A stretch of 64,000 nt of DNA. It comes from Rhizophagus irregularis. Its lineage: Eukaryota. How positions within the stretch are numbered: the first letter of the stretch is position 1; every line of letters starts with the position of its first letter. The stretch spans positions 3,348,001-3,412,000 of the forward strand of contig NC_089433.1 of the NCBI RefSeq assembly GCF_026210795.1. The letters run 5' to 3'. Of this stretch, positions 1 to 64,000 are shown piece by piece. The translations under genes and the position numbers were made by a program. Under the pieces are notes generated by a model. The model was given only the letters and a program-made list of their open reading frames with translations. It was not told where the DNA came from and ran no database searches.

Positions 1-109
1 AATGAAGTTATGAATTATGATTATCCGGAGCGGAACGACTAGGATTTTAGACCCGGTGACATTAGGTCACGTTCTCACAGTTTAATTGGTTCCGCTACTA
101 TAAGTATAC

Positions 110-1556
110 GGCCATCCTTAACCTGATCCACCGGTCCAGATGCTTATTCTGGACCAGTCAACTTTTGATTGGCTAATCAGCCCTTTTATTACATAACTCC
201 GGCATAATTTATTTTATCTCTTCCTATCTTTCACTCTTTCTCTATTCTTTTTTGTGGTATGTTAGTACTTAGTATTTCATATTTCATTTCAGTTTGTATA
301 TTTTAATTTTAATTGTATTTATTGTAGTTTTATGATAATACTAAATGTTTTTTATTTTCTTTTTGAAGAGTTTTATGATATATTGATATTATTCTGGAAA
401 TCAAGTGTTTTTTTTTTAAGTTTTGGGGTTAAGCAAAGTTGTTCAAAAAAGGTTGTAAATTACACATTTATAACAAAACTTTTAAAGCTAATATAATACT
501 ATTACTTTGTACTTTTGTTTTGATATTAACGTTAAAATAATTTTAATAATAAAATTACAGTAAAAAATAGGGTTGGATCGGTCCGGTCCAGTCCGGTCCG
601 GTCCCAAAAAGACCGGTCTTTCAACCTGGACCGGACCGGACTGGGACCGGACCGATTTAAATTTAAAGAAATGATTTTTAGACCTCTAAATTATGCTAAA
701 ACATTAAAGAACGTTGTGAAACGTTTTTTAATATGTAATTTAACAAATAAAAAACGTTTCGCAACGTTTTTTAATTATTTTAATAGAAAACGTTGCGAAA
801 ACGTTTTTTATTAATAAGTTCATAAAAAAAAACGTTTTTCGCAAACGTTTTTAATTATTTTAACAAACAACGTTGCGAAAACGTTTTTATTAAGTAATTT
901 ACGTTTTGCAACGTTTTTTATTAAGCAATTTAATAAAAAAAAACGTTTTCATACGTTTTTTTAATTATTTTATTAATAGGAAACGTTGCAAAAACGTTTT
1001 TTATTAATAATTTCACGAAAAAAAAGTTTCGCACGTTTTTTTTAATAAAAAACATTGCGAAAACGTTAAAAACTGAACTGACAATCGGTTTTGGCAAAAA
1101 CCGTGCCCTAGAAGTAGATGAGCACAAAAATTGGCTCATTTTTATTGGATATTAATAATATGGGATCGGTCCCCGGTCCGGACCGGTCCTCAGATCTCGG
1201 ACCGAAGACCGTGAAGACCGGTCCCAAGACCGACGCAGGACCGGTCTTTGCTAGGACCGATCCAACCCTAGTAAAAAATAATGTAAAGACCTTTTTTATA
1301 AAGTTATATATGCAATTTTACTTATTTATTAATAAAGTTTAATAAAATGCATACCAAAATACAAATTTCAAATAACATATTACTTTAAAACGGTAGTATT
1401 AAATGCTTTAAAAAAAGGCATTTCGTAACTTTTTTTTTAAAAAAAACGCGAATTGTTTTTTTTTTTAAGACAAATGTTACACAAAACAATCTCATCCAAT
1501 TAGATTTCCTGGTCCAGGATAAGCATCTGGACCGTGGCCCAGGATAAGGATGCTCT
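110..1556. mobile_element. Degenerate non-autonomous DNA transposon (MITE) with ~45-bp imperfect TIRs, possibly PIF/Harbinger-like; contains a nested hAT MITE
   Basis: Left catccttaacctgatccaccggtccagatgcttattctggaccag matches the reverse complement of right ctggtccaggataagcatctggaccgtggcccaggataaggatg. The right end ...ggatgctc is followed by taa. No clean TSD on the left, so the superfamily is tentative. Confidence 0.6.
568..1270. mobile_element. Non-autonomous hAT-family MITE (703 bp)
   Basis: Perfect 17-bp TIR tagggttggatcggtcc / ggaccgatccaacccta; 8-bp TSD gtaaaaaa at 560-567 and 1271-1278; subterminal ccggt repeats and internal aaaacgtt repeats. Confidence 0.92.
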
Positions 1557-1889
1557 AAGTATACATTATGGATCACATGAATTTTTATCACGTGGTTTAT
1601 CGCATAGTATTTTTATTTTATTTTATTTTAACAAGTGAATTTATATTTGGTTTTATTTATTTATTTATTTATTTTTTAGCTATTTTATAATAAAAGAAAT
1701 TTTTTAATTAAATTTATGATAAGGCAAGAAAATCAAATCGTAAATTCTCATGACTTGCATGCGTTAATTTAATTTTCCAAAATTCAAAATATATAAAACA
1801 AGAATGAATAATTAATGTAGTAATGCTATAGGTTATTTTCAAATTAAAGACTTGTCACACTAAAAATAAATTTGATTCTTTTATTCATT

Positions 1890-4800
1890 GGTATCATCTT
1901 TGATTGATAATCTGCATAAAGAATTAAGATTCAGATTAAATATTATAATGATCAAATATAATAAATTTATGACTTACTTTGTAAAATCAATAACTTCTAT
2001 GGTATTTACTGTTAATATTATCATCATATTTTGGAAGATTTTTTGTAAAAGAATTAAGTAATCGAGATTTATAAATAGCTTGTGGATGAGCTAAAGTAGT
2101 ACTTTTGAAATTTCATGATGTAAATTTTGACTATCATATTTATATGAGTCAATAAATAAACGAATAAATTTTAAAATTTCAGTTGCTTTTGGTCTATTAT
2201 CTGGATTTGAATCCCAACACTTTTTCATCAAATCAAGGTAACATTTTGGTGCTTCCAGCTCATTAATTATTTCAGGTCTAATTTTGTTGCAGATGTTTAA
2301 TACTAAAAACTCATCATGTGCACAATCGTCAAAGGGTTGTTTTCCAGTTGCCACAAAATACATAATCATACCAAAACTATAAATATCTGATGCTTGAGTA
2401 TAAGGTTTTCCTTTTAACACTTCAGGAGCTACATAAGGTATAACTCCATAAATATTATCATTGTGATCGATATTCTTAACTTCACCACATAATCCCATAT
2501 CTGAAATATGTATAATACTGTCATTCATGTAATCATTAACATTAATATCATTTAATAATATATTTCTTGTATGGAAATCACGATGAACCATTTGTTTTTG
2601 ATGAATTTTTTCAAGACCTCTAATAATATTAAATAATATAATTAATTTTCTTGACCAATTAAAATCATTATAATTTTTAATCATCCAATAATTAAAATCT
2701 CCGCCTTTTGCATAATCAAGAATCATAGTATGTTCCTTTGTATCTGGATTCTGAGATATTCCATATATTTTAAGTATTTTATTACTAAAATAATCTTTAT
2801 GATTTTCAATTGAATATACTTTAATCTATTAAAATATGAAAAAAAATTATTACATTAATAATATATTAAATTAAATTTACAGAAAATTTCATACCTCATT
2901 CAGAAATTGACTTGAAATATTTTGGGAATCATATAAAGCTTTTAAAGCAACTATTTTATTCTGACTTCTTGTATATTCATAATTATTATAATTATAAATT
3001 AATGGACCATCCTGTGTATACTTTAGCAAAACCACCTTTACCTATTTCTTTAATTTTATAAAATTGATTGTATGGTATCCATTCAAATATTATATCATAT
3101 GATTTATTTATTTTTAATTGCATTTCTTGAATTAAATTATCTATTTTTTCATTTCCACTGGTCCAGTTTGTAAAATTTTCCTTTAAATTATTGATTTGAC
3201 ATGATTCACACCATTTATAATATTGATCTGTAAAATATTTAATACATTTATCACAATATACATCTTGAAGAACTATAACATAGTTTTTTGTATCGGGATT
3301 TTGAGATATTCCATATATTTTAGGGTTATTATCTTTATGATTTCTAATTGAATATGTCCTAACCTAAATATGGATAAGTAAAATTCAGTTATATAATATT
3401 AAAAGTATTTGGATTAAATTTATGAAAGTTTTCATACCTCATTTAAAAGTTCATTAGTAATATTTTGTGAATTGTATAAACATTTTAAGTTGACTTTGCT
3501 ATTCTGCTTTTTCGTATGAAATTTATATTTATTAATATTGTAATGGATTATCCTTCCATATTGCTGAATATATTGTAGCAAATTCATCTTCCCCTAACTC
3601 TTTAATATCATAAAACTGATCATATGGGATCCATTCAAATACTATATCATATGGATTATTTATTTTTAACCTCATTTCTTGAATTAAATTATCAATCTTT
3701 TCATTTCCACTAGTCCAATTTGTAATATTTTTTTCTATATCATTTATTTGACACGATTTACACCATATACCATATTTATCTGTAAAGCATTTATCACATT
3801 TGTCACAATATACATTTTGAAGAACTAAAATATAATCTTTTATATCAGGATTCTGAGATATTCCAAATATTTTAAATTTATTGTAACTATAAAATCTTGT
3901 TGAATATCTATTAAACTATTAAAATCAAAAAAAAGAACGAAGTTATTATTTGCATATTAAATTTTAAATCAAATTTATATTCAAATTTATATTATATTTC
4001 ATACCTCAATTAGAAATTCATTATTAATATTTTGTGAGTTGTGTAAACATTTTAAATTGACTTTTTTATTCTGTTTTCTTGTATAGTCATAGTATTCCAT
4101 AATATAATTTAATGGACCATCCTTCCATATTGCTGAATATATTGTAGTAAATTCATCTTTTTCTAACTCTTTAATATTATTGAATTGATCATATGGTATC
4201 CATTCAACTATTATATCATTATAATAATTAGTTCTTAATTGAATTTTCCGAATTAAATTATCAATTTTTTCATTACCATTGTCCAATTTGTAAAATTCTT
4301 TTCTAAATCATTAATTTGACATGATTTACACCATTTATTGTTTTTATCAGTAAAATATTTACCATATTTATCACAATATATATTTTGCAGAACTAAAATA
4401 TAATCTTTTGTTTCTAGATTTTGAGATATTCCAAATAGATTTTCACCGTTAAAATATGTCTTAATCTAATTAGAATTAAATACGATAAAAAATCAATAAA
4501 TATATATATATATTTTTTTTAAGTATATATACGGTAAATTAAATAGAAGAAATTTTATACCTCAATTAAAAGTTCATTAGTAATATTTTGAGAATTATGA
4601 AAACTTTTTAAATTAACTTTTATATTCTGATTTCTTATATATTCATATTTATTTTCATCATAATTCAATGAACCATCTTTCCATATTGCCGAATATATTG
4701 TAGTAGTAAGTTCATCTTTTCCTAACTCTTTAATATCATTGAACTGATCATATGATATCCATTCAACTATAATATCATTATAATTATAAATTTCTAATTG

Positions 4801-5494
4801 CATTTCTCGAATTAAATTATCAATTTTTTCATTTCCGCTGGTCCAATTTATAAAATTATTTTCTAAATCATTTATTTGACATGATTTACACCACATATCA
4901 TATTCATCTATAAAACGGTTATTACATTTATTACAATATAAATTTTGAAGAACCAGAATATAATCTTTTGTTTCTGAATTTTGAGATATACCAAATAGGT
5001 AATCACCATTAAAACACGTATTAATCTATTAAAAATAAAAATAAGTTATATACTTATTATATTAAATTATTTAAATTAATAGTAAATAAAGAAATGTATA
5101 GTACCTCATTTAAAAATTCATTAGTAATATTTTGTGAGTTATGTAAAGATTTTAAATTGATTTTTATATTTTGATTTCTTAAATATTCATGTTTATTTCT
5201 ATCATATTTTAATATACCATCCTTCCAAATTGCTGAATATATTATAAAACATTTATCTTTTTTTATTTCTTTAATAATATTAAATTGATCATATGGTATC
5301 CATTCAATTATTATATCATAATAATAAAAAATTTTTAATTGCATTTCTTGAATTAAATTATTAATTTTTTCATTTTCACTTGTCCAATTTATAAAATTAT
5401 TTCTTAAATCATTAATTTGACATAATTTACACCATCCAGAATTTACATATTTTCCACATCTTTTACATTCATCATATTCATCATAATTTGACAT
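1890..5494 (-). pseudogene. Multi-exon TKL-type protein kinase with tandem Zn-finger/N-lobe repeats; probably pseudogenised (3' end approximate)
   Basis: Kinase motifs HRDFH, DMG, YVAPE, DIYSFG (2091-2726) and five repeated exons with CxxC..WCxxC, NWTSGNEKID, EWIPYDQF, AIWKDG. Apparent 1-nt deletion near 4280 (tggacaatggtaat), a deletion near 3015 and an early TAG at 2091 relative to the paralog at 12007. Confidence 0.8.
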
Positions 5495-6663
5495 TATTTA
5501 CCTATTTTATTATTTTTGAAAAAAAAATTATTTCAAAATTTTATTTGGAAAATAAAAATTTTTTTTTTTTGGATATCCACTAGAAGGATTGTAAAACTAT
5601 TTGAACTTATTTTTCAATCAAGATTTGCAAGCTGCATTCATTGATTAATTTTTCTAAACATTATAAAAAGGATTTGTAATAAATTTGTAATATGACTTGT
5701 GGCTAACCGCAACTGGTTAAAAATATTATGCATAAACTAATAATATTTGATTACACAATTGCTGAAAATTTACGGGTTTTACTAGTTTTCGCCCCTAGTT
5801 CCACATTGTTTCAGGCTTCCGATTGGAATTTTTTGATTTATAATCATTTGTAATCATCCGGATCCATGACTCATGACTTCTGCCGTCATTACATTCCGAG
5901 CTAATTCTACATCGGATCCAATAGCCAAAATTTACGTATAACGTGAGTCTATTGTTACACAAGCGTTAAGTGATCGTAAACGTAAAACGGTTTTCTATCT
6001 TACTGTATTAACGTATTATTTTATTAGATTATAAAGTTTTCGACTTATACGCTTATTACATTTGTTTGGTTACATTTACTAAGATGAATTTACTTTATAT
6101 TTATTTATACGATAAAGCCAATTTAATTAAAAAAAGATCTTCTTTGTTTACATATATCTCTCGTAATGTCTAGTATTGATGACGTTAGTTTATGATTAAA
6201 TAATGATGGTGTTTATATAATTTGCAGCAGTTAAAACTTAAGAATTTATATTAAGAGTGAGAAATTAATTGGTAATTTCATTAAAACGGGAATGAATATA
6301 ATTTGATTATTATTCAATATCTTTATCGTCATCATCACAAGCATGATTAATTAATTTATCATATCAGACATCATCTAATTTAATTTAATAATTTAAACTG
6401 TCTTATTTCATTTATTTATTTTCGTACAATTAATTTTTTGTTCCCAATAGACTAATAAAAAAAAAAGACAAATAAAAAAATTCTATGGCTTCAATTTTTT
6501 TTTATAAAATACAATAAGTTAAAATTTTTAAATAATCGATTTCTATAATACCTACGTAATGCAGAAAAGTTTCTTTTAAATAATAACGTTTCATTGAGAT
6601 AAAAATAATTTTATCAAATAACATAAATATAGCCGATTATATTTCGAAACACGGAAATGTAAT

Positions 6664-8660
6664 TTATAAATAATAATCCTAAAAAAAATAAATAAATAAT
6701 TTTTAATTTAGCGTAATCGTATAACGTACAGTATAACGAAAAATAAAATATACTTACGGCAAATCTTTCAGGAAATAAAGCAGGTGCGACCAAAGACCAA
6801 TAGTATAATAAAAAGCAAACCCATCCTGAGATAACTTTAACCCAAACAATTGTATGACTTCGACCAATAACGACTAATTTCTCATTGCCTGTCATTGTAA
6901 AAGTGTTCCTAAAAAAAAAAGTGGTTATTATATAACTTTCTTAAAAAAGAAAAAAAAAAATATTTAAAATAATAGCGTCAACTTACCAGTCTGTTAATAA
7001 CATAGCAACATACATGGCAGCAATTGCAAATATAAAATGGAAAAATGTATAATTATAATTAACATCATAGTCTTCATCATCCATGGGATAATCCGCTTCT
7101 TCGTCCAAGGCTGATGGAGGAAGAATTCTAATAAAAATAACAAAATAATTTTAAGATATCAAAAAATCACGCTAATAAAAAAAAATTAATCGATTAATTT
7201 ATTTACTCTTTTTGAACGGAATCCATGGTTATTTGAGAATAATTTTTTGATATTGGTAGTGATGGTTCATCTTTGGGTTCGTTACTCGTCAAAGGAATCA
7301 TATCGGAAACATCATCATTGTTGACACGGCGATATTTATAATCCTTAGTGGAAGAACTATTTGTTAATAATAATCTTCCTTGACTCGCAGCTCTTGAAGT
7401 TGAATAAGCAATGGCGATAAAGGTGAATAAAGCCCCAATAATAATTGATGTTTTACGTGTTTTATGTGAAGATAATGGATTACACATATCATGTGCTGCA
7501 ACTTTTTCACCATTAGTTTCAGTTTTAGGTTCATTTGCCACTGCACTTAATATTAAATAAGCACAATAAATTACTACCATCGATGCTTGTGGTAACCCTG
7601 AACGAGGATTTCCTTCTTGAATTTTTGGATGTATACATAGTAAAGTTCCAATGACACATAATATGGAATTCAATGTAACAAAAAATTGATTAAGTGAACA
7701 TCCTGATTTGGCAAAAAATACGTATACTATTGATGTCATCGCAATCGCACCAGCGAACATCAAAAGTGTTGACCCAACAAGAATTACCTTCCATTTATTA
7801 TCTTTAGATTGATCATCTTTGTCCATACATTTTTCACTCCATGTATGTGCAAAATCTACCAAGAGAATTAAACCGACAAGAATAAATAATGCAGCTCCGA
7901 CTAACGCAATATAATTTCCCCAGGCCATAAAAAATTCATTTGGAATAAAGAATGAACCGATTATAAAGCCTATCCATAATAATATTTTAGGTCCCCACCA
8001 TCTACATAAAGGATGATAAGTAATATATTTGTTAAGAAACGAATATGATTTCTAACCAACACTTACCCATTTTGAATTGTTGACCTAGGATTACGAATAT
8101 CTTTAACTCCAATAACTAAAATTCCCAAGATAAAATGTAATAATGAAAGCGCAAAACAAACTCGATGAACCTAAATCAATACAGCACATGAGCGTTATTT
8201 AAAATAAAATTTTGAATTTAAAAAGAAAATTTTGATCAAATTGATTTTACCGTTAAAACTCCAAAACAACTTCCTTCTGGACAATTTAAGTGTAAGTTAT
8301 TATGTGTTTTTTTTTCAAGTTTTTTAACAACCCAATCAGACATCATTACCCATGCAAGCTATCATTATTATAAAATTAATAACGTTATCAGAAGTAATGT
8401 ATAATATATATATATATATGATGAAATATTACTTACAATTGAATTCAATAAAAGGATTATCTAAATTTTATGATATTATGTTAAATATATTCTTAATAAT
8501 AATAATAATAAGTATATTTTAAGCTTGTTGTTTTACGTACTGCATAAACAATTCTTGTCGCTATAGAATTGCTGCAATGGTATGACCTAAAACCAAGGTT
8601 ACATGCAGCGGCTGAAAAGAATGATGAAATCCATGCAATTGCTCCAGTTTCTAAAACCAT
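6664..8660 (-). CDS. TMS1: Serine incorporator (SERINC/TMS1) family multi-pass membrane protein, multi-exon
   Basis: Motifs LILLVDFAHTWSE, PKIQEGNPRSGLPQAS, YNYTFFHFIFAIAAMYVAMLLT, WVKVISGW..LLYYWSLVAP; GT-AG introns; ATG at 8660; short last exon 6678-6664 ending TAA. Confidence 0.92.
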
Positions 8661-10629
8661 TTTTTGAAGAAAAAAAAAACGACCTAATTTTTTTTTTCAG
8701 GAATATTATGAAGAAAAAAAAAAAGAGTCTTATGTGGCGCAGTAATATATTTATTTGTTTAAGATAATCGAAGACCGACAGGTTTTATAAAATTCTCAAT
8801 GATTGATTTCATTTATTTTAAAGAAAAAGTATGTAGTGCTCAAAAGAAATAGCAGAAATAAATAAATCACAGCCTTAAAATGTTAATATTTCACCCTGAT
8901 TATTTCTTTAAATGTTTATCATGTGAGAATGAATTTTTAATTCAAAACTTTATGTTGAAAATGATCCATATTAGGATTAACTATCATTTTTTTTAAAAAA
9001 AAAGTTTAATGCGGGAAAAAGTTTTATATGATTCGGATTAACTTGATAAAGAAATAATATCTCACGATAGTAATTCCGATTTCCGGTGGTTACTCATAAG
9101 GAAGGATTTACAAGGTCCCATCCATAATTTTTGTAATCTCTTATTATGCATGCAAGAACGCCCTTATTTATGATCATTGTAACACTGCATTTTTTTATTT
9201 TCTTTGTTGTTTAACGATAATTTCGATTGGATTGAATTTTTAATTTTTAATTATTATAATTGCCGATCCCCTCATAACGAAGGATATTCTGCAAGATAAT
9301 AATTTTGTGGATCTTTGATTAGAAAAAATAAAACAATGTAACATTGATTCGGAAAATAATACCACTTTTTTAGTAGTTTACATGTTTCTTACGTGTAATG
9401 ACTTACTTATACAGCAATTCTCTATATAATACAATCCTTGGACATATATTTTTCATGGAAAAGAATTAACTAGTTCAGTTTATACAGTATATTATATTTA
9501 GTGTAGTTAGTGAGTAACTGAGAATATTATAAAATGTTAAAATATTTTCAGATTTATTTTAATTAAAAACTTTTCAACTAACTCTTGAAGAAAACGTTCA
9601 AGCGGAAAACATGACCTTGTCTTCACTTCGTTTTTTTTCTTAAGAATGAGAATATTCAAATTATACTTAATAATGGTGTATGGGTAACGTGATACATTGA
9701 TATTCAATCTTATTTTATTTTTCAGTATTATTCGTCAATGTAAACATGAGATATTGGCCCTGATTTTTATGTAAAAACGTGCAAGAAATTTTAATATATA
9801 AATCGAAAAATAATGTTTTCTGTCTTTGAATTATTTTTTTAATTAAACAAAAGTGTATTAAAGACATTATCTATAAAGTATATTTTGATACAGTAACTTG
9901 TAATTTTGTTTATTTTTTAAATTGTTTCGTTAATATATTATTCATCCGTCTATCTACAATTTATGAATATGAAATAGTAAAGAACTTGCTGATAACATTT
10001 CTCTAATGCTTCTCAAAATAAAAGAGAGAATTATCCTTCGTCTACCTTCTGTTGACTATTCATAATTATAATGGAGTTATTCAATTGTTATGATCAATCA
10101 AGGAAATGTCATGCCTAATATTTGTGCATATTGGAATTAATATTTAATTTTTATTTTTAATTTACAAAGAACAATTAATGAATATTTGATTTTATGATAA
10201 CAGGAAAAATCTTGTAGAATGTTAACAGGAAATTATATTAACTGCGTTACGATACAGGTAAATGTACTAGTCAATGTACTATATATTAAATTAAAATAAT
10301 AAATAAAACATTCTTTTCCTAATCTTAAACATAAATCTAACAGTCAGCGCTCTGAAGTAATAGGCTTGGATACGAGATGATATAACATGTGATTCCGGTT
10401 CAAAAACTGATTTACTGAGAATCTTAACCGATTAATTAATCTATTACAGTATTGAAAAAAAATAAATTTTTTTTTACCATAAATTGTATCAGTTTGTTTT
10501 GCTCATAACCGGTTTATTGTCTTTAAATCAGCTAATTAATCAATCAATGTTAATCAGTTCCAATCTCTAAAATACATAGGACATTTTAATTAAATTTTTA
10601 CTTATATTATGCATGTTACTCTTAATCAC

Positions 10630-11315
10630 TAGGTTTGGATGAGAGAAGGTGGAAGTTTAATTGAAGGAGGAAGGGTGAAACGAGTTTTGCGGTAAAAGGG
10701 CGGGAAAACTCGAAGTGATTAAGGTAATTTGGTGTTTTTTTCTTTGGTTTTTTCTTGGGTTGTTTAGCGCAGTCATTTTGGTGCATATGTTAAATGTCCC
10801 TTTAAAGAGGTAAAAGGCAAGAAGATCTTAAGCACAGGTATCAATCAAATTTATTGCCTTGAAATAAACATTGGGAGTGATACAAGTGGCCGACCAGTGC
10901 TTCGTCCACGCTCATTAAGATAATTGACGGGTTGATGGGTAGGTTTCATTGGGTATAGTATGGAGGGGATTAATCTGTCTCGATAAATTGTACTAAGTTT
11001 TAGTGTAGCAATATTGTTAGGGCTTTCTGGTAATCTTGCTTTTCCCTAGTACGGTTTAAGTAGTTGTTAAAAATTTTTTTTTTTATATTGTTAAATTCGC
11101 CTAGCGTTCTGCGAGCAACAAGTGAACGGTATCCGGGGGGTAATGATCATGACGATGTGCTCGGGGCTTTATCTCCAATGGGCATGACGGAATACTTAAA
11201 GTTTCTGTAATATAGTCAGTCCCTGTGAAGTTCCGGATAGTACTGAGTGACGGTAGTGCTTTTTTTATAAATTATATATTGTAAATATCTTATTTGAATA
11301 AAGGCAAAAAAAAAA
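10630..11315 (+). mobile_element. Possible 5'-truncated retroposon remnant
   Basis: GC-richer segment in AT-rich DNA ending aataaaggc plus A10; no convincing TSD or recognisable ORF. Confidence 0.3.
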
Positions 11316-12006
11316 TGGTATACTCAATTACTTGTGTAACTATAAGCTTTTGTCGCTGTCACACTGATCACGTTTAGATTTCTAATTAAATTATGTAATA
11401 CCTTCTCGAATGTTAACTAATTTATGTGTAACAAACAAATCAAAATAAGTCTATCCGTTTATTATATTCATCTCTTATATCACGGAATTTATCGCATTTT
11501 CCGTGAATGGATCCGTGAAAGGCTCATTTTTACGATAAAATTTTTTATAGGGTTACACTTAAAAAAAAATGGCGTTATATCTCTTATATGAAAATTATAT
11601 AATTTTAATGAAACGTTAATTATAATTTTATTAAAACTTTTGATAAAATACAAATTAATATTTATTCTTGTAAAATTAACCTGAATATGAGAGATTTAAA
11701 TTAAACAACTTTAAAACCTTTTATCAACTTTAAAAGTTGATATAGTATCAAGTAATTTTGAACTGATTTTTTTTTTGTATAAATGCCCGATGTACACATT
11801 GATTATAAGTTAAATAAAATTAATAGTCACGCCAGTGTCACGATGATGATTGATGCAACAATATTTAAATGTTACACAACGTATGAAACGAATAAGGCCA
11901 TAAAGGGCTTGTGGCACAATGTATGAAACCTTGTTGACGTTCTGAAATTTTCATTTTTGTAAACGTTGAAAAATTTTAAAATAGTATAAACCATATTATT
12001 TTGACT

Positions 12007-15000
12007 ATGATATGTGAAAGATGTGGTAAATATTTACCTTTTGAATGGTGCAAATCATGTCAGATAAATAACCTAAAAAATGATTTTGCAAATTGGACCA
12101 GTGGAAATGAAAAAATTGACAATTTAATTCAAGAAATGCAATTAAAAATTTTTAATCAATATGATTACATAATCGAATGGATATCATATGATCAGTTTAA
12201 TGATATTAAAGAGTTGGATAAAGATGAATGTTTTACAATTTATTCAGCAATATGGAAAGATGGTCCATTAGAATATGACAAAAATAAATATGATTATTCA
12301 AGGAACCAGGATACAAGAATCAATTTAAAATGTTTACACAACTCTCAAAATATTACTGATGAATTTCAAAATGAGGTATGAATTATTCTATTTAATTTAA
12401 ATACTTTAAATATAGTTATTGGATGGGATAAAAATATCGGTCACAGTTTTTATATAAAAGTATAATTTTTTAGATAATTAATGTGTATAACCAATATTTT
12501 TATCCCACACTTTTTACTGGTAAAAATAACGGTACATCAAGATCGGCATGATTCTAATATGCTGCATAATAATAAAATTATAAATATAATAATAAATTTC
12601 TTTATTTTGATAGGTTAAGACTTGTGATGGTCTATATGGTTTATCGCAAAATTCAAACACAAAAGATTATATTTTAGTTCTTCGAAATAAATATTGTAAT
12701 AAATGTGGCGAATGTTTTATAAATAAACTAAATTTATGGTGTAAATCATGTCAGATAAATGATTTAGAAAAAAATTTTATAAATTGGACTAGCGGAAATG
12801 AAAAAATTGATAATTCAATTCAGGAAATGCAATTAGAAAGATTAGAAATCGATTATTATCATGATGCTATAGTTGAATGGATACCATATGATCAGTTTAA
12901 TGATATTAAAGAGTTAGGAAAAGAAGAATTTGCTACAATATATTCAGCAATATGGAAGGATGGTCCATTAAAATATGATGAAAATAAATATGAATATATA
13001 AGACAGAGTACAAAAGTCAATTTAAAATTATATAACTCACATAATATTACCAGTGAATTTCTGAATAAGGTATGAATGTCTTTAATTTAATTTATAAATT
13101 ATTTTATAATAAAATTTTATGTTTCAATAGGTTAAGGCACATTTTGAGAATAACCACTTATATGGAATATCTCAAAATCCAGATAAGGATTATATTATAA
13201 TTCTTCAAGATATGTATTGTGATAAATGTGTTAGTAAATGTTTAGATACATATTATAAATGGTGCAAACCGTGCCAGATAAATAATCTAAAAAATAATTT
13301 TACAAACTGGACTAGTGGAAATGAAAAAATTGATAATTTAATTCAGGAAATGCAATTAGAAATTATTAACACTAGTGATAATACGATTGAATGGATAACA
13401 TATAATCAGTTCAATTATATTAAAGAATTAGGAAAAGATGAATTTTCTACAATGTATTCAGCAATATGGAAGGATGGTCCATTGAAATATGACAAAAAGG
13501 AACATGAATATTCAAGAAAACAGAAGACAAAAGTCAATTTAAAATTATATAACTCTCAAAATATTACTGATGAATTTCTAAATGAGGTATGCATTTATTT
13601 CATCAATATTTCACTATATATAAATATTTAGCAAAGTGTAATGATAATAATTTTTTTATATTTTAATAGGTTAAAACATATTTTAATGGGAAGTATTTAC
13701 ATGGAATATCTCAAAATACAGAAACAAAAGATTATATTTTAGTTCTTGAAGATGTATATTGTGATAAGTGTAATAAGAAATTTACAATTGAACATTATAA
13801 ATGGTGTAAACCATGTCAAATTAATGATTTAGAAAAAAATTGGACCAGTGGAAATGAAAAAATTGATAATTTAATTCAGGAAAAGCAATTAAAAATAAGT
13901 GTATCACATGATATTATAGTTGAATGGATACCATATAATCGGTTTAATAATATTAAAGAGTTAGGAAAAGATGAATTTGTTACAATATATTCAGCAATAT
14001 GGAACGATGGTCCATTGATTCATAATGATGATGAATACCAATATGCAAGAAAAAAGAGTATAAAAGTCAATTTAAAATTATATAATTCGCAAAATATTAC
14101 TACTGATAAATTTCTGAATGAGGTATAAATTTTCTTTTTAAATTATACTTGAATATTAATACTTTAATATAATAATAATAACCTTCTTTAATTAATAGGT
14201 TAATAGTATTGAACATGAAATATATGGTATATCTCAAAATTCTAATACAAGAGATTATATTATAGTTTTTCCAAATAAATATTATTGTGAAAAATGTAAA
14301 AGATTTGCAGATAATCTCTATAAATGGTGCAAACTATGTCAAATTAATGATTTATCAAGAAAAAGTTCTATGAACTGGACCAGTGAATATGAAATAATTA
14401 ATAATTTAATTCAGGAAATGCATTCGAAAATTAATTCTTTTAATGACATAGTATTTGAATGGGTACCATATAATCAGTTTACCAATATTAAAGAAATAGG
14501 TGAAGGTGGTTTTGCTAAAGTATATTTAGCAATATGGAAGGATGGCCCATTACAATATAATACAATAAATCATAAATATACGAGAAATCAAGATAAAAAA
14601 GTTGCATTAAAATGTTTATATAATTCCCAACATATCATCACAAGTGAATTTCTTAATGAGGTACGGATTTATCTGTAAATTTAATTTAGTTATATATTTT
14701 TAATAATTACTTTCTTTTATATTTTAATAGGTTAAATCATATTCAATTGAAAATCAAACTGGAATACTTAAAATATATGGAATATCTCAAAATCCAGATA
14801 CAAAGGAATACATTATAGTTCTTGACTATGCAAAAGGCGGAAATTTAAATAATTTGATAAACAAATATTATGGAAACCTTAGCTGGTCCAGCAAAATATT
14901 AATGCTGTTTCATATTATTATAGGTCTTAAAGAAATTCATCAAAAAAAGATGGTTCACCGTGATTTTCATACAGGAAATATATTAGCAAATAGTGCAATT

Positions 15001-15727
15001 AGAAGTATATTATATATTTCAGATATGGGATTATGTGGAGATGTTAATAATAATGATCAAAGTAATATTTATGGAGTTATGCCTTATGTATCTCCTGAAG
15101 TATTAAAAGGGAAACTTTATACTCAAGAAGCAGATATATATAGTTTTGGTATGATTATGTATTTTGTGGCAACTGGAAAAGAACCCTTTTTCAATTGTGC
15201 ACATGATGAGTTATTAGTATTAAATATCTGCAGTGGAATTAGGCCTGAAATTAATGAGCCAGAAGCACCTAAATGTTATATTGGTTTAATGAAACAGTGT
15301 TGGGATTCAAATCCGAATAATAGACCAAAAGCAGCTGAAATTGAAAAATTAATTGAATTATTTGTATACTCATATTGGTATAATGCATCGATCTTTGAAG
15401 TAGTTATGGGGTTTGAAAAAGAACAAAAACATTTTGAAATTCAAAAACAATTTGAAGAAGCAGAAGAATACAGAAGATCACATCCTGCTTCTTTTGATGA
15501 AAGTACTACTCTGGCTCATCCACAAGCTACTTATAAATCTCGGTTACTTAACCCTTTTACAAAAAATATCCCAAAACTTGATAATATTGATAATAATACA
15601 GTAGAAATTTTTGATTTTACAAAGTAAGTCTTATATTTTTATTTTTGATGAATATTATAATTGATTTATCTAATCCAAAATCAATTCTTTATACAGATTT
15701 TTAATCAAAGATGATACAAATGGCTAA
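12007..15727 (+). CDS. TKL-type protein kinase with five tandem [Zn-finger + kinase N-lobe] modules; 7 exons, apparently intact (~1040 aa)
   Basis: Exons approx. 12007-12375, 12614-13069, 13131-13586, 13670-14122, 14199-14660, 14731-15623 and 15698-15727 read in frame with GT-AG introns. Motifs EIGEGGFAKVY, VALK, HRDFHTGN, DMG, YVSPE, DIYSFG. Confidence 0.88.
12424..12507. repeat. Short inverted repeat (MITE remnant) in kinase intron 1
   Basis: tgggataaaaatatcggt ... accaatatttttatccca. Confidence 0.55.
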
Positions 15728-17400
15728 ATAAAATTTTTTAGCACCCTTACCAAATTCCCACAAGGATAATAAATATAATATTTTGGAAATATTATTATGA
15801 GCACCCGTTTAATATCATTAAAAATTTTCTCAAAAACCCTTTAAAGCTAATTAATATGAAAGTAGCTTGAAGTACTTCATATTCTTTGTTTCTCTACTAT
15901 TAATAATTTTCTTTTTGTATGAATAATAAAGGTTGCTTGTTTTGCTAACTACTATATTAGTACATCCAAATAAAGGCTGAAATGAAGACAAATTTATAAA
16001 AAAAAGAAAGAAAATTAATATATAAAGCGAAAAAAAAAATCAAAATTGATAAAAATAAAAAACCCACCTAAGAGAGCACCATTCACAGAATGTTCAGCCC
16101 TCTTAATTTCAAGCCGTTGGTAATATTGTTGTTTATGGAAAGAGAGTATGAAAGATAAATATGAGAGGGAAGGAAAGGAAAGATTAAGAAAAAGGAATGG
16201 AGAAGGTAGAACGAGAGAAAAAAAGTTAGCTTCTTTTCTTTTTTCTTTAACAAAAAAAGATTATCGTTGAACTGTGCCTATCAGTTATCTTATTATATCA
16301 CGTGATACACGTGACATTAATTATTATAAATAGGGCATATTCTCTAACTCGTTAAATTATTTTTAATCAATGAATAAACTATTTCTTTTTTAATTAACGT
16401 GGTAAACTATTTTTAATCAATGAATAAACTATTTCTTTTTTAATTTTCTTTGCAATTTCTTTTATACACTTCAAAATAATAAACAGTCAAATCCACCAAA
16501 ATGTTCTGCGATTATGTTTTTGATGCTTGGATCATGTTCAACTTAACCGCAGCAAATATAATAAATTATTTTGATATTTAGTTAGCATTAGTTATTATTT
16601 CTTGCATAAATTGACTTGAGATTAGAGATCATAAGCTATCCCACCAGCTGGAAAAGTGTATGAAATTTCTTTTATTTCACAAAAGAATGCCTTGCTAAAG
16701 TTATCTTTAGCGTAGGTTTAGTAATACATTGCTTTAATTGAGCGTGGCTACGAAGTTTATGATTCTCATTATATATCTCATACTTTTGTTTAATGGGTTT
16801 CTGTATAATTTATTTTATAATAAATGTTAAATATCTATCTGTATATAAAAGTGTTAATTAGTAATATTTTTGAATGTAAAATGGAAAATTACGACCATAT
16901 ATTCACTAGTCGAAATAAGGCAAATCAGAAGTAAGGCAAATCGGCCAAATTTCGGCCAAATTTCGGATAAATTTTGGATATGATCGATAATCGGCTGACA
17001 TTCGGCATAGCTGATTTGCGGTGCAAAATTCTGATTTCGGATATGATCGATAATCGGCTGCATATCAGATGACATTCGGCATAGCCGATTTGCGGTGCAA
17101 ATTCCGATATTTGTTTCAAATTCCGATGTTTGCGCATTATAATATTTCGACATTCCGATAATTATATTATATGTAAATTTGACATTTAATAATTCCGATA
17201 TTTGTATTGTATTGTTTTAACATTTAATAAATTCCGATATTTGTATTATTTGAAATTTGTATTGTTTTAACATTTAATAAATTCCGATATTTGTATTATT
17301 TGAAATTTGTATTATTTTGAAATTTAATAAATTCTGATATTTGTATTATTTGAAATTATATGTCATTTCATCAAAATAAAGTTCGAAAAAGATACTAATT

Positions 17401-20400
17401 TCAGCGAATATGAAATTTTCTATTGACTGGATTTACCGCTAAATAGACGTTTGAACTTCTCCTGCCTGAAATTCAGTATTTCGTTGGTATAAATCGGCCA
17501 AGAATATGATGAACTGGAATAATACAGTCGCGGGATTCTGGGTAAAACTCGGTACCACATAATTCAACATTGCATATTTCGTCATCTCTAACTCTGAAAT
17601 GATACCGAATATTTGATGATTCTGCAGGTTTATACCAGCGAATAAATGCTAGATTATGTTTGGATAACCCATCCGGCAAATTAACGGCATGTGTAAAAAA
17701 GTATTGGACTTGTCCAGGATAGCAATCGATATCACCACTTTCTGTCATAAATTTTGCCAAGATAAATGAGCTTTTTACATGACGTGATGATATCGAAGAG
17801 CCGAATATTTCAGAACCAATTCGGCACCTTCCAAATTGATTCATTTTAATTTGAACTATTATCGAATCTTCTGCACCCTCTCCAAATGGTTTTCGAAATT
17901 CCATCGTTTCGTAGCTCGCCATGTAGTATTCAACTATTAAGTCAAGCATATCACTTGACATTACAATATCGTTAAATACTGGTCTGAGCATTTCGCCCAG
18001 AAATGCTTCTTTTCCTGTGGTGGTCGATTCATGAATGTTTCTTGAAGTCAACCAAAATCGCCTCATTTCATCAGCAGAAAATTGGTCGGCTTCTGATAGA
18101 GAGCCAACAGATGGTCTATTACTAATCAAATCTAGGCCCTTTGATTCCACGCCGGAATTAATGATATTACTGATTTGATTATCAAACATCAGGCGGCGCA
18201 TAATTTCCGGTTCAATTTTCCTCCTGCTATTCGGAAAAGAGCCTAAATTTATTTTAAACAAAAGTTGATAAAAATGCATTATTTTAGAAAGTAACAAGAA
18301 TATTTAAAATATTATACCTAGCATGCCATTCATGCACTCAAAGGAAAAATACCAGAATGTATATAAAGGTCCATAGTCGAGTGAGCATTCACATAAGTGA
18401 AGTGATAAATGTAAATTCGGTGTGATTTTATCACGACCGTAATTTTCTTCTATCAACTTCACTAGGTTAATTAGCTTCTGATGCGCCTCTCTTATGAAAT
18501 CGACTTCTACAATTCGACTTACTGAAATTGAACAAATTCTCACAAAATTCATGAGAATTTTCTGGTCATTCTCAGAAAGATGTTCCCAGAGAGAGACTGT
18601 TGCATATATTGTAAAAAATATTCGCCATTGATCTGCAGTAAAATTTGAAAACCCATCTCCACAATCGACTTTTCCCGGGATTCGACCCAAGTCAGCTGGA
18701 ACTTTAAATTCATCTATTTTTTTCTGAACTGTTTTCAAAATATGTGTTGTTAATACGCCATTTTCGATCCAAAGTCTTCTTACAATCCATTTTGCGATGC
18801 CCAGAAACAAGCAGTGCATCGGATTGATTGTAATGAACTGAATTGGATCGAAATATGGTAGACGCAATAATTTGGACCATCTAACTCCAGTTTGCTTTAC
18901 AAATCGCTTTCTTGCTGCGTCCGAATTACAGCGTCTCCATCCTATAGCATCTTGACGATGTTGAGCCGAATCATGGCAAGTAAACCATTCGTCCATTTCA
19001 TTTATCCCAGCGAAATTATGCTGCCGATTTTTATAATTCACCTTCTTTTCGCATCTATGACACGACACCAAAGCGGAAATATGTCCGCAAATTTTTCTTG
19101 CAGCCGGTATGTCACATGAAACAAGAATCAGAGCTGCGCGAATTCTTTTCCCTTCTTGACATTCATACGTTTTATTTAATGTCACTCCTTCCCAAAGTGA
19201 CTTCAACTCATCAATGATTGGCACCAGATAGTGGTTAATCTTATGTAAACTTACTTCATCTGGGCCGGGTAATAAGCCAAGAATCAAGATATTATTGCGC
19301 TTGAATCTGACATCCCTCGGAAGGTTACTGATTGCAGCGTATATTACTCCAGTGCTGTGGATTTTGCCGTCGAAAGGTTGAAACCAATCCAAATTTAAAA
19401 TTAATCCGAGGTGCGAATCAGCAACATCAGATCGGAAAAAATTATTTGAACTTTCATCTGTCGTTTCTTTAAAAGTTTTCCAAACTTCACCATCGTATAT
19501 ATCAGTTAGGATATTATCGAAAGTTGGACGATTTATCCAATGCCTTAGAGAATTTTCAAAGTTAGGTTGACGATACATTGCTTCCAATTGCTGCTTAATA
19601 CTCACAAACGGAAATAATAATTCAGGTTTGATTGAAATTTGGTTATTTAACAATGTTGTTTTCTGTGCCAAAGGTGTTTGGCACAACCTTAATCTTCGAG
19701 TTGTCGAATTAGGAAATTCGACATGGCAACACTTCATGATGGCAGGTTGCTCATTTTGGAGAAAACTTTTTATTTCCTGTTTGTTGTATAATTTGTGGCA
19801 TTTGGAACACGTTACAAAACTATGAAACCGGTCTTCAAGATTAAGGGCTTTTCTTGCTAGATATAAAGTGTCAGGAAATGTGTCAAAATCAGGACTACCG
19901 ATTTCTGTTAGAACAAGCTTCAAGAATTTTATCAATGATTCTGTAGCTGTTTCTGGTAAGTTAAACCTGGTTCGGAAGCTCATGATCCATAATAATATCC
20001 ATAAGAACCGATTATTTATTGATTGTTCAGTATCAGAATCTTGAAATGGTTCGAAAGGTGGACATGAATAATCTTCAAAAATTTCGTGGTATTCGTCATC
20101 ATTGGATGGTTCATTATCGGATGATTCATTTCTATCATCGATATTTGCATCTTCCTCCATAGTATATTCAGAAGATTCAGAAGATTTATCATCTACTATA
20201 TCTCCTAATTCAGCAATTATAACCGGTCAAACATATTTTCTTGATCGTTGTCTACTAGGCAATTCAGCTTCCAATTCTCTCATTCGTGGTTCATCTGATA
20301 TTGAGGCACTTTCGTATGGTTCGTCACTAGGCAATTCAGCTTCATCAGGTAGATGTACTTCTGTTCTTTCTGAATCATCATCCTCTGAATCTTGGTTAAT

Positions 20401-20631
20401 TTCATGGATAGTTTTCGTACAAGGATCTACTAATCGTCCATTACATTCAGAACAATTACATGCAACTAACCTTCCAATACGTGATGATGTAGGATAAGAT
20501 TGATTTAAAGATTCTTCGTCAATTATATTTGACACTGATCTGGTTCTTTGTATACGTGATGAAGGTATGGCATGAGGTCTAGAATCTGATTTTTCATTGA
20601 GTATACTTGATAATGATCTTTTTCTCGTCAT
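17401..20631 (-). pseudogene. CACTA Tnp2 (Transposase_21-like) transposase, disrupted
   Basis: Motifs LNLDWFQPF, NLPRDVRFK, LLPGP, CDIPAARKICG, PMHCLFLG, PNLHLSLHL, FSFE.MNG. Intron near 18243-18317, frameshift near 20227 and premature TGA at 17473. Confidence 0.88.
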
Positions 20632-20744
20632 TTTTGTGAACGTTTTTCAAAATAAAGTTAATTGTTAATAATATATCAATAATATCAATATAATTCGTTT
20701 AAAATACTTAAATTAGAATAAATTTTATTAAAATCATCAACTGC

Positions 20745-21400
20745 GTCGATGTAATACTAAATTTATTAAAATCATCGATTTACACTTAAATTATAAATAT
20801 AAATCATTCGATTAATAATATTGATAATAAAATAGACTATTCGATCGATCAGTATGATGGCGAAAGTTTCTTAAAGTTTAATTTTTTAAACAACTTCATT
20901 TTTTCTCACCAACCTTTTTCTTTTTAGAGTTTAATCTTTTTAGAGTTTAATTGTCGATATAATACTTAAATTATATTAAATTTATTAAAATCATCAACTA
21001 TCACTTAAATTATAAATATTACATGATGTCGATTTGCGTTCAAATCGTTCGATTAATAATATTAATAATAAAATAGACTATTCGATCAGTATGATGGCGA
21101 AAGTTTCTTAAAGTTTAATTTTTTAAACAACTTCATTTTTTCTCACCAACCTTTTTCTTTTTAGAGTTTAATCTTTTTAGAGTTTAATTGTCGATATAAT
21201 ACTTAAATTATATTAAATTTATTAAAATCATCAACTATCACTTAAATTATAAATATTACATGATGTCGATTTGCGTTCAAATCGTTTGATTAATAATATT
21301 AATAATAAAATAGACTATTCGATCAGTATGATGGCGAAAGTTTCTTAAAGTTTAATTTTTTAAATAAAACTTCATTTTTTCTCACCTTTTCTTTTTAGAG
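20745..21400. repeat. ~238-bp direct repeat, about 2.5 copies, in the divergent promoter region of the CACTA element
   Basis: The block gattaataatatt..aaatagactattcgatcagtatgatggcgaaagtttcttaaag recurs near 20810, 21051 and 21288. Confidence 0.85.
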
Positions 21401-21446
21401 TTTTAACGTCTAATACTCTTCGCAACCAAAAAAAAATAAAAAAATA

Positions 21447-23508
21447 ATGAGCCAAAATTCGCAACCAAAAAAAATAATGATCCAAAATAGAAAAAATAAA
21501 AATACTGAAAAAGGTTTGGCTAGTGATAATCAAAATAAAACGATTACTAACATCAATAAAAGTTTGTCTAATATTCAACAAGCTGTTGAAGGGACTGCCA
21601 CGCCAATTCATGAGCGAGCTCAAACTACTAACATCAATAAAAGTTCATCTAATATCCAACAAGCTGTTGAAGGGACTGCCACCCCAATTCATGAGCGAGC
21701 TCAAACTACTAACATCAATAAAAATTCGTCCAATACTCAACCACCATCTACTGCGCCAAGTCATGAACGAGCTCAAAGTGTAAAAGAGAGATATAAAAAT
21801 CTTCGGCTTCCAGATTCGTCCAATACTCAACCACCATCTGCTGCGCCAAGTCATGAACGAGTCCAAAGTTAAAAGAGAGATATAAAAATCTTCGGCTTCC
21901 GGTCAGATATCAAACTAATGAACCTACCCGCGATGATGATGATGCATCAACAGGTCTGTATCGTGTATATATCGTCAGTTAGATTTAGTATTTTTTTTTT
22001 TGTTGATTTTACATTTTTATACAGAGAATCGGAGGTTATCTCAAGAAGTATCCGATTTGCGTGCAAAGTGTTTACAGTTAGAACGACGAAATAATGAATT
22101 AACCAAACATACAGCTGTCGTTGCCACTGAAATAGCTCGCTTATGAGAAGATAACGAATTTCTTGCTGGTGTTAACGCAGAATTCGGTTCTGAAAATGAC
22201 GACTTGAAAGAAGAGGTTAACGAATTAAAAACGAAACTCGAACAATACCAGATACGATCATCATCTGAAAGCCTTGATTTTATTGATGTTCCAGCAGAAC
22301 GGTTAGCAAAACGGTTCAAATCGAATGGGTCAAAAAAAGTAAAGAAGACGGTACACTACACCGAAAATCAACCAAAAGAAGAACAAGAAGAACAACGTGA
22401 AAAGGAGGTGAGGGTTTGTAATTTTGTAATTTTAGGCAGAATTGTACAGTCTTTATACTTTTATACTAATTGTTCCGATTTAAAGATTGAAATGAAAATG
22501 ATCCTCAAAACTATTAAACCTAATGACAATTTGGATGATAATGAAACGTTTAATAGTCCAAAAAATGTTGAAATTCGCAGTAGATTAATTCCCGAACTTC
22601 GAAGGGCGATGTTTTCGAATTATAAACCTTCAGTAGCACAATTGACAAACTGGTTAAGCGCCCTCTATAAGTCGCAAAGATCACAAATACAACTGAAAAA
22701 AAGTGGAAAAAGCGACGAGGACAGTTGCAGAGTTCACAACAACAGTCGCGTACAAAATGTAAAATTGTCGAATTTTTTCCTTTATCATCATGTTAATGAT
22801 TTATGCTAATTTTCTTATATATTTATCATTTAAGAAAAAATTGTGTCGAATTAAGGCTGCAAAGGATCTTTATAGGAAAAGTGACGAAAGAATAATTGGT
22901 TATGAAAAACGCCAATTATTAAAAATGTTGGCAAATCGATCTTACCACTCACCGGAAATCAGTGAGTCAGATGAAGAGAATCCAGATAAGATGATCGTAT
23001 GCGTCTATGATTATTCTTGGCGATCACAAGAGGTTTATACTTCGATATTTATTATACTTCGATATTTATTATACTTCGATATTTATTATACTTCGATATT
23101 TATACTTCGATATTTATACTTCGATATTTATACTTTGATATTTATACTTCGATATTTATACTTCGATATATCACTCTTGTTCCTTTCTTTATTTTGTATT
23201 TATTTTATTTATATTGTCTTTTTTAGCTAAAAAATTTACTTCAAAACGTCATCGACTCACATTCAGCAGATATTCAAATGGCAAAATTACAACGACCTCG
23301 CCAGTATGATGATGAAGTTCAACACTTCGACCGAATGCACCCTGAAGATGCTCCACAATGGTCATATGTTGAGCAAGAGGATTTTATATATGATACGGAA
23401 ATTGATAGTAGAAGTGGTTTCGACGAAGATGAAGACTATGGTGAAGAAACGGAAGAGGTATTAATCGATAGTCAAAAAAGTGGAGCCGGTGATGATTTAG
23501 CTGAATGA
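21447..23508 (+). pseudogene. CACTA second gene (TnpA-like accessory protein), multi-exon, disrupted
   Basis: Series of + ORFs joined by GT-AG introns inside the TIRs; internal peptide repeats, a coiled coil, a YHSPEISE..WRS motif and an acidic tail; premature stops at 21870 and 22144. Confidence 0.6.
23034..23170. repeat. Intronic minisatellite (atacttcgatattt[att])n
   Basis: About 9 copies of a 14-17 bp unit. Confidence 0.85.
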
Positions 23509-23629
23509 AGCGGGACTATCGATTACATTTATTTTAAAATTTTTTTTTCATGTATTATTTGTAAATATTTCTGATAATTAATATATAACGATAATAAATT
23601 TAAATCGAATTTTTTATATATAATAATTT

Positions 23630-23828
23630 TCCGAATTTAGTATGATTTAGTCTGATTTATGTCCGATTTAAGTTTCGAAGTACATCTGATTGACTGTCCG
23701 AATTTAGTATGATTTAGTTCTGATTTATGTCCGATTTAAGTTCCGAAGTACATCTGATTGACTGTCCGAATTTAGTATGATTTAGTTCTGATTTATGTCC
23801 GATTTAAGTTCTGAAGTACATCTGATTG
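23630..23828. repeat. Subterminal tandem repeat, ~68 bp x3, of the CACTA element
   Basis: ccgaatttagtatgatttagt(t)ctgatttatgtccgatttaagtt..gaagtacatctgattg repeated three times. Confidence 0.9.
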
Positions 23829-25279
23829 GCAGTCAATCGGATAACAATCGGAATATATTTTTTTGTAAAAATTGGACATATTTCAGCCGTAATTTGACCT
23901 AAAATCGGATATCCGATTTTTAGCCAATTTGCCTTATTTCGACTAGTGTATTGTTTATATTGTTCAAATTGGTCTCATTTTTCCGTATATTTTTACATTT
24001 AGATCATATACATCAATTATAATTTGATTGTTTTAGTGATTATTAATGATTGTTAGACAATCATTTAGTATAGTTGTAATACTGTTTTAACGTTATCATT
24101 ATACAATTATAAGTATTATAACTACGTTTTTGACAATTCTGAAATTTATTAATATAAAAAAAATAGTTTACCATTTTTTACATTGAAAAACTTAAATTCA
24201 CAGCATCATTACGATATATCTAACAACACTGTTATAGCATTATTTATTTATTTATTTTATGTGAAGCCGGAAAGACTATTTAAGAGAACATAGAATCTAA
24301 AAGACCTTGCCCAACCTTTAGTCCATCATCCACCCAAAGATCTGGACGGACCCATACTTCTTGTTATATAGACTGATCCTGAATTACTACAAATAGAGGA
24401 ACAGGTACCCCACCGGAAAAAATAAAATCAATTAAATGACGAGCACTAATCCGTATTTTTCTTTCAACTCATAAGGTTGCCACCTGTAAATACTGTAAGA
24501 GGTGGAATGGTTTACACTATTTTAAGTTGTTAAAAAAAATTGAAAACATAAACGAACCAAAATGCTAAAAAGCATGTACAAATAGAAACTATTTTATATA
24601 AATCTATATATAAAAGTTAATGAACATGTACTATATATCATTATTAGAAGAACTCTTTTCCAAATCCCTTGAAGTGGAGATTATACAAACCTTTTTATAT
24701 TTATGGATACCGTAATGAGAATCTAAATCACAGGTCGAAGGGGCACCATTGTCCAAAATTCAAAAAATGCAAATTCCCCATTTTCCTGGAAAATGGTGGG
24801 AAATTGTGGAAAATGCTGCATTACGCTGAGCAATTTTTTGGAATAGCATTGTTACAACATTGTCCGATTTAGCAAATCTTATGAAATTTTGGGAAAATGC
24901 TACATTATATCTCAAATGTAACATTTTTGTAACATTTCGTAACATTGTTATAACATTGTCATTAAAATCAAATTTTGCTTTTTTTTTGTCAAATGTTCCA
25001 ATTTTCTTGCAAATGGTGCATTTTTATGAAAATGCCACATTTTATCTCCAATGTGATATCATTGTAACAACATTTCATAAAATTGTTATAACATTGTCAA
25101 TTAAAATCAAATTTTGTTAAATATTCCGATTTCCTAGCAAATGGTGCATTTTTTTATGAAAATTCTATATTTTTTGTCAAATGTTGCATATTTTTAGCAA
25201 ATTTTATGTTTTTTTGGTCAAATGTTTCACTTTCGTCAGAATGTTAAAATGTTACATTTTTTTTTGAAAATGCTCAATA

Positions 25280-25720
25280 ATATGGCATTACACTGGAAAA
25301 TGTAGCATTTCACCAAATTACACTAAAAAGCATCACAATTATCACATTTTTTGGAAAATTCCACATTACATTAAATTATACTAAAAAATGTAGCACTATA
25401 CTAAATTATGTGGCATTGCACTAAAAAATACCACAATTACACTAGACAAAATAGCATTACACTAAAAAGTACCACAATTATCACATTTTTTAGAAAATTT
25501 CGTGTTATGTAACATTATGCTAGAAAATGCGGAATTGCACTAAAAACGTGGAATTGCACTAAAAAATGCGGAATTGCACTAAAAAATGTGGAATTGCACT
25601 AAAAAACGCAGAATTGCACTAAAAACGCAGAATTGCACTAAAAAACGTGGAATTGCACTAAAAAACACAAAAAAATACTACAATTACACAGGATAATGTA
25701 GCATTACACTTAATTACATT
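25280..25720. repeat. Subterminal tandem array, ~20-21-bp unit (gcggaattgcactaaaaaa-like)
   Basis: Visible repeated units, most regular at 25528-25665. Confidence 0.85.
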
Positions 25721-26078
25721 AAAATTGTTAGGATAATTTTTATTAAAATTACGGACATTATTAAATTTATAATATTTATATTCTAACGCATTATTTAACA
25801 TTAAATTCACATTGTTAATATTAACAATGTATCAACACGATGTGTTGTTTAATTTATACGAAACCTTACTACTGAAGACTCCCTCTTTTTGTCACTATAA
25901 ACAGGCGGAGGGAGCAGCAATGGCTCTCCCCCTATAGGTACTTTATGGCCTCTACCTGTTTACAGAGGAGGGGCTTTTCGTAAAGTTATTAGATAGATAT
26001 ATATATATGTATATATATAAGTATATATATACATCTATCAAAAAAATTATAATAAAAAAAAAATTTTTTTCGGGGAAA

Positions 26079-26125
26079 ATGCCCCTATTTATATAAAATT
26101 ATATATCACGTGCGTCACGTGATAT
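26079..26125 (+). promoter_or_regulatory. Putative promoter module: TATA-like box plus tandem CACGTG-n3-CACGTG E-boxes
   Basis: atgcccctatttatataaaattatatatcacgtgcgtcacgtgatat upstream of a CT-rich leader; homologous inverted copy near 16295-16340. Confidence 0.5.
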
Positions 26126-27532
26126 TACTTAATAATTACCACAGCTTCAACTGCGGTATAATGAAAAAAAAAAATTAAGCTTTTTTTAGCAAAAAGCTTA
26201 ATTTTTTTTTCTCACGGCCTTTATTTCTCCTTTCTTTCGCCCTTTACCTTCCTTTCTCTCTCACCTTCCCCTTCCCTCTTTCTTTCACCTTCACCTTCAC
26301 CTTCCCTCCCATTCTCCTTCGCCCTTTCCCCTTCTCTTTCTCTCCCCTTCCCCTTTTCCCCTTTTCCTTCCTACTATTATTAACAATAACCATATTAATT
26401 ATGTAATCAGCGTCGGAATCTTCCAATGAAATGGTAAGTTTCGAAGCGTTTCGCTTCGAAACTTTTAATAATTTTTTTTTTATTTTTTAGAAGCGTTTCT
26501 AACGCTTCTTATACTTTCTTTTTTTAGGTCTTTTGGTATTCGTCTTCAGAAAGCCAGGAAATGGGTAAGTTTCGAAGCGTTTCGCTTCAAAACTTATTTT
26601 TTTTATTAATTCCTTTTAGGAAACATTTCTAACGCTTCCTTTTTTTTTGTGTAGGCTTCCGGTGTTTTGATTTCGGGAAACGAAGAACTGAAAGGTAGCT
26701 TTCCGTTTCGAAAACTAAAAAAAAAAAATAATAAAAAATTTTTTTTTTTATAAGGAACGTTTTTAACGATCCTTTATTTTTTTTTATAGGTCTTTCTGGC
26801 GTATTCAACTTGGAAAAACGAAATGGTAAGTTTCAAGGCGTTTGCCTCGAAACTTTTTCTAAATTCTTTTTTTTTAGGAAACATTACTGATGTTTCCTTT
26901 TTTTTTGTAGGATTTACGGTGTTTGAGTTTGGGAAATGAGGAAACTAAAGGGTAAGTTGCGAAACTCTTCGAACCCTTTTTTAAAAAATTAAATTTTTTT
27001 TTTATTTTTTTTAGGAAACGTTTCTAACGTTTCTTTTGTCTTTTTGTAGGAACACCGGACGTTTGGATGATGAGTTCGAAATGAACCGGTGAGTTTCGCA
27101 ACATTGTGTTGCGAAACTTTATTTTTATTTTTTTTTATTAAATGAAACATTAACTAACGTTTCTTTATTTTACTTTTTATAGGTTCCGGACGTTAGGATG
27201 ATGGAAACGACCGGTAAGTTTCGCAATGTTACATTGCGAAACTTAATTTTTTATTTTTTTTTTATTATAAGAAACGTTAACTAACGTTTCTTTATTTTAC
27301 TTTTTGTAGGTTCCGGATGTTAGGATGATGGAAACGACTGGTAAGTTTCGCAATGTTACATTGCGAAACTTAATTTTTTATTTTTTTTTATTGTAAGAAA
27401 TGTTAACTAACGTTTCTTTTCTTCCTTCTTGTAGGAATGCCAGATGAAATTACGACCCGGACTTTGGTGAAAGGTAATAAGGGAAAGGGAATTAGGGGAA
27501 TTTTTCATTTTTTTTGTTTATCTAATTTATTA

Positions 27533-30120
27533 TTTTTTTTTTTTTTTTTTTTTAATAGTAACGCATTTTATTAATTATTTAAAATTTACAGAAAATTTTT
27601 ATAATTATTTTAAAATACTTAGAGCTTGACATAAAATGACAAACCCTATAACTAAGTTTTAACTATCTAAAAAAAAACTAATATAAAATCTAAACTAAAA
27701 AATTTGTGTTCGATTCTATATTTATATTGTTTCAAACTACGCTACTGTTCTCGTATTTTATGATGTTTTTGAATTTTTGCTATTTTTATATGTTTTGAGG
27801 CTTTACTATTTTAAAATCAAACAAAATAATTGTGAAGAAATATCAAGTAAAAACTAAATGATTTAAAATACATTAAAAGCGAAAAAAAAAAATTAAAGTA
27901 TAATAAAATTCTGTCTTGTAAATTAAAAAGAAAAACTATACTACCGCGGAAAATATCAAAATTACTCTTGTAACATTCTCTGTTATTAAGAAGGTGAAAA
28001 TCGATCAAATTCCAGTATTGCTCTTCTAGAATAAATTTTCAAAATTGTTAAGAATTTTGGGGATAATTTGTTCATTCTGTATCAGAATTTTCCCTTTCTC
28101 CCTGCTTTCGCACTACTCGCTTTTTGTTTTCATTTTTCATTTCTTCATCATCATCGTCCGATAACTCTGTTACTTTCTTTTTCCCCTTTCTTTGTGTCGT
28201 GTCTGTTGTCATCTTTAATTCGTCTAATCTTTCTTTAAATTTATTATTTAAATTATCTAACTCGTCGTGTTCTTCCGAAGTTCTTGGAACCGTTGAGATT
28301 AAGTCAGTAGTTGCGTCAACAAATCCGTCCTTTGGTTTTTGTGGGATATTGAATTTGTTAATGCCGAAACGTTTTTTGTATGTTCCATTTTCAGTGATCA
28401 ATTCATCTTGACTTTTGATCTACAAACCGTTTTCCATGTTTTCTTCTTCCATCGTCGAATTGTAAATTGCTTTCATTAAATCCTTTTCATTGTTAAAATA
28501 TATCAAAATGTATTTAATTTTGTTTATTTTGATAATTTTTGAAAAAAGGCCACCGTATTTTAAGTTTTCTGCTTTTAATCCCTCATGTTCTGGTCTCCCT
28601 GGTAAATCTTTGAATTTTTTGTATGCTTGCCATTCATATTTTTTCTTAATTTCAGTAGTACTCATTTTCGCGTTAAACATCCTAAAAAAATAAGTCTGCT
28701 CTTTTTTCTTGATCGCTATATTAGGTCCACCTTTGATGAAGATTTCCTCCATTTCTGTTGTGAAGCGAATTCTAGCTCGAACAGTCCTATATTTGTAATT
28801 CCATTTACATTCTAATCTTTCTATATATCCTATTTGTTTTAGCGAGTCATAGATTTCATTATCCTTCCAATAAGCTGGAAAATCATAAAATTTTAAGTCA
28901 CGTGATCTATCGGAAAAATGTTTTTTCAGAAAATCATCATCGGAAGTTGTTTGAACCGAAATTTCGGTGATCTTCCCCTTTTTAATTTCTTGTGTGGATG
29001 ATTTCTTTTTTTTGATTTTCTACGTCGATCGTGGCTTTTTGTCTTACTTTTCGGCTTACTGGATGTGGCAATCTCGCTCGTTACTGTTTTCTTCTCTGAA
29101 TTGCTCAATTTTAGCACGTCATTTTCTAGTTTTTTTATTCGTTCTTCTGCCATCTTTTTTTCCTTTTCTAAATTGTCTATCTTTTCTTTGTATTCGTTGT
29201 ATTTGGCCCTCATAGAATCTAATTCGTTCTTGGTTTTTTGTAATTCTTCTACTGCGGCATTTTTTTCTGCGGATCGTTTCTGAAGGGTTTCGAATACTAT
29301 TTGCAGAATTTTTTTGGTGGTATCGCCAGCCATTTTCATTGTAAAAGTAGCGAAATCCATTAAAGTGTCTTTAATAATATTGTTACCCGTTTGTCTTTTT
29401 CCATTTATAATGCCTTCTCCCATTATTCCTGGTGGGAATATTATATCTCTTTCCATGTATTCTAATTCGTATTCTGCTAAATTGACTCTACTATTCTTTC
29501 TCATAGCATCTGAAAAATCGTCTAAATGATGTTCTTCAAATCCTTTAAAGTCCTTATAAAAAAGTAATAAATAGTGTCTTAAAAAATTTGTTTCATCTAT
29601 ATCTTTATTCGTTATTGCTCCTTTTTCTGTGTTCGTTGTCGCTCCTTTTTCTATATCTGCTATTGCTCCGTCCTGCGTTGTCGTGCTTGCTTGAGAGTTT
29701 TCTAGGAGAATTGTTTCCAAGATTCTTTTAACGTTTTCGCCACCCATTTTCATTGTGAAGACTGCGGTGTCCATTAAAATATCTTTGTATATGTTCCTTT
29801 CTTTTGTTATTCTTGCATCTCTGACTCCTATTTTTATGTCGCCTGGCGGATATAACATATCTTTATCCAAATGTAAAATTTTGTATTCTTCTAAGTTAAA
29901 TTTTTTATATTCTTTTAAACTTTTTGAAAAATCTTCTATATGTTCCAACTCGAAACCTGTAAAGCCTCTATAGTACTCGTTTAGATATTGTTTAAGAGTT
30001 TCTTCTTCCATTTTTGTTGTTAAAATATGTATTTTTATTATATATTTTGTTAATAAAGTTAAAATTTTTCTTTCGTAAAATTTTAGTCCGAAAGATCGTC
30101 AGGAAGAGTTCCCTCTCTCC
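27533..30120 (-). mobile_element. RT-less retroposed element B (2588 bp), LINE ORF1-like only
   Basis: Poly(A) tail seen as a T run at 27533-27553; perfect 16-bp TSD tttatctaatttatta at 27517-27532 and 30121-30136. Confidence 0.92.
28072..30011 (-). pseudogene. ORF1/gag-like protein of retroposon B: duplicated N-terminal domain, coiled coil and RRM-like segments; disrupted
   Basis: ORFs 28926-30011, 28420-28752 and 28072-28401 are collinear fragments separated by a frameshift and stops. The segments RDLKFYDFPAYW and KYILIYFNNEKDLMKAI look RRM-like. Confidence 0.6.
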
Positions 30121-31029
30121 TTTATCTAATTTATTAAATTTTTGTTTCTTTTTCATTTTACTTTAAGGGAAAGGATAAAACGAAAAGGAAAGGGTAAAAC
30201 GTAAAGGAATGGATGAAACGAAAAGGGAAAAGGTAAAACGAAAAGGAAAGAGTAAACACAAGGGGAAGAGGAAATGAAAATAAAAGGAAAAAATGAAAAG
30301 GGAAAAGGAAAAACGAAAGGGGAAGGTGAAAATGAACGGGAAAGGTGAAAACGAATGGGGGAAACGAAAGGGAACAGTGAAAACGAAAGGAACATTTCGA
30401 AGGTATACTTCGAAATATTTGTTTTTTATTTTGATTTTTTTCAACAAAACGTATATTAATGTTTCATTTTTTTTATATTTTTTAGGTTTGGCGGCTCATT
30501 GGACAAACCGGAATTCAATATTTCGAAGGTATACTTTGAAATATTTTTTTTATTTGATTTTTTTTAATGAAACGTATATTAATATTTCGTTTTTTTATTT
30601 TTTAGGTTTAACGGTCTTTGAACGTATGGAATTTAACATTTCGAAGGTATATACTTCGAAATGTTTCTTTATTTTGATTTTTTTCAACGAAACGTTTATT
30701 AACGCTTCATTTTTTTCTTTTTTTTTAGGTTTACACCGGCTTCTACTTTGGCACTGGACATTTGATACATGAATGAATTAGAGGTGCAGATTATCCATAG
30801 ATTATCGTTAAATAATAATAATTGTACATTTATTAATAAATAAAATTATAATAAATTATGTGAAATTATTAAAACAGTGTTTTAAATTGTCATGGAGTTT
30901 ACACTAAATTGTTTAAAATTATTACTAAATTTCTCAATTGTCCAAAATCGGTAAAACATTTTCACTCAATTATCCGAAATTATCCTAAATTTCACTAAAT
31001 TATCAAAAGTTTAGCTAACATTTACCAAA

Positions 31030-31510
31030 AAAATGCAAAATTTACCACAATTTGTATTACGTTTGTACAACATTGCTGAAAAATTCACCTAAATTTTCAA
31101 CAATTTATATAACATTACTAAAAATACACTACAATTTACCACAATTTGCATTACTTTTGCATAAAATTACTAAAATTCACTATAATTTACCACAATTTGC
31201 ATTACGTTTACATAACATTACTAAAAATTTAACTAAATTCACCACAATTTGCACTTCGTTTACATAACATTACTAAAAATTTAATTAAATTCACCACAAT
31301 TTGCACTTCGTTTACATAACATTACTAAAAATTTAACTAAATTCACCACAATTTGCATTACGTTTGCATAACATTACTAAAAATTTAACTAAATTCACCA
31401 CAATTTGCATTACGTTTGCATAAAATTACTAAAAATTTAACTAAATTCACCACAATTTGCACTTCGTTTGCATATCATTACTAAAGATTTGCCTAAAATT
31501 TCCCATAATT
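31030..31510. repeat. Subterminal tandem array, ~52-bp unit (attcaccacaatttgcattacgtttgcataacattactaaaaatttaactaa)
   Basis: At least 5 near-perfect copies plus degenerate ones. Confidence 0.9.
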
Positions 31511-31714
31511 TAATGATAATTTACTGAAAAATTTCTCAACATTTGAATTAGGAATTCTGTAGGAATTCTGCCATTTTGACAAAATTTGCCAAATTGTAAG
31601 ACCTCCATTATCCCAAAATTGTAACACAATTTACCCCAATTTACCGGGATAATTCTCAATTTGCCAGAAAAATTTCAGGCAAATTTTGCGACAATGACAT
31701 CTGTTCGACCTGTG

Positions 31715-33631
31715 AATTGCCATTATCATCGGCACGTCGTTTAAGTGTTCTGTTATCCATGACCGCACAAGGCTGAAATTTTAAGCCAACTTCGTCTCTG
31801 TAGTATTCAGTATATATCGCATGATCAATAGTATCGACATGATCACGTAAATGTTCTAAGATGTCTTCTGCTTTTCTCTTTTGTAGTTCTTTTTCTCTTT
31901 TGCGTTGTTCGCTTTTCTTCAGTAATATGGGCACAGTCTGCGCTTCAGATGAGACTTCGAATAATTTCATTTCATAATCATGACGGGCGGTGGTATACTC
32001 CATTATCATATCACAAAGATCTCTTCGGTAGATACCTTTTTCAGGAGTAGTATCCTATTGACTTCCAGCGTCGATTTTTGCCTGTTCATATTGCGTATTT
32101 TCTATATGGATATCATAAATCTCTTTCATGTGGGCTAACCAAGCATTACTGCCAACCGTAAGTAGTTTCAAGTTGCGTTTCCTAATGTTTCTATGAGAAG
32201 GTTGATTATATAAGCCACCTTCGTAGAAAGGTTCATCCGGAATTAACGGAATGTAGTGTTTAGGCACGTTTTCAAGGTTGTCTATGACAACAGGTGGATT
32301 AGGATCAACAATGGTCGGAGATGCGATGGAGCTATCGTTACTATATAGTTCCGTAGCAATGACTGCAGAAACGCGATTTGTTCCAGGAAACGAAAGCGGA
32401 AAAGAATAATCTTGTTGTAAAGGTGAGATGAATTTTTTCTTATAGCACAGATGTGTGAGAGGTTTGGTGAACGATTGAGTTTCTTGAAACAGAAGCATAT
32501 GACGTTGTGCAGCACGGAGCTTATCATCCAACAGAGCATTAGTGCGTAAATTAGCATTACGAAAAGTATGCCTAATCGATGCATCAAAGCATTTCTCTTG
32601 TCTTTTTCTGACTTTTGAGGACGAACTAGGAGTGCGTTGAAAATTCCGATAAACTTTGCCGTAAATAAAATTGAGTCCTTTTTTTTTACGACATTGCTAT
32701 AAAAAGCACAGTATGTTGTGGTGAAAGAGATGCCTAATCGGTTTGAAAAATTATTATGTATCCTCTTCTTGGCCCATCGGTTGTAGAGGCGAGTTGCGTG
32801 AAAATCTTTGAAAGTTTTGCAGTTGCTGACATCAGGTATTTTGTTATCCTTCGAAGTAAAGTATAGCGTTAATTTTTTGTGATAAGTAATACAGGCGTGA
32901 CAATGAAAAGACATAGTGAAAGGAGCTGGAATGAGGCAGGCCGTTACAGTTTTGCTAATTGGATCCACAGTATGACAATAATTACATGGGAGGTAGATAC
33001 CAAAATAAAATCTATATTTCTTATATGAGAAATTAAAAAAAGTTTTAGTCATGTGATTATTTTCATCTTTTTTTTGGGCACGTAATACTATGAAATCTAA
33101 ACGCTCCAATAATTTTTTACGAATAAGCATGAAAAATTTGTTTTGTAACCGTCGAGGAATAACTTTTTGCGTTGAAAAAAAGTGTGTGAGCTGTTTCAAT
33201 ATTTGAAATTTGAAATTCAGAAGTTGACTCGTGGAGTTATGATTAATCGGGTTAGAGGACATATGATAATCATTGGTGTAGATCTTTAATTGAAGTTGAT
33301 TGGTGTTTGATAGATGATCAACAAGCTCAAAAAAGAAACTTTTTGAATGCCAAAAGTTGTAAATCTTGTTATAACCAGTTCTATGGTATGGGATCACATG
33401 AAATTTTTCATATTTCATAGAGAAAATATAGTTTTTATTATTATTAAACGAAAGGGTGGGATGAGTATCCTCAAAATATTCAGAGGGTGAAGATATATTT
33501 GACAAATTGTCTTCAGTGGGTGGTAAGGAATTTGTAGTATTATGGTTAAAAATGAAGTCTTCAGGACCAGGCGGTGTATAATTATATCCGGGTATAGGAA
33601 CAAAGTCGTCTGCTCATGGAATATAAGACAT
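31715..33631 (-). pseudogene. Single ORF of retroposon A, unknown function; C-terminus continues at ~24725-24630
   Basis: ATG at 33631 is in frame with ORF 32282-33505 across one TGA; continues through frameshifted pieces 32055-32531 and 31715-32009. Confidence 0.6.
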
Positions 33632-34248
33632 AACCAACCCTTGAATATGGGTAAAGTGAGAACAATAAAACCTCGTCTTATGCCCGAAGCGCCCTATAGG
33701 GCCTCTTCCCCTTTGAAGTATATTTAAATGTAAAAATTCAAAAGAAAGCTGCGCTATTTACTACGGAAAATTAACAAAAATAAAAAAAGGGGAAAGAGTT
33801 TTTTTTTACTGTCATAGCATTATGATTGTATTGTAACTTTGCGCTAATGTATAATGCATTGTCACGTTATTACAACCATGATGTTACATTATAGTGAAAG
33901 CGTTGTCTTAAAATTATAAGTTTCTGCTATGAACTTTAAAACCTTTTATCAACTTTAAAAGTTGATATTGTATCAAGTAATTTTGAACTGAATTTATTGT
34001 TTTTAAATGCATAATGTACACGTTGATTATAAGTTAAATAAAATAAATATTTACATTAAAATAAATCAATATTCATGCCAGTATCATGATGATGATTGAT
34101 GCAACAATATTTAAATGTTGCACAATTTGGCAAGCCAAGTTAGACTAAACTATCAGGCATGGATATTAGACAAAATGTTACATTATGTCTGACATTTTAC
34201 CTGTTCATTGATTTTCATCTGTCCGTGTTTGATATTTATCTGTCATAT

Positions 34249-34769
34249 TGTAGTGCCATAATTCCAGAATTAACTTTGATTTAAATAATAGAGTATTTCG
34301 GAATTATAGGGATCATCTATATTTTGTGTAACATACATTAATAGTCTGAAGTAATTTGGATCGGAAATGAAGATCATCCTAATAGTAATAATGATGTAAT
34401 AAGTTACAATTAATTTATTATTATTTACGTTGATCGAAGGATCAACATGTAAATTATTATATAAACCCCAACTTTTTGACTTAGTATTAGCAGTTCCTTT
34501 TCTTTGGAAGTTCCTTTCTGTTTCTTTTAGTTCCTTTTAAATTCTTTTAATTCTTTTAAATAAAAACTATCATTTTAATTATTATAATTATTTTATAATG
34601 TTCTGACGAAATTTTATGATTATATTATTTTACATTTAATAAATAACTGTGTTATAATGACATATTCTTACATAATAAAGAATAAACCTTTTATTAAATT
34701 ATAAATTTTATGACTTTATGAGAGAGATGAAATTCTTGTGGCGACAGAGTGGCAGAAGCTGTCGTTGCA
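34249..34769 (+). repeat. 5' LTR of element 1
   Basis: tgtagtgcc...gtcgttgca; 7 differences from the 3' LTR counted by eye. Confidence 0.97.
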
Positions 34770-34771
34770 AA

Positions 34772-34789
34772 TGGTGCATGCTCTGAGAA
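34772..34789 (+). promoter_or_regulatory. Primer-binding site, tRNA-Gly-like
   Basis: tggtgcatgctctgagaa, 2 nt after the LTR; one mismatch to the PBS of element 2. Confidence 0.85.
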
Positions 34790-35897
34790 TCACCTTCTAT
34801 TGTCTACATACAATAGAAAAACTTGTTGAATAATACCTAATAAATAGCCTTTTACTATCGGCATATAGTAAATACCCTTTTGGAAGGAATGGAAATTTAT
34901 TAGAACCAAGGAGAAAACCCAAATAGTGGTCCTAGGAATTATTTGACAGTGAAAAGAAGAAAGAAGAAAAGAACTCACTCCAACCCTTTACAGAGTATTA
35001 CCCAGACTTAAATTTTTAGACATGTCTTCATACATGTATTAGCGACTAGGAATCTAAGAAACTGCGAATAAAGCGTTATATTCGACAAGGCCTCTGTATC
35101 GTATGGTTAAGTATTGTTATCTATTTTAATAATTTAGATTTTATTTTTGCAGGTATAACTCTTCAGATAGGAATGGGAATAACTGGACTCTGACGAGAGT
35201 GTAACTTCTCCTTACTGAAAGCATCCTGGAGATGCGTAACTGAACCTACAAAAATGTGTAAATAGATTGAATTATGAGTAAGTATGAGTTGGAATATGTT
35301 AAAGGGATAGAGAAATAAAGAGTTATTTCGTAAAAACCCAAATTTAATGAAGAAAGTGATAAAATCCAATTTTTAAGCCCCAAAATTGAGTAGTAAATGA
35401 AAATAAAAACCCCAATTTAAAACCCCTATATTAAACTCAGCGTTAATTAATGATTAAAGACCAATTCTAAAGCCCAAAATGATGTATTAAACCTAAAAGA
35501 ATGGTAAAACCCCATATAAAAATCCCAATTTATGAGTTGAAAACCCACTTCTAAGTACAATAAAACGTAAATAAACCCAAGTTTTAAACCCAAATTCGTA
35601 GATAAAGCCCACCTTTAAAAACCAAAGAAACTGAGATATAAAACCCACCTTTTAAGAAGAGAAAAGATGGCGGAAGCTATCTAAAAATTTTAGTAGAATA
35701 CCCGATAAAATATCCGAATTGTCTATAAAAGGAGTGCCAAAATTACCAGCCAAAAGATCATTCAAATGATTGAAGAAATACTCTTATTAACAAAAATAAT
35801 AATATCAAGATACTCATTTGCAGTATATATCATCCTTATTTGCGAGATATTAAAAATAATTTTGATAAAATTTATTATCGTTATAATTTGAGATAAA

Positions 35898-36482
35898 ATG
35901 ACTACAATTAAAAACTATCATAATCAAATTGTACTTAAGGATGAGGATAGAGATATGATTAAAGCTCAACGAAACTACCTCATCAAAATGTATGGAATGA
36001 CAATGGAGGATATAAAAATATTAGATAAGATGGCTGATAGAATTAGGGAAAGATGGTTAAAATTACAAGAAAAGCTCAAACCTTTGAATAGGATAGACCA
36101 ATTTAAAGAAAGGTGTATGGAAAATGAAATTGAAACTTATCAATCAAGTCTTGGAAAAATAGATAAAAGAGTTAGAGAATTTAATGAAGAAATATCTTAT
36201 AAAATTATACAATGCAATACCCAATTAGGATATGATGAAATCGATTTAGATAGTGATTATGAGGATAGCAAAAATGAAACCCCAACTGAATCAGAGGATG
36301 AGAAAGATAGTGACGAGGATTTAAGTGATAATGACTCTGAAAGAGAAGAGAGAGCAATGTCACCAATACCATATCCATGTTGTAATGAAATACATTGCAT
36401 ATGCTATGATCAAATTGAAATTGATAAAGAATATGAAGAATATTGTTTGAATCAGGTTGAACAAATGGCTGAAAATCATTAA
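35898..36482 (+). CDS. Accessory ORF A of element 1 (194 aa; helical, acidic tract, CCxxxHCxC motif); unknown function
   Basis: Open ATG-initiated ORF upstream of gag, with a TATA-like tataaaagg near 35724. Confidence 0.65.
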   Translation: MTTIKNYHNQIVLKDEDRDMIKAQRNYLIKMYGMTMEDIKILDKMADRIRERWLKLQEKLKPLNRIDQFKERCMENEIETYQSSLGKIDKRVREFNEEISYKIIQCNTQLGYDEIDLDSDYEDSKNETPTESEDEKDSDEDLSDNDSEREERAMSPIPYPCCNEIHCICYDQIEIDKEYEEYCLNQVEQMAENH

Positions 36483-36555
36483 AAAGCTATAAATACCTTA
36501 AAAACCCCAATCTGATAAATTAAATTATAATCCCAATTTATTAACGAATTAAATT

Positions 36556-36867
36556 ATGGATATCAAACAACAAAAAGAATTCTTAGTAAAGGCATATCAC
36601 GAATGTTTATATCAGGAAAAATCATTACGAAGGCCCATATCTTACTATAAGGACAAAATAATTGAAATTAGGAGAAAACTTAAACCAACTGAAGAAGATT
36701 TTGAGAAAGAAATAAGACTAGAAAGAGATTTAAGAAGATATGAAAGGAAAATTAGAGGAGACTACGAGACTCTAATGGACATAAAAAAGAATATAATTAA
36801 AAGGATAATTAAGATAAAAACAGAGTTAAAAACCAAAAAGAGATATCAAAATAATTTAAAAGTATAA
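36556..36867 (+). CDS. Accessory ORF B of element 1 (103 aa, basic coiled coil); unknown function
   Basis: Open ORF tightly packed between ORF A and gag. Confidence 0.55.
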   Translation: MDIKQQKEFLVKAYHECLYQEKSLRRPISYYKDKIIEIRRKLKPTEEDFEKEIRLERDLRRYERKIRGDYETLMDIKKNIIKRIIKIKTELKTKKRYQNNLKV

Positions 36868-36910
36868 ATATATCATAAAACCCAACTCTGAAAATTTTAT
36901 AAAATATAAG

Positions 36911-39607
36911 ATGTCAGATATATATGATCATTGGTTACAACATAGGACATTACATAATACACAAAAACATACTTCACGTGTAGAAAACCCAGTCTTAGAT
37001 TTCGCGTGTAGAAAATGTTATCCAATAGCAATAATACAAGAAGAGATAATAAAAGAATTTTTAAAATTCTGGGAAATTTTATGTGGAATAGAAACCCAAA
37101 TTTACGAAGATAGTTATACATCTAAAACAATAATTTCCTTTGGGGAAATAGTAGAAAGTAATAAAGATGAGATTACAAGAGAAGCAACAAATCTTATATG
37201 GTCAATTAGTTATAAAGGAAAACCCCACTATAAGTTAGATGGTTTAATTTACATTATATGGGAAATTAAACAAAACTGTTATAATTATAATGAAGAGGGA
37301 AATATTTACTTTGTAGATAATAAAACCCAACTTTACGAAACTTTACAAGAGATATGTGAACTACAAAATCATGGTTACATAATAGGTGATGGGGAATTAA
37401 ATCATAGATTTGCAGAATTTTGGAATTGGATAATTTTAGATACTACAGCATATGATTTATTCGATCAAATTGAAACATTAAAAATATTTAGAGAGATATT
37501 ATACTTAGGAGAGAAAATTAGAGTAAATAGAAATGAGATTAGAAGGTTACAAAAGAGCATAAAATTCCACAAAGAAGATACTTATTATCCCCAACCATGG
37601 AAAAATGATTATCTCACAAATGCTATAGAAACCCAATTACTAACAACTAATGGATTTAAAGGAGAAATTGTGATAGAAAACCCAAATTTGAAGGAAGAGA
37701 ATGATGAATATAACATAATAATCGAAATATTACAAGAAAGAGGAATACAAATAGGGAAGGAAGACTTGATGAGAATAATATTCACATTAGGGTATAACCC
37801 AGCACAAATATACTTAAAAGGATTCATAGAGACCTATATTGAAAATGAAGGAGAAAGTAATGACGTGTTAAAAACAATATTGGATAAATGGATAAGTGAA
37901 CACCAAATTGAGGAGTCACATGATGAATTTTCGTCTGATGAAGATGAAAATGTTATAAAAACCCCACCAAATCCCTCAAGTTCTGAAGAATCAGAAAACT
38001 CAAGTAATAATACAACAGAAAATAATAGTATACATAATACAAGAACAAATACCCCAACCTCAGGAAACTCAACTAGAAGTAATAGTCCACTACCAATAAT
38101 GGCTACCAGAGATGAAGTAAGAGAAGATATTAGAACAGTAATGAGAACTATCTTTGGAATAGATCCAGGAGCAGTCTTGAATACAGCCCCACCTAATACA
38201 ATAAATGCTACCTTAACAGGCATGTTAAATCCACTTAATAGAGCTGCAAAAATAGCAGAATTACCACTCTTTTATGGAGGGGATCAAGACGCTAATGATT
38301 GGATCAGAGATTTTAATAATGTGTATGCAGGAAACAGATATGTTGATGATCAAGCAGCAAAATTAGTGAGAGCAAAACCATGTTTAAGAGAAGAAGCAGC
38401 AGACTGGTTAGAAGGAATAGTTGCTTTAGGAAATCTAGCTGGTTTTGATAATGCAAACGATAATACTAGTTTAGCATATGAGATGAAAAGTAAATATGCC
38501 AGTCCTGTTAGACAACAACAATGGACAAGAGAATTACAATCTATCAAACAAAAAGATGGAGAGAAAGTGGGAGAATATGCGGCGAGATTTAATAAATTAT
38601 TAAAAAGAGTAGCACCAGAAGCTGGTGATTTACATGAAAGATTTAGAGTAAATTATTTTATACAAGGGTTAAATCCTATAGTCGCTGGAAGGACATTTGA
38701 AGGGAATTCTGATACTTTAGTTAATGCAATTACTAGAGCAAAAAGTATAGAAGCAGGTAATAATTTGATGTTACAAGGAATGGGAATCCCCAATTTAAAT
38801 ATAAATGAAAGCTCAACAAGTAAAACCCCAAACGTTATAGTTGATAATAATATTACAAGTGAAGTAGATAATTTAGCCAAACAGTTGGAAGAATTAAAGA
38901 TTGCTAAATTAGAAAAAGAAATATTAAGTATTAAAAATGAGATAAATAATAATAATAACACTCAAAAACCCCAATTTAGACCACCAAGACGTCAAGTGAA
39001 TAGGCCCCAATTTCAACAAAGACCACCAATGGATTGGAGCAGAGTTAACTGCTATAAGTGTGGTAAATTAGGACATACTGCCAGATTTTGTAGAGAAAAT
39101 ACTCAACAATATAATGTGATTGATATGGAAGATGATAATCAAGATTATCATTATGATGATGAAACAGGATTATACTATTACTTTGATTACGATTATCAAC
39201 AATATTTTTATCTTGACGAAGAATCCCAAAATGAGTTATATTATCAAGATAACGAATATTATCCAGCAGAAAGGACAACTAGGAGTCAAGTAAGAAACAA
39301 CCCATTGGTAGGTAATAAAACATTACCTGATAGAGATCCAATTATTAAAAGAAAACCAGTAAACAATGATATAGAGATGACTGAGAGAGTTAGAAGACCA
39401 TATGTTAGGAAAGGAGAAGGAAAATTTCAAATTAAACCTAGTAGATTCGAAACTGATGCACAAGATTATGATATAGTAAGCGATTTAGAAAATATGAAAC
39501 CCAACATTAATTTCACACAATTAGTAGCAGCAGCACCTAAATATGGTATGGAAGTCAAGAAAGCATTTCAAAGACAAAGAATACCTAGAATGCCAAATCA
39601 ACAATGA
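36911..39607 (+). CDS. gag: Gag (898 aa): long N-terminal extension, retrotransposon capsid, CCHC zinc knuckle
   Basis: LPLFYGG..DANDW, IKQKDGEKVGEYAARF, FIQGL, CYKCGKLGHTARFC. Confidence 0.93.
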   Translation: MSDIYDHWLQHRTLHNTQKHTSRVENPVLDFACRKCYPIAIIQEEIIKEFLKFWEILCGIETQIYEDSYTSKTIISFGEIVESNKDEITREATNLIWSISYKGKPHYKLDGLIYIIWEIKQNCYNYNEEGNIYFVDNKTQLYETLQEICELQNHGYIIGDGELNHRFAEFWNWIILDTTAYDLFDQIETLKIFREILYLGEKIRVNRNEIRRLQKSIKFHKEDTYYPQPWKNDYLTNAIETQLLTTNGFKGEIVIENPNLKEENDEYNIIIEILQERGIQIGKEDLMRIIFTLGYNPAQIYLKGFIETYIENEGESNDVLKTILDKWISEHQIEESHDEFSSDEDENVIKTPPNPSSSEESENSSNNTTENNSIHNTRTNTPTSGNSTRSNSPLPIMATRDEVREDIRTVMRTIFGIDPGAVLNTAPPNTINATLTGMLNPLNRAAKIAELPLFYGGDQDANDWIRDFNNVYAGNRYVDDQAAKLVRAKPCLREEAADWLEGIVALGNLAGFDNANDNTSLAYEMKSKYASPVRQQQWTRELQSIKQKDGEKVGEYAARFNKLLKRVAPEAGDLHERFRVNYFIQGLNPIVAGRTFEGNSDTLVNAITRAKSIEAGNNLMLQGMGIPNLNINESSTSKTPNVIVDNNITSEVDNLAKQLEELKIAKLEKEILSIKNEINNNNNTQKPQFRPPRRQVNRPQFQQRPPMDWSRVNCYKCGKLGHTARFCRENTQQYNVIDMEDDNQDYHYDDETGLYYYFDYDYQQYFYLDEESQNELYYQDNEYYPAERTTRSQVRNNPLVGNKTLPDRDPIIKRKPVNNDIEMTERVRRPYVRKGEGKFQIKPSRFETDAQDYDIVSDLENMKPNINFTQLVAAAPKYGMEVKKAFQRQRIPRMPNQQ

Positions 39608-40186
39608 CTACACTCGGACGAAAAAGAATTAAGATATTATGATGAAAATAAAGAAGTAACAATAGCTATGAAAACCCCAATTTTTATAAATGGAATTGAA
39701 ATTAAAGCCATAGTAGATACTGGAGCAGCCACATGTGCTATATCAAAAGGATTATTAATAGAGACAGGAAATGAAATTGAAAGATCAAGTAATGTAAGAT
39801 GTATAATGGCAAATGGATCTAAAACAGCATCATTAGGTAAATCAACCTTAGAAATTGAAATTGATGAAATAATAACAGAAATTGAAGTTGAAGTAATTAA
39901 TTCACAAGATAGAATGTTAATAATTGGCAATGATTTTATGAGTGATTGGAAAGCTAATATAGACTTTAAAACCCACACCTTAACATTAAATGATCAAGGA
40001 CATGAAATATACATACCAATTGAATATATCAAAAGTAATAGAGTTAAATTTGAAACCCCAATTCAGGATGAATACACTGATGATGAAGAAGACCCCACAT
40101 ACGAAGATAATGAAGAAATTGAAACTTTTAGAGTTGAAGATTTAGAAGAAGAGTATATCAGCGAAGATGAAGAAGAAGTAAAATAA
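39608..40186 (+). CDS. Retropepsin aspartic protease, in frame with gag behind a TGA
   Basis: AIVDTGA and IIGNDF motifs; 20 open codons between the gag stop and the ATG at 39668. Confidence 0.92.
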   Translation, partial: LHSDEKELRYYDENKEVTIAMKTPIFINGIEIKAIVDTGAATCAISKGLLIETGNEIERSSNVRCIMANGSKTASLGKSTLEIEIDEIITEIEVEVINSQDRMLIIGNDFMSDWKANIDFKTHTLTLNDQGHEIYIPIEYIKSNRVKFETPIQDEYTDDEEDPTYEDNEEIETFRVEDLEEEYISEDEEEVK

Positions 40187-41645
40187 TGAGTCTTGGCCCA
40201 GAAAAGGGAGAGACAGAAAAGATGCTAGAAAAGTTAAAATTACGAAATTTAAATAAAAACCAAGAGAAAATAACAAAAGAACTAGTAATAGAATATATGG
40301 ATATTATGGAATATGATAAGGAAAAACCCAATTTAGTACCAAATGTTAAACATCGTATAATAATAAATGAAGGCAAACCCCAATTTTACAAAAAGGTTAT
40401 AGAGAAACTTTGGAAAAAAAGAAATTCATAAAGAAAGAAATAGAGAAAATGTTGAGAGTAGGAAGGATTAGACCGTCATATAGTCCTTGGGCGTCCCCAG
40501 TAACATTAGCTAATAAGAAAAGTGGTACCTATAGATTTTGTATTGATTATAGAGCGCTTAACAAAGTTACTAAAACAGATGCATATCCTTTACCAAGAAT
40601 TGATGAATTACTAGAACGATACGAAACATCAAAATGGTTTACAAGTATGGATTTAGCAGCAGGATTCCATCAAGTAGAAATGGACGAAGAAGATAAAGAA
40701 AAAACAGCTTTTGTGTGTTCATTAGGATTATTTGAATTTAATGTTATGCCATTTGGACTTAAAAATGCCCCAGCTACCTTCCAAAGGTTAATGAATAATG
40801 TTTTATACGATTTTATTGGAGATTTTGTTGAAGTTTACATTGATGACATAATGATACACTCTAAAAATTTTGAAGATCATATTATACATGTGACTAAAGT
40901 ATTACAGAAATTAAGAGAACATAATTTGGTCGTAAAGTTAAAGAAGAGTAGATTCTGTGAACAACAAATTGAATTTTTAGGTCATGAAATTGGTAAAGAT
41001 GGTATAAAACCCAATTCTAAGAAAGTAGAAACAATTAGTAAAATAAAAGAATCCCAAACTTTAACAGAATTATGATCATTCTTAGGATTATGTTCATATT
41101 ATAGGAGATTTATTAAAGATTTCTCCAAGAGAGCTAAACTACTATATAAATTATTAGAAAAAGATGTTCCATATGAATGGATGGATGAACAACAAGATAC
41201 CTTCGAATGGTTAAAACAATGTCTAACTGAAAGCCCAATTTTGTCACACCCAAATTTTGAAAAAGAATTTATTTTGATAACAGATGCATCAGCAGATGGA
41301 TTAGGCGCTATATTGGCTCAGAAAAATGATAAAGATAAGGAAGTTGTGATAGCATATGCCAGCAGAAGCACCAATAAAACCGAAAGAAATTATCCTATAA
41401 CAGATTTAGAATGCTTGGCAATAGTATATGGAGTTGAATATTTCCATAAATTTTTGATAAATAAAAGATTTAAGATAATCACAGATCATGCAGCCCTTAA
41501 AAGCTTAGTAAATGAAAAGATTCCAAAAGGAAGGCGTGCAAGATGGATAATGAAATTACAACAATATGATTTCTTTGTAGAACATAGACCAGGAAAGAAA
41601 AATGGGAATGCTGACGCACTTTCAAGATTAAAATATAAACAATAA
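40186..41645 (+). pseudogene. pol: Reverse transcriptase-RNase H with one frameshift (~40390) and one premature TGA (41073)
   Basis: SPWASP, RFCIDYR, YPLPRID, MPFGLKNAPATFQ, YIDD, TDAS, VIAYASR, ITDH, NADALSR. Confidence 0.93.
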
Positions 41646-42078
41646 TTAAGATTAATTAATTTAGTGTAATGCACAAATTAAAAGCCCAAATCTTGTTGAA
41701 CATTTAAGGAAATAAAATTAGTGATGAAACACTCCTTGGCGTAAAAGATTTTAGAATTTTTAGATGGAAAATCAGAAACAATCAAAACCCAAATCTTAAT
41801 ATTATTCTGATAATATAAACAAATTATCATGAGGAGGATTTGTTTATTTAAAGATGTAAACAATAATTTAAAAGATACGCCAAGATCATCTAAAGATGCA
41901 CCAGTAAAATTGATGATGATCATTCAACTGTGGAAATAAAATTATTATAAAAAGACACCATTCAAGATGGTAAAATGAGATTATACAAATCATAGTTTTA
42001 ATAATAAACTAATAATTTTTTTTCCAAGAAACCAAAAACTCAAAATCTAAATCAAAAATTTAAAAACCCAAATTCAAG

Positions 42079-43824
42079 ATGAACTCAACAGTTGAACAAC
42101 TTAAGGAAGTTCTTAACATGCCCAATCCTCAGAATTTTAGGATTAAGACCGACTTAGGTCAAAGATGTAAAAGGTGTACAGGAAGATGTCAAAACAACCA
42201 TTATAGCCTGGATAGAGAGTATGGAGAACTAAAAGTTGTGATAAGCAATATGCTAAAGCATAAAGAGCCCATGGAATGCTTTAAACATTCAACAGTAACC
42301 TATCATCCACCACATAATTGTAATAAAGCTAAATGTGAAAGATGTGGATCTTGGGGACATAGTAAGGAGGTATGCAATGATAAGTTATACTATTGGAATA
42401 GGTTGTGCCTATGCAAATGTGATGGAAGGAGATGTAAAAGACGAAGATCAGAAACCCAATTTAAAGGAGGCAATCATTGTTGCACCTGCCAGAAACCTGT
42501 AATATTCTATGAGGCATACAGTAATTATAAAATAGGAAAATTAAGATGCAATGAATGTCATGAGAATAGCGTTAATAACAAAAGACCACCTACACCAGAT
42601 ACTGACGAAGGTAACAAAAAGCCCAAATTTAATATACCAGAACCTGAAGATCCAATGCAAGATATGGAGTTAAACCCACCAAGGATCCAAAATAAAGGAA
42701 AAGAGAAACAAAAATATACTGAAATCAAATGTACGAATTGTAACAGAAAGGAAAGCCCCATTAATTGTATCAATAATTTAGGTATTTGTGACAAATGTGA
42801 TGAGAAAAGAGAATGATTGGAACGAACAGGAAGTACCTCCTGTATAAAGACTTGTACAGTTTGCCGACTACAAACTGATAACTTTGAGTCAAGATCATCA
42901 GGAGCTATAGTATGTGGAGAGGAATGTAATGGAGTGTTAACTATTATGAATATGGTTAACAAGGATAAATCAGGAAAACCCCAATCCCAATTAATTTAAG
43001 AGAAATTACAAATTTGGATAGATAAACTTGGATATGATCCAGAAGATGAAGATGATATGAGCGAAGAACAGGATAAAATCAATAAAATGTCAGGAAAAAT
43101 TCAAAAATACCTTAAGAAAGAATTCAAAGAAAGGATATTTTCTGAATATCCAAAAGAAAGGATTGAAGAAGCTTTAGATGTTATAGTACCACCAGAGATA
43201 ACAAATATGATATCTGAACATATAGAGAATAAAGAATTAACTCAAGTGATACCTATTAGAACCATTAATGATACTATTGAATGGACCGAAGAGATCAGAC
43301 AACCATGGGAATTGAATGGAGAATTCATATGGCCAGAAGAAGAATTATTAGAAAACCCCATTCCTATAATGAATATAATTCAAGAAGTAAATCCCACCGA
43401 TAACAGAATAATTGAACTTCAAAACCATATTGTGAAACTAGAAAATGAAATTGCAATAAAGGACCAAATGAATGAAGGATTAAGGAATCAATTAGAGGAA
43501 ACCCAATATCAACTTAACGAAACAGCGAGAATGTGCAATGAAAATGCAAATATGGTGATGAACGCTCAAGAGTGGATGAAATATTTCAAAAATAAATATG
43601 ACAGAAGGAATAAATGGGTAAATGAATTAAAAAAGAAAGGTAATATTTTGTTAACAAAATATGTCAACAAAAATAATGATTTGAAAGAGAGGATAGAGGA
43701 ATTAGAGCAAGAAATAAATTTTGGAAACGTGTTATTTAATCAGATAATAGATCTTAATATGACAATTAGTTCAGACATAGATATAGATCCTTCTATGGAA
43801 AACATGGAACTCTTAAGATATTAA
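42079..43824 (+). pseudogene. Accessory Cys-rich multi-zinc-finger / coiled-coil protein (~580 codons, two premature stops)
   Basis: ORFs 42079-42816, 42817-42999 and 43057-43824 share one frame, split by TGA and TAA. CERCGSWGHSKEVC knuckle plus many CxxC pairs; C-terminal coiled coil. Confidence 0.75.
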
Positions 43825-44263
43825 TTGAAATTTTTATAAATAAAGCCCAATTTTTATAAACCCAAACTCAAATTTTCAAAATGAAACAAAAATATGTAAA
43901 AATAAAAGATGAATAGCATTTTATTTCGTATACTAAAAACCCAAATTTTGAGTTCAAATATTTTACAGATAATGAAGCGATGTTACTCAAGTTAGGAGAA
44001 AGGACCAAAGAAATTTTATTAAAACGAAATAATAGAAAAACCCAACCCATTTTAATAATAATTGATGGAGTAGATGGCGTAGGAAAAACTACTATAGTAG
44101 AAAATATAATTAGAAAAATTGAAGCCCAGAATCTTAAAATCATTTTTAACACTTTCAAAAGAAGGAGAGGTGATAATAAATTATTTGAGACCCCAACCAT
44201 CAAATATGAATGGATGTTTCGAAAAGAAGTAGTTGAACAAATTAACAAGAGATTAGTAACATA

Positions 44264-46332
44264 CACAGGCAATCTCGATAAATCGGATCAGTTGGTTCCA
44301 GTAAAAATATCCGATATATCAAGACATCCGATATATCGAAAAAATCTCGCCAAACCGGATTTATATAAAAATATATGAAAAATCCGAAATACCAAGAAAT
44401 CACGTGATTTTTCGTTCAAAATTTTCAAAATTTTATTCAAAAATGAATATAATTTTATTATTATAAAAGAACTATCTGTCATACATTAAAATCAAAATAT
44501 TCATTTAGTTTACTTTGCCTTTTTTCATTTATATTATCAAAAAAGATCCTTTTTTTCAATTTAATTAAATTTTTCATTTCTAAATTACCAATTTCTAAAT
44601 CTTTTTGTTGAATATATTTAATTACATTTTCAATGCTATTTAACGCAACTATTGTAGAGATTTCATCTTGCTCCTCTTCCTCTTCAATTTCCCTTTCATT
44701 TGTTCCCTTTACAACGTCAACAATTTCTTGTAATGATAATTCCTCTTCAGCAGATGCTCTATTATCAATATTAATATAGTCATTCACAGCTAAAGGATCT
44801 ACGAATCCTAACTCATCAATTAATGATTGTAATTCATGTCCAATATTATCTTCTTCATAATCGGAATTGTCTGAACATTCAGAATCTTCCATATTATTAT
44901 TGGGAAGGATTCCAGCTTTAGCCCAACTGTTAAGAATTGTTTTTTTAGATACTTTTTTCCAGGCATCAGCAATTAAATTGATTGAATCAAAAATATCAAT
45001 TGGGGGTGGAATGGGGTCTCCCTCTTCATAAAAAACATAAGCTTGAATACGATTTTGACATAGCAATTTGCGATATTGTGCTTTTAAACTATAAATAATG
45101 CCTTGATCTAATGGTTGAAGAAATGATGTTGTATTTGGTGGTAAAAAATGAACCTTAACATTTGAAAGACTATTGATGTTCTCAGATTCATGACATCTAG
45201 CATTATCTATTAGTAAAATAATATGCCGATTTTCTCTAAGCATTTTGGAATTTAATCTTTCAAGATAATGTTTGAAAATACTTCTTTGCATCCAAGCTTT
45301 AGAGTTCCAATAATACCAAACAGGGAGAGATCTTTTTTCAATTCCCTTTAATGCACGTGGTGTTTCATATTTATGAATAAAAACTAAAGGCAATCTTTCA
45401 TCACCAGAAGCATTACAAGTTGCCAAAATACTAACACGTTCTTTAGGACGTTTTTTACCAAGTACAGGATCATGTGCTATTGTTTTGGATGGTTCTAAAC
45501 GCCAAAAAAGAGCAGTTTCATCACAGTTCCAGATATCTTTTAGTTCATATGCTTGAAGAATTTCTCGTAATTCAGCTCTCATTTGTGGAAGTTCATCAAT
45601 AGGAGCACTGCCAGCTTCTCCTTTTTTTTTATATGTATGCAAATTATTTCTCTGTTTAAAGTTGCTTAACCATCCTGCAGATGCTGAAAAGTTGGTGATA
45701 TCAAGTAAGTTAGCACACTCTACTGCTTTTTGTTGGATAATAGGCCCATTTATAGTTAAATTTCTTGAAATTTGTTGATCAACCCAAATGCTTATTACTT
45801 CTTCTAGTTGTGGATAAACACTAGATTTTTCACGAAAATTATTTGCATTTGGTAAAGTGGTATCAATGGAAAGCCAATGTTCTGATCTTTTTAAAATATC
45901 AGAAACTGTGCTAGTGGAAATTCCATATTGTGCTGCTAATTGAACACCACTAAGTTTTTGATCTCTTTGTTTTTTGCAGAGTTCTTTCTTTTGAGCTAAT
46001 GTTAAAGATTTCTTCTTTTTATTATTCGTATCTTTGTTTTCTCTCATGCTAAAGTATATTTTGAAAAAAAAAACAGTGAGAAAAATTGTTTGCCTAATTA
46101 ATAAATGATTGACATAATTATTTCGGACTCCAAAAAAATTAATACGACATATCAAGATTTTTTAACTATAGTTGATCTAGAATAAAATCCGATTTACGAA
46201 ATATCGAGATTTTACTAATAAAGTCCGATATATCAAGACTGTTTTAATATAGATGATTTGGTTCCAGAAGAAAAATCCGAAATAGTGCCAAATCCGGTTT
46301 ATCGAGGATCCGATTTATCGAGATTGCCTGTG
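44264..46332 (-). mobile_element. pogo/Tigger-like Tc1-mariner superfamily DNA transposon (2069 bp)
   Basis: Perfect 26-bp TIR cacaggcaatctcgataaatcggatc; TA TSD at 44262-44263 and 46333-46334. Confidence 0.96.
44479..46047 (-). CDS. pogo-type transposase (CENP-B-like HTH domains + DDE_1), intact ORF
   Basis: LTLAQKKELC..YGISTSTVSDILK, FSASAGWLSNFKQR, WNCDETAL, LLIDNARCH, FLPPNTTSFLQPLDQGII; first ATG at 46047. Confidence 0.95.
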   Translation of the reverse strand: MRENKDTNNKKKKSLTLAQKKELCKKQRDQKLSGVQLAAQYGISTSTVSDILKRSEHWLSIDTTLPNANNFREKSSVYPQLEEVISIWVDQQISRNLTINGPIIQQKAVECANLLDITNFSASAGWLSNFKQRNNLHTYKKKGEAGSAPIDELPQMRAELREILQAYELKDIWNCDETALFWRLEPSKTIAHDPVLGKKRPKERVSILATCNASGDERLPLVFIHKYETPRALKGIEKRSLPVWYYWNSKAWMQRSIFKHYLERLNSKMLRENRHIILLIDNARCHESENINSLSNVKVHFLPPNTTSFLQPLDQGIIYSLKAQYRKLLCQNRIQAYVFYEEGDPIPPPIDIFDSINLIADAWKKVSKKTILNSWAKAGILPNNNMEDSECSDNSDYEEDNIGHELQSLIDELGFVDPLAVNDYINIDNRASAEEELSLQEIVDVVKGTNEREIEEEEEQDEISTIVALNSIENVIKYIQQKDLEIGNLEMKNLIKLKKRIFFDNINEKRQSKLNEYFDFNV

Positions 46333-46735
46333 TATACTGATGAAGATATAATTATAGTAGATAAATCCCCATACTGCGAATATTTTTATCAAAAGACAAG
46401 TAGTTTTGATAGAGGAATAATAAGACCTTTTGGAAATTTTAAAATGGAACAAGAAATTTTCAAATACAAAAATATAATTGATAATGCAGCAGTTATATTT
46501 TTAGAAAATAACGCATGTTGGAAAAATTACATAGGAAGAGAAACTAAAAAGAGTAATGGAGGATATAAAGCATCATATAATACACTCAAAGAAAACGAAT
46601 ATATGGAAATGGTTAAGATGTTCAAACAAAATCAAACAATATATGACAACAAAAAGAAATATAAAGCAGTAAAAATCCAGAACGATAACAAAAGTTGGAA
46701 AATTGTCTATAATGAAATTTTAAAAATAATAAAAA

Positions 46736-47893
46736 ATGGAAACTGACGAATATAATAAAATTGTTAAAAATATTCATGAAAACCCCAAATTTGAATTAAA
46801 AGAAGCCCAACTCTATAGAATAAAAGAAGATAAATTACTTAAAGTAATACAAAAACATGAAGTTGAAGGACTATTATATATGATGCACGATCATGAATTA
46901 TCAGCACATTTTGGAATAAAAGCAATACAAGATAAAATACGAGGAAAATATTGGTGGAATAAAATGATGAAAGATATAGAAAATTATGTTAAATCATGCG
47001 ATAGATGTCAAAGAAGAAATAAACCCCAAGGGAAGAATGAATTAAGCCCAATTAGCGTTAAAACCCCATTTTATCAGATAGGAATTGATTTTGTAGGACC
47101 ATTACCTGCTACTAAAAAGAGAAATCGATATATAATTGTAGCAATGGATTACTTTACTAAATGGCCAGAAGCAAGAGCGACTAAAAGAGATACAGCTGAA
47201 GAAGTAGTTAAATTTCTTTATGAGGATATTATATGTAGACATGGTTGTCCACGAAAAATAATTAGTGATAGAGGCAAACATTTTGACAATAAGATGGTAG
47301 AATTATTAACTAAAAAGTTTGAAATAAAACATAATTTATCAACAAGTTATCATCCCCAAACTAATGGATTAGTAGAAAGATTTAATAAGACGTTATGCGA
47401 ATCATTAGCTAAATTGCAAGAAGATAAACAATGGGACGATAAAATACCATCAGTATTATTTGCATATAGAAATAAAACCCACTCTTCTACAAAAACCAAA
47501 CCATTTTATTTAGTATATGGACGAAAAGCTAATTTCATTGAAGAAGAAACCCAAACCACAGAGAGACTAAATGAGATTATAGAAGGACTACCTTTTCAAA
47601 GAAATATAGCAAAAGAAGAAATTTTAAGATCTCAGGTAAAACAGAAAGAATATCATGATAGCAGAAGTAAAAGGAAAGAAGAATTTAAAATAGGAGACGA
47701 AGTATTAAGATATAACGCAGCACAGCAAAATTCTAAATCAAATAAATTAGACGATAAATGGTCAGGACTATACTTAATACATGAAATATTATTAAATGGA
47801 TCTTATAAATTAAAAGAGTTAGATGGAAAAATATTGAGAAACCCTACGAATGGAGAATTATTGAAGAGATATTTCACGAGAGAACTTAGATAA
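46736..47893 (+). CDS. Integrase (HHCC, DDE core, GPY/F-like C-terminus) as a separate ORF
   Basis: HD..AHFG..CDRCQ, IGIDFVGP, MDYFTKW, IISDRG, YHPQTNGLVERFN; ATG overlaps the end of the kinase ORF; no chromodomain. Confidence 0.95.
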   Translation: METDEYNKIVKNIHENPKFELKEAQLYRIKEDKLLKVIQKHEVEGLLYMMHDHELSAHFGIKAIQDKIRGKYWWNKMMKDIENYVKSCDRCQRRNKPQGKNELSPISVKTPFYQIGIDFVGPLPATKKRNRYIIVAMDYFTKWPEARATKRDTAEEVVKFLYEDIICRHGCPRKIISDRGKHFDNKMVELLTKKFEIKHNLSTSYHPQTNGLVERFNKTLCESLAKLQEDKQWDDKIPSVLFAYRNKTHSSTKTKPFYLVYGRKANFIEEETQTTERLNEIIEGLPFQRNIAKEEILRSQVKQKEYHDSRSKRKEEFKIGDEVLRYNAAQQNSKSNKLDDKWSGLYLIHEILLNGSYKLKELDGKILRNPTNGELLKRYFTRELR

Positions 47894-47997
47894 ATATCTT
47901 AATTAATTTACAAAATAAAAAGTAAAAGCACAATTGTTAAAGTAAAATATAAAATTTTATTGAAATTTTAAAAATCCCAAGAAGAAAAAGAAGAGAA

Positions 47998-48699
47998 TTA
48001 TAATAGTTTCTTTAAAGCGAGGTTTTCTTCTGAAAAAAAAAAAAAAAAAAAAAAAAAAATTTATTATTAAATGATAATTTTTAGGAATTTAATCTTAAAT
48101 ATTAAAAATAAGATAATATACCTTTGAGACTGAGAAGCAGCCGACCAAGATTTCGATTAAAAGAACGAAGCTCTGAAATGGTATCTTTGAAATTATCTTG
48201 CTCTTGTTCAAGAGCATTAACCTTTTCCTCCATTTCCTCAATTTGATCTTGTAACTTCCAACCGGAAGTCAAATAATGAACATTCTTTTCAAAGAGAGAT
48301 TCGTTTCGCTCCTTCATTTTATCCAATTTGCGTTGGAGAGATTCTGTTTGTTCTGTTAGAAGGAAAGAAAAAAGAGAAGAAGAAATTCATACCATTATTA
48401 GTTAAAAAACTAAGTGAATAAAGTCGATAGTACAAAGGAGTTCTACAGGAGAGTGCATTCAAGACTAGCCCTAGAAGTATAGAAACCCCGTCTACAGGTC
48501 AAAAGATCAACCATTCAAGAACCGGAACTTAAGTTTAAAAACCCCGTCTACAGTTAAACCCCATTCAAGAGACATCCTAAGGACCTTGCGTATGATACCC
48601 ACCCTTAAGTCGAGCTATTTCAGTTTTGCGAGAAGCCTTGAGAGCTTTATAACGAAGTTGAGATTTCTTATTTGAAGAAACTGAGCGGCGAGAAGTCAT
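47998..48699 (-). CDS. Predicted three-exon antisense bZIP-like / coiled-coil protein (~120 aa) inside element 1
   Basis: Exons 48699-48603, 48352(or 48343)-48122 and 48029-47998, with two phase-1 GT-AG introns giving one continuous ORF; TATA-like box near 48792-48798; aataaa near 47956-47961. Confidence 0.7.
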
Positions 48700-49177
48700 G
48701 ACGAAAGATTATATATATTTTAAAGGGTAAAGGAAAATGTTTTATAACAATGAATGAATGAGGAAAGAAAAGAAAAGGAAAAAGTGAGGTCTTATATAGA
48801 GAAAAAGACGCGACTTGAAGAATGCGTTAAAATTAAACAAAACAAACTTATCACGAAAAGATTTGATGAAAACCCCACGTGGAAATTTATAGAAAAAGAA
48901 ATTTATTTTTAGAACAAAGAACTATACGTTAATTAATTTAAGGAGTTAAAAACAAATTAATTTGGTGAAACATTGATGTCGCGATTTGTTAAAATTAGAG
49001 ATTTATTTTTAGTAATACACGGAAAATTAAGGGGTAGAATAACGGATTGGAGTTAGTATGAAATAAATGTCGCGATTTACTAAAATTAGTAGAAGGAATA
49101 ATTAATTAATAGGACGCGTTTTATTTTGATCCTGTAATACAGATTTTAATTTGGAAATTTATGAGGACACAAATTTT

Positions 49178-49191
49178 AAGGGGGAGGAAAG
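49178..49191 (+). promoter_or_regulatory. Polypurine tract of element 1
   Basis: aagggggaggaaag, 2 nt before the 3' LTR. Confidence 0.9.
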
Positions 49192-49193
49192 TT

Positions 49194-49714
49194 TGTAGTG
49201 CCATAATTCCAGAATTAACTTTGATTTAAATAATAGAGTATTTCGGAATTATAGGGATCGTCTATATTTTGTGTAACATATATTAATAGTCCGAAGTAAT
49301 TTGGATCGGAAATGAAGATCATCCTAATAGTAATAATGATGTAATAAGTTACAATTAATTTATTATTATTTACGTTGATCGAAGGATCAACATGTAAATT
49401 ATTATATAAACCCCAACTTTTTGACTTAGTATTAGCAGTTCCTTTTCTTTGGAAGTTCCTTTCCGTTTCTTTTAGTTCCTTTTAAATTCTTTTAATTCTT
49501 TTAAATAAAAACTATCATTTTAATTATTATAATTATTTTATAATGTTCTGACGAAATTTTATGATTATATTATTTTACATTTAATAAATAACTGTGTTAT
49601 AATGACATATTTTTACATAATAAAGAATAAACCTTTTATTAAATTATAAATTTTATGACTTTATGAGAGAGACGAAATTCTTGTGGTGACAGAGTGGCAG
49701 AAGCTGTCGTTGCA
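49194..49714 (+). repeat. 3' LTR of element 1
   Basis: 521-bp near-identical copy of 34249-34769. Confidence 0.97.
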
Positions 49715-50636
49715 ATATGATTGATATTTTAACTGTTCGTTCTTGATATTTATGTGTTATGCTTGATATTTGGTCCGTTTGTAAAAACATCAGGCATGAA
49801 CAGATAAAACATCAAGCACAAACAGCTAAAATATCAAGCATGTGATAGATAAGCATCAAGCATGATGGATAGATGAAAATATCAAGTATATGACAGATGA
49901 ATATCAAGCATGCATGAACAAATAAAATATCAAGCATGGACAGATGAACATCAAACTTAAAACAGGTAAAATGTCAGGCACAGTGTAACAATTTGTCAAT
50001 CCATGCTTGATTTTTCATGGCTGATAGTTTAGTCCAACTCGGCTAACCATATTAAATTGCATAATACTTCTGCGTCATTTTTGGTCAGTTACACTTAAAA
50101 TAAAAAAAATGAAAATTATATGTAATTTTATAATTGTAAAAAAACATTAATTATAATTTTATTCAAATTTTTTTATCACTTTTTAAAACTTTTGATAAAA
50201 TACAAATGAATATTATTTTTATAAAAATTAATTGAATATAATAAAATTAATTAAACAACTTTATAAAATCCTGATGTACAGTTGTACACACTGATTATAA
50301 ATTGGATAAATAACATTTTCATTAATGAAATTAATCGTCACAACAGTGTTACGCCAATGATGATTGATGTACAACAATATTTAATTGTTGCACAATGCAA
50401 ATCAGATAGGGACTTGTAGCGCTACACCAATGGCACAGAGATAGTTATTTGTTAAACAATGTATGAAACGCAGTTTTCAAATCAATTAAAAAGATAAGGA
50501 ACTTTAATGTTGACGTTCCGAAATTTTCATTTTTGTAAACATTGAAAAATTTTAAAATAGTATAAACCATATTTTTGTGACTATGATATGTGAAAGATGT
50601 GGAAAGTATTTACATTTTGAATGGTGTAAATCATGC

Positions 50637-51738
50637 TGAGATCCCCCTATTCCCTCTGTCATCAATTTACAGAGTTGCCACATCGAACGGGCATTCCTAT
50701 GGTCGAACGAACGAATAAACGAACGAATGAACAATTAAACGAACAAGCAAATAATCAACGACATAATTAACAAACAACATAATCAACGAACAACATACAA
50801 CAACATTCTTGGTTCATGACATAAATAGCGTTAGTAATATAAAACGTCGAACGATATAAAATAAAATTTAACTTCTCTAAATTTTCCCCAAATTATATCC
50901 ACTTTTACCTTTAATTTCAAACTTCGATAGCTCTCGCTACGAATTATTACTTTCCAAAAGTGTATATTTAATTCATCTTAAAATTTCCATTTATTCAATT
51001 AAAATTAATTAAGCAAACATTAATTAAAGTTTAGGGCGAACCTATTACCTTTAATTAACATTAAACTTTACTAACAAATAATTAAAAAAATAAAACTTAT
51101 ATTTTTATTGAGTTCTGTGGATGAGAACTAAGGAATTACCTTGAATTCCGCTCTCTATATATACAATTTTTATGCTACTTTCTATTCTATCTATATACTA
51201 TCTTTTATGTTCTCTTTACATATTATCTTTGAACTATCTTTCTAATATACTATCTATATTTTAAATACGCTATCTTTTAATATGCTATCTTTTAATATGC
51301 TATCTTTTTATATATGTTCTTTTTAATATATTATCTTTTACGTTCCATCTTTATACTATCTTTTTATATTATCTTTTACATTATTTTGTGTTCTTTAATC
51401 TTTCTGACATTATTTTATATGTTCTTTTAATTCGCTTTATGTGTTTTGCTTATAATCTATCTTTTGTGGCTTATAATTATTCTTTCTTATCGTTCTTATT
51501 GTTAAAGATTGCTAAGCCGCAATTGATCGACTCTATTTATCCTATTGGTTCCTTGTCAATCATTCAATAAATATTACATCATGTAGATCATTACTCTTCC
51601 TAAATGTTTATCCTTTTCGGCTAATTATTTATCCATCTACGCCAATCCACGATTAATTTGTTCGTTCTTAATATTTAATAATTACATTTGGTGGTTGAAT
51701 TTTATCATCTTTTCGTGCTTGATATTCGACCGTTTACA
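50637..51738 (-). repeat. 3' LTR of element 2
   Basis: Near-identical to 60463-61564, with 7 differences counted by eye. Confidence 0.97.
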
Positions 51739-51740
51739 TT

Positions 51741-51752
51741 ATCCCCCTCTTC
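51741..51752 (-). promoter_or_regulatory. Polypurine tract of element 2
   Basis: Minus strand gaagagggggat adjacent to the 3' LTR. Confidence 0.85.
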
Positions 51753-51814
51753 GCTATTTGTGACCTCACAAATAACTTTAATAGAATCGAACTCGTGTCT
51801 TATCCATAATAATT

Positions 51815-53041
51815 TTAATCGAATCGAACTCGGGTCTTATCGAATACCTCTTTTCCTTTAATTACTATTTTTGGTATAAATCCCCTTCGATCATAAAATT
51901 TCTTTAACCATTCTCCATTTTGTGGTGTTTTTAGTATTCTTCCGTCTAATTCTTTGAGTTTATACGCTCCATTTCCAAATTCTTCGTGAATTAAATATGG
52001 TCCTTTCCATTTGTTCTGCAATTTTCCCGACCATTGTTTCTCTCTCCATGCTTCATATAATAATACTTTTTCTCCTATTTCAAATTTAGGTTTTCTAATT
52101 CCCCTTTTGTCGTGTTGTTGTTTTTGTTTCTCTTGAGCTTCTTTCACATTTTCTTTTATTTTCCTTCTTATTACCGGTAGTTCTTCAATTAATATTTTTA
52201 CTCTGTCAGCTAATGTTATTTTATTTTCGTCTTTATCCAATGGTAGTTTTGCTCTCCTTCCGTATGTCGCATAAAAAGGTTTAATCTTTGTTGATGATTG
52301 CTTCTTTGTTCTATATGCAAATAATACAGATGGTATATGTTTATCCCAATTTTCTTCTCCTAATTTGGCTAATCCTTCGCATAAAGTTTTATTGAATCTT
52401 TCGACCAAACCATTTGTTTGTGGCCTATATGGTGTACTTAATCTATGATTTATTCCACACCTTTCTACCAATTCTTCCATCATTCTATTGTTAAAGTGAG
52501 TCCCTCTATCACTAATTATTTTCTTTGGACACCCATGTCTACAAATTATATCCCTCCAAATAAATTCTACTACCTCTTTCGCTGTAGCTTCTTTTAGTGG
52601 TGCGGCCTCGGGCCATTTTGTAAAATAATCCATTGCTACTACAATATACTTATTTCCCTTTTCTGTCTCTTTTAATGGTCCAACTATATCTATTCCAATC
52701 ATCTCGAATGGTTCATTTATCTTTATCGGCATTAATTCGTTCTTTCCTCTTGGTTTTCCTCTCATTTGACAATTCCAACACGTTTTTACATATTCTTCTA
52801 CATCTTCTTTCATATTTTTCCACCAATAATTTTCTTTTATTCTATCTAATGTCGCTTCTACTCCAAAATGTCCTGATAATTCGTTATCATGCATCATGTA
52901 CATCAATCCTTCGTATTCATAATCCCTGATTACTCTAAATTTGTTTTGTCCTTTTACTCTATATAGAATTCCTTCTTTCAATTCATATTTATTCTCCTTT
53001 TCGATATTGTCAATTATTCTCTTGTAATTATTTTCTTCCAT
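51815..53041 (-). CDS. Integrase (408 aa) as a separate ORF
   Basis: HD..GHFG..CWNCQ, IGIDIVGP, IISDRGTHF, PQTNGLVERFN, WKGPY; an in-frame TAA lies four codons upstream of the ATG. Confidence 0.95.
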   Translation of the reverse strand: MEENNYKRIIDNIEKENKYELKEGILYRVKGQNKFRVIRDYEYEGLMYMMHDNELSGHFGVEATLDRIKENYWWKNMKEDVEEYVKTCWNCQMRGKPRGKNELMPIKINEPFEMIGIDIVGPLKETEKGNKYIVVAMDYFTKWPEAAPLKEATAKEVVEFIWRDIICRHGCPKKIISDRGTHFNNRMMEELVERCGINHRLSTPYRPQTNGLVERFNKTLCEGLAKLGEENWDKHIPSVLFAYRTKKQSSTKIKPFYATYGRRAKLPLDKDENKITLADRVKILIEELPVIRRKIKENVKEAQEKQKQQHDKRGIRKPKFEIGEKVLLYEAWREKQWSGKLQNKWKGPYLIHEEFGNGAYKLKELDGRILKTPQNGEWLKKFYDRRGFIPKIVIKGKEVFDKTRVRFD

Positions 53042-53090
53042 AATACCTCTTTAATTGATTTCGCTTCTAAATTTGTTATGTTCTGTATTT

Positions 53091-55172
53091 TTAGTTCTGT
53101 GCTCTTCTCCATTTCTCCACCTCTTTAAATACTTTTCTCCAACTACTATTGTCATTTTTAACTTTTACTCGACTGTATCTTTTAGTATCTTTGTACACGC
53201 CCTGATTTTCTTCAAACATTCTAACCATGTCCAAATATTCATCCTTCTTTAATGTTGGATATGATGATTTTTCCGTTTTCTTTGTTTCTCTTCCAATGTA
53301 ATTTTTCCAACATACGTCGCCATCTTTTTCTAAAAATATCACTATTGATTTATCTATTGTTTCTTTCAATCTGAATATTTCTTTTTCCATCTCATGATTT
53401 CCATGTGGAGTAATTAATCCTCTGTCAAAGCTTTTCGTCTTTTGATAATAATATTCACAATATGGTGATTTGTCTAAAATTATTATATCTGTATCTTCGT
53501 CATATTCTAACATTCTCCTGTTTATTTGTTCTACTACTTCTTTTCTAAATTTCCATTCTGTCTCCATTTTTGATTCATAAAATTCATCTTTGTCTTTTCT
53601 TCTTCTTTTATAAGTATTGAATCTTACTTTTAATCCTTGTTTTTCCCATTCTTTAATTAAATTTTGTACTATACTTGTTTTTCCTAATCCATCTACTCCA
53701 TCGATTATTACTATTTCTGGTTGGTCTTCTACTATCTTTAATAACCTACTTAACGCGTCAGCGTTCGTGTTTTCTTTTCCTGATCTATGTATTACTTCAA
53801 AATTATATTGTTGTAATTCCATTACCCATCTTGCTCTTTTTCCTTTCGGTATCTTTGCATTCATTAATCCTTTTAATGCACTGTGATCTGTTATTACTTT
53901 AAATTTTCTATCGATCAAATACTTATGAAAATGTTGAATTCCCCAAACTATTCCTAAACATTCCAATTCGGTTATCGGATAATTTTCTTCTGCTGGTAAT
54001 AAACTTCTACTTGCGTATGCTATTACTACTTCTTTTCCCTTTTCATCTTTTTGACTTAATACTGCACCTAATCCTTTTCCTGATGCATCTGTTATTAATA
54101 AAAATTCTTTCTTCCAATCTGGATGTCGCAATATTGGATATTGTATTAACTTTTCTTTCAATTTTTCAAACGCTTCTTGTTGTTCTCTTCCCCAAATGAA
54201 AGGTATCCCCTTCTTTCTCAAATCACTTATTGGTCTTGCTATCTTTGAAAAATTCTTTACAAATTTTCTGTAATATGAACAAAGTCCTAAAAATGATCTT
54301 ACTTCTTTCACTGTTGTTGGTGCCTTCATTTCTTTTATCTTTTCTATCTTTTTATCGTCTGGCCTTAATCCATCATTTCCTACTATATGTCCTAAAAATT
54401 CTATATTTCTTTCCAAAAATCTACATTTCTTTAATTTTATTATCAAATTATTCTCCCGTAACTTCTTTAATACTTTTTCCACATGTTCCATATGATCTTT
54501 TAAACTTTCCGAATATATCATAATATCATCGATATATACTACCACAAAATCGTTTATGTATTCTTCCAATATTTCATCCATTAATCTTTGAAATGTTGCT
54601 GGTGCATTCGTTAAACCGAACGGCATTACATTATACTCAAATAATCCTTTCGAATATACAAATGCTGTCTTTTCTTTGTCTTCTTCTTTCATTTCTACTT
54701 GATTAAATCCTGCCGCTAGATCTATACTTGAAAACCATTTTGCTTTTCTATATTTGTCCAATAATTCATCCATTCTTGGTAAAGGAAAACTATCCATTAT
54801 AGTTATCTTATTTAACTTCCTGTAATCAATGCAAAATCTATATTTTCCTGTTTTCTTTCCTGCTAATGTAACAGGTGAACTCCATGGACTTTTTGATTTC
54901 CTTATCCTTCCCTGTCTTAACAATTTATCTACTTCTTCGCTTATAAATTTTGCCTTTTCATCTGTTTCTTTATATCTTCTTTGCTTTATTGGTTCTACCC
55001 CATCTTTTATTTTTATCTCATGCTGCGCTGCTTTTGTTCTTCCTTCTATTTCCTCATCGTATTCCAAAATATCTTGGTATTCTAATAGTAATTTTACCAT
55101 ATTTTCCCAAATTGGTTCTTCTACCTCCCCTATACTTAGTTTTTGCATAAATTTTTCACTTGGTTCGAGCAT
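53091..55172 (-). CDS. pol: RT-RNase H fused to a C-terminal thymidylate/deoxynucleoside-kinase-like domain (693 aa)
   Basis: YIDD, TDAS, ITDH, NADALSR, followed directly by IVIIDGVDGLGKTS and IIILDKSPYCEYYYQ. Confidence 0.95.
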   Translation of the reverse strand: MLEPSEKFMQKLSIGEVEEPIWENMVKLLLEYQDILEYDEEIEGRTKAAQHEIKIKDGVEPIKQRRYKETDEKAKFISEEVDKLLRQGRIRKSKSPWSSPVTLAGKKTGKYRFCIDYRKLNKITIMDSFPLPRMDELLDKYRKAKWFSSIDLAAGFNQVEMKEEDKEKTAFVYSKGLFEYNVMPFGLTNAPATFQRLMDEILEEYINDFVVVYIDDIMIYSESLKDHMEHVEKVLKKLRENNLIIKLKKCRFLERNIEFLGHIVGNDGLRPDDKKIEKIKEMKAPTTVKEVRSFLGLCSYYRKFVKNFSKIARPISDLRKKGIPFIWGREQQEAFEKLKEKLIQYPILRHPDWKKEFLLITDASGKGLGAVLSQKDEKGKEVVIAYASRSLLPAEENYPITELECLGIVWGIQHFHKYLIDRKFKVITDHSALKGLMNAKIPKGKRARWVMELQQYNFEVIHRSGKENTNADALSRLLKIVEDQPEIVIIDGVDGLGKTSIVQNLIKEWEKQGLKVRFNTYKRRRKDKDEFYESKMETEWKFRKEVVEQINRRMLEYDEDTDIIILDKSPYCEYYYQKTKSFDRGLITPHGNHEMEKEIFRLKETIDKSIVIFLEKDGDVCWKNYIGRETKKTEKSSYPTLKKDEYLDMVRMFEENQGVYKDTKRYSRVKVKNDNSSWRKVFKEVEKWRRAQN

Positions 55173-55207
55173 CTTTTCCGTCTCTCTCTCTTCAGAGCCA
55201 AGACTCT

Positions 55208-55720
55208 CTATTTAAAATTCTGGTGCATTTTGAATACCTCTCCTTCATCATTGCTTTCATATTCTTCATCGTCCTCACTCTCCTCACTTTCATATGCTAC
55301 TTCTCTTTCATATCCTACTGGAATCGTTATTATTTCTCCCTGTTCTTCTATTCTTAAGGTATGATCTTCAAAATTTATTTTTGCATTATACAACTTCCAT
55401 ATGTCATTTCCCAAAATTAGATCCTCCTCTTCTGAATCGATTACTTCAACTTCTTTCAGTATTTCTAATTCATCTTTGTACCTCAAAGTTATATTCGCCT
55501 TTCCTAACGCTGCTATCTTTTGCCCATTTGCTATTGTACATCTAAATTTACTTTTTCCAAATATAGGTATATTCAATCTTCTTCTTAATTTATCTGTTAT
55601 CACGCTTACTGCTGCTCCAGTATCTATTATTACATTCACTAATTGATCTTCAACTTCTAATTCTGTTCTCATTGCTGTAGTTCTCTTTTCTTCGTTTTTC
55701 ATAGTTCCCACCGAGTGTAG
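55208..55720 (-). CDS. Retropepsin aspartic protease, in frame with gag behind a TGA
   Basis: VIIDTGA and LILGND motifs; open frame starts immediately after the gag stop. Confidence 0.92.
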   Translation of the reverse strand, partial: LHSVGTMKNEEKRTTAMRTELEVEDQLVNVIIDTGAAVSVITDKLRRRLNIPIFGKSKFRCTIANGQKIAALGKANITLRYKDELEILKEVEVIDSEEEDLILGNDIWKLYNAKINFEDHTLRIEEQGEIITIPVGYEREVAYESEESEDDEEYESNDEGEVFKMHQNFK

Positions 55721-58700
55721 TCAATTTCTCTCATTTACACTTCTTGGCTTATATGTTCCTTCCCTTAATTGTTTATGATACTTAGTATTCTCATTTGTTA
55801 ATTGTCCAAATGTTATATTCGCTCTACAATTTTTCACGTCTCCCACAATGTCATAAGGTGGTATTCCATCAGTTAATCTCGGTCCATATTCTCTGGGCTT
55901 TCCTATCCCTGATGGCTTTGTTCTAACCCAATTTCCAAATTCGTCTTGCCGCATTCCAGGGTAAAATGCTTTGCCTTCTTTTGTGAACATTGGTTTATAA
56001 AATCTTCCATCCTTTGTCATGGGTCGACGACCATAATTATAATCTTCTGGTCCTATTGGATTATCCCAATTTTGGCTATCTTTGTGTACATTATTTTGTT
56101 CTGTCCTTTCGGGCGTATATCTTGGTGTTGTTGTTCCACTTGGTATTTCTCTATCATCCATTCTATTTCCCGCTTCTCTTAATTCTTCTTGTAAATTTCC
56201 TTCTTCACCATTATTTTTATATCCCATTATTGGATTCGACCTTCTTGTTTGTCTTCTTGTTTTTACTGCATTATCTTTCGCGTATAATTCATTATGGTAA
56301 TTTAATTCCCTATCTTCATAATCATCGTAATAACCTTGTGTATAATACATTTCACCGTATTGTGGTTCCCCATATTCATATCCATCATAATCATATTCCT
56401 CTTGGTCATCATATTCGTCCATCATATTCACTCCTACATTCCTTCTTTTCTCTGGACACTCCCTTGAATAATGACCAACTCTACCACATGTATAGCATGT
56501 CGGTACCCTTTTTTGGAATGACTGATTTCTTTGAATTGGTTGATTTCTTTGCATTGGTTGGTTTCTCTGCATTGGTTGGTTTCTCTGCATTGGTTGGTTT
56601 CTTTGTGGTAATCGCCTATAACTCTGACTCGCTAAATTTCTTAATCTTTCATTCTCATCTTCTAACATCTTAATTTGTAACTTCGCAAAACTGTCTGCTA
56701 ATTCATCTACACTTACCTCTTTATTATTCCTTACATTCCCTTGAACAATAGGTTCTTGTCTTCTTTGTTCATCATTAATTCCTTTTGGTTGTACTTTATC
56801 TGTTAATGCTTCTAAACCTCTTTCTACGTTTTTTGCTATCTGAAATGTTGCATTTAGATCTGCTGGATTTCCCATTACTACGTCTTTAGTAAAGTCTGGT
56901 TTTAATCCTCTAATAAAAATTCTCTTTTGCTGATTTGCTGCTACTGCTGCATCACCTCCCGCTCTCTTTAACATATATTTAAATCTCGTAAGGTATTGAG
57001 TTACATTCTCGTCTCCCTGTCTAATCTTTTCTAATTGTTCTAGCCATCTATCTTTAATTTCATCACTTGCATACTTTCCAATTATTCTTACTCTTAATCT
57101 TAAATTATGATCTCCATTAACATTCCAATCGACAATATTTACTCCTTCAGTCTTTAACCAATCTGCTGCTCCTCCCATTAATTTCGCTTTTGCTATTCTA
57201 AATCTCTGTGCATCATCATTCCCTAAACCATTCGCTGTAAATGTCTCCTCAAATTTATCTGCCCATTCTTCTGGATCTTCTCCACTGGTACCATAAAATG
57301 CTGGTATTTCTACAATAGCTCCTCTATTTGCGTTTAAATTTCCTATCGCATTAGTATTCGCTTGAACTTCTCCTTGTAATCCTGTCAATGTTACTGGTGG
57401 TAATACTAAATTGTTCCAATCTGCCCCAATATCATGATTATACATAGTATTCATTAATGCTCTTAGATCTGCTCTGAGTTCATCTCTTGATGCTGCCATT
57501 GTTATCTTTGGTTTTATTGGTGGTACTGGTGTTATTGGTATTATAGGTACTTCCTTTGATTTTTTATTTTTCTCTTTACTTTTTGGTTTTTTACTTGAGC
57601 CAATTTCGGGTCCTTTTATATCCTCTTCCATTTCATCTTCATCATCTGTTGGATTTTCTTTTTCAATATCTTTTTCACATTCTATGCAGGTTTCTTTTCC
57701 AATTTCAAATTCTTTCTTTAATCTTTCAATTTCACATCTTCCGCATTCTTTTGTGTTTTCAACTCTCCATTGTAATATTTGTTCATCTAATTCTTCATCT
57801 TCAAGATTCCATATTGTTAAATATTTCTTCATAAATTCATATGTTGTTATTATCTTTGCGGTTACTCCAAATTTTCTTATTCTTTTAATTTCCGTTATTT
57901 CTACATCATATCCCATTCTTTTCAAATCCATTCTAATTATTTCTTCGAATATCTTTGTTGTTCCTGTTTCTTCAACATTATTAGATTCAATAGATTCATC
58001 AGATTCCTCATCTGACATTTCTTCATTTTTACTAATCGGTAAATTTCCTTCTTTCTCATCGTCTGTTTCTGTTATAGTATAGCTTCTTGGTGTATCATCA
58101 CTATCTGTTTCATCTATATTTAATTGTTCAAACCCTCTAATCTTATCATAAACTTTTTCAACTATCTCTTTTCTAATTCCCCAACCATGTTCACGAACTC
58201 TTATGTGCATTGTGTGCAACATTAATCTAATTTTTTGTTTGAACGCTTCTATCTTTTCTGTTGACTCATCTTCTTTTAATTCAGCTTCTTCATATAATAT
58301 ATTTTTGTATCTTCTAATAGTGCTATCCTTACATTCTATAAAATTTGTTATAGCTTCTTTATACCATTCATAAAATTCCCCAAATCTTATATTCACATCC
58401 CAATCTTCCAAAATATAACCATATCTTATTAATTCTTCGTTCCCTATCAATCTGTCCATTGTTTCATCTTCTTTATCATTTTCTATACAATCTCTCACGA
58501 TTACTATTATTATTATCTTTAATCCTTTTTCTCTTAATACTGGTTGTTTCAAGTATCTTATCGATTCGACCATTACATCTAATGCATCTCTAGTCCTTCC
58601 TTTTGTATAATTATTTCTTTCTTCACTATCTATACTTAATAAATTTAATAACGCTCTTATAGTTTCCGCGTTATAACCTTTTATCGTATATTCAAATTTT

Positions 58701-58873
58701 TGTAATATTCTCCAAAATTTCTTAAAAACTTCTGGCGTATCTTTTACTGGATAACATATTTCACATGTTATATTTTCTCCTCTTAATTCACCTATATCTA
58801 CATTTCCAATATTTTCATCATGTCTTAATTTGTGATTTTCGTAATCAACCCTCCAAGTTTCATACCATTCCAT
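55721..58873 (-). CDS. gag: Gag (1050 aa): long N-terminal extension, capsid, (QRNQPM)n repeat, CCHC knuckle
   Basis: IPAFYG..EDPEEW, IRQGDENVTQYLTRF, FIRGL, CYTCGRVGHYSREC. Confidence 0.93.
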   Translation of the reverse strand: MEWYETWRVDYENHKLRHDENIGNVDIGELRGENITCEICYPVKDTPEVFKKFWRILQKFEYTIKGYNAETIRALLNLLSIDSEERNNYTKGRTRDALDVMVESIRYLKQPVLREKGLKIIIIVIVRDCIENDKEDETMDRLIGNEELIRYGYILEDWDVNIRFGEFYEWYKEAITNFIECKDSTIRRYKNILYEEAELKEDESTEKIEAFKQKIRLMLHTMHIRVREHGWGIRKEIVEKVYDKIRGFEQLNIDETDSDDTPRSYTITETDDEKEGNLPISKNEEMSDEESDESIESNNVEETGTTKIFEEIIRMDLKRMGYDVEITEIKRIRKFGVTAKIITTYEFMKKYLTIWNLEDEELDEQILQWRVENTKECGRCEIERLKKEFEIGKETCIECEKDIEKENPTDDEDEMEEDIKGPEIGSSKKPKSKEKNKKSKEVPIIPITPVPPIKPKITMAASRDELRADLRALMNTMYNHDIGADWNNLVLPPVTLTGLQGEVQANTNAIGNLNANRGAIVEIPAFYGTSGEDPEEWADKFEETFTANGLGNDDAQRFRIAKAKLMGGAADWLKTEGVNIVDWNVNGDHNLRLRVRIIGKYASDEIKDRWLEQLEKIRQGDENVTQYLTRFKYMLKRAGGDAAVAANQQKRIFIRGLKPDFTKDVVMGNPADLNATFQIAKNVERGLEALTDKVQPKGINDEQRRQEPIVQGNVRNNKEVSVDELADSFAKLQIKMLEDENERLRNLASQSYRRLPQRNQPMQRNQPMQRNQPMQRNQPIQRNQSFQKRVPTCYTCGRVGHYSRECPEKRRNVGVNMMDEYDDQEEYDYDGYEYGEPQYGEMYYTQGYYDDYEDRELNYHNELYAKDNAVKTRRQTRRSNPIMGYKNNGEEGNLQEELREAGNRMDDREIPSGTTTPRYTPERTEQNNVHKDSQNWDNPIGPEDYNYGRRPMTKDGRFYKPMFTKEGKAFYPGMRQDEFGNWVRTKPSGIGKPREYGPRLTDGIPPYDIVGDVKNCRANITFGQLTNENTKYHKQLREGTYKPRSVNERN

Positions 58874-60442
58874 CGTCGTAATCGTTCATCCAGAATCTTA
58901 ACTAAAATCTCACATCCTTTTATATATTTATACTTCACTCTTATCATTTCTATTTTCAATCTTCTAAACATTCTTTTATCTTTAAATAGATTGCTTCTTT
59001 CAATCTTTAGATTCCATCTTTCAGTTTTATGTATTCGCTACGCCATATTTTACTATTAATTCTTACTGCGCCTCAAAATTTCAAAAATTATTCTAAGTCC
59101 ACGATCTCCTCAGGCTGCGGAGGTTTTTACTGCGCCATAAAATTTATCTTTTATCACCGATATCCATAATTTCACATGTCACATTCTAAAATTTATCTCC
59201 TATCACCGTGATTCATAATTTCACTTATCACATCTTTTTTGTCACCAAGATCCATAATTTCACATATCACAAACTCCAAAATTTTCATAACTTTTAAAGT
59301 TCGCGAATTTCCAATCTTTCTTATCGTCCACATAAATCCTTCTTACTATATATTCTATATTATATAAATTAATCTATGATACACAAAATGTCATTCTTTT
59401 CAAATAAATGTCCTCCTTTTCAAATAAATGTTCTTTTTCAAATAAATATTCCTTTTCAAATAAATGTTCTTCTTTTAAATAAATGTCCTTCTTTTCGGAT
59501 TTTACTCTATTATTAAATACTGCACGTAATATTCATTATACGGCTCGTTAATGTGTAAATATCCTTCTATTTTATCTTCTTTTAACGGAACATTATAATG
59601 AGAGCGTGAACTAGGACACTACACCAGGAACCTTCATCTGAAATGTAGCCTAGAACCTGTAACAATACAACGTATCCATTTTTCCTCCTTCGTTGGCCGA
59701 CTTGTCTCTTAACGGGTGAATCTAACCTTCCAAAATCCAGTTTCAAAAGTCATCAGCTATCCATAAAACTCATCTAAACCAACTTATCTTTCCTCAAATT
59801 GGTGGACCTATACTGGGCTTATCTCTATCTTTTTCCCATTGGGTAAAAGCATGATAGTTTACAGGTTTGTCCCATTTTATCCATTCAATGTTTCTCGATA
59901 GTAGGTGTCTTTACAATTTTCATTCCCCGTCCCCAAAGCAATTCGCGCGTTATTGAGCTGGGTATTCAGATTTGACGTAACCCATACGTTATAATCTTTA
60001 ATGTCGAAGAATAAAAATTTTCCAATCTCGAGCATTTATCCAAAATTCAAACTCAGAGGTAACCCATACCACACAGATGAACCCCAGATAATACATTGGT
60101 GTTCTCCCATTATTAATCTTTATTCCAAAATTCATCTTTCACTTCCACATCTCCTTATGAAATTTTCCAGGTACTTTATTCCCGAAAGAAATATTCTTGT
60201 GCTTTCTATCGATTAAATGATTACTTGCACAACTTCAAACTCCAATCTTTCACCTTTTCAAGTTTTTTAACTCAATTAAATCCTTATTGATTTATTGGTT
60301 CCTTTTGAACTCGTTAAAACCTGAAATCTAAAAATAAATTCTAAAATAAAATATTGATTAATAATACCTATCAGTGACTTACTAACGAAATTAAATTTTC
60401 ATATTCATTATAATAATAATCATGTGATGATGATCATTTCCT

Positions 60443-60460
60443 TTCTCGGAGCATGCACCA
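60443..60460 (-). promoter_or_regulatory. Primer-binding site, tRNA-Gly-like
   Basis: Minus strand tggtgcatgctccgagaa, 2 nt after the 5' LTR. Confidence 0.88.
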
Positions 60461-60462
60461 TA

Positions 60463-61564
60463 TGAGATCCCCCTATTCCCTCTGTCATCAATTTACAGAG
60501 TTGCCACATCGAACGGGCATTCCCATGGTTGAACGAACGAATAAACGAATGAACGAACAATTAAACGAACAAGCAAATAATCAATGACATAATTAACAAA
60601 CAACATAATCAACGAACAACATACAACAACATTCTTGGTTCATGACATAAATAGCGTTAGTAATATAAAACGTCGAACGATATAAAATAAAATTTAACTT
60701 CTCTAAATTTTCCCCAAATTATATCCACTTTTACCTTTAATTTCAAACTTCGATAGCTCTCGCTACGAATTATTACTTTCCAAAAGTGTATATTTAATTC
60801 ATCTTAAAATTTCCATTTATTCAATTAAAATTAATTAAGCAAACATTAATTAAAGTTTAGGGCGAACCTATTACCTTTAATTAACATTAAACTTTACTAA
60901 CAAATAATTAAAAAAATAAAACTTATATTTTTATTGAGTTCTGTGGATGAGAACTAAGGAATTACCTTGAATTCCGCTCTCTATATATACAATTTTTATG
61001 CTACTTTCTATTCTATCTATATACTATCTTTTATGTTCTCTTTACATATTATCTTTGAACTATCTTTCTAATATACTATCTATATTTTAAATACGCTATC
61101 TTTTAATATGCTATCTTTTAATATGCTATCTTTTTATATATGTTCTTTTTAATATATTATCTTTTACGTTCCATCTTTATACTATCTTTTTATATTATCT
61201 TTTACATTATTTTGTGTTCTTTAATCTTTCTGACATTATTTTATATGTTCTTTTAATTCGCTTTATGTGTTTTGCTTATAATCTATCTTTTGTGGCTTAT
61301 AATTATTCTTTCTTATCGTTCTTATTGTTAAAGATTGCTAAGCCGCAATTGATCGACTCTATTTATCCTATTGGTTCCTTGTCAATCATTCAATAAATAT
61401 TACATCATGTAGATCATTACTCTTCCTAAATGTTTATCCTTTTCGGCTAATTATTTATCCATCTACGCCAATCCACGATTAATTTGTTCGTTCTTAATAT
61501 TTAATAATTACATTTGGTGGTTGAATTTTATCATCTTTTCATGCTTGATATTTGACCGTTTACA
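60463..61564 (-). repeat. 5' LTR of element 2
   Basis: 1102 bp, TG..CA, adjacent to the PBS. Confidence 0.97.
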
Positions 61565-61721
61565 ATGCCATATAAATAATCTAAAAAATAATTTTACAAA
61601 TTGGACCAGTGGAAATGAAAAAATTGATAATTTAATTCAGGAAATGCAATTAAAAATATTTTATCCCTCTGATATAATTGAATGGATGCCATATGATCGA
61701 AGGGGACAAAATTATCATATA

Positions 61722-62669
61722 CAGTGCCCACCAATAAGTCACCGGTCACCTTTAAATTCGTACAACTATTGCGCAAATATGATCATATGTAAACTTTTTT
61801 TTTTAATAATAAAACTACTTTTTATCGTATAATTAAAGTTAATCATCAAGTTGAATTACATTTACTCTAAAAATTATATGTAATTTTAATAAGAATTGGC
61901 CATTATATTCTAAATTTTATTAGAAAATTTAAGATTTCAATAGAGGTTTTTAGGTATTAATAAAAAATTAAAAAATTTGTTCATCGATACTTTAATTTTT
62001 TAATAAAATTGTTTGCTATAATTTATGGCATATTATTGTTAAAGTATCATCAAAATTAATGAAATGATTAGAAAATTGTGCACATTTAGCTGGCATTTGC
62101 TGATCATTTGTAGATCATCACCAAATTATTTACCAAATTTTAGCGTTAACTAATGCATTGAATTTGGCCAAATTTTTTTTCCAAAAATATTTGAAGTTAC
62201 AGCTATTTATCTTAAATTTTTTTATCATAATAAAATTCAAGATTATAATTTACTCTTTAACTTGATAATTTATTAATAATAGATAGGTGTAAAATATGTT
62301 TGTAAAATATATGTAACTTATCAATTATTTTATTGATTTTAATAATACTTTATAATAATGTACTAAAAATCATGGTAGACGATTTTATTCAAAAAAAAAA
62401 CTATGATAAAACAAATTATTTTAATGCTATGATAATACCTAAAGATTTCTGTTGAAATCTTAAATTTTCTGATAAAATTTAAAATATAATGGCCAATTCT
62501 TATTAAAATTACACATAATTTTTAGAGTAAATGTAATTCAACTTGATGACCAACTTTACTTATATGATAAAAGGCAGGTTCATTATTTAAAAAAAAGTTT
62601 ACATATAACCATATTTGCGCAATAGTTATACAAATTTAAAGGTGACCGGTGACTTATTGGAGGGCACTG
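61722..62669. mobile_element. Non-autonomous Tc1/mariner-type MITE with long TIRs (948 bp)
   Basis: cagtgccc(a/t)ccaataagtcaccggtcacctttaaatt at both ends, inverted similarity over >200 bp, TA TSD. Confidence 0.92.
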
Positions 62670-63304
62670 TACTTTATTGATAAATGTAAAATTTGACAAC
62701 GATTCCTCCAGATCAAAATATATACGACCTTCATTTTTTTTATATGACATTCTTACTCTATCTTGCTCAAAAGTATACGAATCAATTTTTTTATCCGTTT
62801 TTGTCCAAACAAGAGAAAGTGCTGTTGAAATTAAGCTTTCATCGTCGTCAGGTAAATAAACTTTTTTCCCGTGAATTTTTGAATTGAGAACTGAACAGGG
62901 TGTTTTTGACATTTCTAATATATTTATTCAATATTTTAAAAGCCGATACTTTATTTTTTATTTTTAAAATGAAGAGGGAAGAAAGCAATTGGGGTACTAA
63001 AAACTGTAAAAACTGATATTTATTTAATTGATCAAATAATAACATTTGATAACACGATTGTTTTGATACGTAATTGTATATTGTGATACGTTTGATAGAA
63101 TGAGTTTTGATACAATAATATATATAATTGTTAAAATAATGTATTGATTATGGCTGAATAATCTGATATATTATTATTATTTTAATTGGATTTTGGAAAT
63201 AATATTCCCGTATTCTGGCGAGAAAATTTTTTTTTCACTTCGGTGGGAATATTTTACAAAAAAAAATGATCATGTGAAGATGATCTACAGTCAATCATAA
63301 TTTT

Positions 63305-63483
63305 TGAGATTATTTGCGGATTTGCGGATTATTTGCGGATTATTTGCGAGTTTGCGGCTTATTTGCGGATTTGCAGATTATTTGCGATTGCAGATTTGCG
63401 AATAATTATTCTTCAAAATCTGCAATGTTCCGCAATATCGCAAATTGCAATTAATCCGCAATTAGGGTATTGCGGACACATCT
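63305..63483. repeat. (atttgcgga)n array, probably the subterminal end of a DNA transposon
   Basis: Repeated tttgcg/ccgcaa motifs; the matching other end was not found. Confidence 0.5.
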
Positions 63484-63489
63484 TTATAT

Positions 63490-64000
63490 GCAACTATTTT
63501 CTGAAACTGTGAAGCAGAATCTGTCTCATAAAGCTAAATATAATGAGGTTTTGGGTATGCAAAAAAAGCAATTGGAATGTCTCTTGAATTGGGTTGTGAA
63601 AACGAAATAAATGAGATTTTGCAAAGCTGGATAAGAAAAAAAGAAAGAGAAATTCGTGATAAGCAGCAGGGATGTACAATTGGGTTTAAAGAGAATCTTC
63701 CAAATATTAGCAGCCCTCATCAGGCGCGTACAAAAGGTGCTCCAAAGAAGCGTGTAAAGAACGCATTGGAAAACACTACTATTAAATACAATAATAATAA
63801 GAATAGACAAGATATGATGAAGTAAGTAAAAACTTATCTAATAAGTATTAATTTATTGAACTTAAGTAATCAATTAATTATTATGTAGATTGAATGTTAA
63901 AGCGCCAAACAAGCAATCTAGAAGCGAATTACAACCTGAAATTCCTATTCGTCAAACTAAATACATATGTAGTTATTGTAAAGGTAACGGACATAATGCC
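63490..64000 (+). pseudogene. C-terminal fragment of a MULE/FAR1-related transposase-like gene; runs off the window
   Basis: NISSPHQARTKGAPKKR motif followed, after an intron, by a YICSYCKGNGHNA zinc knuckle; no N-terminal part present. Confidence 0.55.

Follow-up and report, generated by a model that had tools for sequence, protein, structure and literature searches.

A spliced antisense gene between integrase and the 3′ LTR of a Ty3/Gypsy element in Rhizophagus irregularis encodes a predicted coiled-coil protein with a basic head

We analysed a 64,000-nt stretch of AT-rich fungal DNA from Rhizophagus irregularis (referred to here as the window) and found that a Ty3/Gypsy retrotransposon in it, which we call element A, carries an accessory gene of its own on the strand opposite to gag-pol. 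The gene is spliced and polyadenylated, its protein product is an orphan, and it belongs to a known class of antisense accessory genes of LTR retrotransposons. It occupies positions 48699-47998 of the minus strand, between the stop codon of the integrase and the polypurine tract (PPT) and 3′ LTR of element A, and we regard its existence as practically certain. The initial annotation had proposed such a gene at this place and described it as bZIP-like and arranged like HBZ of HTLV-1. The exons, introns and placement that it claimed were borne out, whereas the bZIP identity was not, and HBZ serves as an analogy only.

Element A is 15.5 kb long and lies on the plus strand between two LTRs of the TG...CA type (34249-34769 and 49194-49714), which are identical at 519 of 526 aligned bases (98.7%) and are flanked by the target site duplication ATAT (34245-34248 and 49715-49718). 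A PBS-like TGG stretch at 34772 directly follows the 5′ LTR, and the PPT lies at 49178-49191. Pfam places gag, protease, reverse transcriptase (RT) and RNase H at 36860-41645, and the integrase ORF, in which rve and Integrase_H2C2 score above the cut-off, runs from 46733 to 47893 with its stop codon at 47891-47893. The RT region is broken by a frameshift and a stop codon. Further, an intact-looking DNA transposon of the pogo/Tc5 DDE_1 type (44261-46335, minus strand; CENP-B and DDE_1 domains; perfect terminal inverted repeats of 29 nt), which is separate from the antisense gene, is nested in element A and divides its thymidylate-kinase-like domain. Because of these lesions, this copy of element A is probably not autonomous, yet it is young.

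The coding part of exon 1 begins with the ATG at 48699 and extends to 48603, encoding residues 1-32, a basic head, plus one base. It is followed by intron 1 (48602-48353; 250 nt, GT-AG, phase 1, GTGGGT to a polypyrimidine tract and CTAACAG), exon 2 (48352-48122; residues 33-109, the body of the coiled coil), intron 2 (48121-48030; 92 nt, GT-AG, phase 1, GTATAT to T27 and CAG) and the coding part of exon 3 (48029-47998; residues 110-119 and the stop codon). The pyrimidine tract of intron 2 is the A-run at 48033-48059 of the plus strand. Joining 48699-48603, 48352-48122 and 48029-47998 yields a protein of 119 amino acids. Exon 2 is 100% identical to the R. irregularis gene model GLOIN_2v1849105 (P0001), public gene models of other copies (P0005, P0019 and P0023) match the 119-residue length and the exon structure, and the exon-3 peptide ends 11 of 35 stored proteins, all of which are predictions and not independent proof. 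The TATA-like box (TATATAA, 48798-48792) and the AATAAA (47956-47961, minus strand), a candidate polyadenylation signal, are both present as the initial annotation had stated, but they are poor support for the gene, as five TATA-like hexamers occur in 47880-49200.

The removal of intron 1 is directly seen in RNA. The joint 48352/48603, which reads CT..AC on the plus strand and hence GT-AG on the minus strand, was found in 4 of the 13 window-matched reads of polyA run X20 (with two starts), in 1 of 9 reads of polyA run X21, and in one of three contigs of X4 and one of four contigs of X10, which come from two further studies and which we took as RNA by guess only. Intron 1 is thus spliced out in five raw polyA reads and two contigs across three studies, and both contigs match the window copy with 0 mismatches. 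The joint was seen in none of four reads of polyA run X19, none of eight reads of X22 and none of nine contigs of X2, which is probably DNA and carries the unspliced form. The joint of intron 2 is hidden by the A-run in our table of read joints; one X4 contig, however, reaches 48122 and continues into a loose end of 14 nt that equals 48016-48029 of the window, and therefore 48030-48121 has been removed from it. In X19 and X20, single reads that stem from another copy fall within intron 2, so retention of the intron, or sense RNA, also occurs. An alternative donor at 48584, used in three gene models, was in no read. Mates were found in both directions at the same places and the libraries look unstranded, so the strand was taken from the GT-AG orientation. 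RNA depth over the gene was at most 3.4 (about a quarter of each polyA run).

We also observed an abundant X10 contig (depth 59 vs 9.5 for the spliced gene) which, together with four X21 reads, shares 47940-48021 with the window and, to the left of 47940, runs on into sequence absent from the window. Its source would be another locus or a rearranged copy.

RNA coverage stops near 48,890, and depth is zero at 48,911-49,300 in all three polyA runs (X19, X20 and X21), whose overall depth is low. The antisense transcript thus appears, weakly, to start inside element A, upstream of the TATA-like box at 48798-48792, rather than in the 3′ LTR. Together with the end of coverage, the composition of 48700-49193 marks this segment as a candidate internal promoter and 5′ UTR on the minus strand. 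Its observed/expected CpG ratio is 2.0 vs 0.33 in gag, and it holds 4 of the 20 CGCG sites of the window (0.15 expected), being the sole 494-nt stretch with at least three. All four are of the form WCGCGW (48808, 48979, 49070 and 49114, the last being ACGCGT); a TCACGAAA site lies at 48851 and a second TATA-like site at 48891-48886 (minus strand). ACGCGT/CGCG and TCACGAAA are described as the MCB and SBF sites found in G1/S genes (PMC4862756). The pattern of CGCG and SCB sites was noticed post hoc, and a literature search found no work on E2F/SBF with CGCG in early-diverging fungi.

Intron 1 contains three repeats of the form TCTTGAATG-N6..13-CTGTAGA, at 48442-48464, 48491-48520 and 48547-48570, which occur nowhere else in the window and which are candidate protein-binding sites. 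Separately, we note that three pieces of the intron (48405-48449, 48470-48534 and 48546-48610) recur with different flanks in contigs of X1, X2, X4 and X10, which suggests a conserved motif common to other loci or element families. A structured RNA in intron 1 was considered and rejected, as, for either strand, 198-199 of 200 shuffles fold better than the intron itself; Rfam had no match in 47800-49800.

AlphaFold models the 119-residue protein as one helix spanning residues 3-118 (mean pLDDT 93; alignment of nine sequences), with a pTM of 0.45 that, for a single-helix model, is uninformative on the oligomeric state. Residues 1-32 carry a net charge of +10. From residue 31 to residue 115, all 13 heptad d positions are hydrophobic, nine of them Leu, a count of 13 that none of 200,000 shuffles reached, and these 13 unbroken heptads run in register across the two phase-1 introns. 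Asn is found at four a positions (49, 56, 98 and 112). Leu or Met at d together with Asn at a is the pattern of two-stranded parallel zippers. On this basis, we predict that the protein pairs into a long, parallel, two-stranded coiled coil, probably as a homodimer, with a basic tip.

We next turn to the likeness to bZIP factors of the fungal Yap type that the initial annotation had pointed out. In bZIP proteins, a hinge of nine residues connects an N-x7-R/K motif with the first Leu of the zipper, and the whole domain measures 60-80 amino acids (PMC8778692). The antisense protein resembles bZIPs of the Yap/AP-1 type in that a basic stretch with N-x7-K lies immediately upstream of a zipper with Leu at d and Asn at a in one continuous helix, and N10-x7-K18 is unchanged in all 14 stored copies; the motif N-x7-R/K, however, also turns up in 34% of the sequences obtained by shuffling residues 2-26. 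The zipper, moreover, is 13 heptads long, and the hinge of the observed product has 12 residues rather than 9, which puts the basic motif three residues out of bZIP register, such that S13 and K21 stand at positions -18 and -10 from the first zipper Leu (L31). A nine-residue hinge is absent from the observed 48352 form and from the model with donor 48584 and occurs only in a form spliced to the second in-frame acceptor at 48343, which has the pattern N-x7-K-x9-I-x6-L-x6-M. This acceptor exists in the DNA as claimed, but it is used by none of the seven observed joints and none of ten joined gene models, and its upstream tract is weaker (6 pyrimidines in 15 nt vs 13 for 48352). A search with Pfam models yielded only sub-threshold matches of exon 2, confined to the zipper part, to bZIP_1 (17.6 bits, cut-off 27.6) and bZIP_2 (15.1 bits, cut-off 22.3), while dozens of unrelated coiled-coil families reach equal or higher scores. 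No bZIP family was among the nine families listed for residues 1-59 or among the best 25 matches for full-length models. With the register of the 48352 form off, the Pfam scores below the gathering score and the motif frequent in shuffles, we did not file the protein as a bZIP: judged by its sequence, it shares the outline of a bZIP without being one. A basic tip on a zipper dimer may still work like a bZIP in outline.

Close relatives of the antisense protein number in the dozens and come without exception from R. irregularis or from short soil-metagenome fragments. The protein cluster has 25 members, copies of the gene are 86-100% alike, and several loci per isolate carry it (RhiirA4_486234, RhiirA4_453614 and RhiirA4_479423; RhiirC2_741044 and RhiirC2_753755). 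One relative, P0009, is 89% identical in exon 2 and continues into the antisense of the integrase end, its residues 66-103 matching 47802-47689 of the window at 94.7%; thus, at least one sibling that has diverged by 11% has the same layout. The head is the best conserved part of the protein: 4 positions of residues 1-32, and only 2 of residues 8-32, vary among 14 stored copies, and 25 of the 65 positions of residues 45-109 vary among 18 distinct cores.

The exons and layout of the gene are kept in siblings, and in record 8 of X2 (48216-48874, 659 nt) the splice sites are unchanged, with all five substitutions and both indels falling in intron 1. Intron 1 makes up 38% of this record, which by hand gives 0.38^7, or about 0.001, but the changes are clustered. 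In record 4 of X1, 9 of 16 exon-2 substitutions are synonymous vs 20-32% expected (P 0.001-0.035), with a dN/dS of about 0.19-0.36 in this exon; the same contig, on the other hand, has a 1-nt and a 2-nt deletion there. Purifying selection on the gene is thus likely, not firm, given small numbers and the close similarity of the copies.

Homology searches found no homologue in other Glomeromycota, or anywhere outside R. irregularis and soil metagenomes. A search of 1.84 billion protein representatives returned four matches, namely three close copies and P0014, a repetitive coiled coil (E 8e-4) that we discarded as compositional. Longer fused forms of the protein were found in none of 331 candidates. 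The ESM Atlas contained generic coiled-coil neighbours only, among which bZIP clusters took ranks 7 and 15 with a score of 0.86 that is below the threshold for a lead, and a sequence search of the PDB gave nine weak coiled-coil matches, no bZIP among them. In JGI metagenomes, 225 pattern matches yielded, upon protein alignment, 0 confirmed loci of the gene, and the sole locus obtained there by DNA pattern (L001) matched by chance, as the DNA around it looks bacterial and has nothing in common with the window; in viral contigs, 73 pattern matches yielded 0 confirmed loci. A weak tblastn match at 22051-22251 (E 2.6) falls in a DNA-transposon region and was discarded. This large DNA-transposon-like region (17473-23508) has a minus-strand transposase-like frame with a stop and a divergent plus-strand gene containing introns. 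Elsewhere in the window we noted two protein-kinase-like genes in opposite orientation (2091-5532, minus strand; 11971-15627, plus strand), with arrays of repeats, each ~520-570 nt long, upstream.

The window contains a second Gypsy element, element B, at about 61555-50639 of the minus strand, the RT and integrase of which are 68% and 57% identical to those of element A. In element B, fewer than 100 nt lie between the integrase and the LTR, and we saw no sign of the antisense gene there, which indicates that the gene is dispensable for the wider lineage.

Comparison of the two elements revealed several further features. The gag end of both consists of the identical 13 nt TGACTACACTCGG (39605-39617, plus strand; 55723-55711, minus strand), in frame with the protease, despite gag proteins that share no more than about 32% identity. 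As stop codons in the context UGA-CUA are known to be read through, pol of both elements is probably made by programmed stop-codon readthrough. In both, the protease frame stops and RT starts in another frame at the same place (40150-40215, plus strand; 55170-55235, minus strand), and the integrase is encoded apart, in an ORF that opens with an ATG of its own (46715-46765, plus strand; 53030-53110, minus strand); the split of pol appears to be conserved and not a product of decay. A P-loop domain of the thymidylate-kinase-like type lies between the RNase H and the integrase of both elements (element A, 43917-44378 and 46222-46746, plus strand; element B, about 53091-53720, minus strand); it is 56-60% identical between them and matches PF02223 below the cut-off, and we found no report in the literature of a thymidylate kinase in fungal LTR elements. 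Element A has additional sense ORFs that are absent from element B and have no Pfam match above the cut-off: a Cys/His-rich frame of 250 amino acids and a coiled-coil frame of 274 amino acids that lie after RNase H and before the kinase-like domain (42064-43824, plus strand), and a pair of ORFs ahead of gag (35892-36867, plus strand).

The gene lies antisense to gag-pol, between pol and the 3′ LTR and inside an intact LTR pair, and is transcribed antisense as a unit of its own, from what would be its own promoter. ORFs of this kind, antisense and placed between pol and 3′ LTR (aORF-3R), are known from maize Grande (gene23), rice RIRE2, Silene Retand (TRP28) and PvRetro13 (ORF2), where many copies of a family have them (PMC7264820, PMC11963269). 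Of these, Grande GENE23 has been studied best; the protein is found in the nucleus and the gene is driven by a promoter of its own, a regulatory function has been proposed for aORF-3R proteins, and the parallel with HTLV has been drawn before (PMC7264820). The R. irregularis gene shares with this class its place and orientation, antisense transcription (in Grande from an internal promoter) and the lack of a host homologue, and differs from it in the two spliceosomal introns seen in RNA, in the 119-residue protein with a basic head and coiled coil, and in its host, a Glomeromycotan fungus. No TRP28 or SMC domain scored above the Pfam cut-off in the protein. The gene brtn of Boty (BcGypsy1) from Botrytis cinerea and Sclerotinia likewise lies antisense between pol and the 3′ LTR of a fungal Ty3/Gypsy element (PMC7264820, PMC8365987); homology searches with the antisense protein found no Botrytis or other ascomycete protein.

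HBZ of HTLV-1 and APH-2/3/4 are also antisense, spliced and polyadenylated genes at the 3′ end of a retroelement that encode a zipper-like helix. Transcription of HBZ is driven by the 3′ LTR, and the protein begins with an activation domain and ends with a bZIP (PMC10186651). The position and splicing of the HBZ-like arrangement that had been suggested for element A hold, but the domain order does not, and the promoter in the 3′ LTR probably does not either: given the zero depth at 48911-49300, the transcript seems to begin some 300 nt inward of the LTR edge, the protein carries its basic part at the N-terminus, and it has neither an activation domain nor detectable homology to HBZ. We found no published description of the gene, and antisense genes are absent from the main texts of three papers on transposons of AM fungi (PMC8647823, PMC11075540, PMC11952901), the supplements or repeat libraries of which may list the family.

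Our leading interpretation, to which we give an even chance, is that the protein is a putative dimeric, nuclear, nucleic-acid-binding regulator of its own Gypsy family that acts in trans. The gene would be transcribed from the candidate internal promoter in 48700-49193, the 119-residue product would homodimerise through its coiled coil, and its basic head would enter the nucleus and bind nucleic acid, by which the protein would regulate the expression of its family; acting in trans, it could still be supplied by a copy with a broken pol. The genomic RNA, being the opposite strand, lacks usable splice sites at the antisense introns, and this is why such introns survive retrotransposition. Most speculatively, the targets could be the three TCTTGAATG...CTGTAGA repeats of intron 1 or the LTR, and expression could be tied to G1/S through the CGCG/SCB sites. 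We count in favour of a regulator the several loci in the RhiirA4 and RhiirC2 isolates, splicing in three studies, the layout of P0009, the signs of selection, the single helix of the AlphaFold model and the precedent of nuclear Grande GENE23 with its own promoter; we count against it the low expression, the thin numbers behind those signs of selection, the lack of a homologue in other Glomeromycota and the existence of element B without the gene.

A bolder version of this regulator, which we hold to be doubtful, is an HBZ-like switch that evolved independently. By this analogy, a spliced antisense basic-zipper protein made from an SBF/MBF-type (CGCG, SCB) cell-cycle promoter, a candidate binder of the intron-1 repeats or sequesterer of host zipper factors, would time or damp the transposition, in multinucleate AM hyphae, of a family which has a thymidylate-kinase-like domain as well.

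It is rather unlikely that the protein acts as a decoy in the manner of HBZ, which targets CREB-2/Jun (PMC10186651), its coiled coil pairing with host bZIP or other zipper factors and its out-of-register head blocking DNA binding, which would damp the LTR or a host stress response. The zipper-type a/d pattern, the sub-threshold matches to the zipper halves of bZIP_1 and bZIP_2, the displaced basic region and the HBZ precedent fit such a decoy. Thirteen heptads, however, go far beyond what a bZIP zipper needs within a domain of 60-80 amino acids (PMC8778692), unrelated coiled-coil families match equally well or better, and the conservation of the head suggests a positive role.

A structural role, in which the coiled coil serves as a rod in the virus-like particle or pre-integration complex, or in which the protein exports or imports RNA or cDNA in the manner of Rev or CERV with the head binding RNA, is unlikely as well. 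A long rod with a basic tip would suit a tether, such functions have been proposed for aORFs (PMC7264820), and accessory proteins of retroelements perform them, as does CERV of Cer1, a spliced accessory protein that is encoded on the sense strand (PMC10309623). A separate antisense unit, in contrast, uncouples expression from gag-pol, and element B manages without the gene.

We consider it very unlikely that the protein is an atypical true bZIP whose Yap-like basic region, either in a minor 48343 isoform or in the main form with its unusual spacing, contacts a palindrome. The full pattern obtained with the 48343 acceptor speaks for it, as do the N, Q, aromatic and basic residues of the head, which sit at the places that they have in the Yap-type basic motif; further, our listing of joints needed at least three reads, so rarer isoforms would escape it. 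The disuse of 48343 in reads and gene models, its weaker tract, the Pfam result for residues 1-59, the frequency of N-x7-R/K in shuffled heads and the absence of a bZIP from the nine PDB matches all argue the other way. Least probable of all is an effect of the RNA (double-stranded RNA or transcriptional interference) or a captured passenger with an incidental protein, for low expression, an orphan protein, the second context of 47940-48021 in the X10 contig and X21 reads and the antisense RNA roles discussed in PMC7264820 are met by a perfect 13-heptad register across two phase-1 introns, an excess of synonymous and intronic changes, a transcript that barely overlaps sense coding sequence and searches that found no host orthologue.

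A retrotransposon-borne bZIP factor is not what the gene establishes. Its bearing is on what antisense accessory genes do for LTR retrotransposons, a question for which a search for antisense and spliced transcripts has been called for (PMC7264820). The gene adds an intact, expressed case with two spliced introns from a mycorrhizal fungus whose transposons are actively studied; its protein is small and easy to make, and it comes with candidate cis sites. For R. irregularis itself, it means that some genes annotated as hypothetical proteins (GLOIN_2v1849105, RirG_141080 and others) are retrotransposon cargo.

Follow-up and report, generated by a model that had tools for sequence, protein, structure and literature searches.

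Ty3 of Saccharomyces cerevisiae and the other Metaviridae are the described elements closest to those examined here, with which they share long terminal repeats (LTRs), a primer site, a polypurine tract, a CCHC gag and the order protease (PR), reverse transcriptase (RT), RNase H (RH) and integrase (IN). The supply of dNTPs limits reverse transcription, and the retroelement answer to this that is on record, in the portions of the literature consulted, is dUTPase. LTR retrotransposons that carry dUTPase have been reported from basidiomycetes, bdelloid rotifers and planarians and, like the retroviruses with this enzyme, they have a nucleotide-metabolism enzyme in the pol region (PMC5408684, PMC6431247, as available in part). 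The elements described here probably do so too. However, dUTPase is a hydrolase of a different fold and in retrotransposons is found between PR and RT, whereas here the domain has a kinase fold and lies between RH and IN. A preliminary description of this DNA had placed the retroviral dUTPase between RT and IN, which, according to the parts of PMC5408684 that were accessible, applies to some retroviruses only and not to retrotransposons, where the PR-RT placement is found.

The window, i.e. the whole stretch of DNA analysed, is 64,000 nucleotides of low-GC eukaryotic DNA from Rhizophagus irregularis. One of two related LTR elements in it, element 2, is a young, complete Ty3/Gypsy element on the minus strand (61564-50637), with the following features.

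60463..61564, minus strand, 5' LTR, followed by a motif starting with TGG that resembles a primer-binding site and is common to element 1
55721..58873, minus strand, gag, Ty3 capsid-like, with a CCHC knuckle
55208..55720, minus strand, aspartic protease ORF, in frame past the gag stop and likely reached by readthrough
55180..55204, minus strand, conserved hairpin predicted in the RNA, 3' of the protease stop and 5' of the RT AUG
53091..55172, minus strand, RT-RNase H-kinase ORF from the first Met, 693 aa
53094..53729, minus strand, P-loop domain with the dNK/TMPK fold (P0001), 212 aa, C-terminal to RNase H
53014..53112, minus strand, linker ORF of 32 codons overlapping the kinase stop and the integrase start
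51815..53041, minus strand, integrase, 408 aa, in an ORF of its own that starts at a conserved Met
50637..51738, minus strand, 3' LTR, with a polypurine tract just before it

The two LTRs are each 1102 bp and 99.4 % identical (7 differing sites), and they have the TG..CA ends and 4 bp target duplication of an LTR retrotransposon. Pfam matches follow the Ty3/Gypsy order of gag, protease, RT, RNase H and integrase, and the closest solved match of the RT, on similarity, is the Ty3 RT of S. cerevisiae (E 7e-106). A chromodomain was looked for in the integrase without a match. Unlike in Ty3, there is a kinase-fold cargo between RH and IN, extra small ORFs are present, and the usual single PR-RT-RH-IN polyprotein is absent, with PR, RT-RH and IN in separate ORFs in 17/17 copies that include an integrase. 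From stop to stop, the RT ORF of element 2 (55211-53091, 706 aa) contains RVT_1 and RT_RNaseH and then the kinase-fold domain. The preliminary description had this ORF running in frame into a domain of about 210 aa with a Walker A motif, and this is exact (53729-53094, 212 aa). The domain, P0001, contains IVIIDGVDGLGKTS and IIILDKSPYCEYYYQ.

An AlphaFold2 model of P0001, built on a 43-row alignment, had a pLDDT of 92 and a pTM of 0.89. It has an NMP-kinase core, NMP-binding helices and a LID, with its best structural matches in the branch that includes deoxynucleoside kinases (dNKs) and thymidylate kinases (TMPKs). The top Foldseek matches in the PDB, as had been proposed for a structure search with this domain, are enzymes of these two types, namely the Giardia and Mycoplasma dAKs, Drosophila dNK, dCK, dGK and TMPKs, and a viral library also gave dNK/TMPK matches. 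In VIA-align, which is independent of Foldseek and was run on 48,161 chains, human dGK (Z 15.8), Staphylococcus aureus TMPK (Z 15.7) and Giardia dAK (Z 15.4) were tied at the top, with 182-198 residues aligned. Adenylate kinase (Z 12.2) and Kti12 and PSTK (Z 10.3-10.6) scored lower. Polyphosphate kinase 2 also ranked low (Z 11.9 versus 15.8) and was rejected as an identity. Sequence identity to solved structures is 10-18 % (11-14 % for TMPK). P0001 falls below the Pfam Thymidylate_kin cut-off (19.1 versus 27 bits) and far under that of TIGR00041 (19.3 versus 83), and it has no match to Pfam dNK (PF01712). Sequence searches of the PDB with P0001, A1 and A2 gave mainly matches confined to the P-loop, such as FtsY, and these were not used as evidence of family. 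On the predicted fold, P0001 is a member of the dNK/TMPK branch; by profile score it belongs to neither family. The dTMP-kinase/dNK signature read earlier from the sequence is therefore borne out by AlphaFold2, Foldseek and VIA-align, and not by the family cut-offs, which are missed for both. The structural matches also include the complex I subunit 8esw_AL (Z 13.3), which we take to be a dNK-fold protein in a non-catalytic role, and as this protein has no kinase role, the fold alone is not proof of catalysis.

Residues were counted in 120 distinct rows, many of them close kin, that were taken from 202 hits and cover at least 150 of the 212 positions. In the P-loop, K17 is conserved in 112/114 rows, T or S at position 18 in 111/114 and D13 in 108/112. 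The strand-3 residues D86 (118/120) and K87 (119/120) are near invariant, as are Y95 (119/120) and, in the LID, R147 (119/120). N38 is found in 114/117 rows, K41 in 113/116, R62 in 118/120 and E92 in 116/120. Comparison with dNKs was made via P0187, a true dNK (Pfam dNK, 1e-30) that was matched at E 1.5e-4, is collinear with the domain end to end (hhalign 95 %) and also aligns to Mycoplasma dAK and insect dNK. The map relies on these sequence alignments rather than on superposition, and the roles of dCK and TMPK residues are those of general knowledge.

Relative to the dCK/dGK/dAK/DmdNK group (PF01712), Lys17, Thr/Ser18, Asp86, a basic residue at 87, the LID Arg147 and Tyr165 (equivalent to Tyr204) are kept, and Glu92 corresponds to Asp133. 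However, past strand 2, where dNKs have their catalytic Glu, the domain has Asn38, and Arg62 replaces the base-reading Gln, so that an Arg62/Glu92 pair stands at the dNK base-reading positions. The Arg104 position is Ile69 in the element-borne group and Arg in several of the NUDIX-type relatives described below. In the dNK LID motif R-x-x-x-R-x-R-x-x-E only the middle Arg (R147) is retained and two LID charges are gone; the equivalent of dCK R188 is Asn, and neither the 3'-OH-binding Tyr nor the LID Glu position is conserved. Gains relative to dNKs are the TMPK-type Asp13, Lys41 and Arg44. TMPKs (PF02223, TIGR00041) share with the domain the GxDGxGK[ST] P-loop with its Asp (GxDGxGKT), the lack of a Glu base and the spacing D-x-x-x-x-S-x-x-x-Y-Q, which the domain has as D-K-S-x-x-S/C-x-x-x-Y-Q. 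In contrast to TMPKs, the Arg of DR(Y/F/H) is Lys in 119/120 rows, a conservative change. A counterpart of the F-x-x-x-R pair that reads thymine is not evident from the alignment, in which F61 and R62 are adjacent rather than spaced i/i+4.

Searches recovered 57 relatives of near-equal length, 39 longer ones and 98 by profile, with E values down to 1e-132, which rules out a chance resemblance. There were 49 relatives among 1.84 billion representative proteins. The named source organisms are R. irregularis, which has proteins 98-99 % identical to the P0001 domain, and Rhizophagus clarus, and the remainder are metagenomic. No named canonical fungal TMPK was among the matches. Some relatives are automatically annotated as 'thymidylate kinase', without element context. 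No relatives of A1, P0091, P0167 or P0187 were detected in viral contigs, and none was found in prokaryote genomes and phage records, by searches that need close motifs. In 21 of the 23 metagenome loci the kinase adjoins RNase H upstream, integrase downstream or both, and the other two are contigs of 1.0-1.2 kb with small ORFs that are also present in the elements. As the kinase adjoins RNase H or integrase in the Rhizophagus proteins too, this search upholds residence of the domain inside LTR elements. Tethering of the kinase to RT, which had also been proposed, applies to some lineages: RNase H is visible in 11 metagenome loci, and the kinase is fused to it in 5 of these and separate in 6, and in P0090, a cluster of 47 predicted proteins, it is fused to integrase.

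The most distant relatives (33-46 % identity) are metagenomic fusions of a NUDIX hydrolase with the kinase (P0091, P0112, P0167 and P0172). They are the closest relatives outside recognised elements, and the fusions point to nucleotide metabolism. Small ORFs accompany the kinase in several lineages. An F-box ORF (above the Pfam F-box cut-off) lies between kinase and integrase in one lineage (L013:670-1089, L014:945-1127). A conserved ORF of 47-52 codons, coupled to both neighbours, is directly 3' of the kinase in L003, L004, L006, L010 and L016; two of these copies were compared with Pfam and gave no match. A coiled-coil-like ORF of 81 aa is 3' of the kinase at L001:1046-1291 and L005:895-1140. 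The ORF at 53014-53112 in element 2 seems to be a 32-codon remnant of the latter, and may act as a translational relay between kinase and integrase.

Element 1 is a decayed relative, with the following features.

34249..49714, plus strand, element 1, with LTRs of about 521 bp that are 98.7 % identical and the duplication ATAT
43881..44263, plus strand, 5' part of the kinase with Walker A, premature stop at 43914-43916
44264..46332, minus strand, pogo/Tc5-type DDE DNA transposon of 2.07 kb, inserted in the kinase at TA
46333..46746, plus strand, 3' part of the kinase with the DKSPY motif and LID, its stop overlapping the integrase start (11 nt)
46736..47893, plus strand, integrase, a separate ORF

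The RT is damaged by a stop and a frameshift. The two kinase halves are 58 % and 60 % identical to the P0001 domain, and the inverted ends of the pogo/Tc5-type insert are perfect over 29 nt. Copies lacking the insert exist, as four contigs from run X1, which behaves like DNA, join 44261 directly to 46333. The preliminary description had reported a stand-alone kinase ORF in element 1. The homologous domain is there, and the family does include an intact stand-alone ORF (264 aa, in L008), but this copy has the stop and the insertion. Nor is the position of the kinase quite the same in both elements, as had been stated, because in element 1 two extra ORFs (42079-42816 and 43057-43824, plus strand) separate it from RNase H. 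They encode a Cys-rich protein of 245 aa and a coiled-coil protein of 255 aa, respectively, with no Pfam family above cut-off, and the coiled-coil protein has an 88 % identical counterpart in L008. Two further ORFs (35898-36482 and 36556-36867, plus strand) are found inside the LTRs of element 1 upstream of gag, with no family assigned to them. The coding strand of both elements is A-rich and C-poor (36000-48000 and 51000-61000), with a GC skew of up to 0.45.

The rate ratio dN/dS was calculated by the Nei-Gojobori method for 26 kinase rows, 2 of which contain stops, and the pairs are not independent. In the 11 least saturated pairs dN/dS was 0.045-0.23. A pS from 0.02 to 0.6 applied to 155/321 pairs, which had a median dN/dS of 0.26 and a maximum of 0.55. 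The medians for RNase H (22/45 pairs) and integrase (83/120 pairs) were 0.21 and 0.32, respectively. Stand-alone copies of the kinase are under constraint equal to that on fused copies. Kinase and integrase identities are correlated (16 rows, Mantel rho 0.49, 0/2000 permutations), and four clades are common to the 15-row trees of the two proteins, of which the kinase tree was a quick version and the deeper branches lack resolution. The kinase is under purifying selection and is co-inherited with the integrase, and conservation of the domain between the elements, earlier ascribed to selection, is confirmed as such by values far below 1 and near those of RNase H and integrase. The domain is present across lineages that are about 50 % identical, and its history fits one old acquisition kept by selection.

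In each of the 17 copies with an integrase (15 loci and both elements), this protein has an ORF to itself. The ORF starts with a Met that precedes a conserved Tyr by five residues, identified by pattern in 16 copies and separately in L012. In the following junction counts, three loci without a kinase end were left out and the figures are inflated by related copies. The stop of the upstream ORF falls within -30 to +12 nt of the integrase start in 14/16 cases, versus 5/263 internal Met codons. A new ORF at least 28 codons long starts at -30 to +13 nt of the kinase stop in 19/22 cases; these restarts include six AUGA and two one-base overlaps, and 17 are out of frame, for which the background is 85/2665 positions. 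Further upstream, the RT start of element 1, element 2 and L002 is in each case 35 nt past the protease stop. A hairpin precedes this start (z -2.7 to -3.3), with no variation in the outer stem and with changes in the inner stem that leave it paired. In a fourth, decayed copy (L020), the hairpin is present (z -1.4) and the AUG is missing. The gag stop is UGA CUA CAC UC in all three copies compared, which we take to be a leaky stop context, and no RNA structure was found downstream of it (z 0.5 to 1.4). A canonical -1 frameshift between PR and RT was considered for element 2 and L002 and rejected, as a stop codon closes the -1 frame at that point.

The overlapping stop and start codons, together with the hairpin, suggest that RT and integrase are translated by termination-reinitiation. 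A short GT..AG intron at the PR/RT junction is a possible alternative to reinitiation there, and several NCBI models do join PR to RT at that spot. It is also possible that splicing or subgenomic RNAs yield RT and integrase separately. RNA depth over the element 2 kinase is about 0-2 reads on both strands in three polyA runs and one uncertain run. No splice joints were seen in element 2 at this depth, which is too low to speak for or against expression, splicing or subgenomic RNAs, and element 1 is similar. A pile of short-insert RNA reads in the three polyA runs was observed in gag of element 2 (57490-57800 in the window), with a mean of about 100 in run X21 and about 1 elsewhere.

Termination-reinitiation at such overlaps has been described for victoriviruses and for the non-LTR element SART1, and the sections of PMC5972666 that were available give AUGA and one-base stop-start overlaps, as found here, for these and for caliciviruses. 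SART1 also has a structure downstream of the stop, as at PR/RT here (PMC5972666, in part). The present case appears to differ from all three in that it concerns an LTR element, several junctions occur in a row and pol itself is split. If true, this division of pol at stop-restart junctions would be a way of expression new to LTR elements, and it would account for the joining or mislabelling of the ORFs of the elements in fungal gene models of this group.

For the role of the kinase, the reading we put forward, at about an even chance, is that the domain is an ATP-dependent (d)NMP kinase that would top up dNTP precursors for reverse transcription, one of two roles suggested earlier, the other being to counter nucleotide-based restriction. 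Catalytic activity would be expected from the retention of Lys and Thr in the P-loop, of Asp-Lys in strand 3 and of Arg147 in the LID. A phosphate would already be present on the acceptor, as Asn38 stands in place of the general-base Glu of dNKs, with the basic Lys41 and Arg44 next to it, and Asp13 and the DKS..YQ register are TMPK-like. A monophosphate acceptor needs positive charge and no general base, which makes a (d)NMP kinase the best reading and likelier than a nucleoside kinase. The product would reach RT by way of host NDP kinase, within or close to the particle. Readthrough and termination-reinitiation would yield gag-PR, RT-RNase H and integrase as separate proteins, which would account for the three states of the kinase (fused to RNase H, alone, or fused to integrase). 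The host presumably has its own NMP kinases, which makes the benefit of one borne by the element less obvious. Other points against this reading are the low profile scores and identities, the Lys in place of the DR Arg, the Asn in the LID and the dNK-fold complex I subunit.

An active kinase acting on some other phosphorylated or nucleic-acid substrate (a nucleotide that is damaged, modified or used in host defence, or the end of an RNA or cDNA) is unlikely, though it carries real weight. Such an enzyme would clean up or alter the nucleotide pool and not increase it, and is in keeping with the NUDIX fusions, with the conserved basic patch K41-R44 and remodelled base pocket, and with the nearest ESM Atlas clusters, which are unnamed phage proteins with a minority Thymidylate_kin label. 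The F-box protein, as further cargo at the site, suggests host manipulation. However, no acidic residue is found at the position where polynucleotide kinase uses one, and the scores of Kti12 and PSTK are low. Loss of the dNK catalytic Glu and two LID charges would also suit a protein that binds nucleotide without turnover (a dNTP sensor, a store, or a structural partner of RT or integrase), as would the dNK-fold complex I subunit and the freedom with which the domain fuses to either neighbour. We consider this distinctly improbable, as the near-invariant P-loop Lys and Thr/Ser and the LID Arg147 are requirements of phosphotransfer, and stand-alone copies are as constrained as fused ones.

Since Asn is at the dNK catalytic Glu position in 114/117 rows, nucleoside-kinase activity is doubtful, and a deoxynucleoside salvage kinase, for which the preliminary description had left room, with another residue as the general base is quite a remote prospect, the more so as the dNK 3'-OH-binding Tyr and LID Glu are not conserved and the P-loop Asp is of TMPK type. 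In its favour, the best structural and remote sequence matches are dNKs, Glu92 and Tyr165 match dNK positions, and some fungi have acquired thymidine kinase by lateral transfer (PMC5113988, available in part). That the domain is a passively carried fragment of a host gene, or an annotation artefact, is hardly credible given the dN/dS values, the presence of the domain across lineages about 50 % identical and the lack of a named canonical fungal TMPK among the matches, even if the RNA signal is small and many copies are decayed (2/26 kinase rows with stops, and the broken element 1).

To return to the (d)NMP kinase and its setting, the wider proposal is that Glomeromycotina harbour an undescribed polycistronic Ty3/Gypsy clade, in which the pol polyprotein would have been abandoned, RT and integrase would each be expressed by stop-restart from a separate start codon, and the freedom so gained would have let a cassette of enzymes be carried. 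Foremost in the cassette would be a new family of dNK-derived kinases, rebuilt in the acceptor pocket, which would make or edit the nucleotides used by RT. We hold this to be plausible, at somewhat under an even chance, and if it is true, a nucleotide kinase would for the first time have been shown to be encoded by a retroelement. What was found is a Ty3/Gypsy lineage in which pol is unusually split and a cargo with a kinase fold is kept by selection. In the literature covered, neither a nucleotide kinase in an LTR element nor a separately translated integrase was found described. The word 'kinase' is absent from the accessible parts of PMC6431247 and PMC5408684, and a term search of PMC10799480 gave no match. 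Gypsy elements have been described in R. irregularis, and in the portion of that report available the kinases mentioned are protein kinases (bioRxiv 2021.03.30.436303). A selected kinase would show that an anabolic enzyme of nucleotide metabolism can be the cargo of an LTR element, as it can of large DNA viruses, and as a small soluble protein the kinase domain lends itself to testing this idea.

Elsewhere in the window, several long ORFs (28067-33613, minus strand), three of which were scanned with no Pfam match, lie among tandem repeats at 25276-27419 and 30159-31535. A CACTA-type transposase remnant (Transposase_21) is located at 17473-20646 (minus strand). A Serinc gene lies between two host protein-kinase genes in inverted orientation (2091-5497, minus strand, and 11980-15627, plus strand), whose exons are repeated in tandem.
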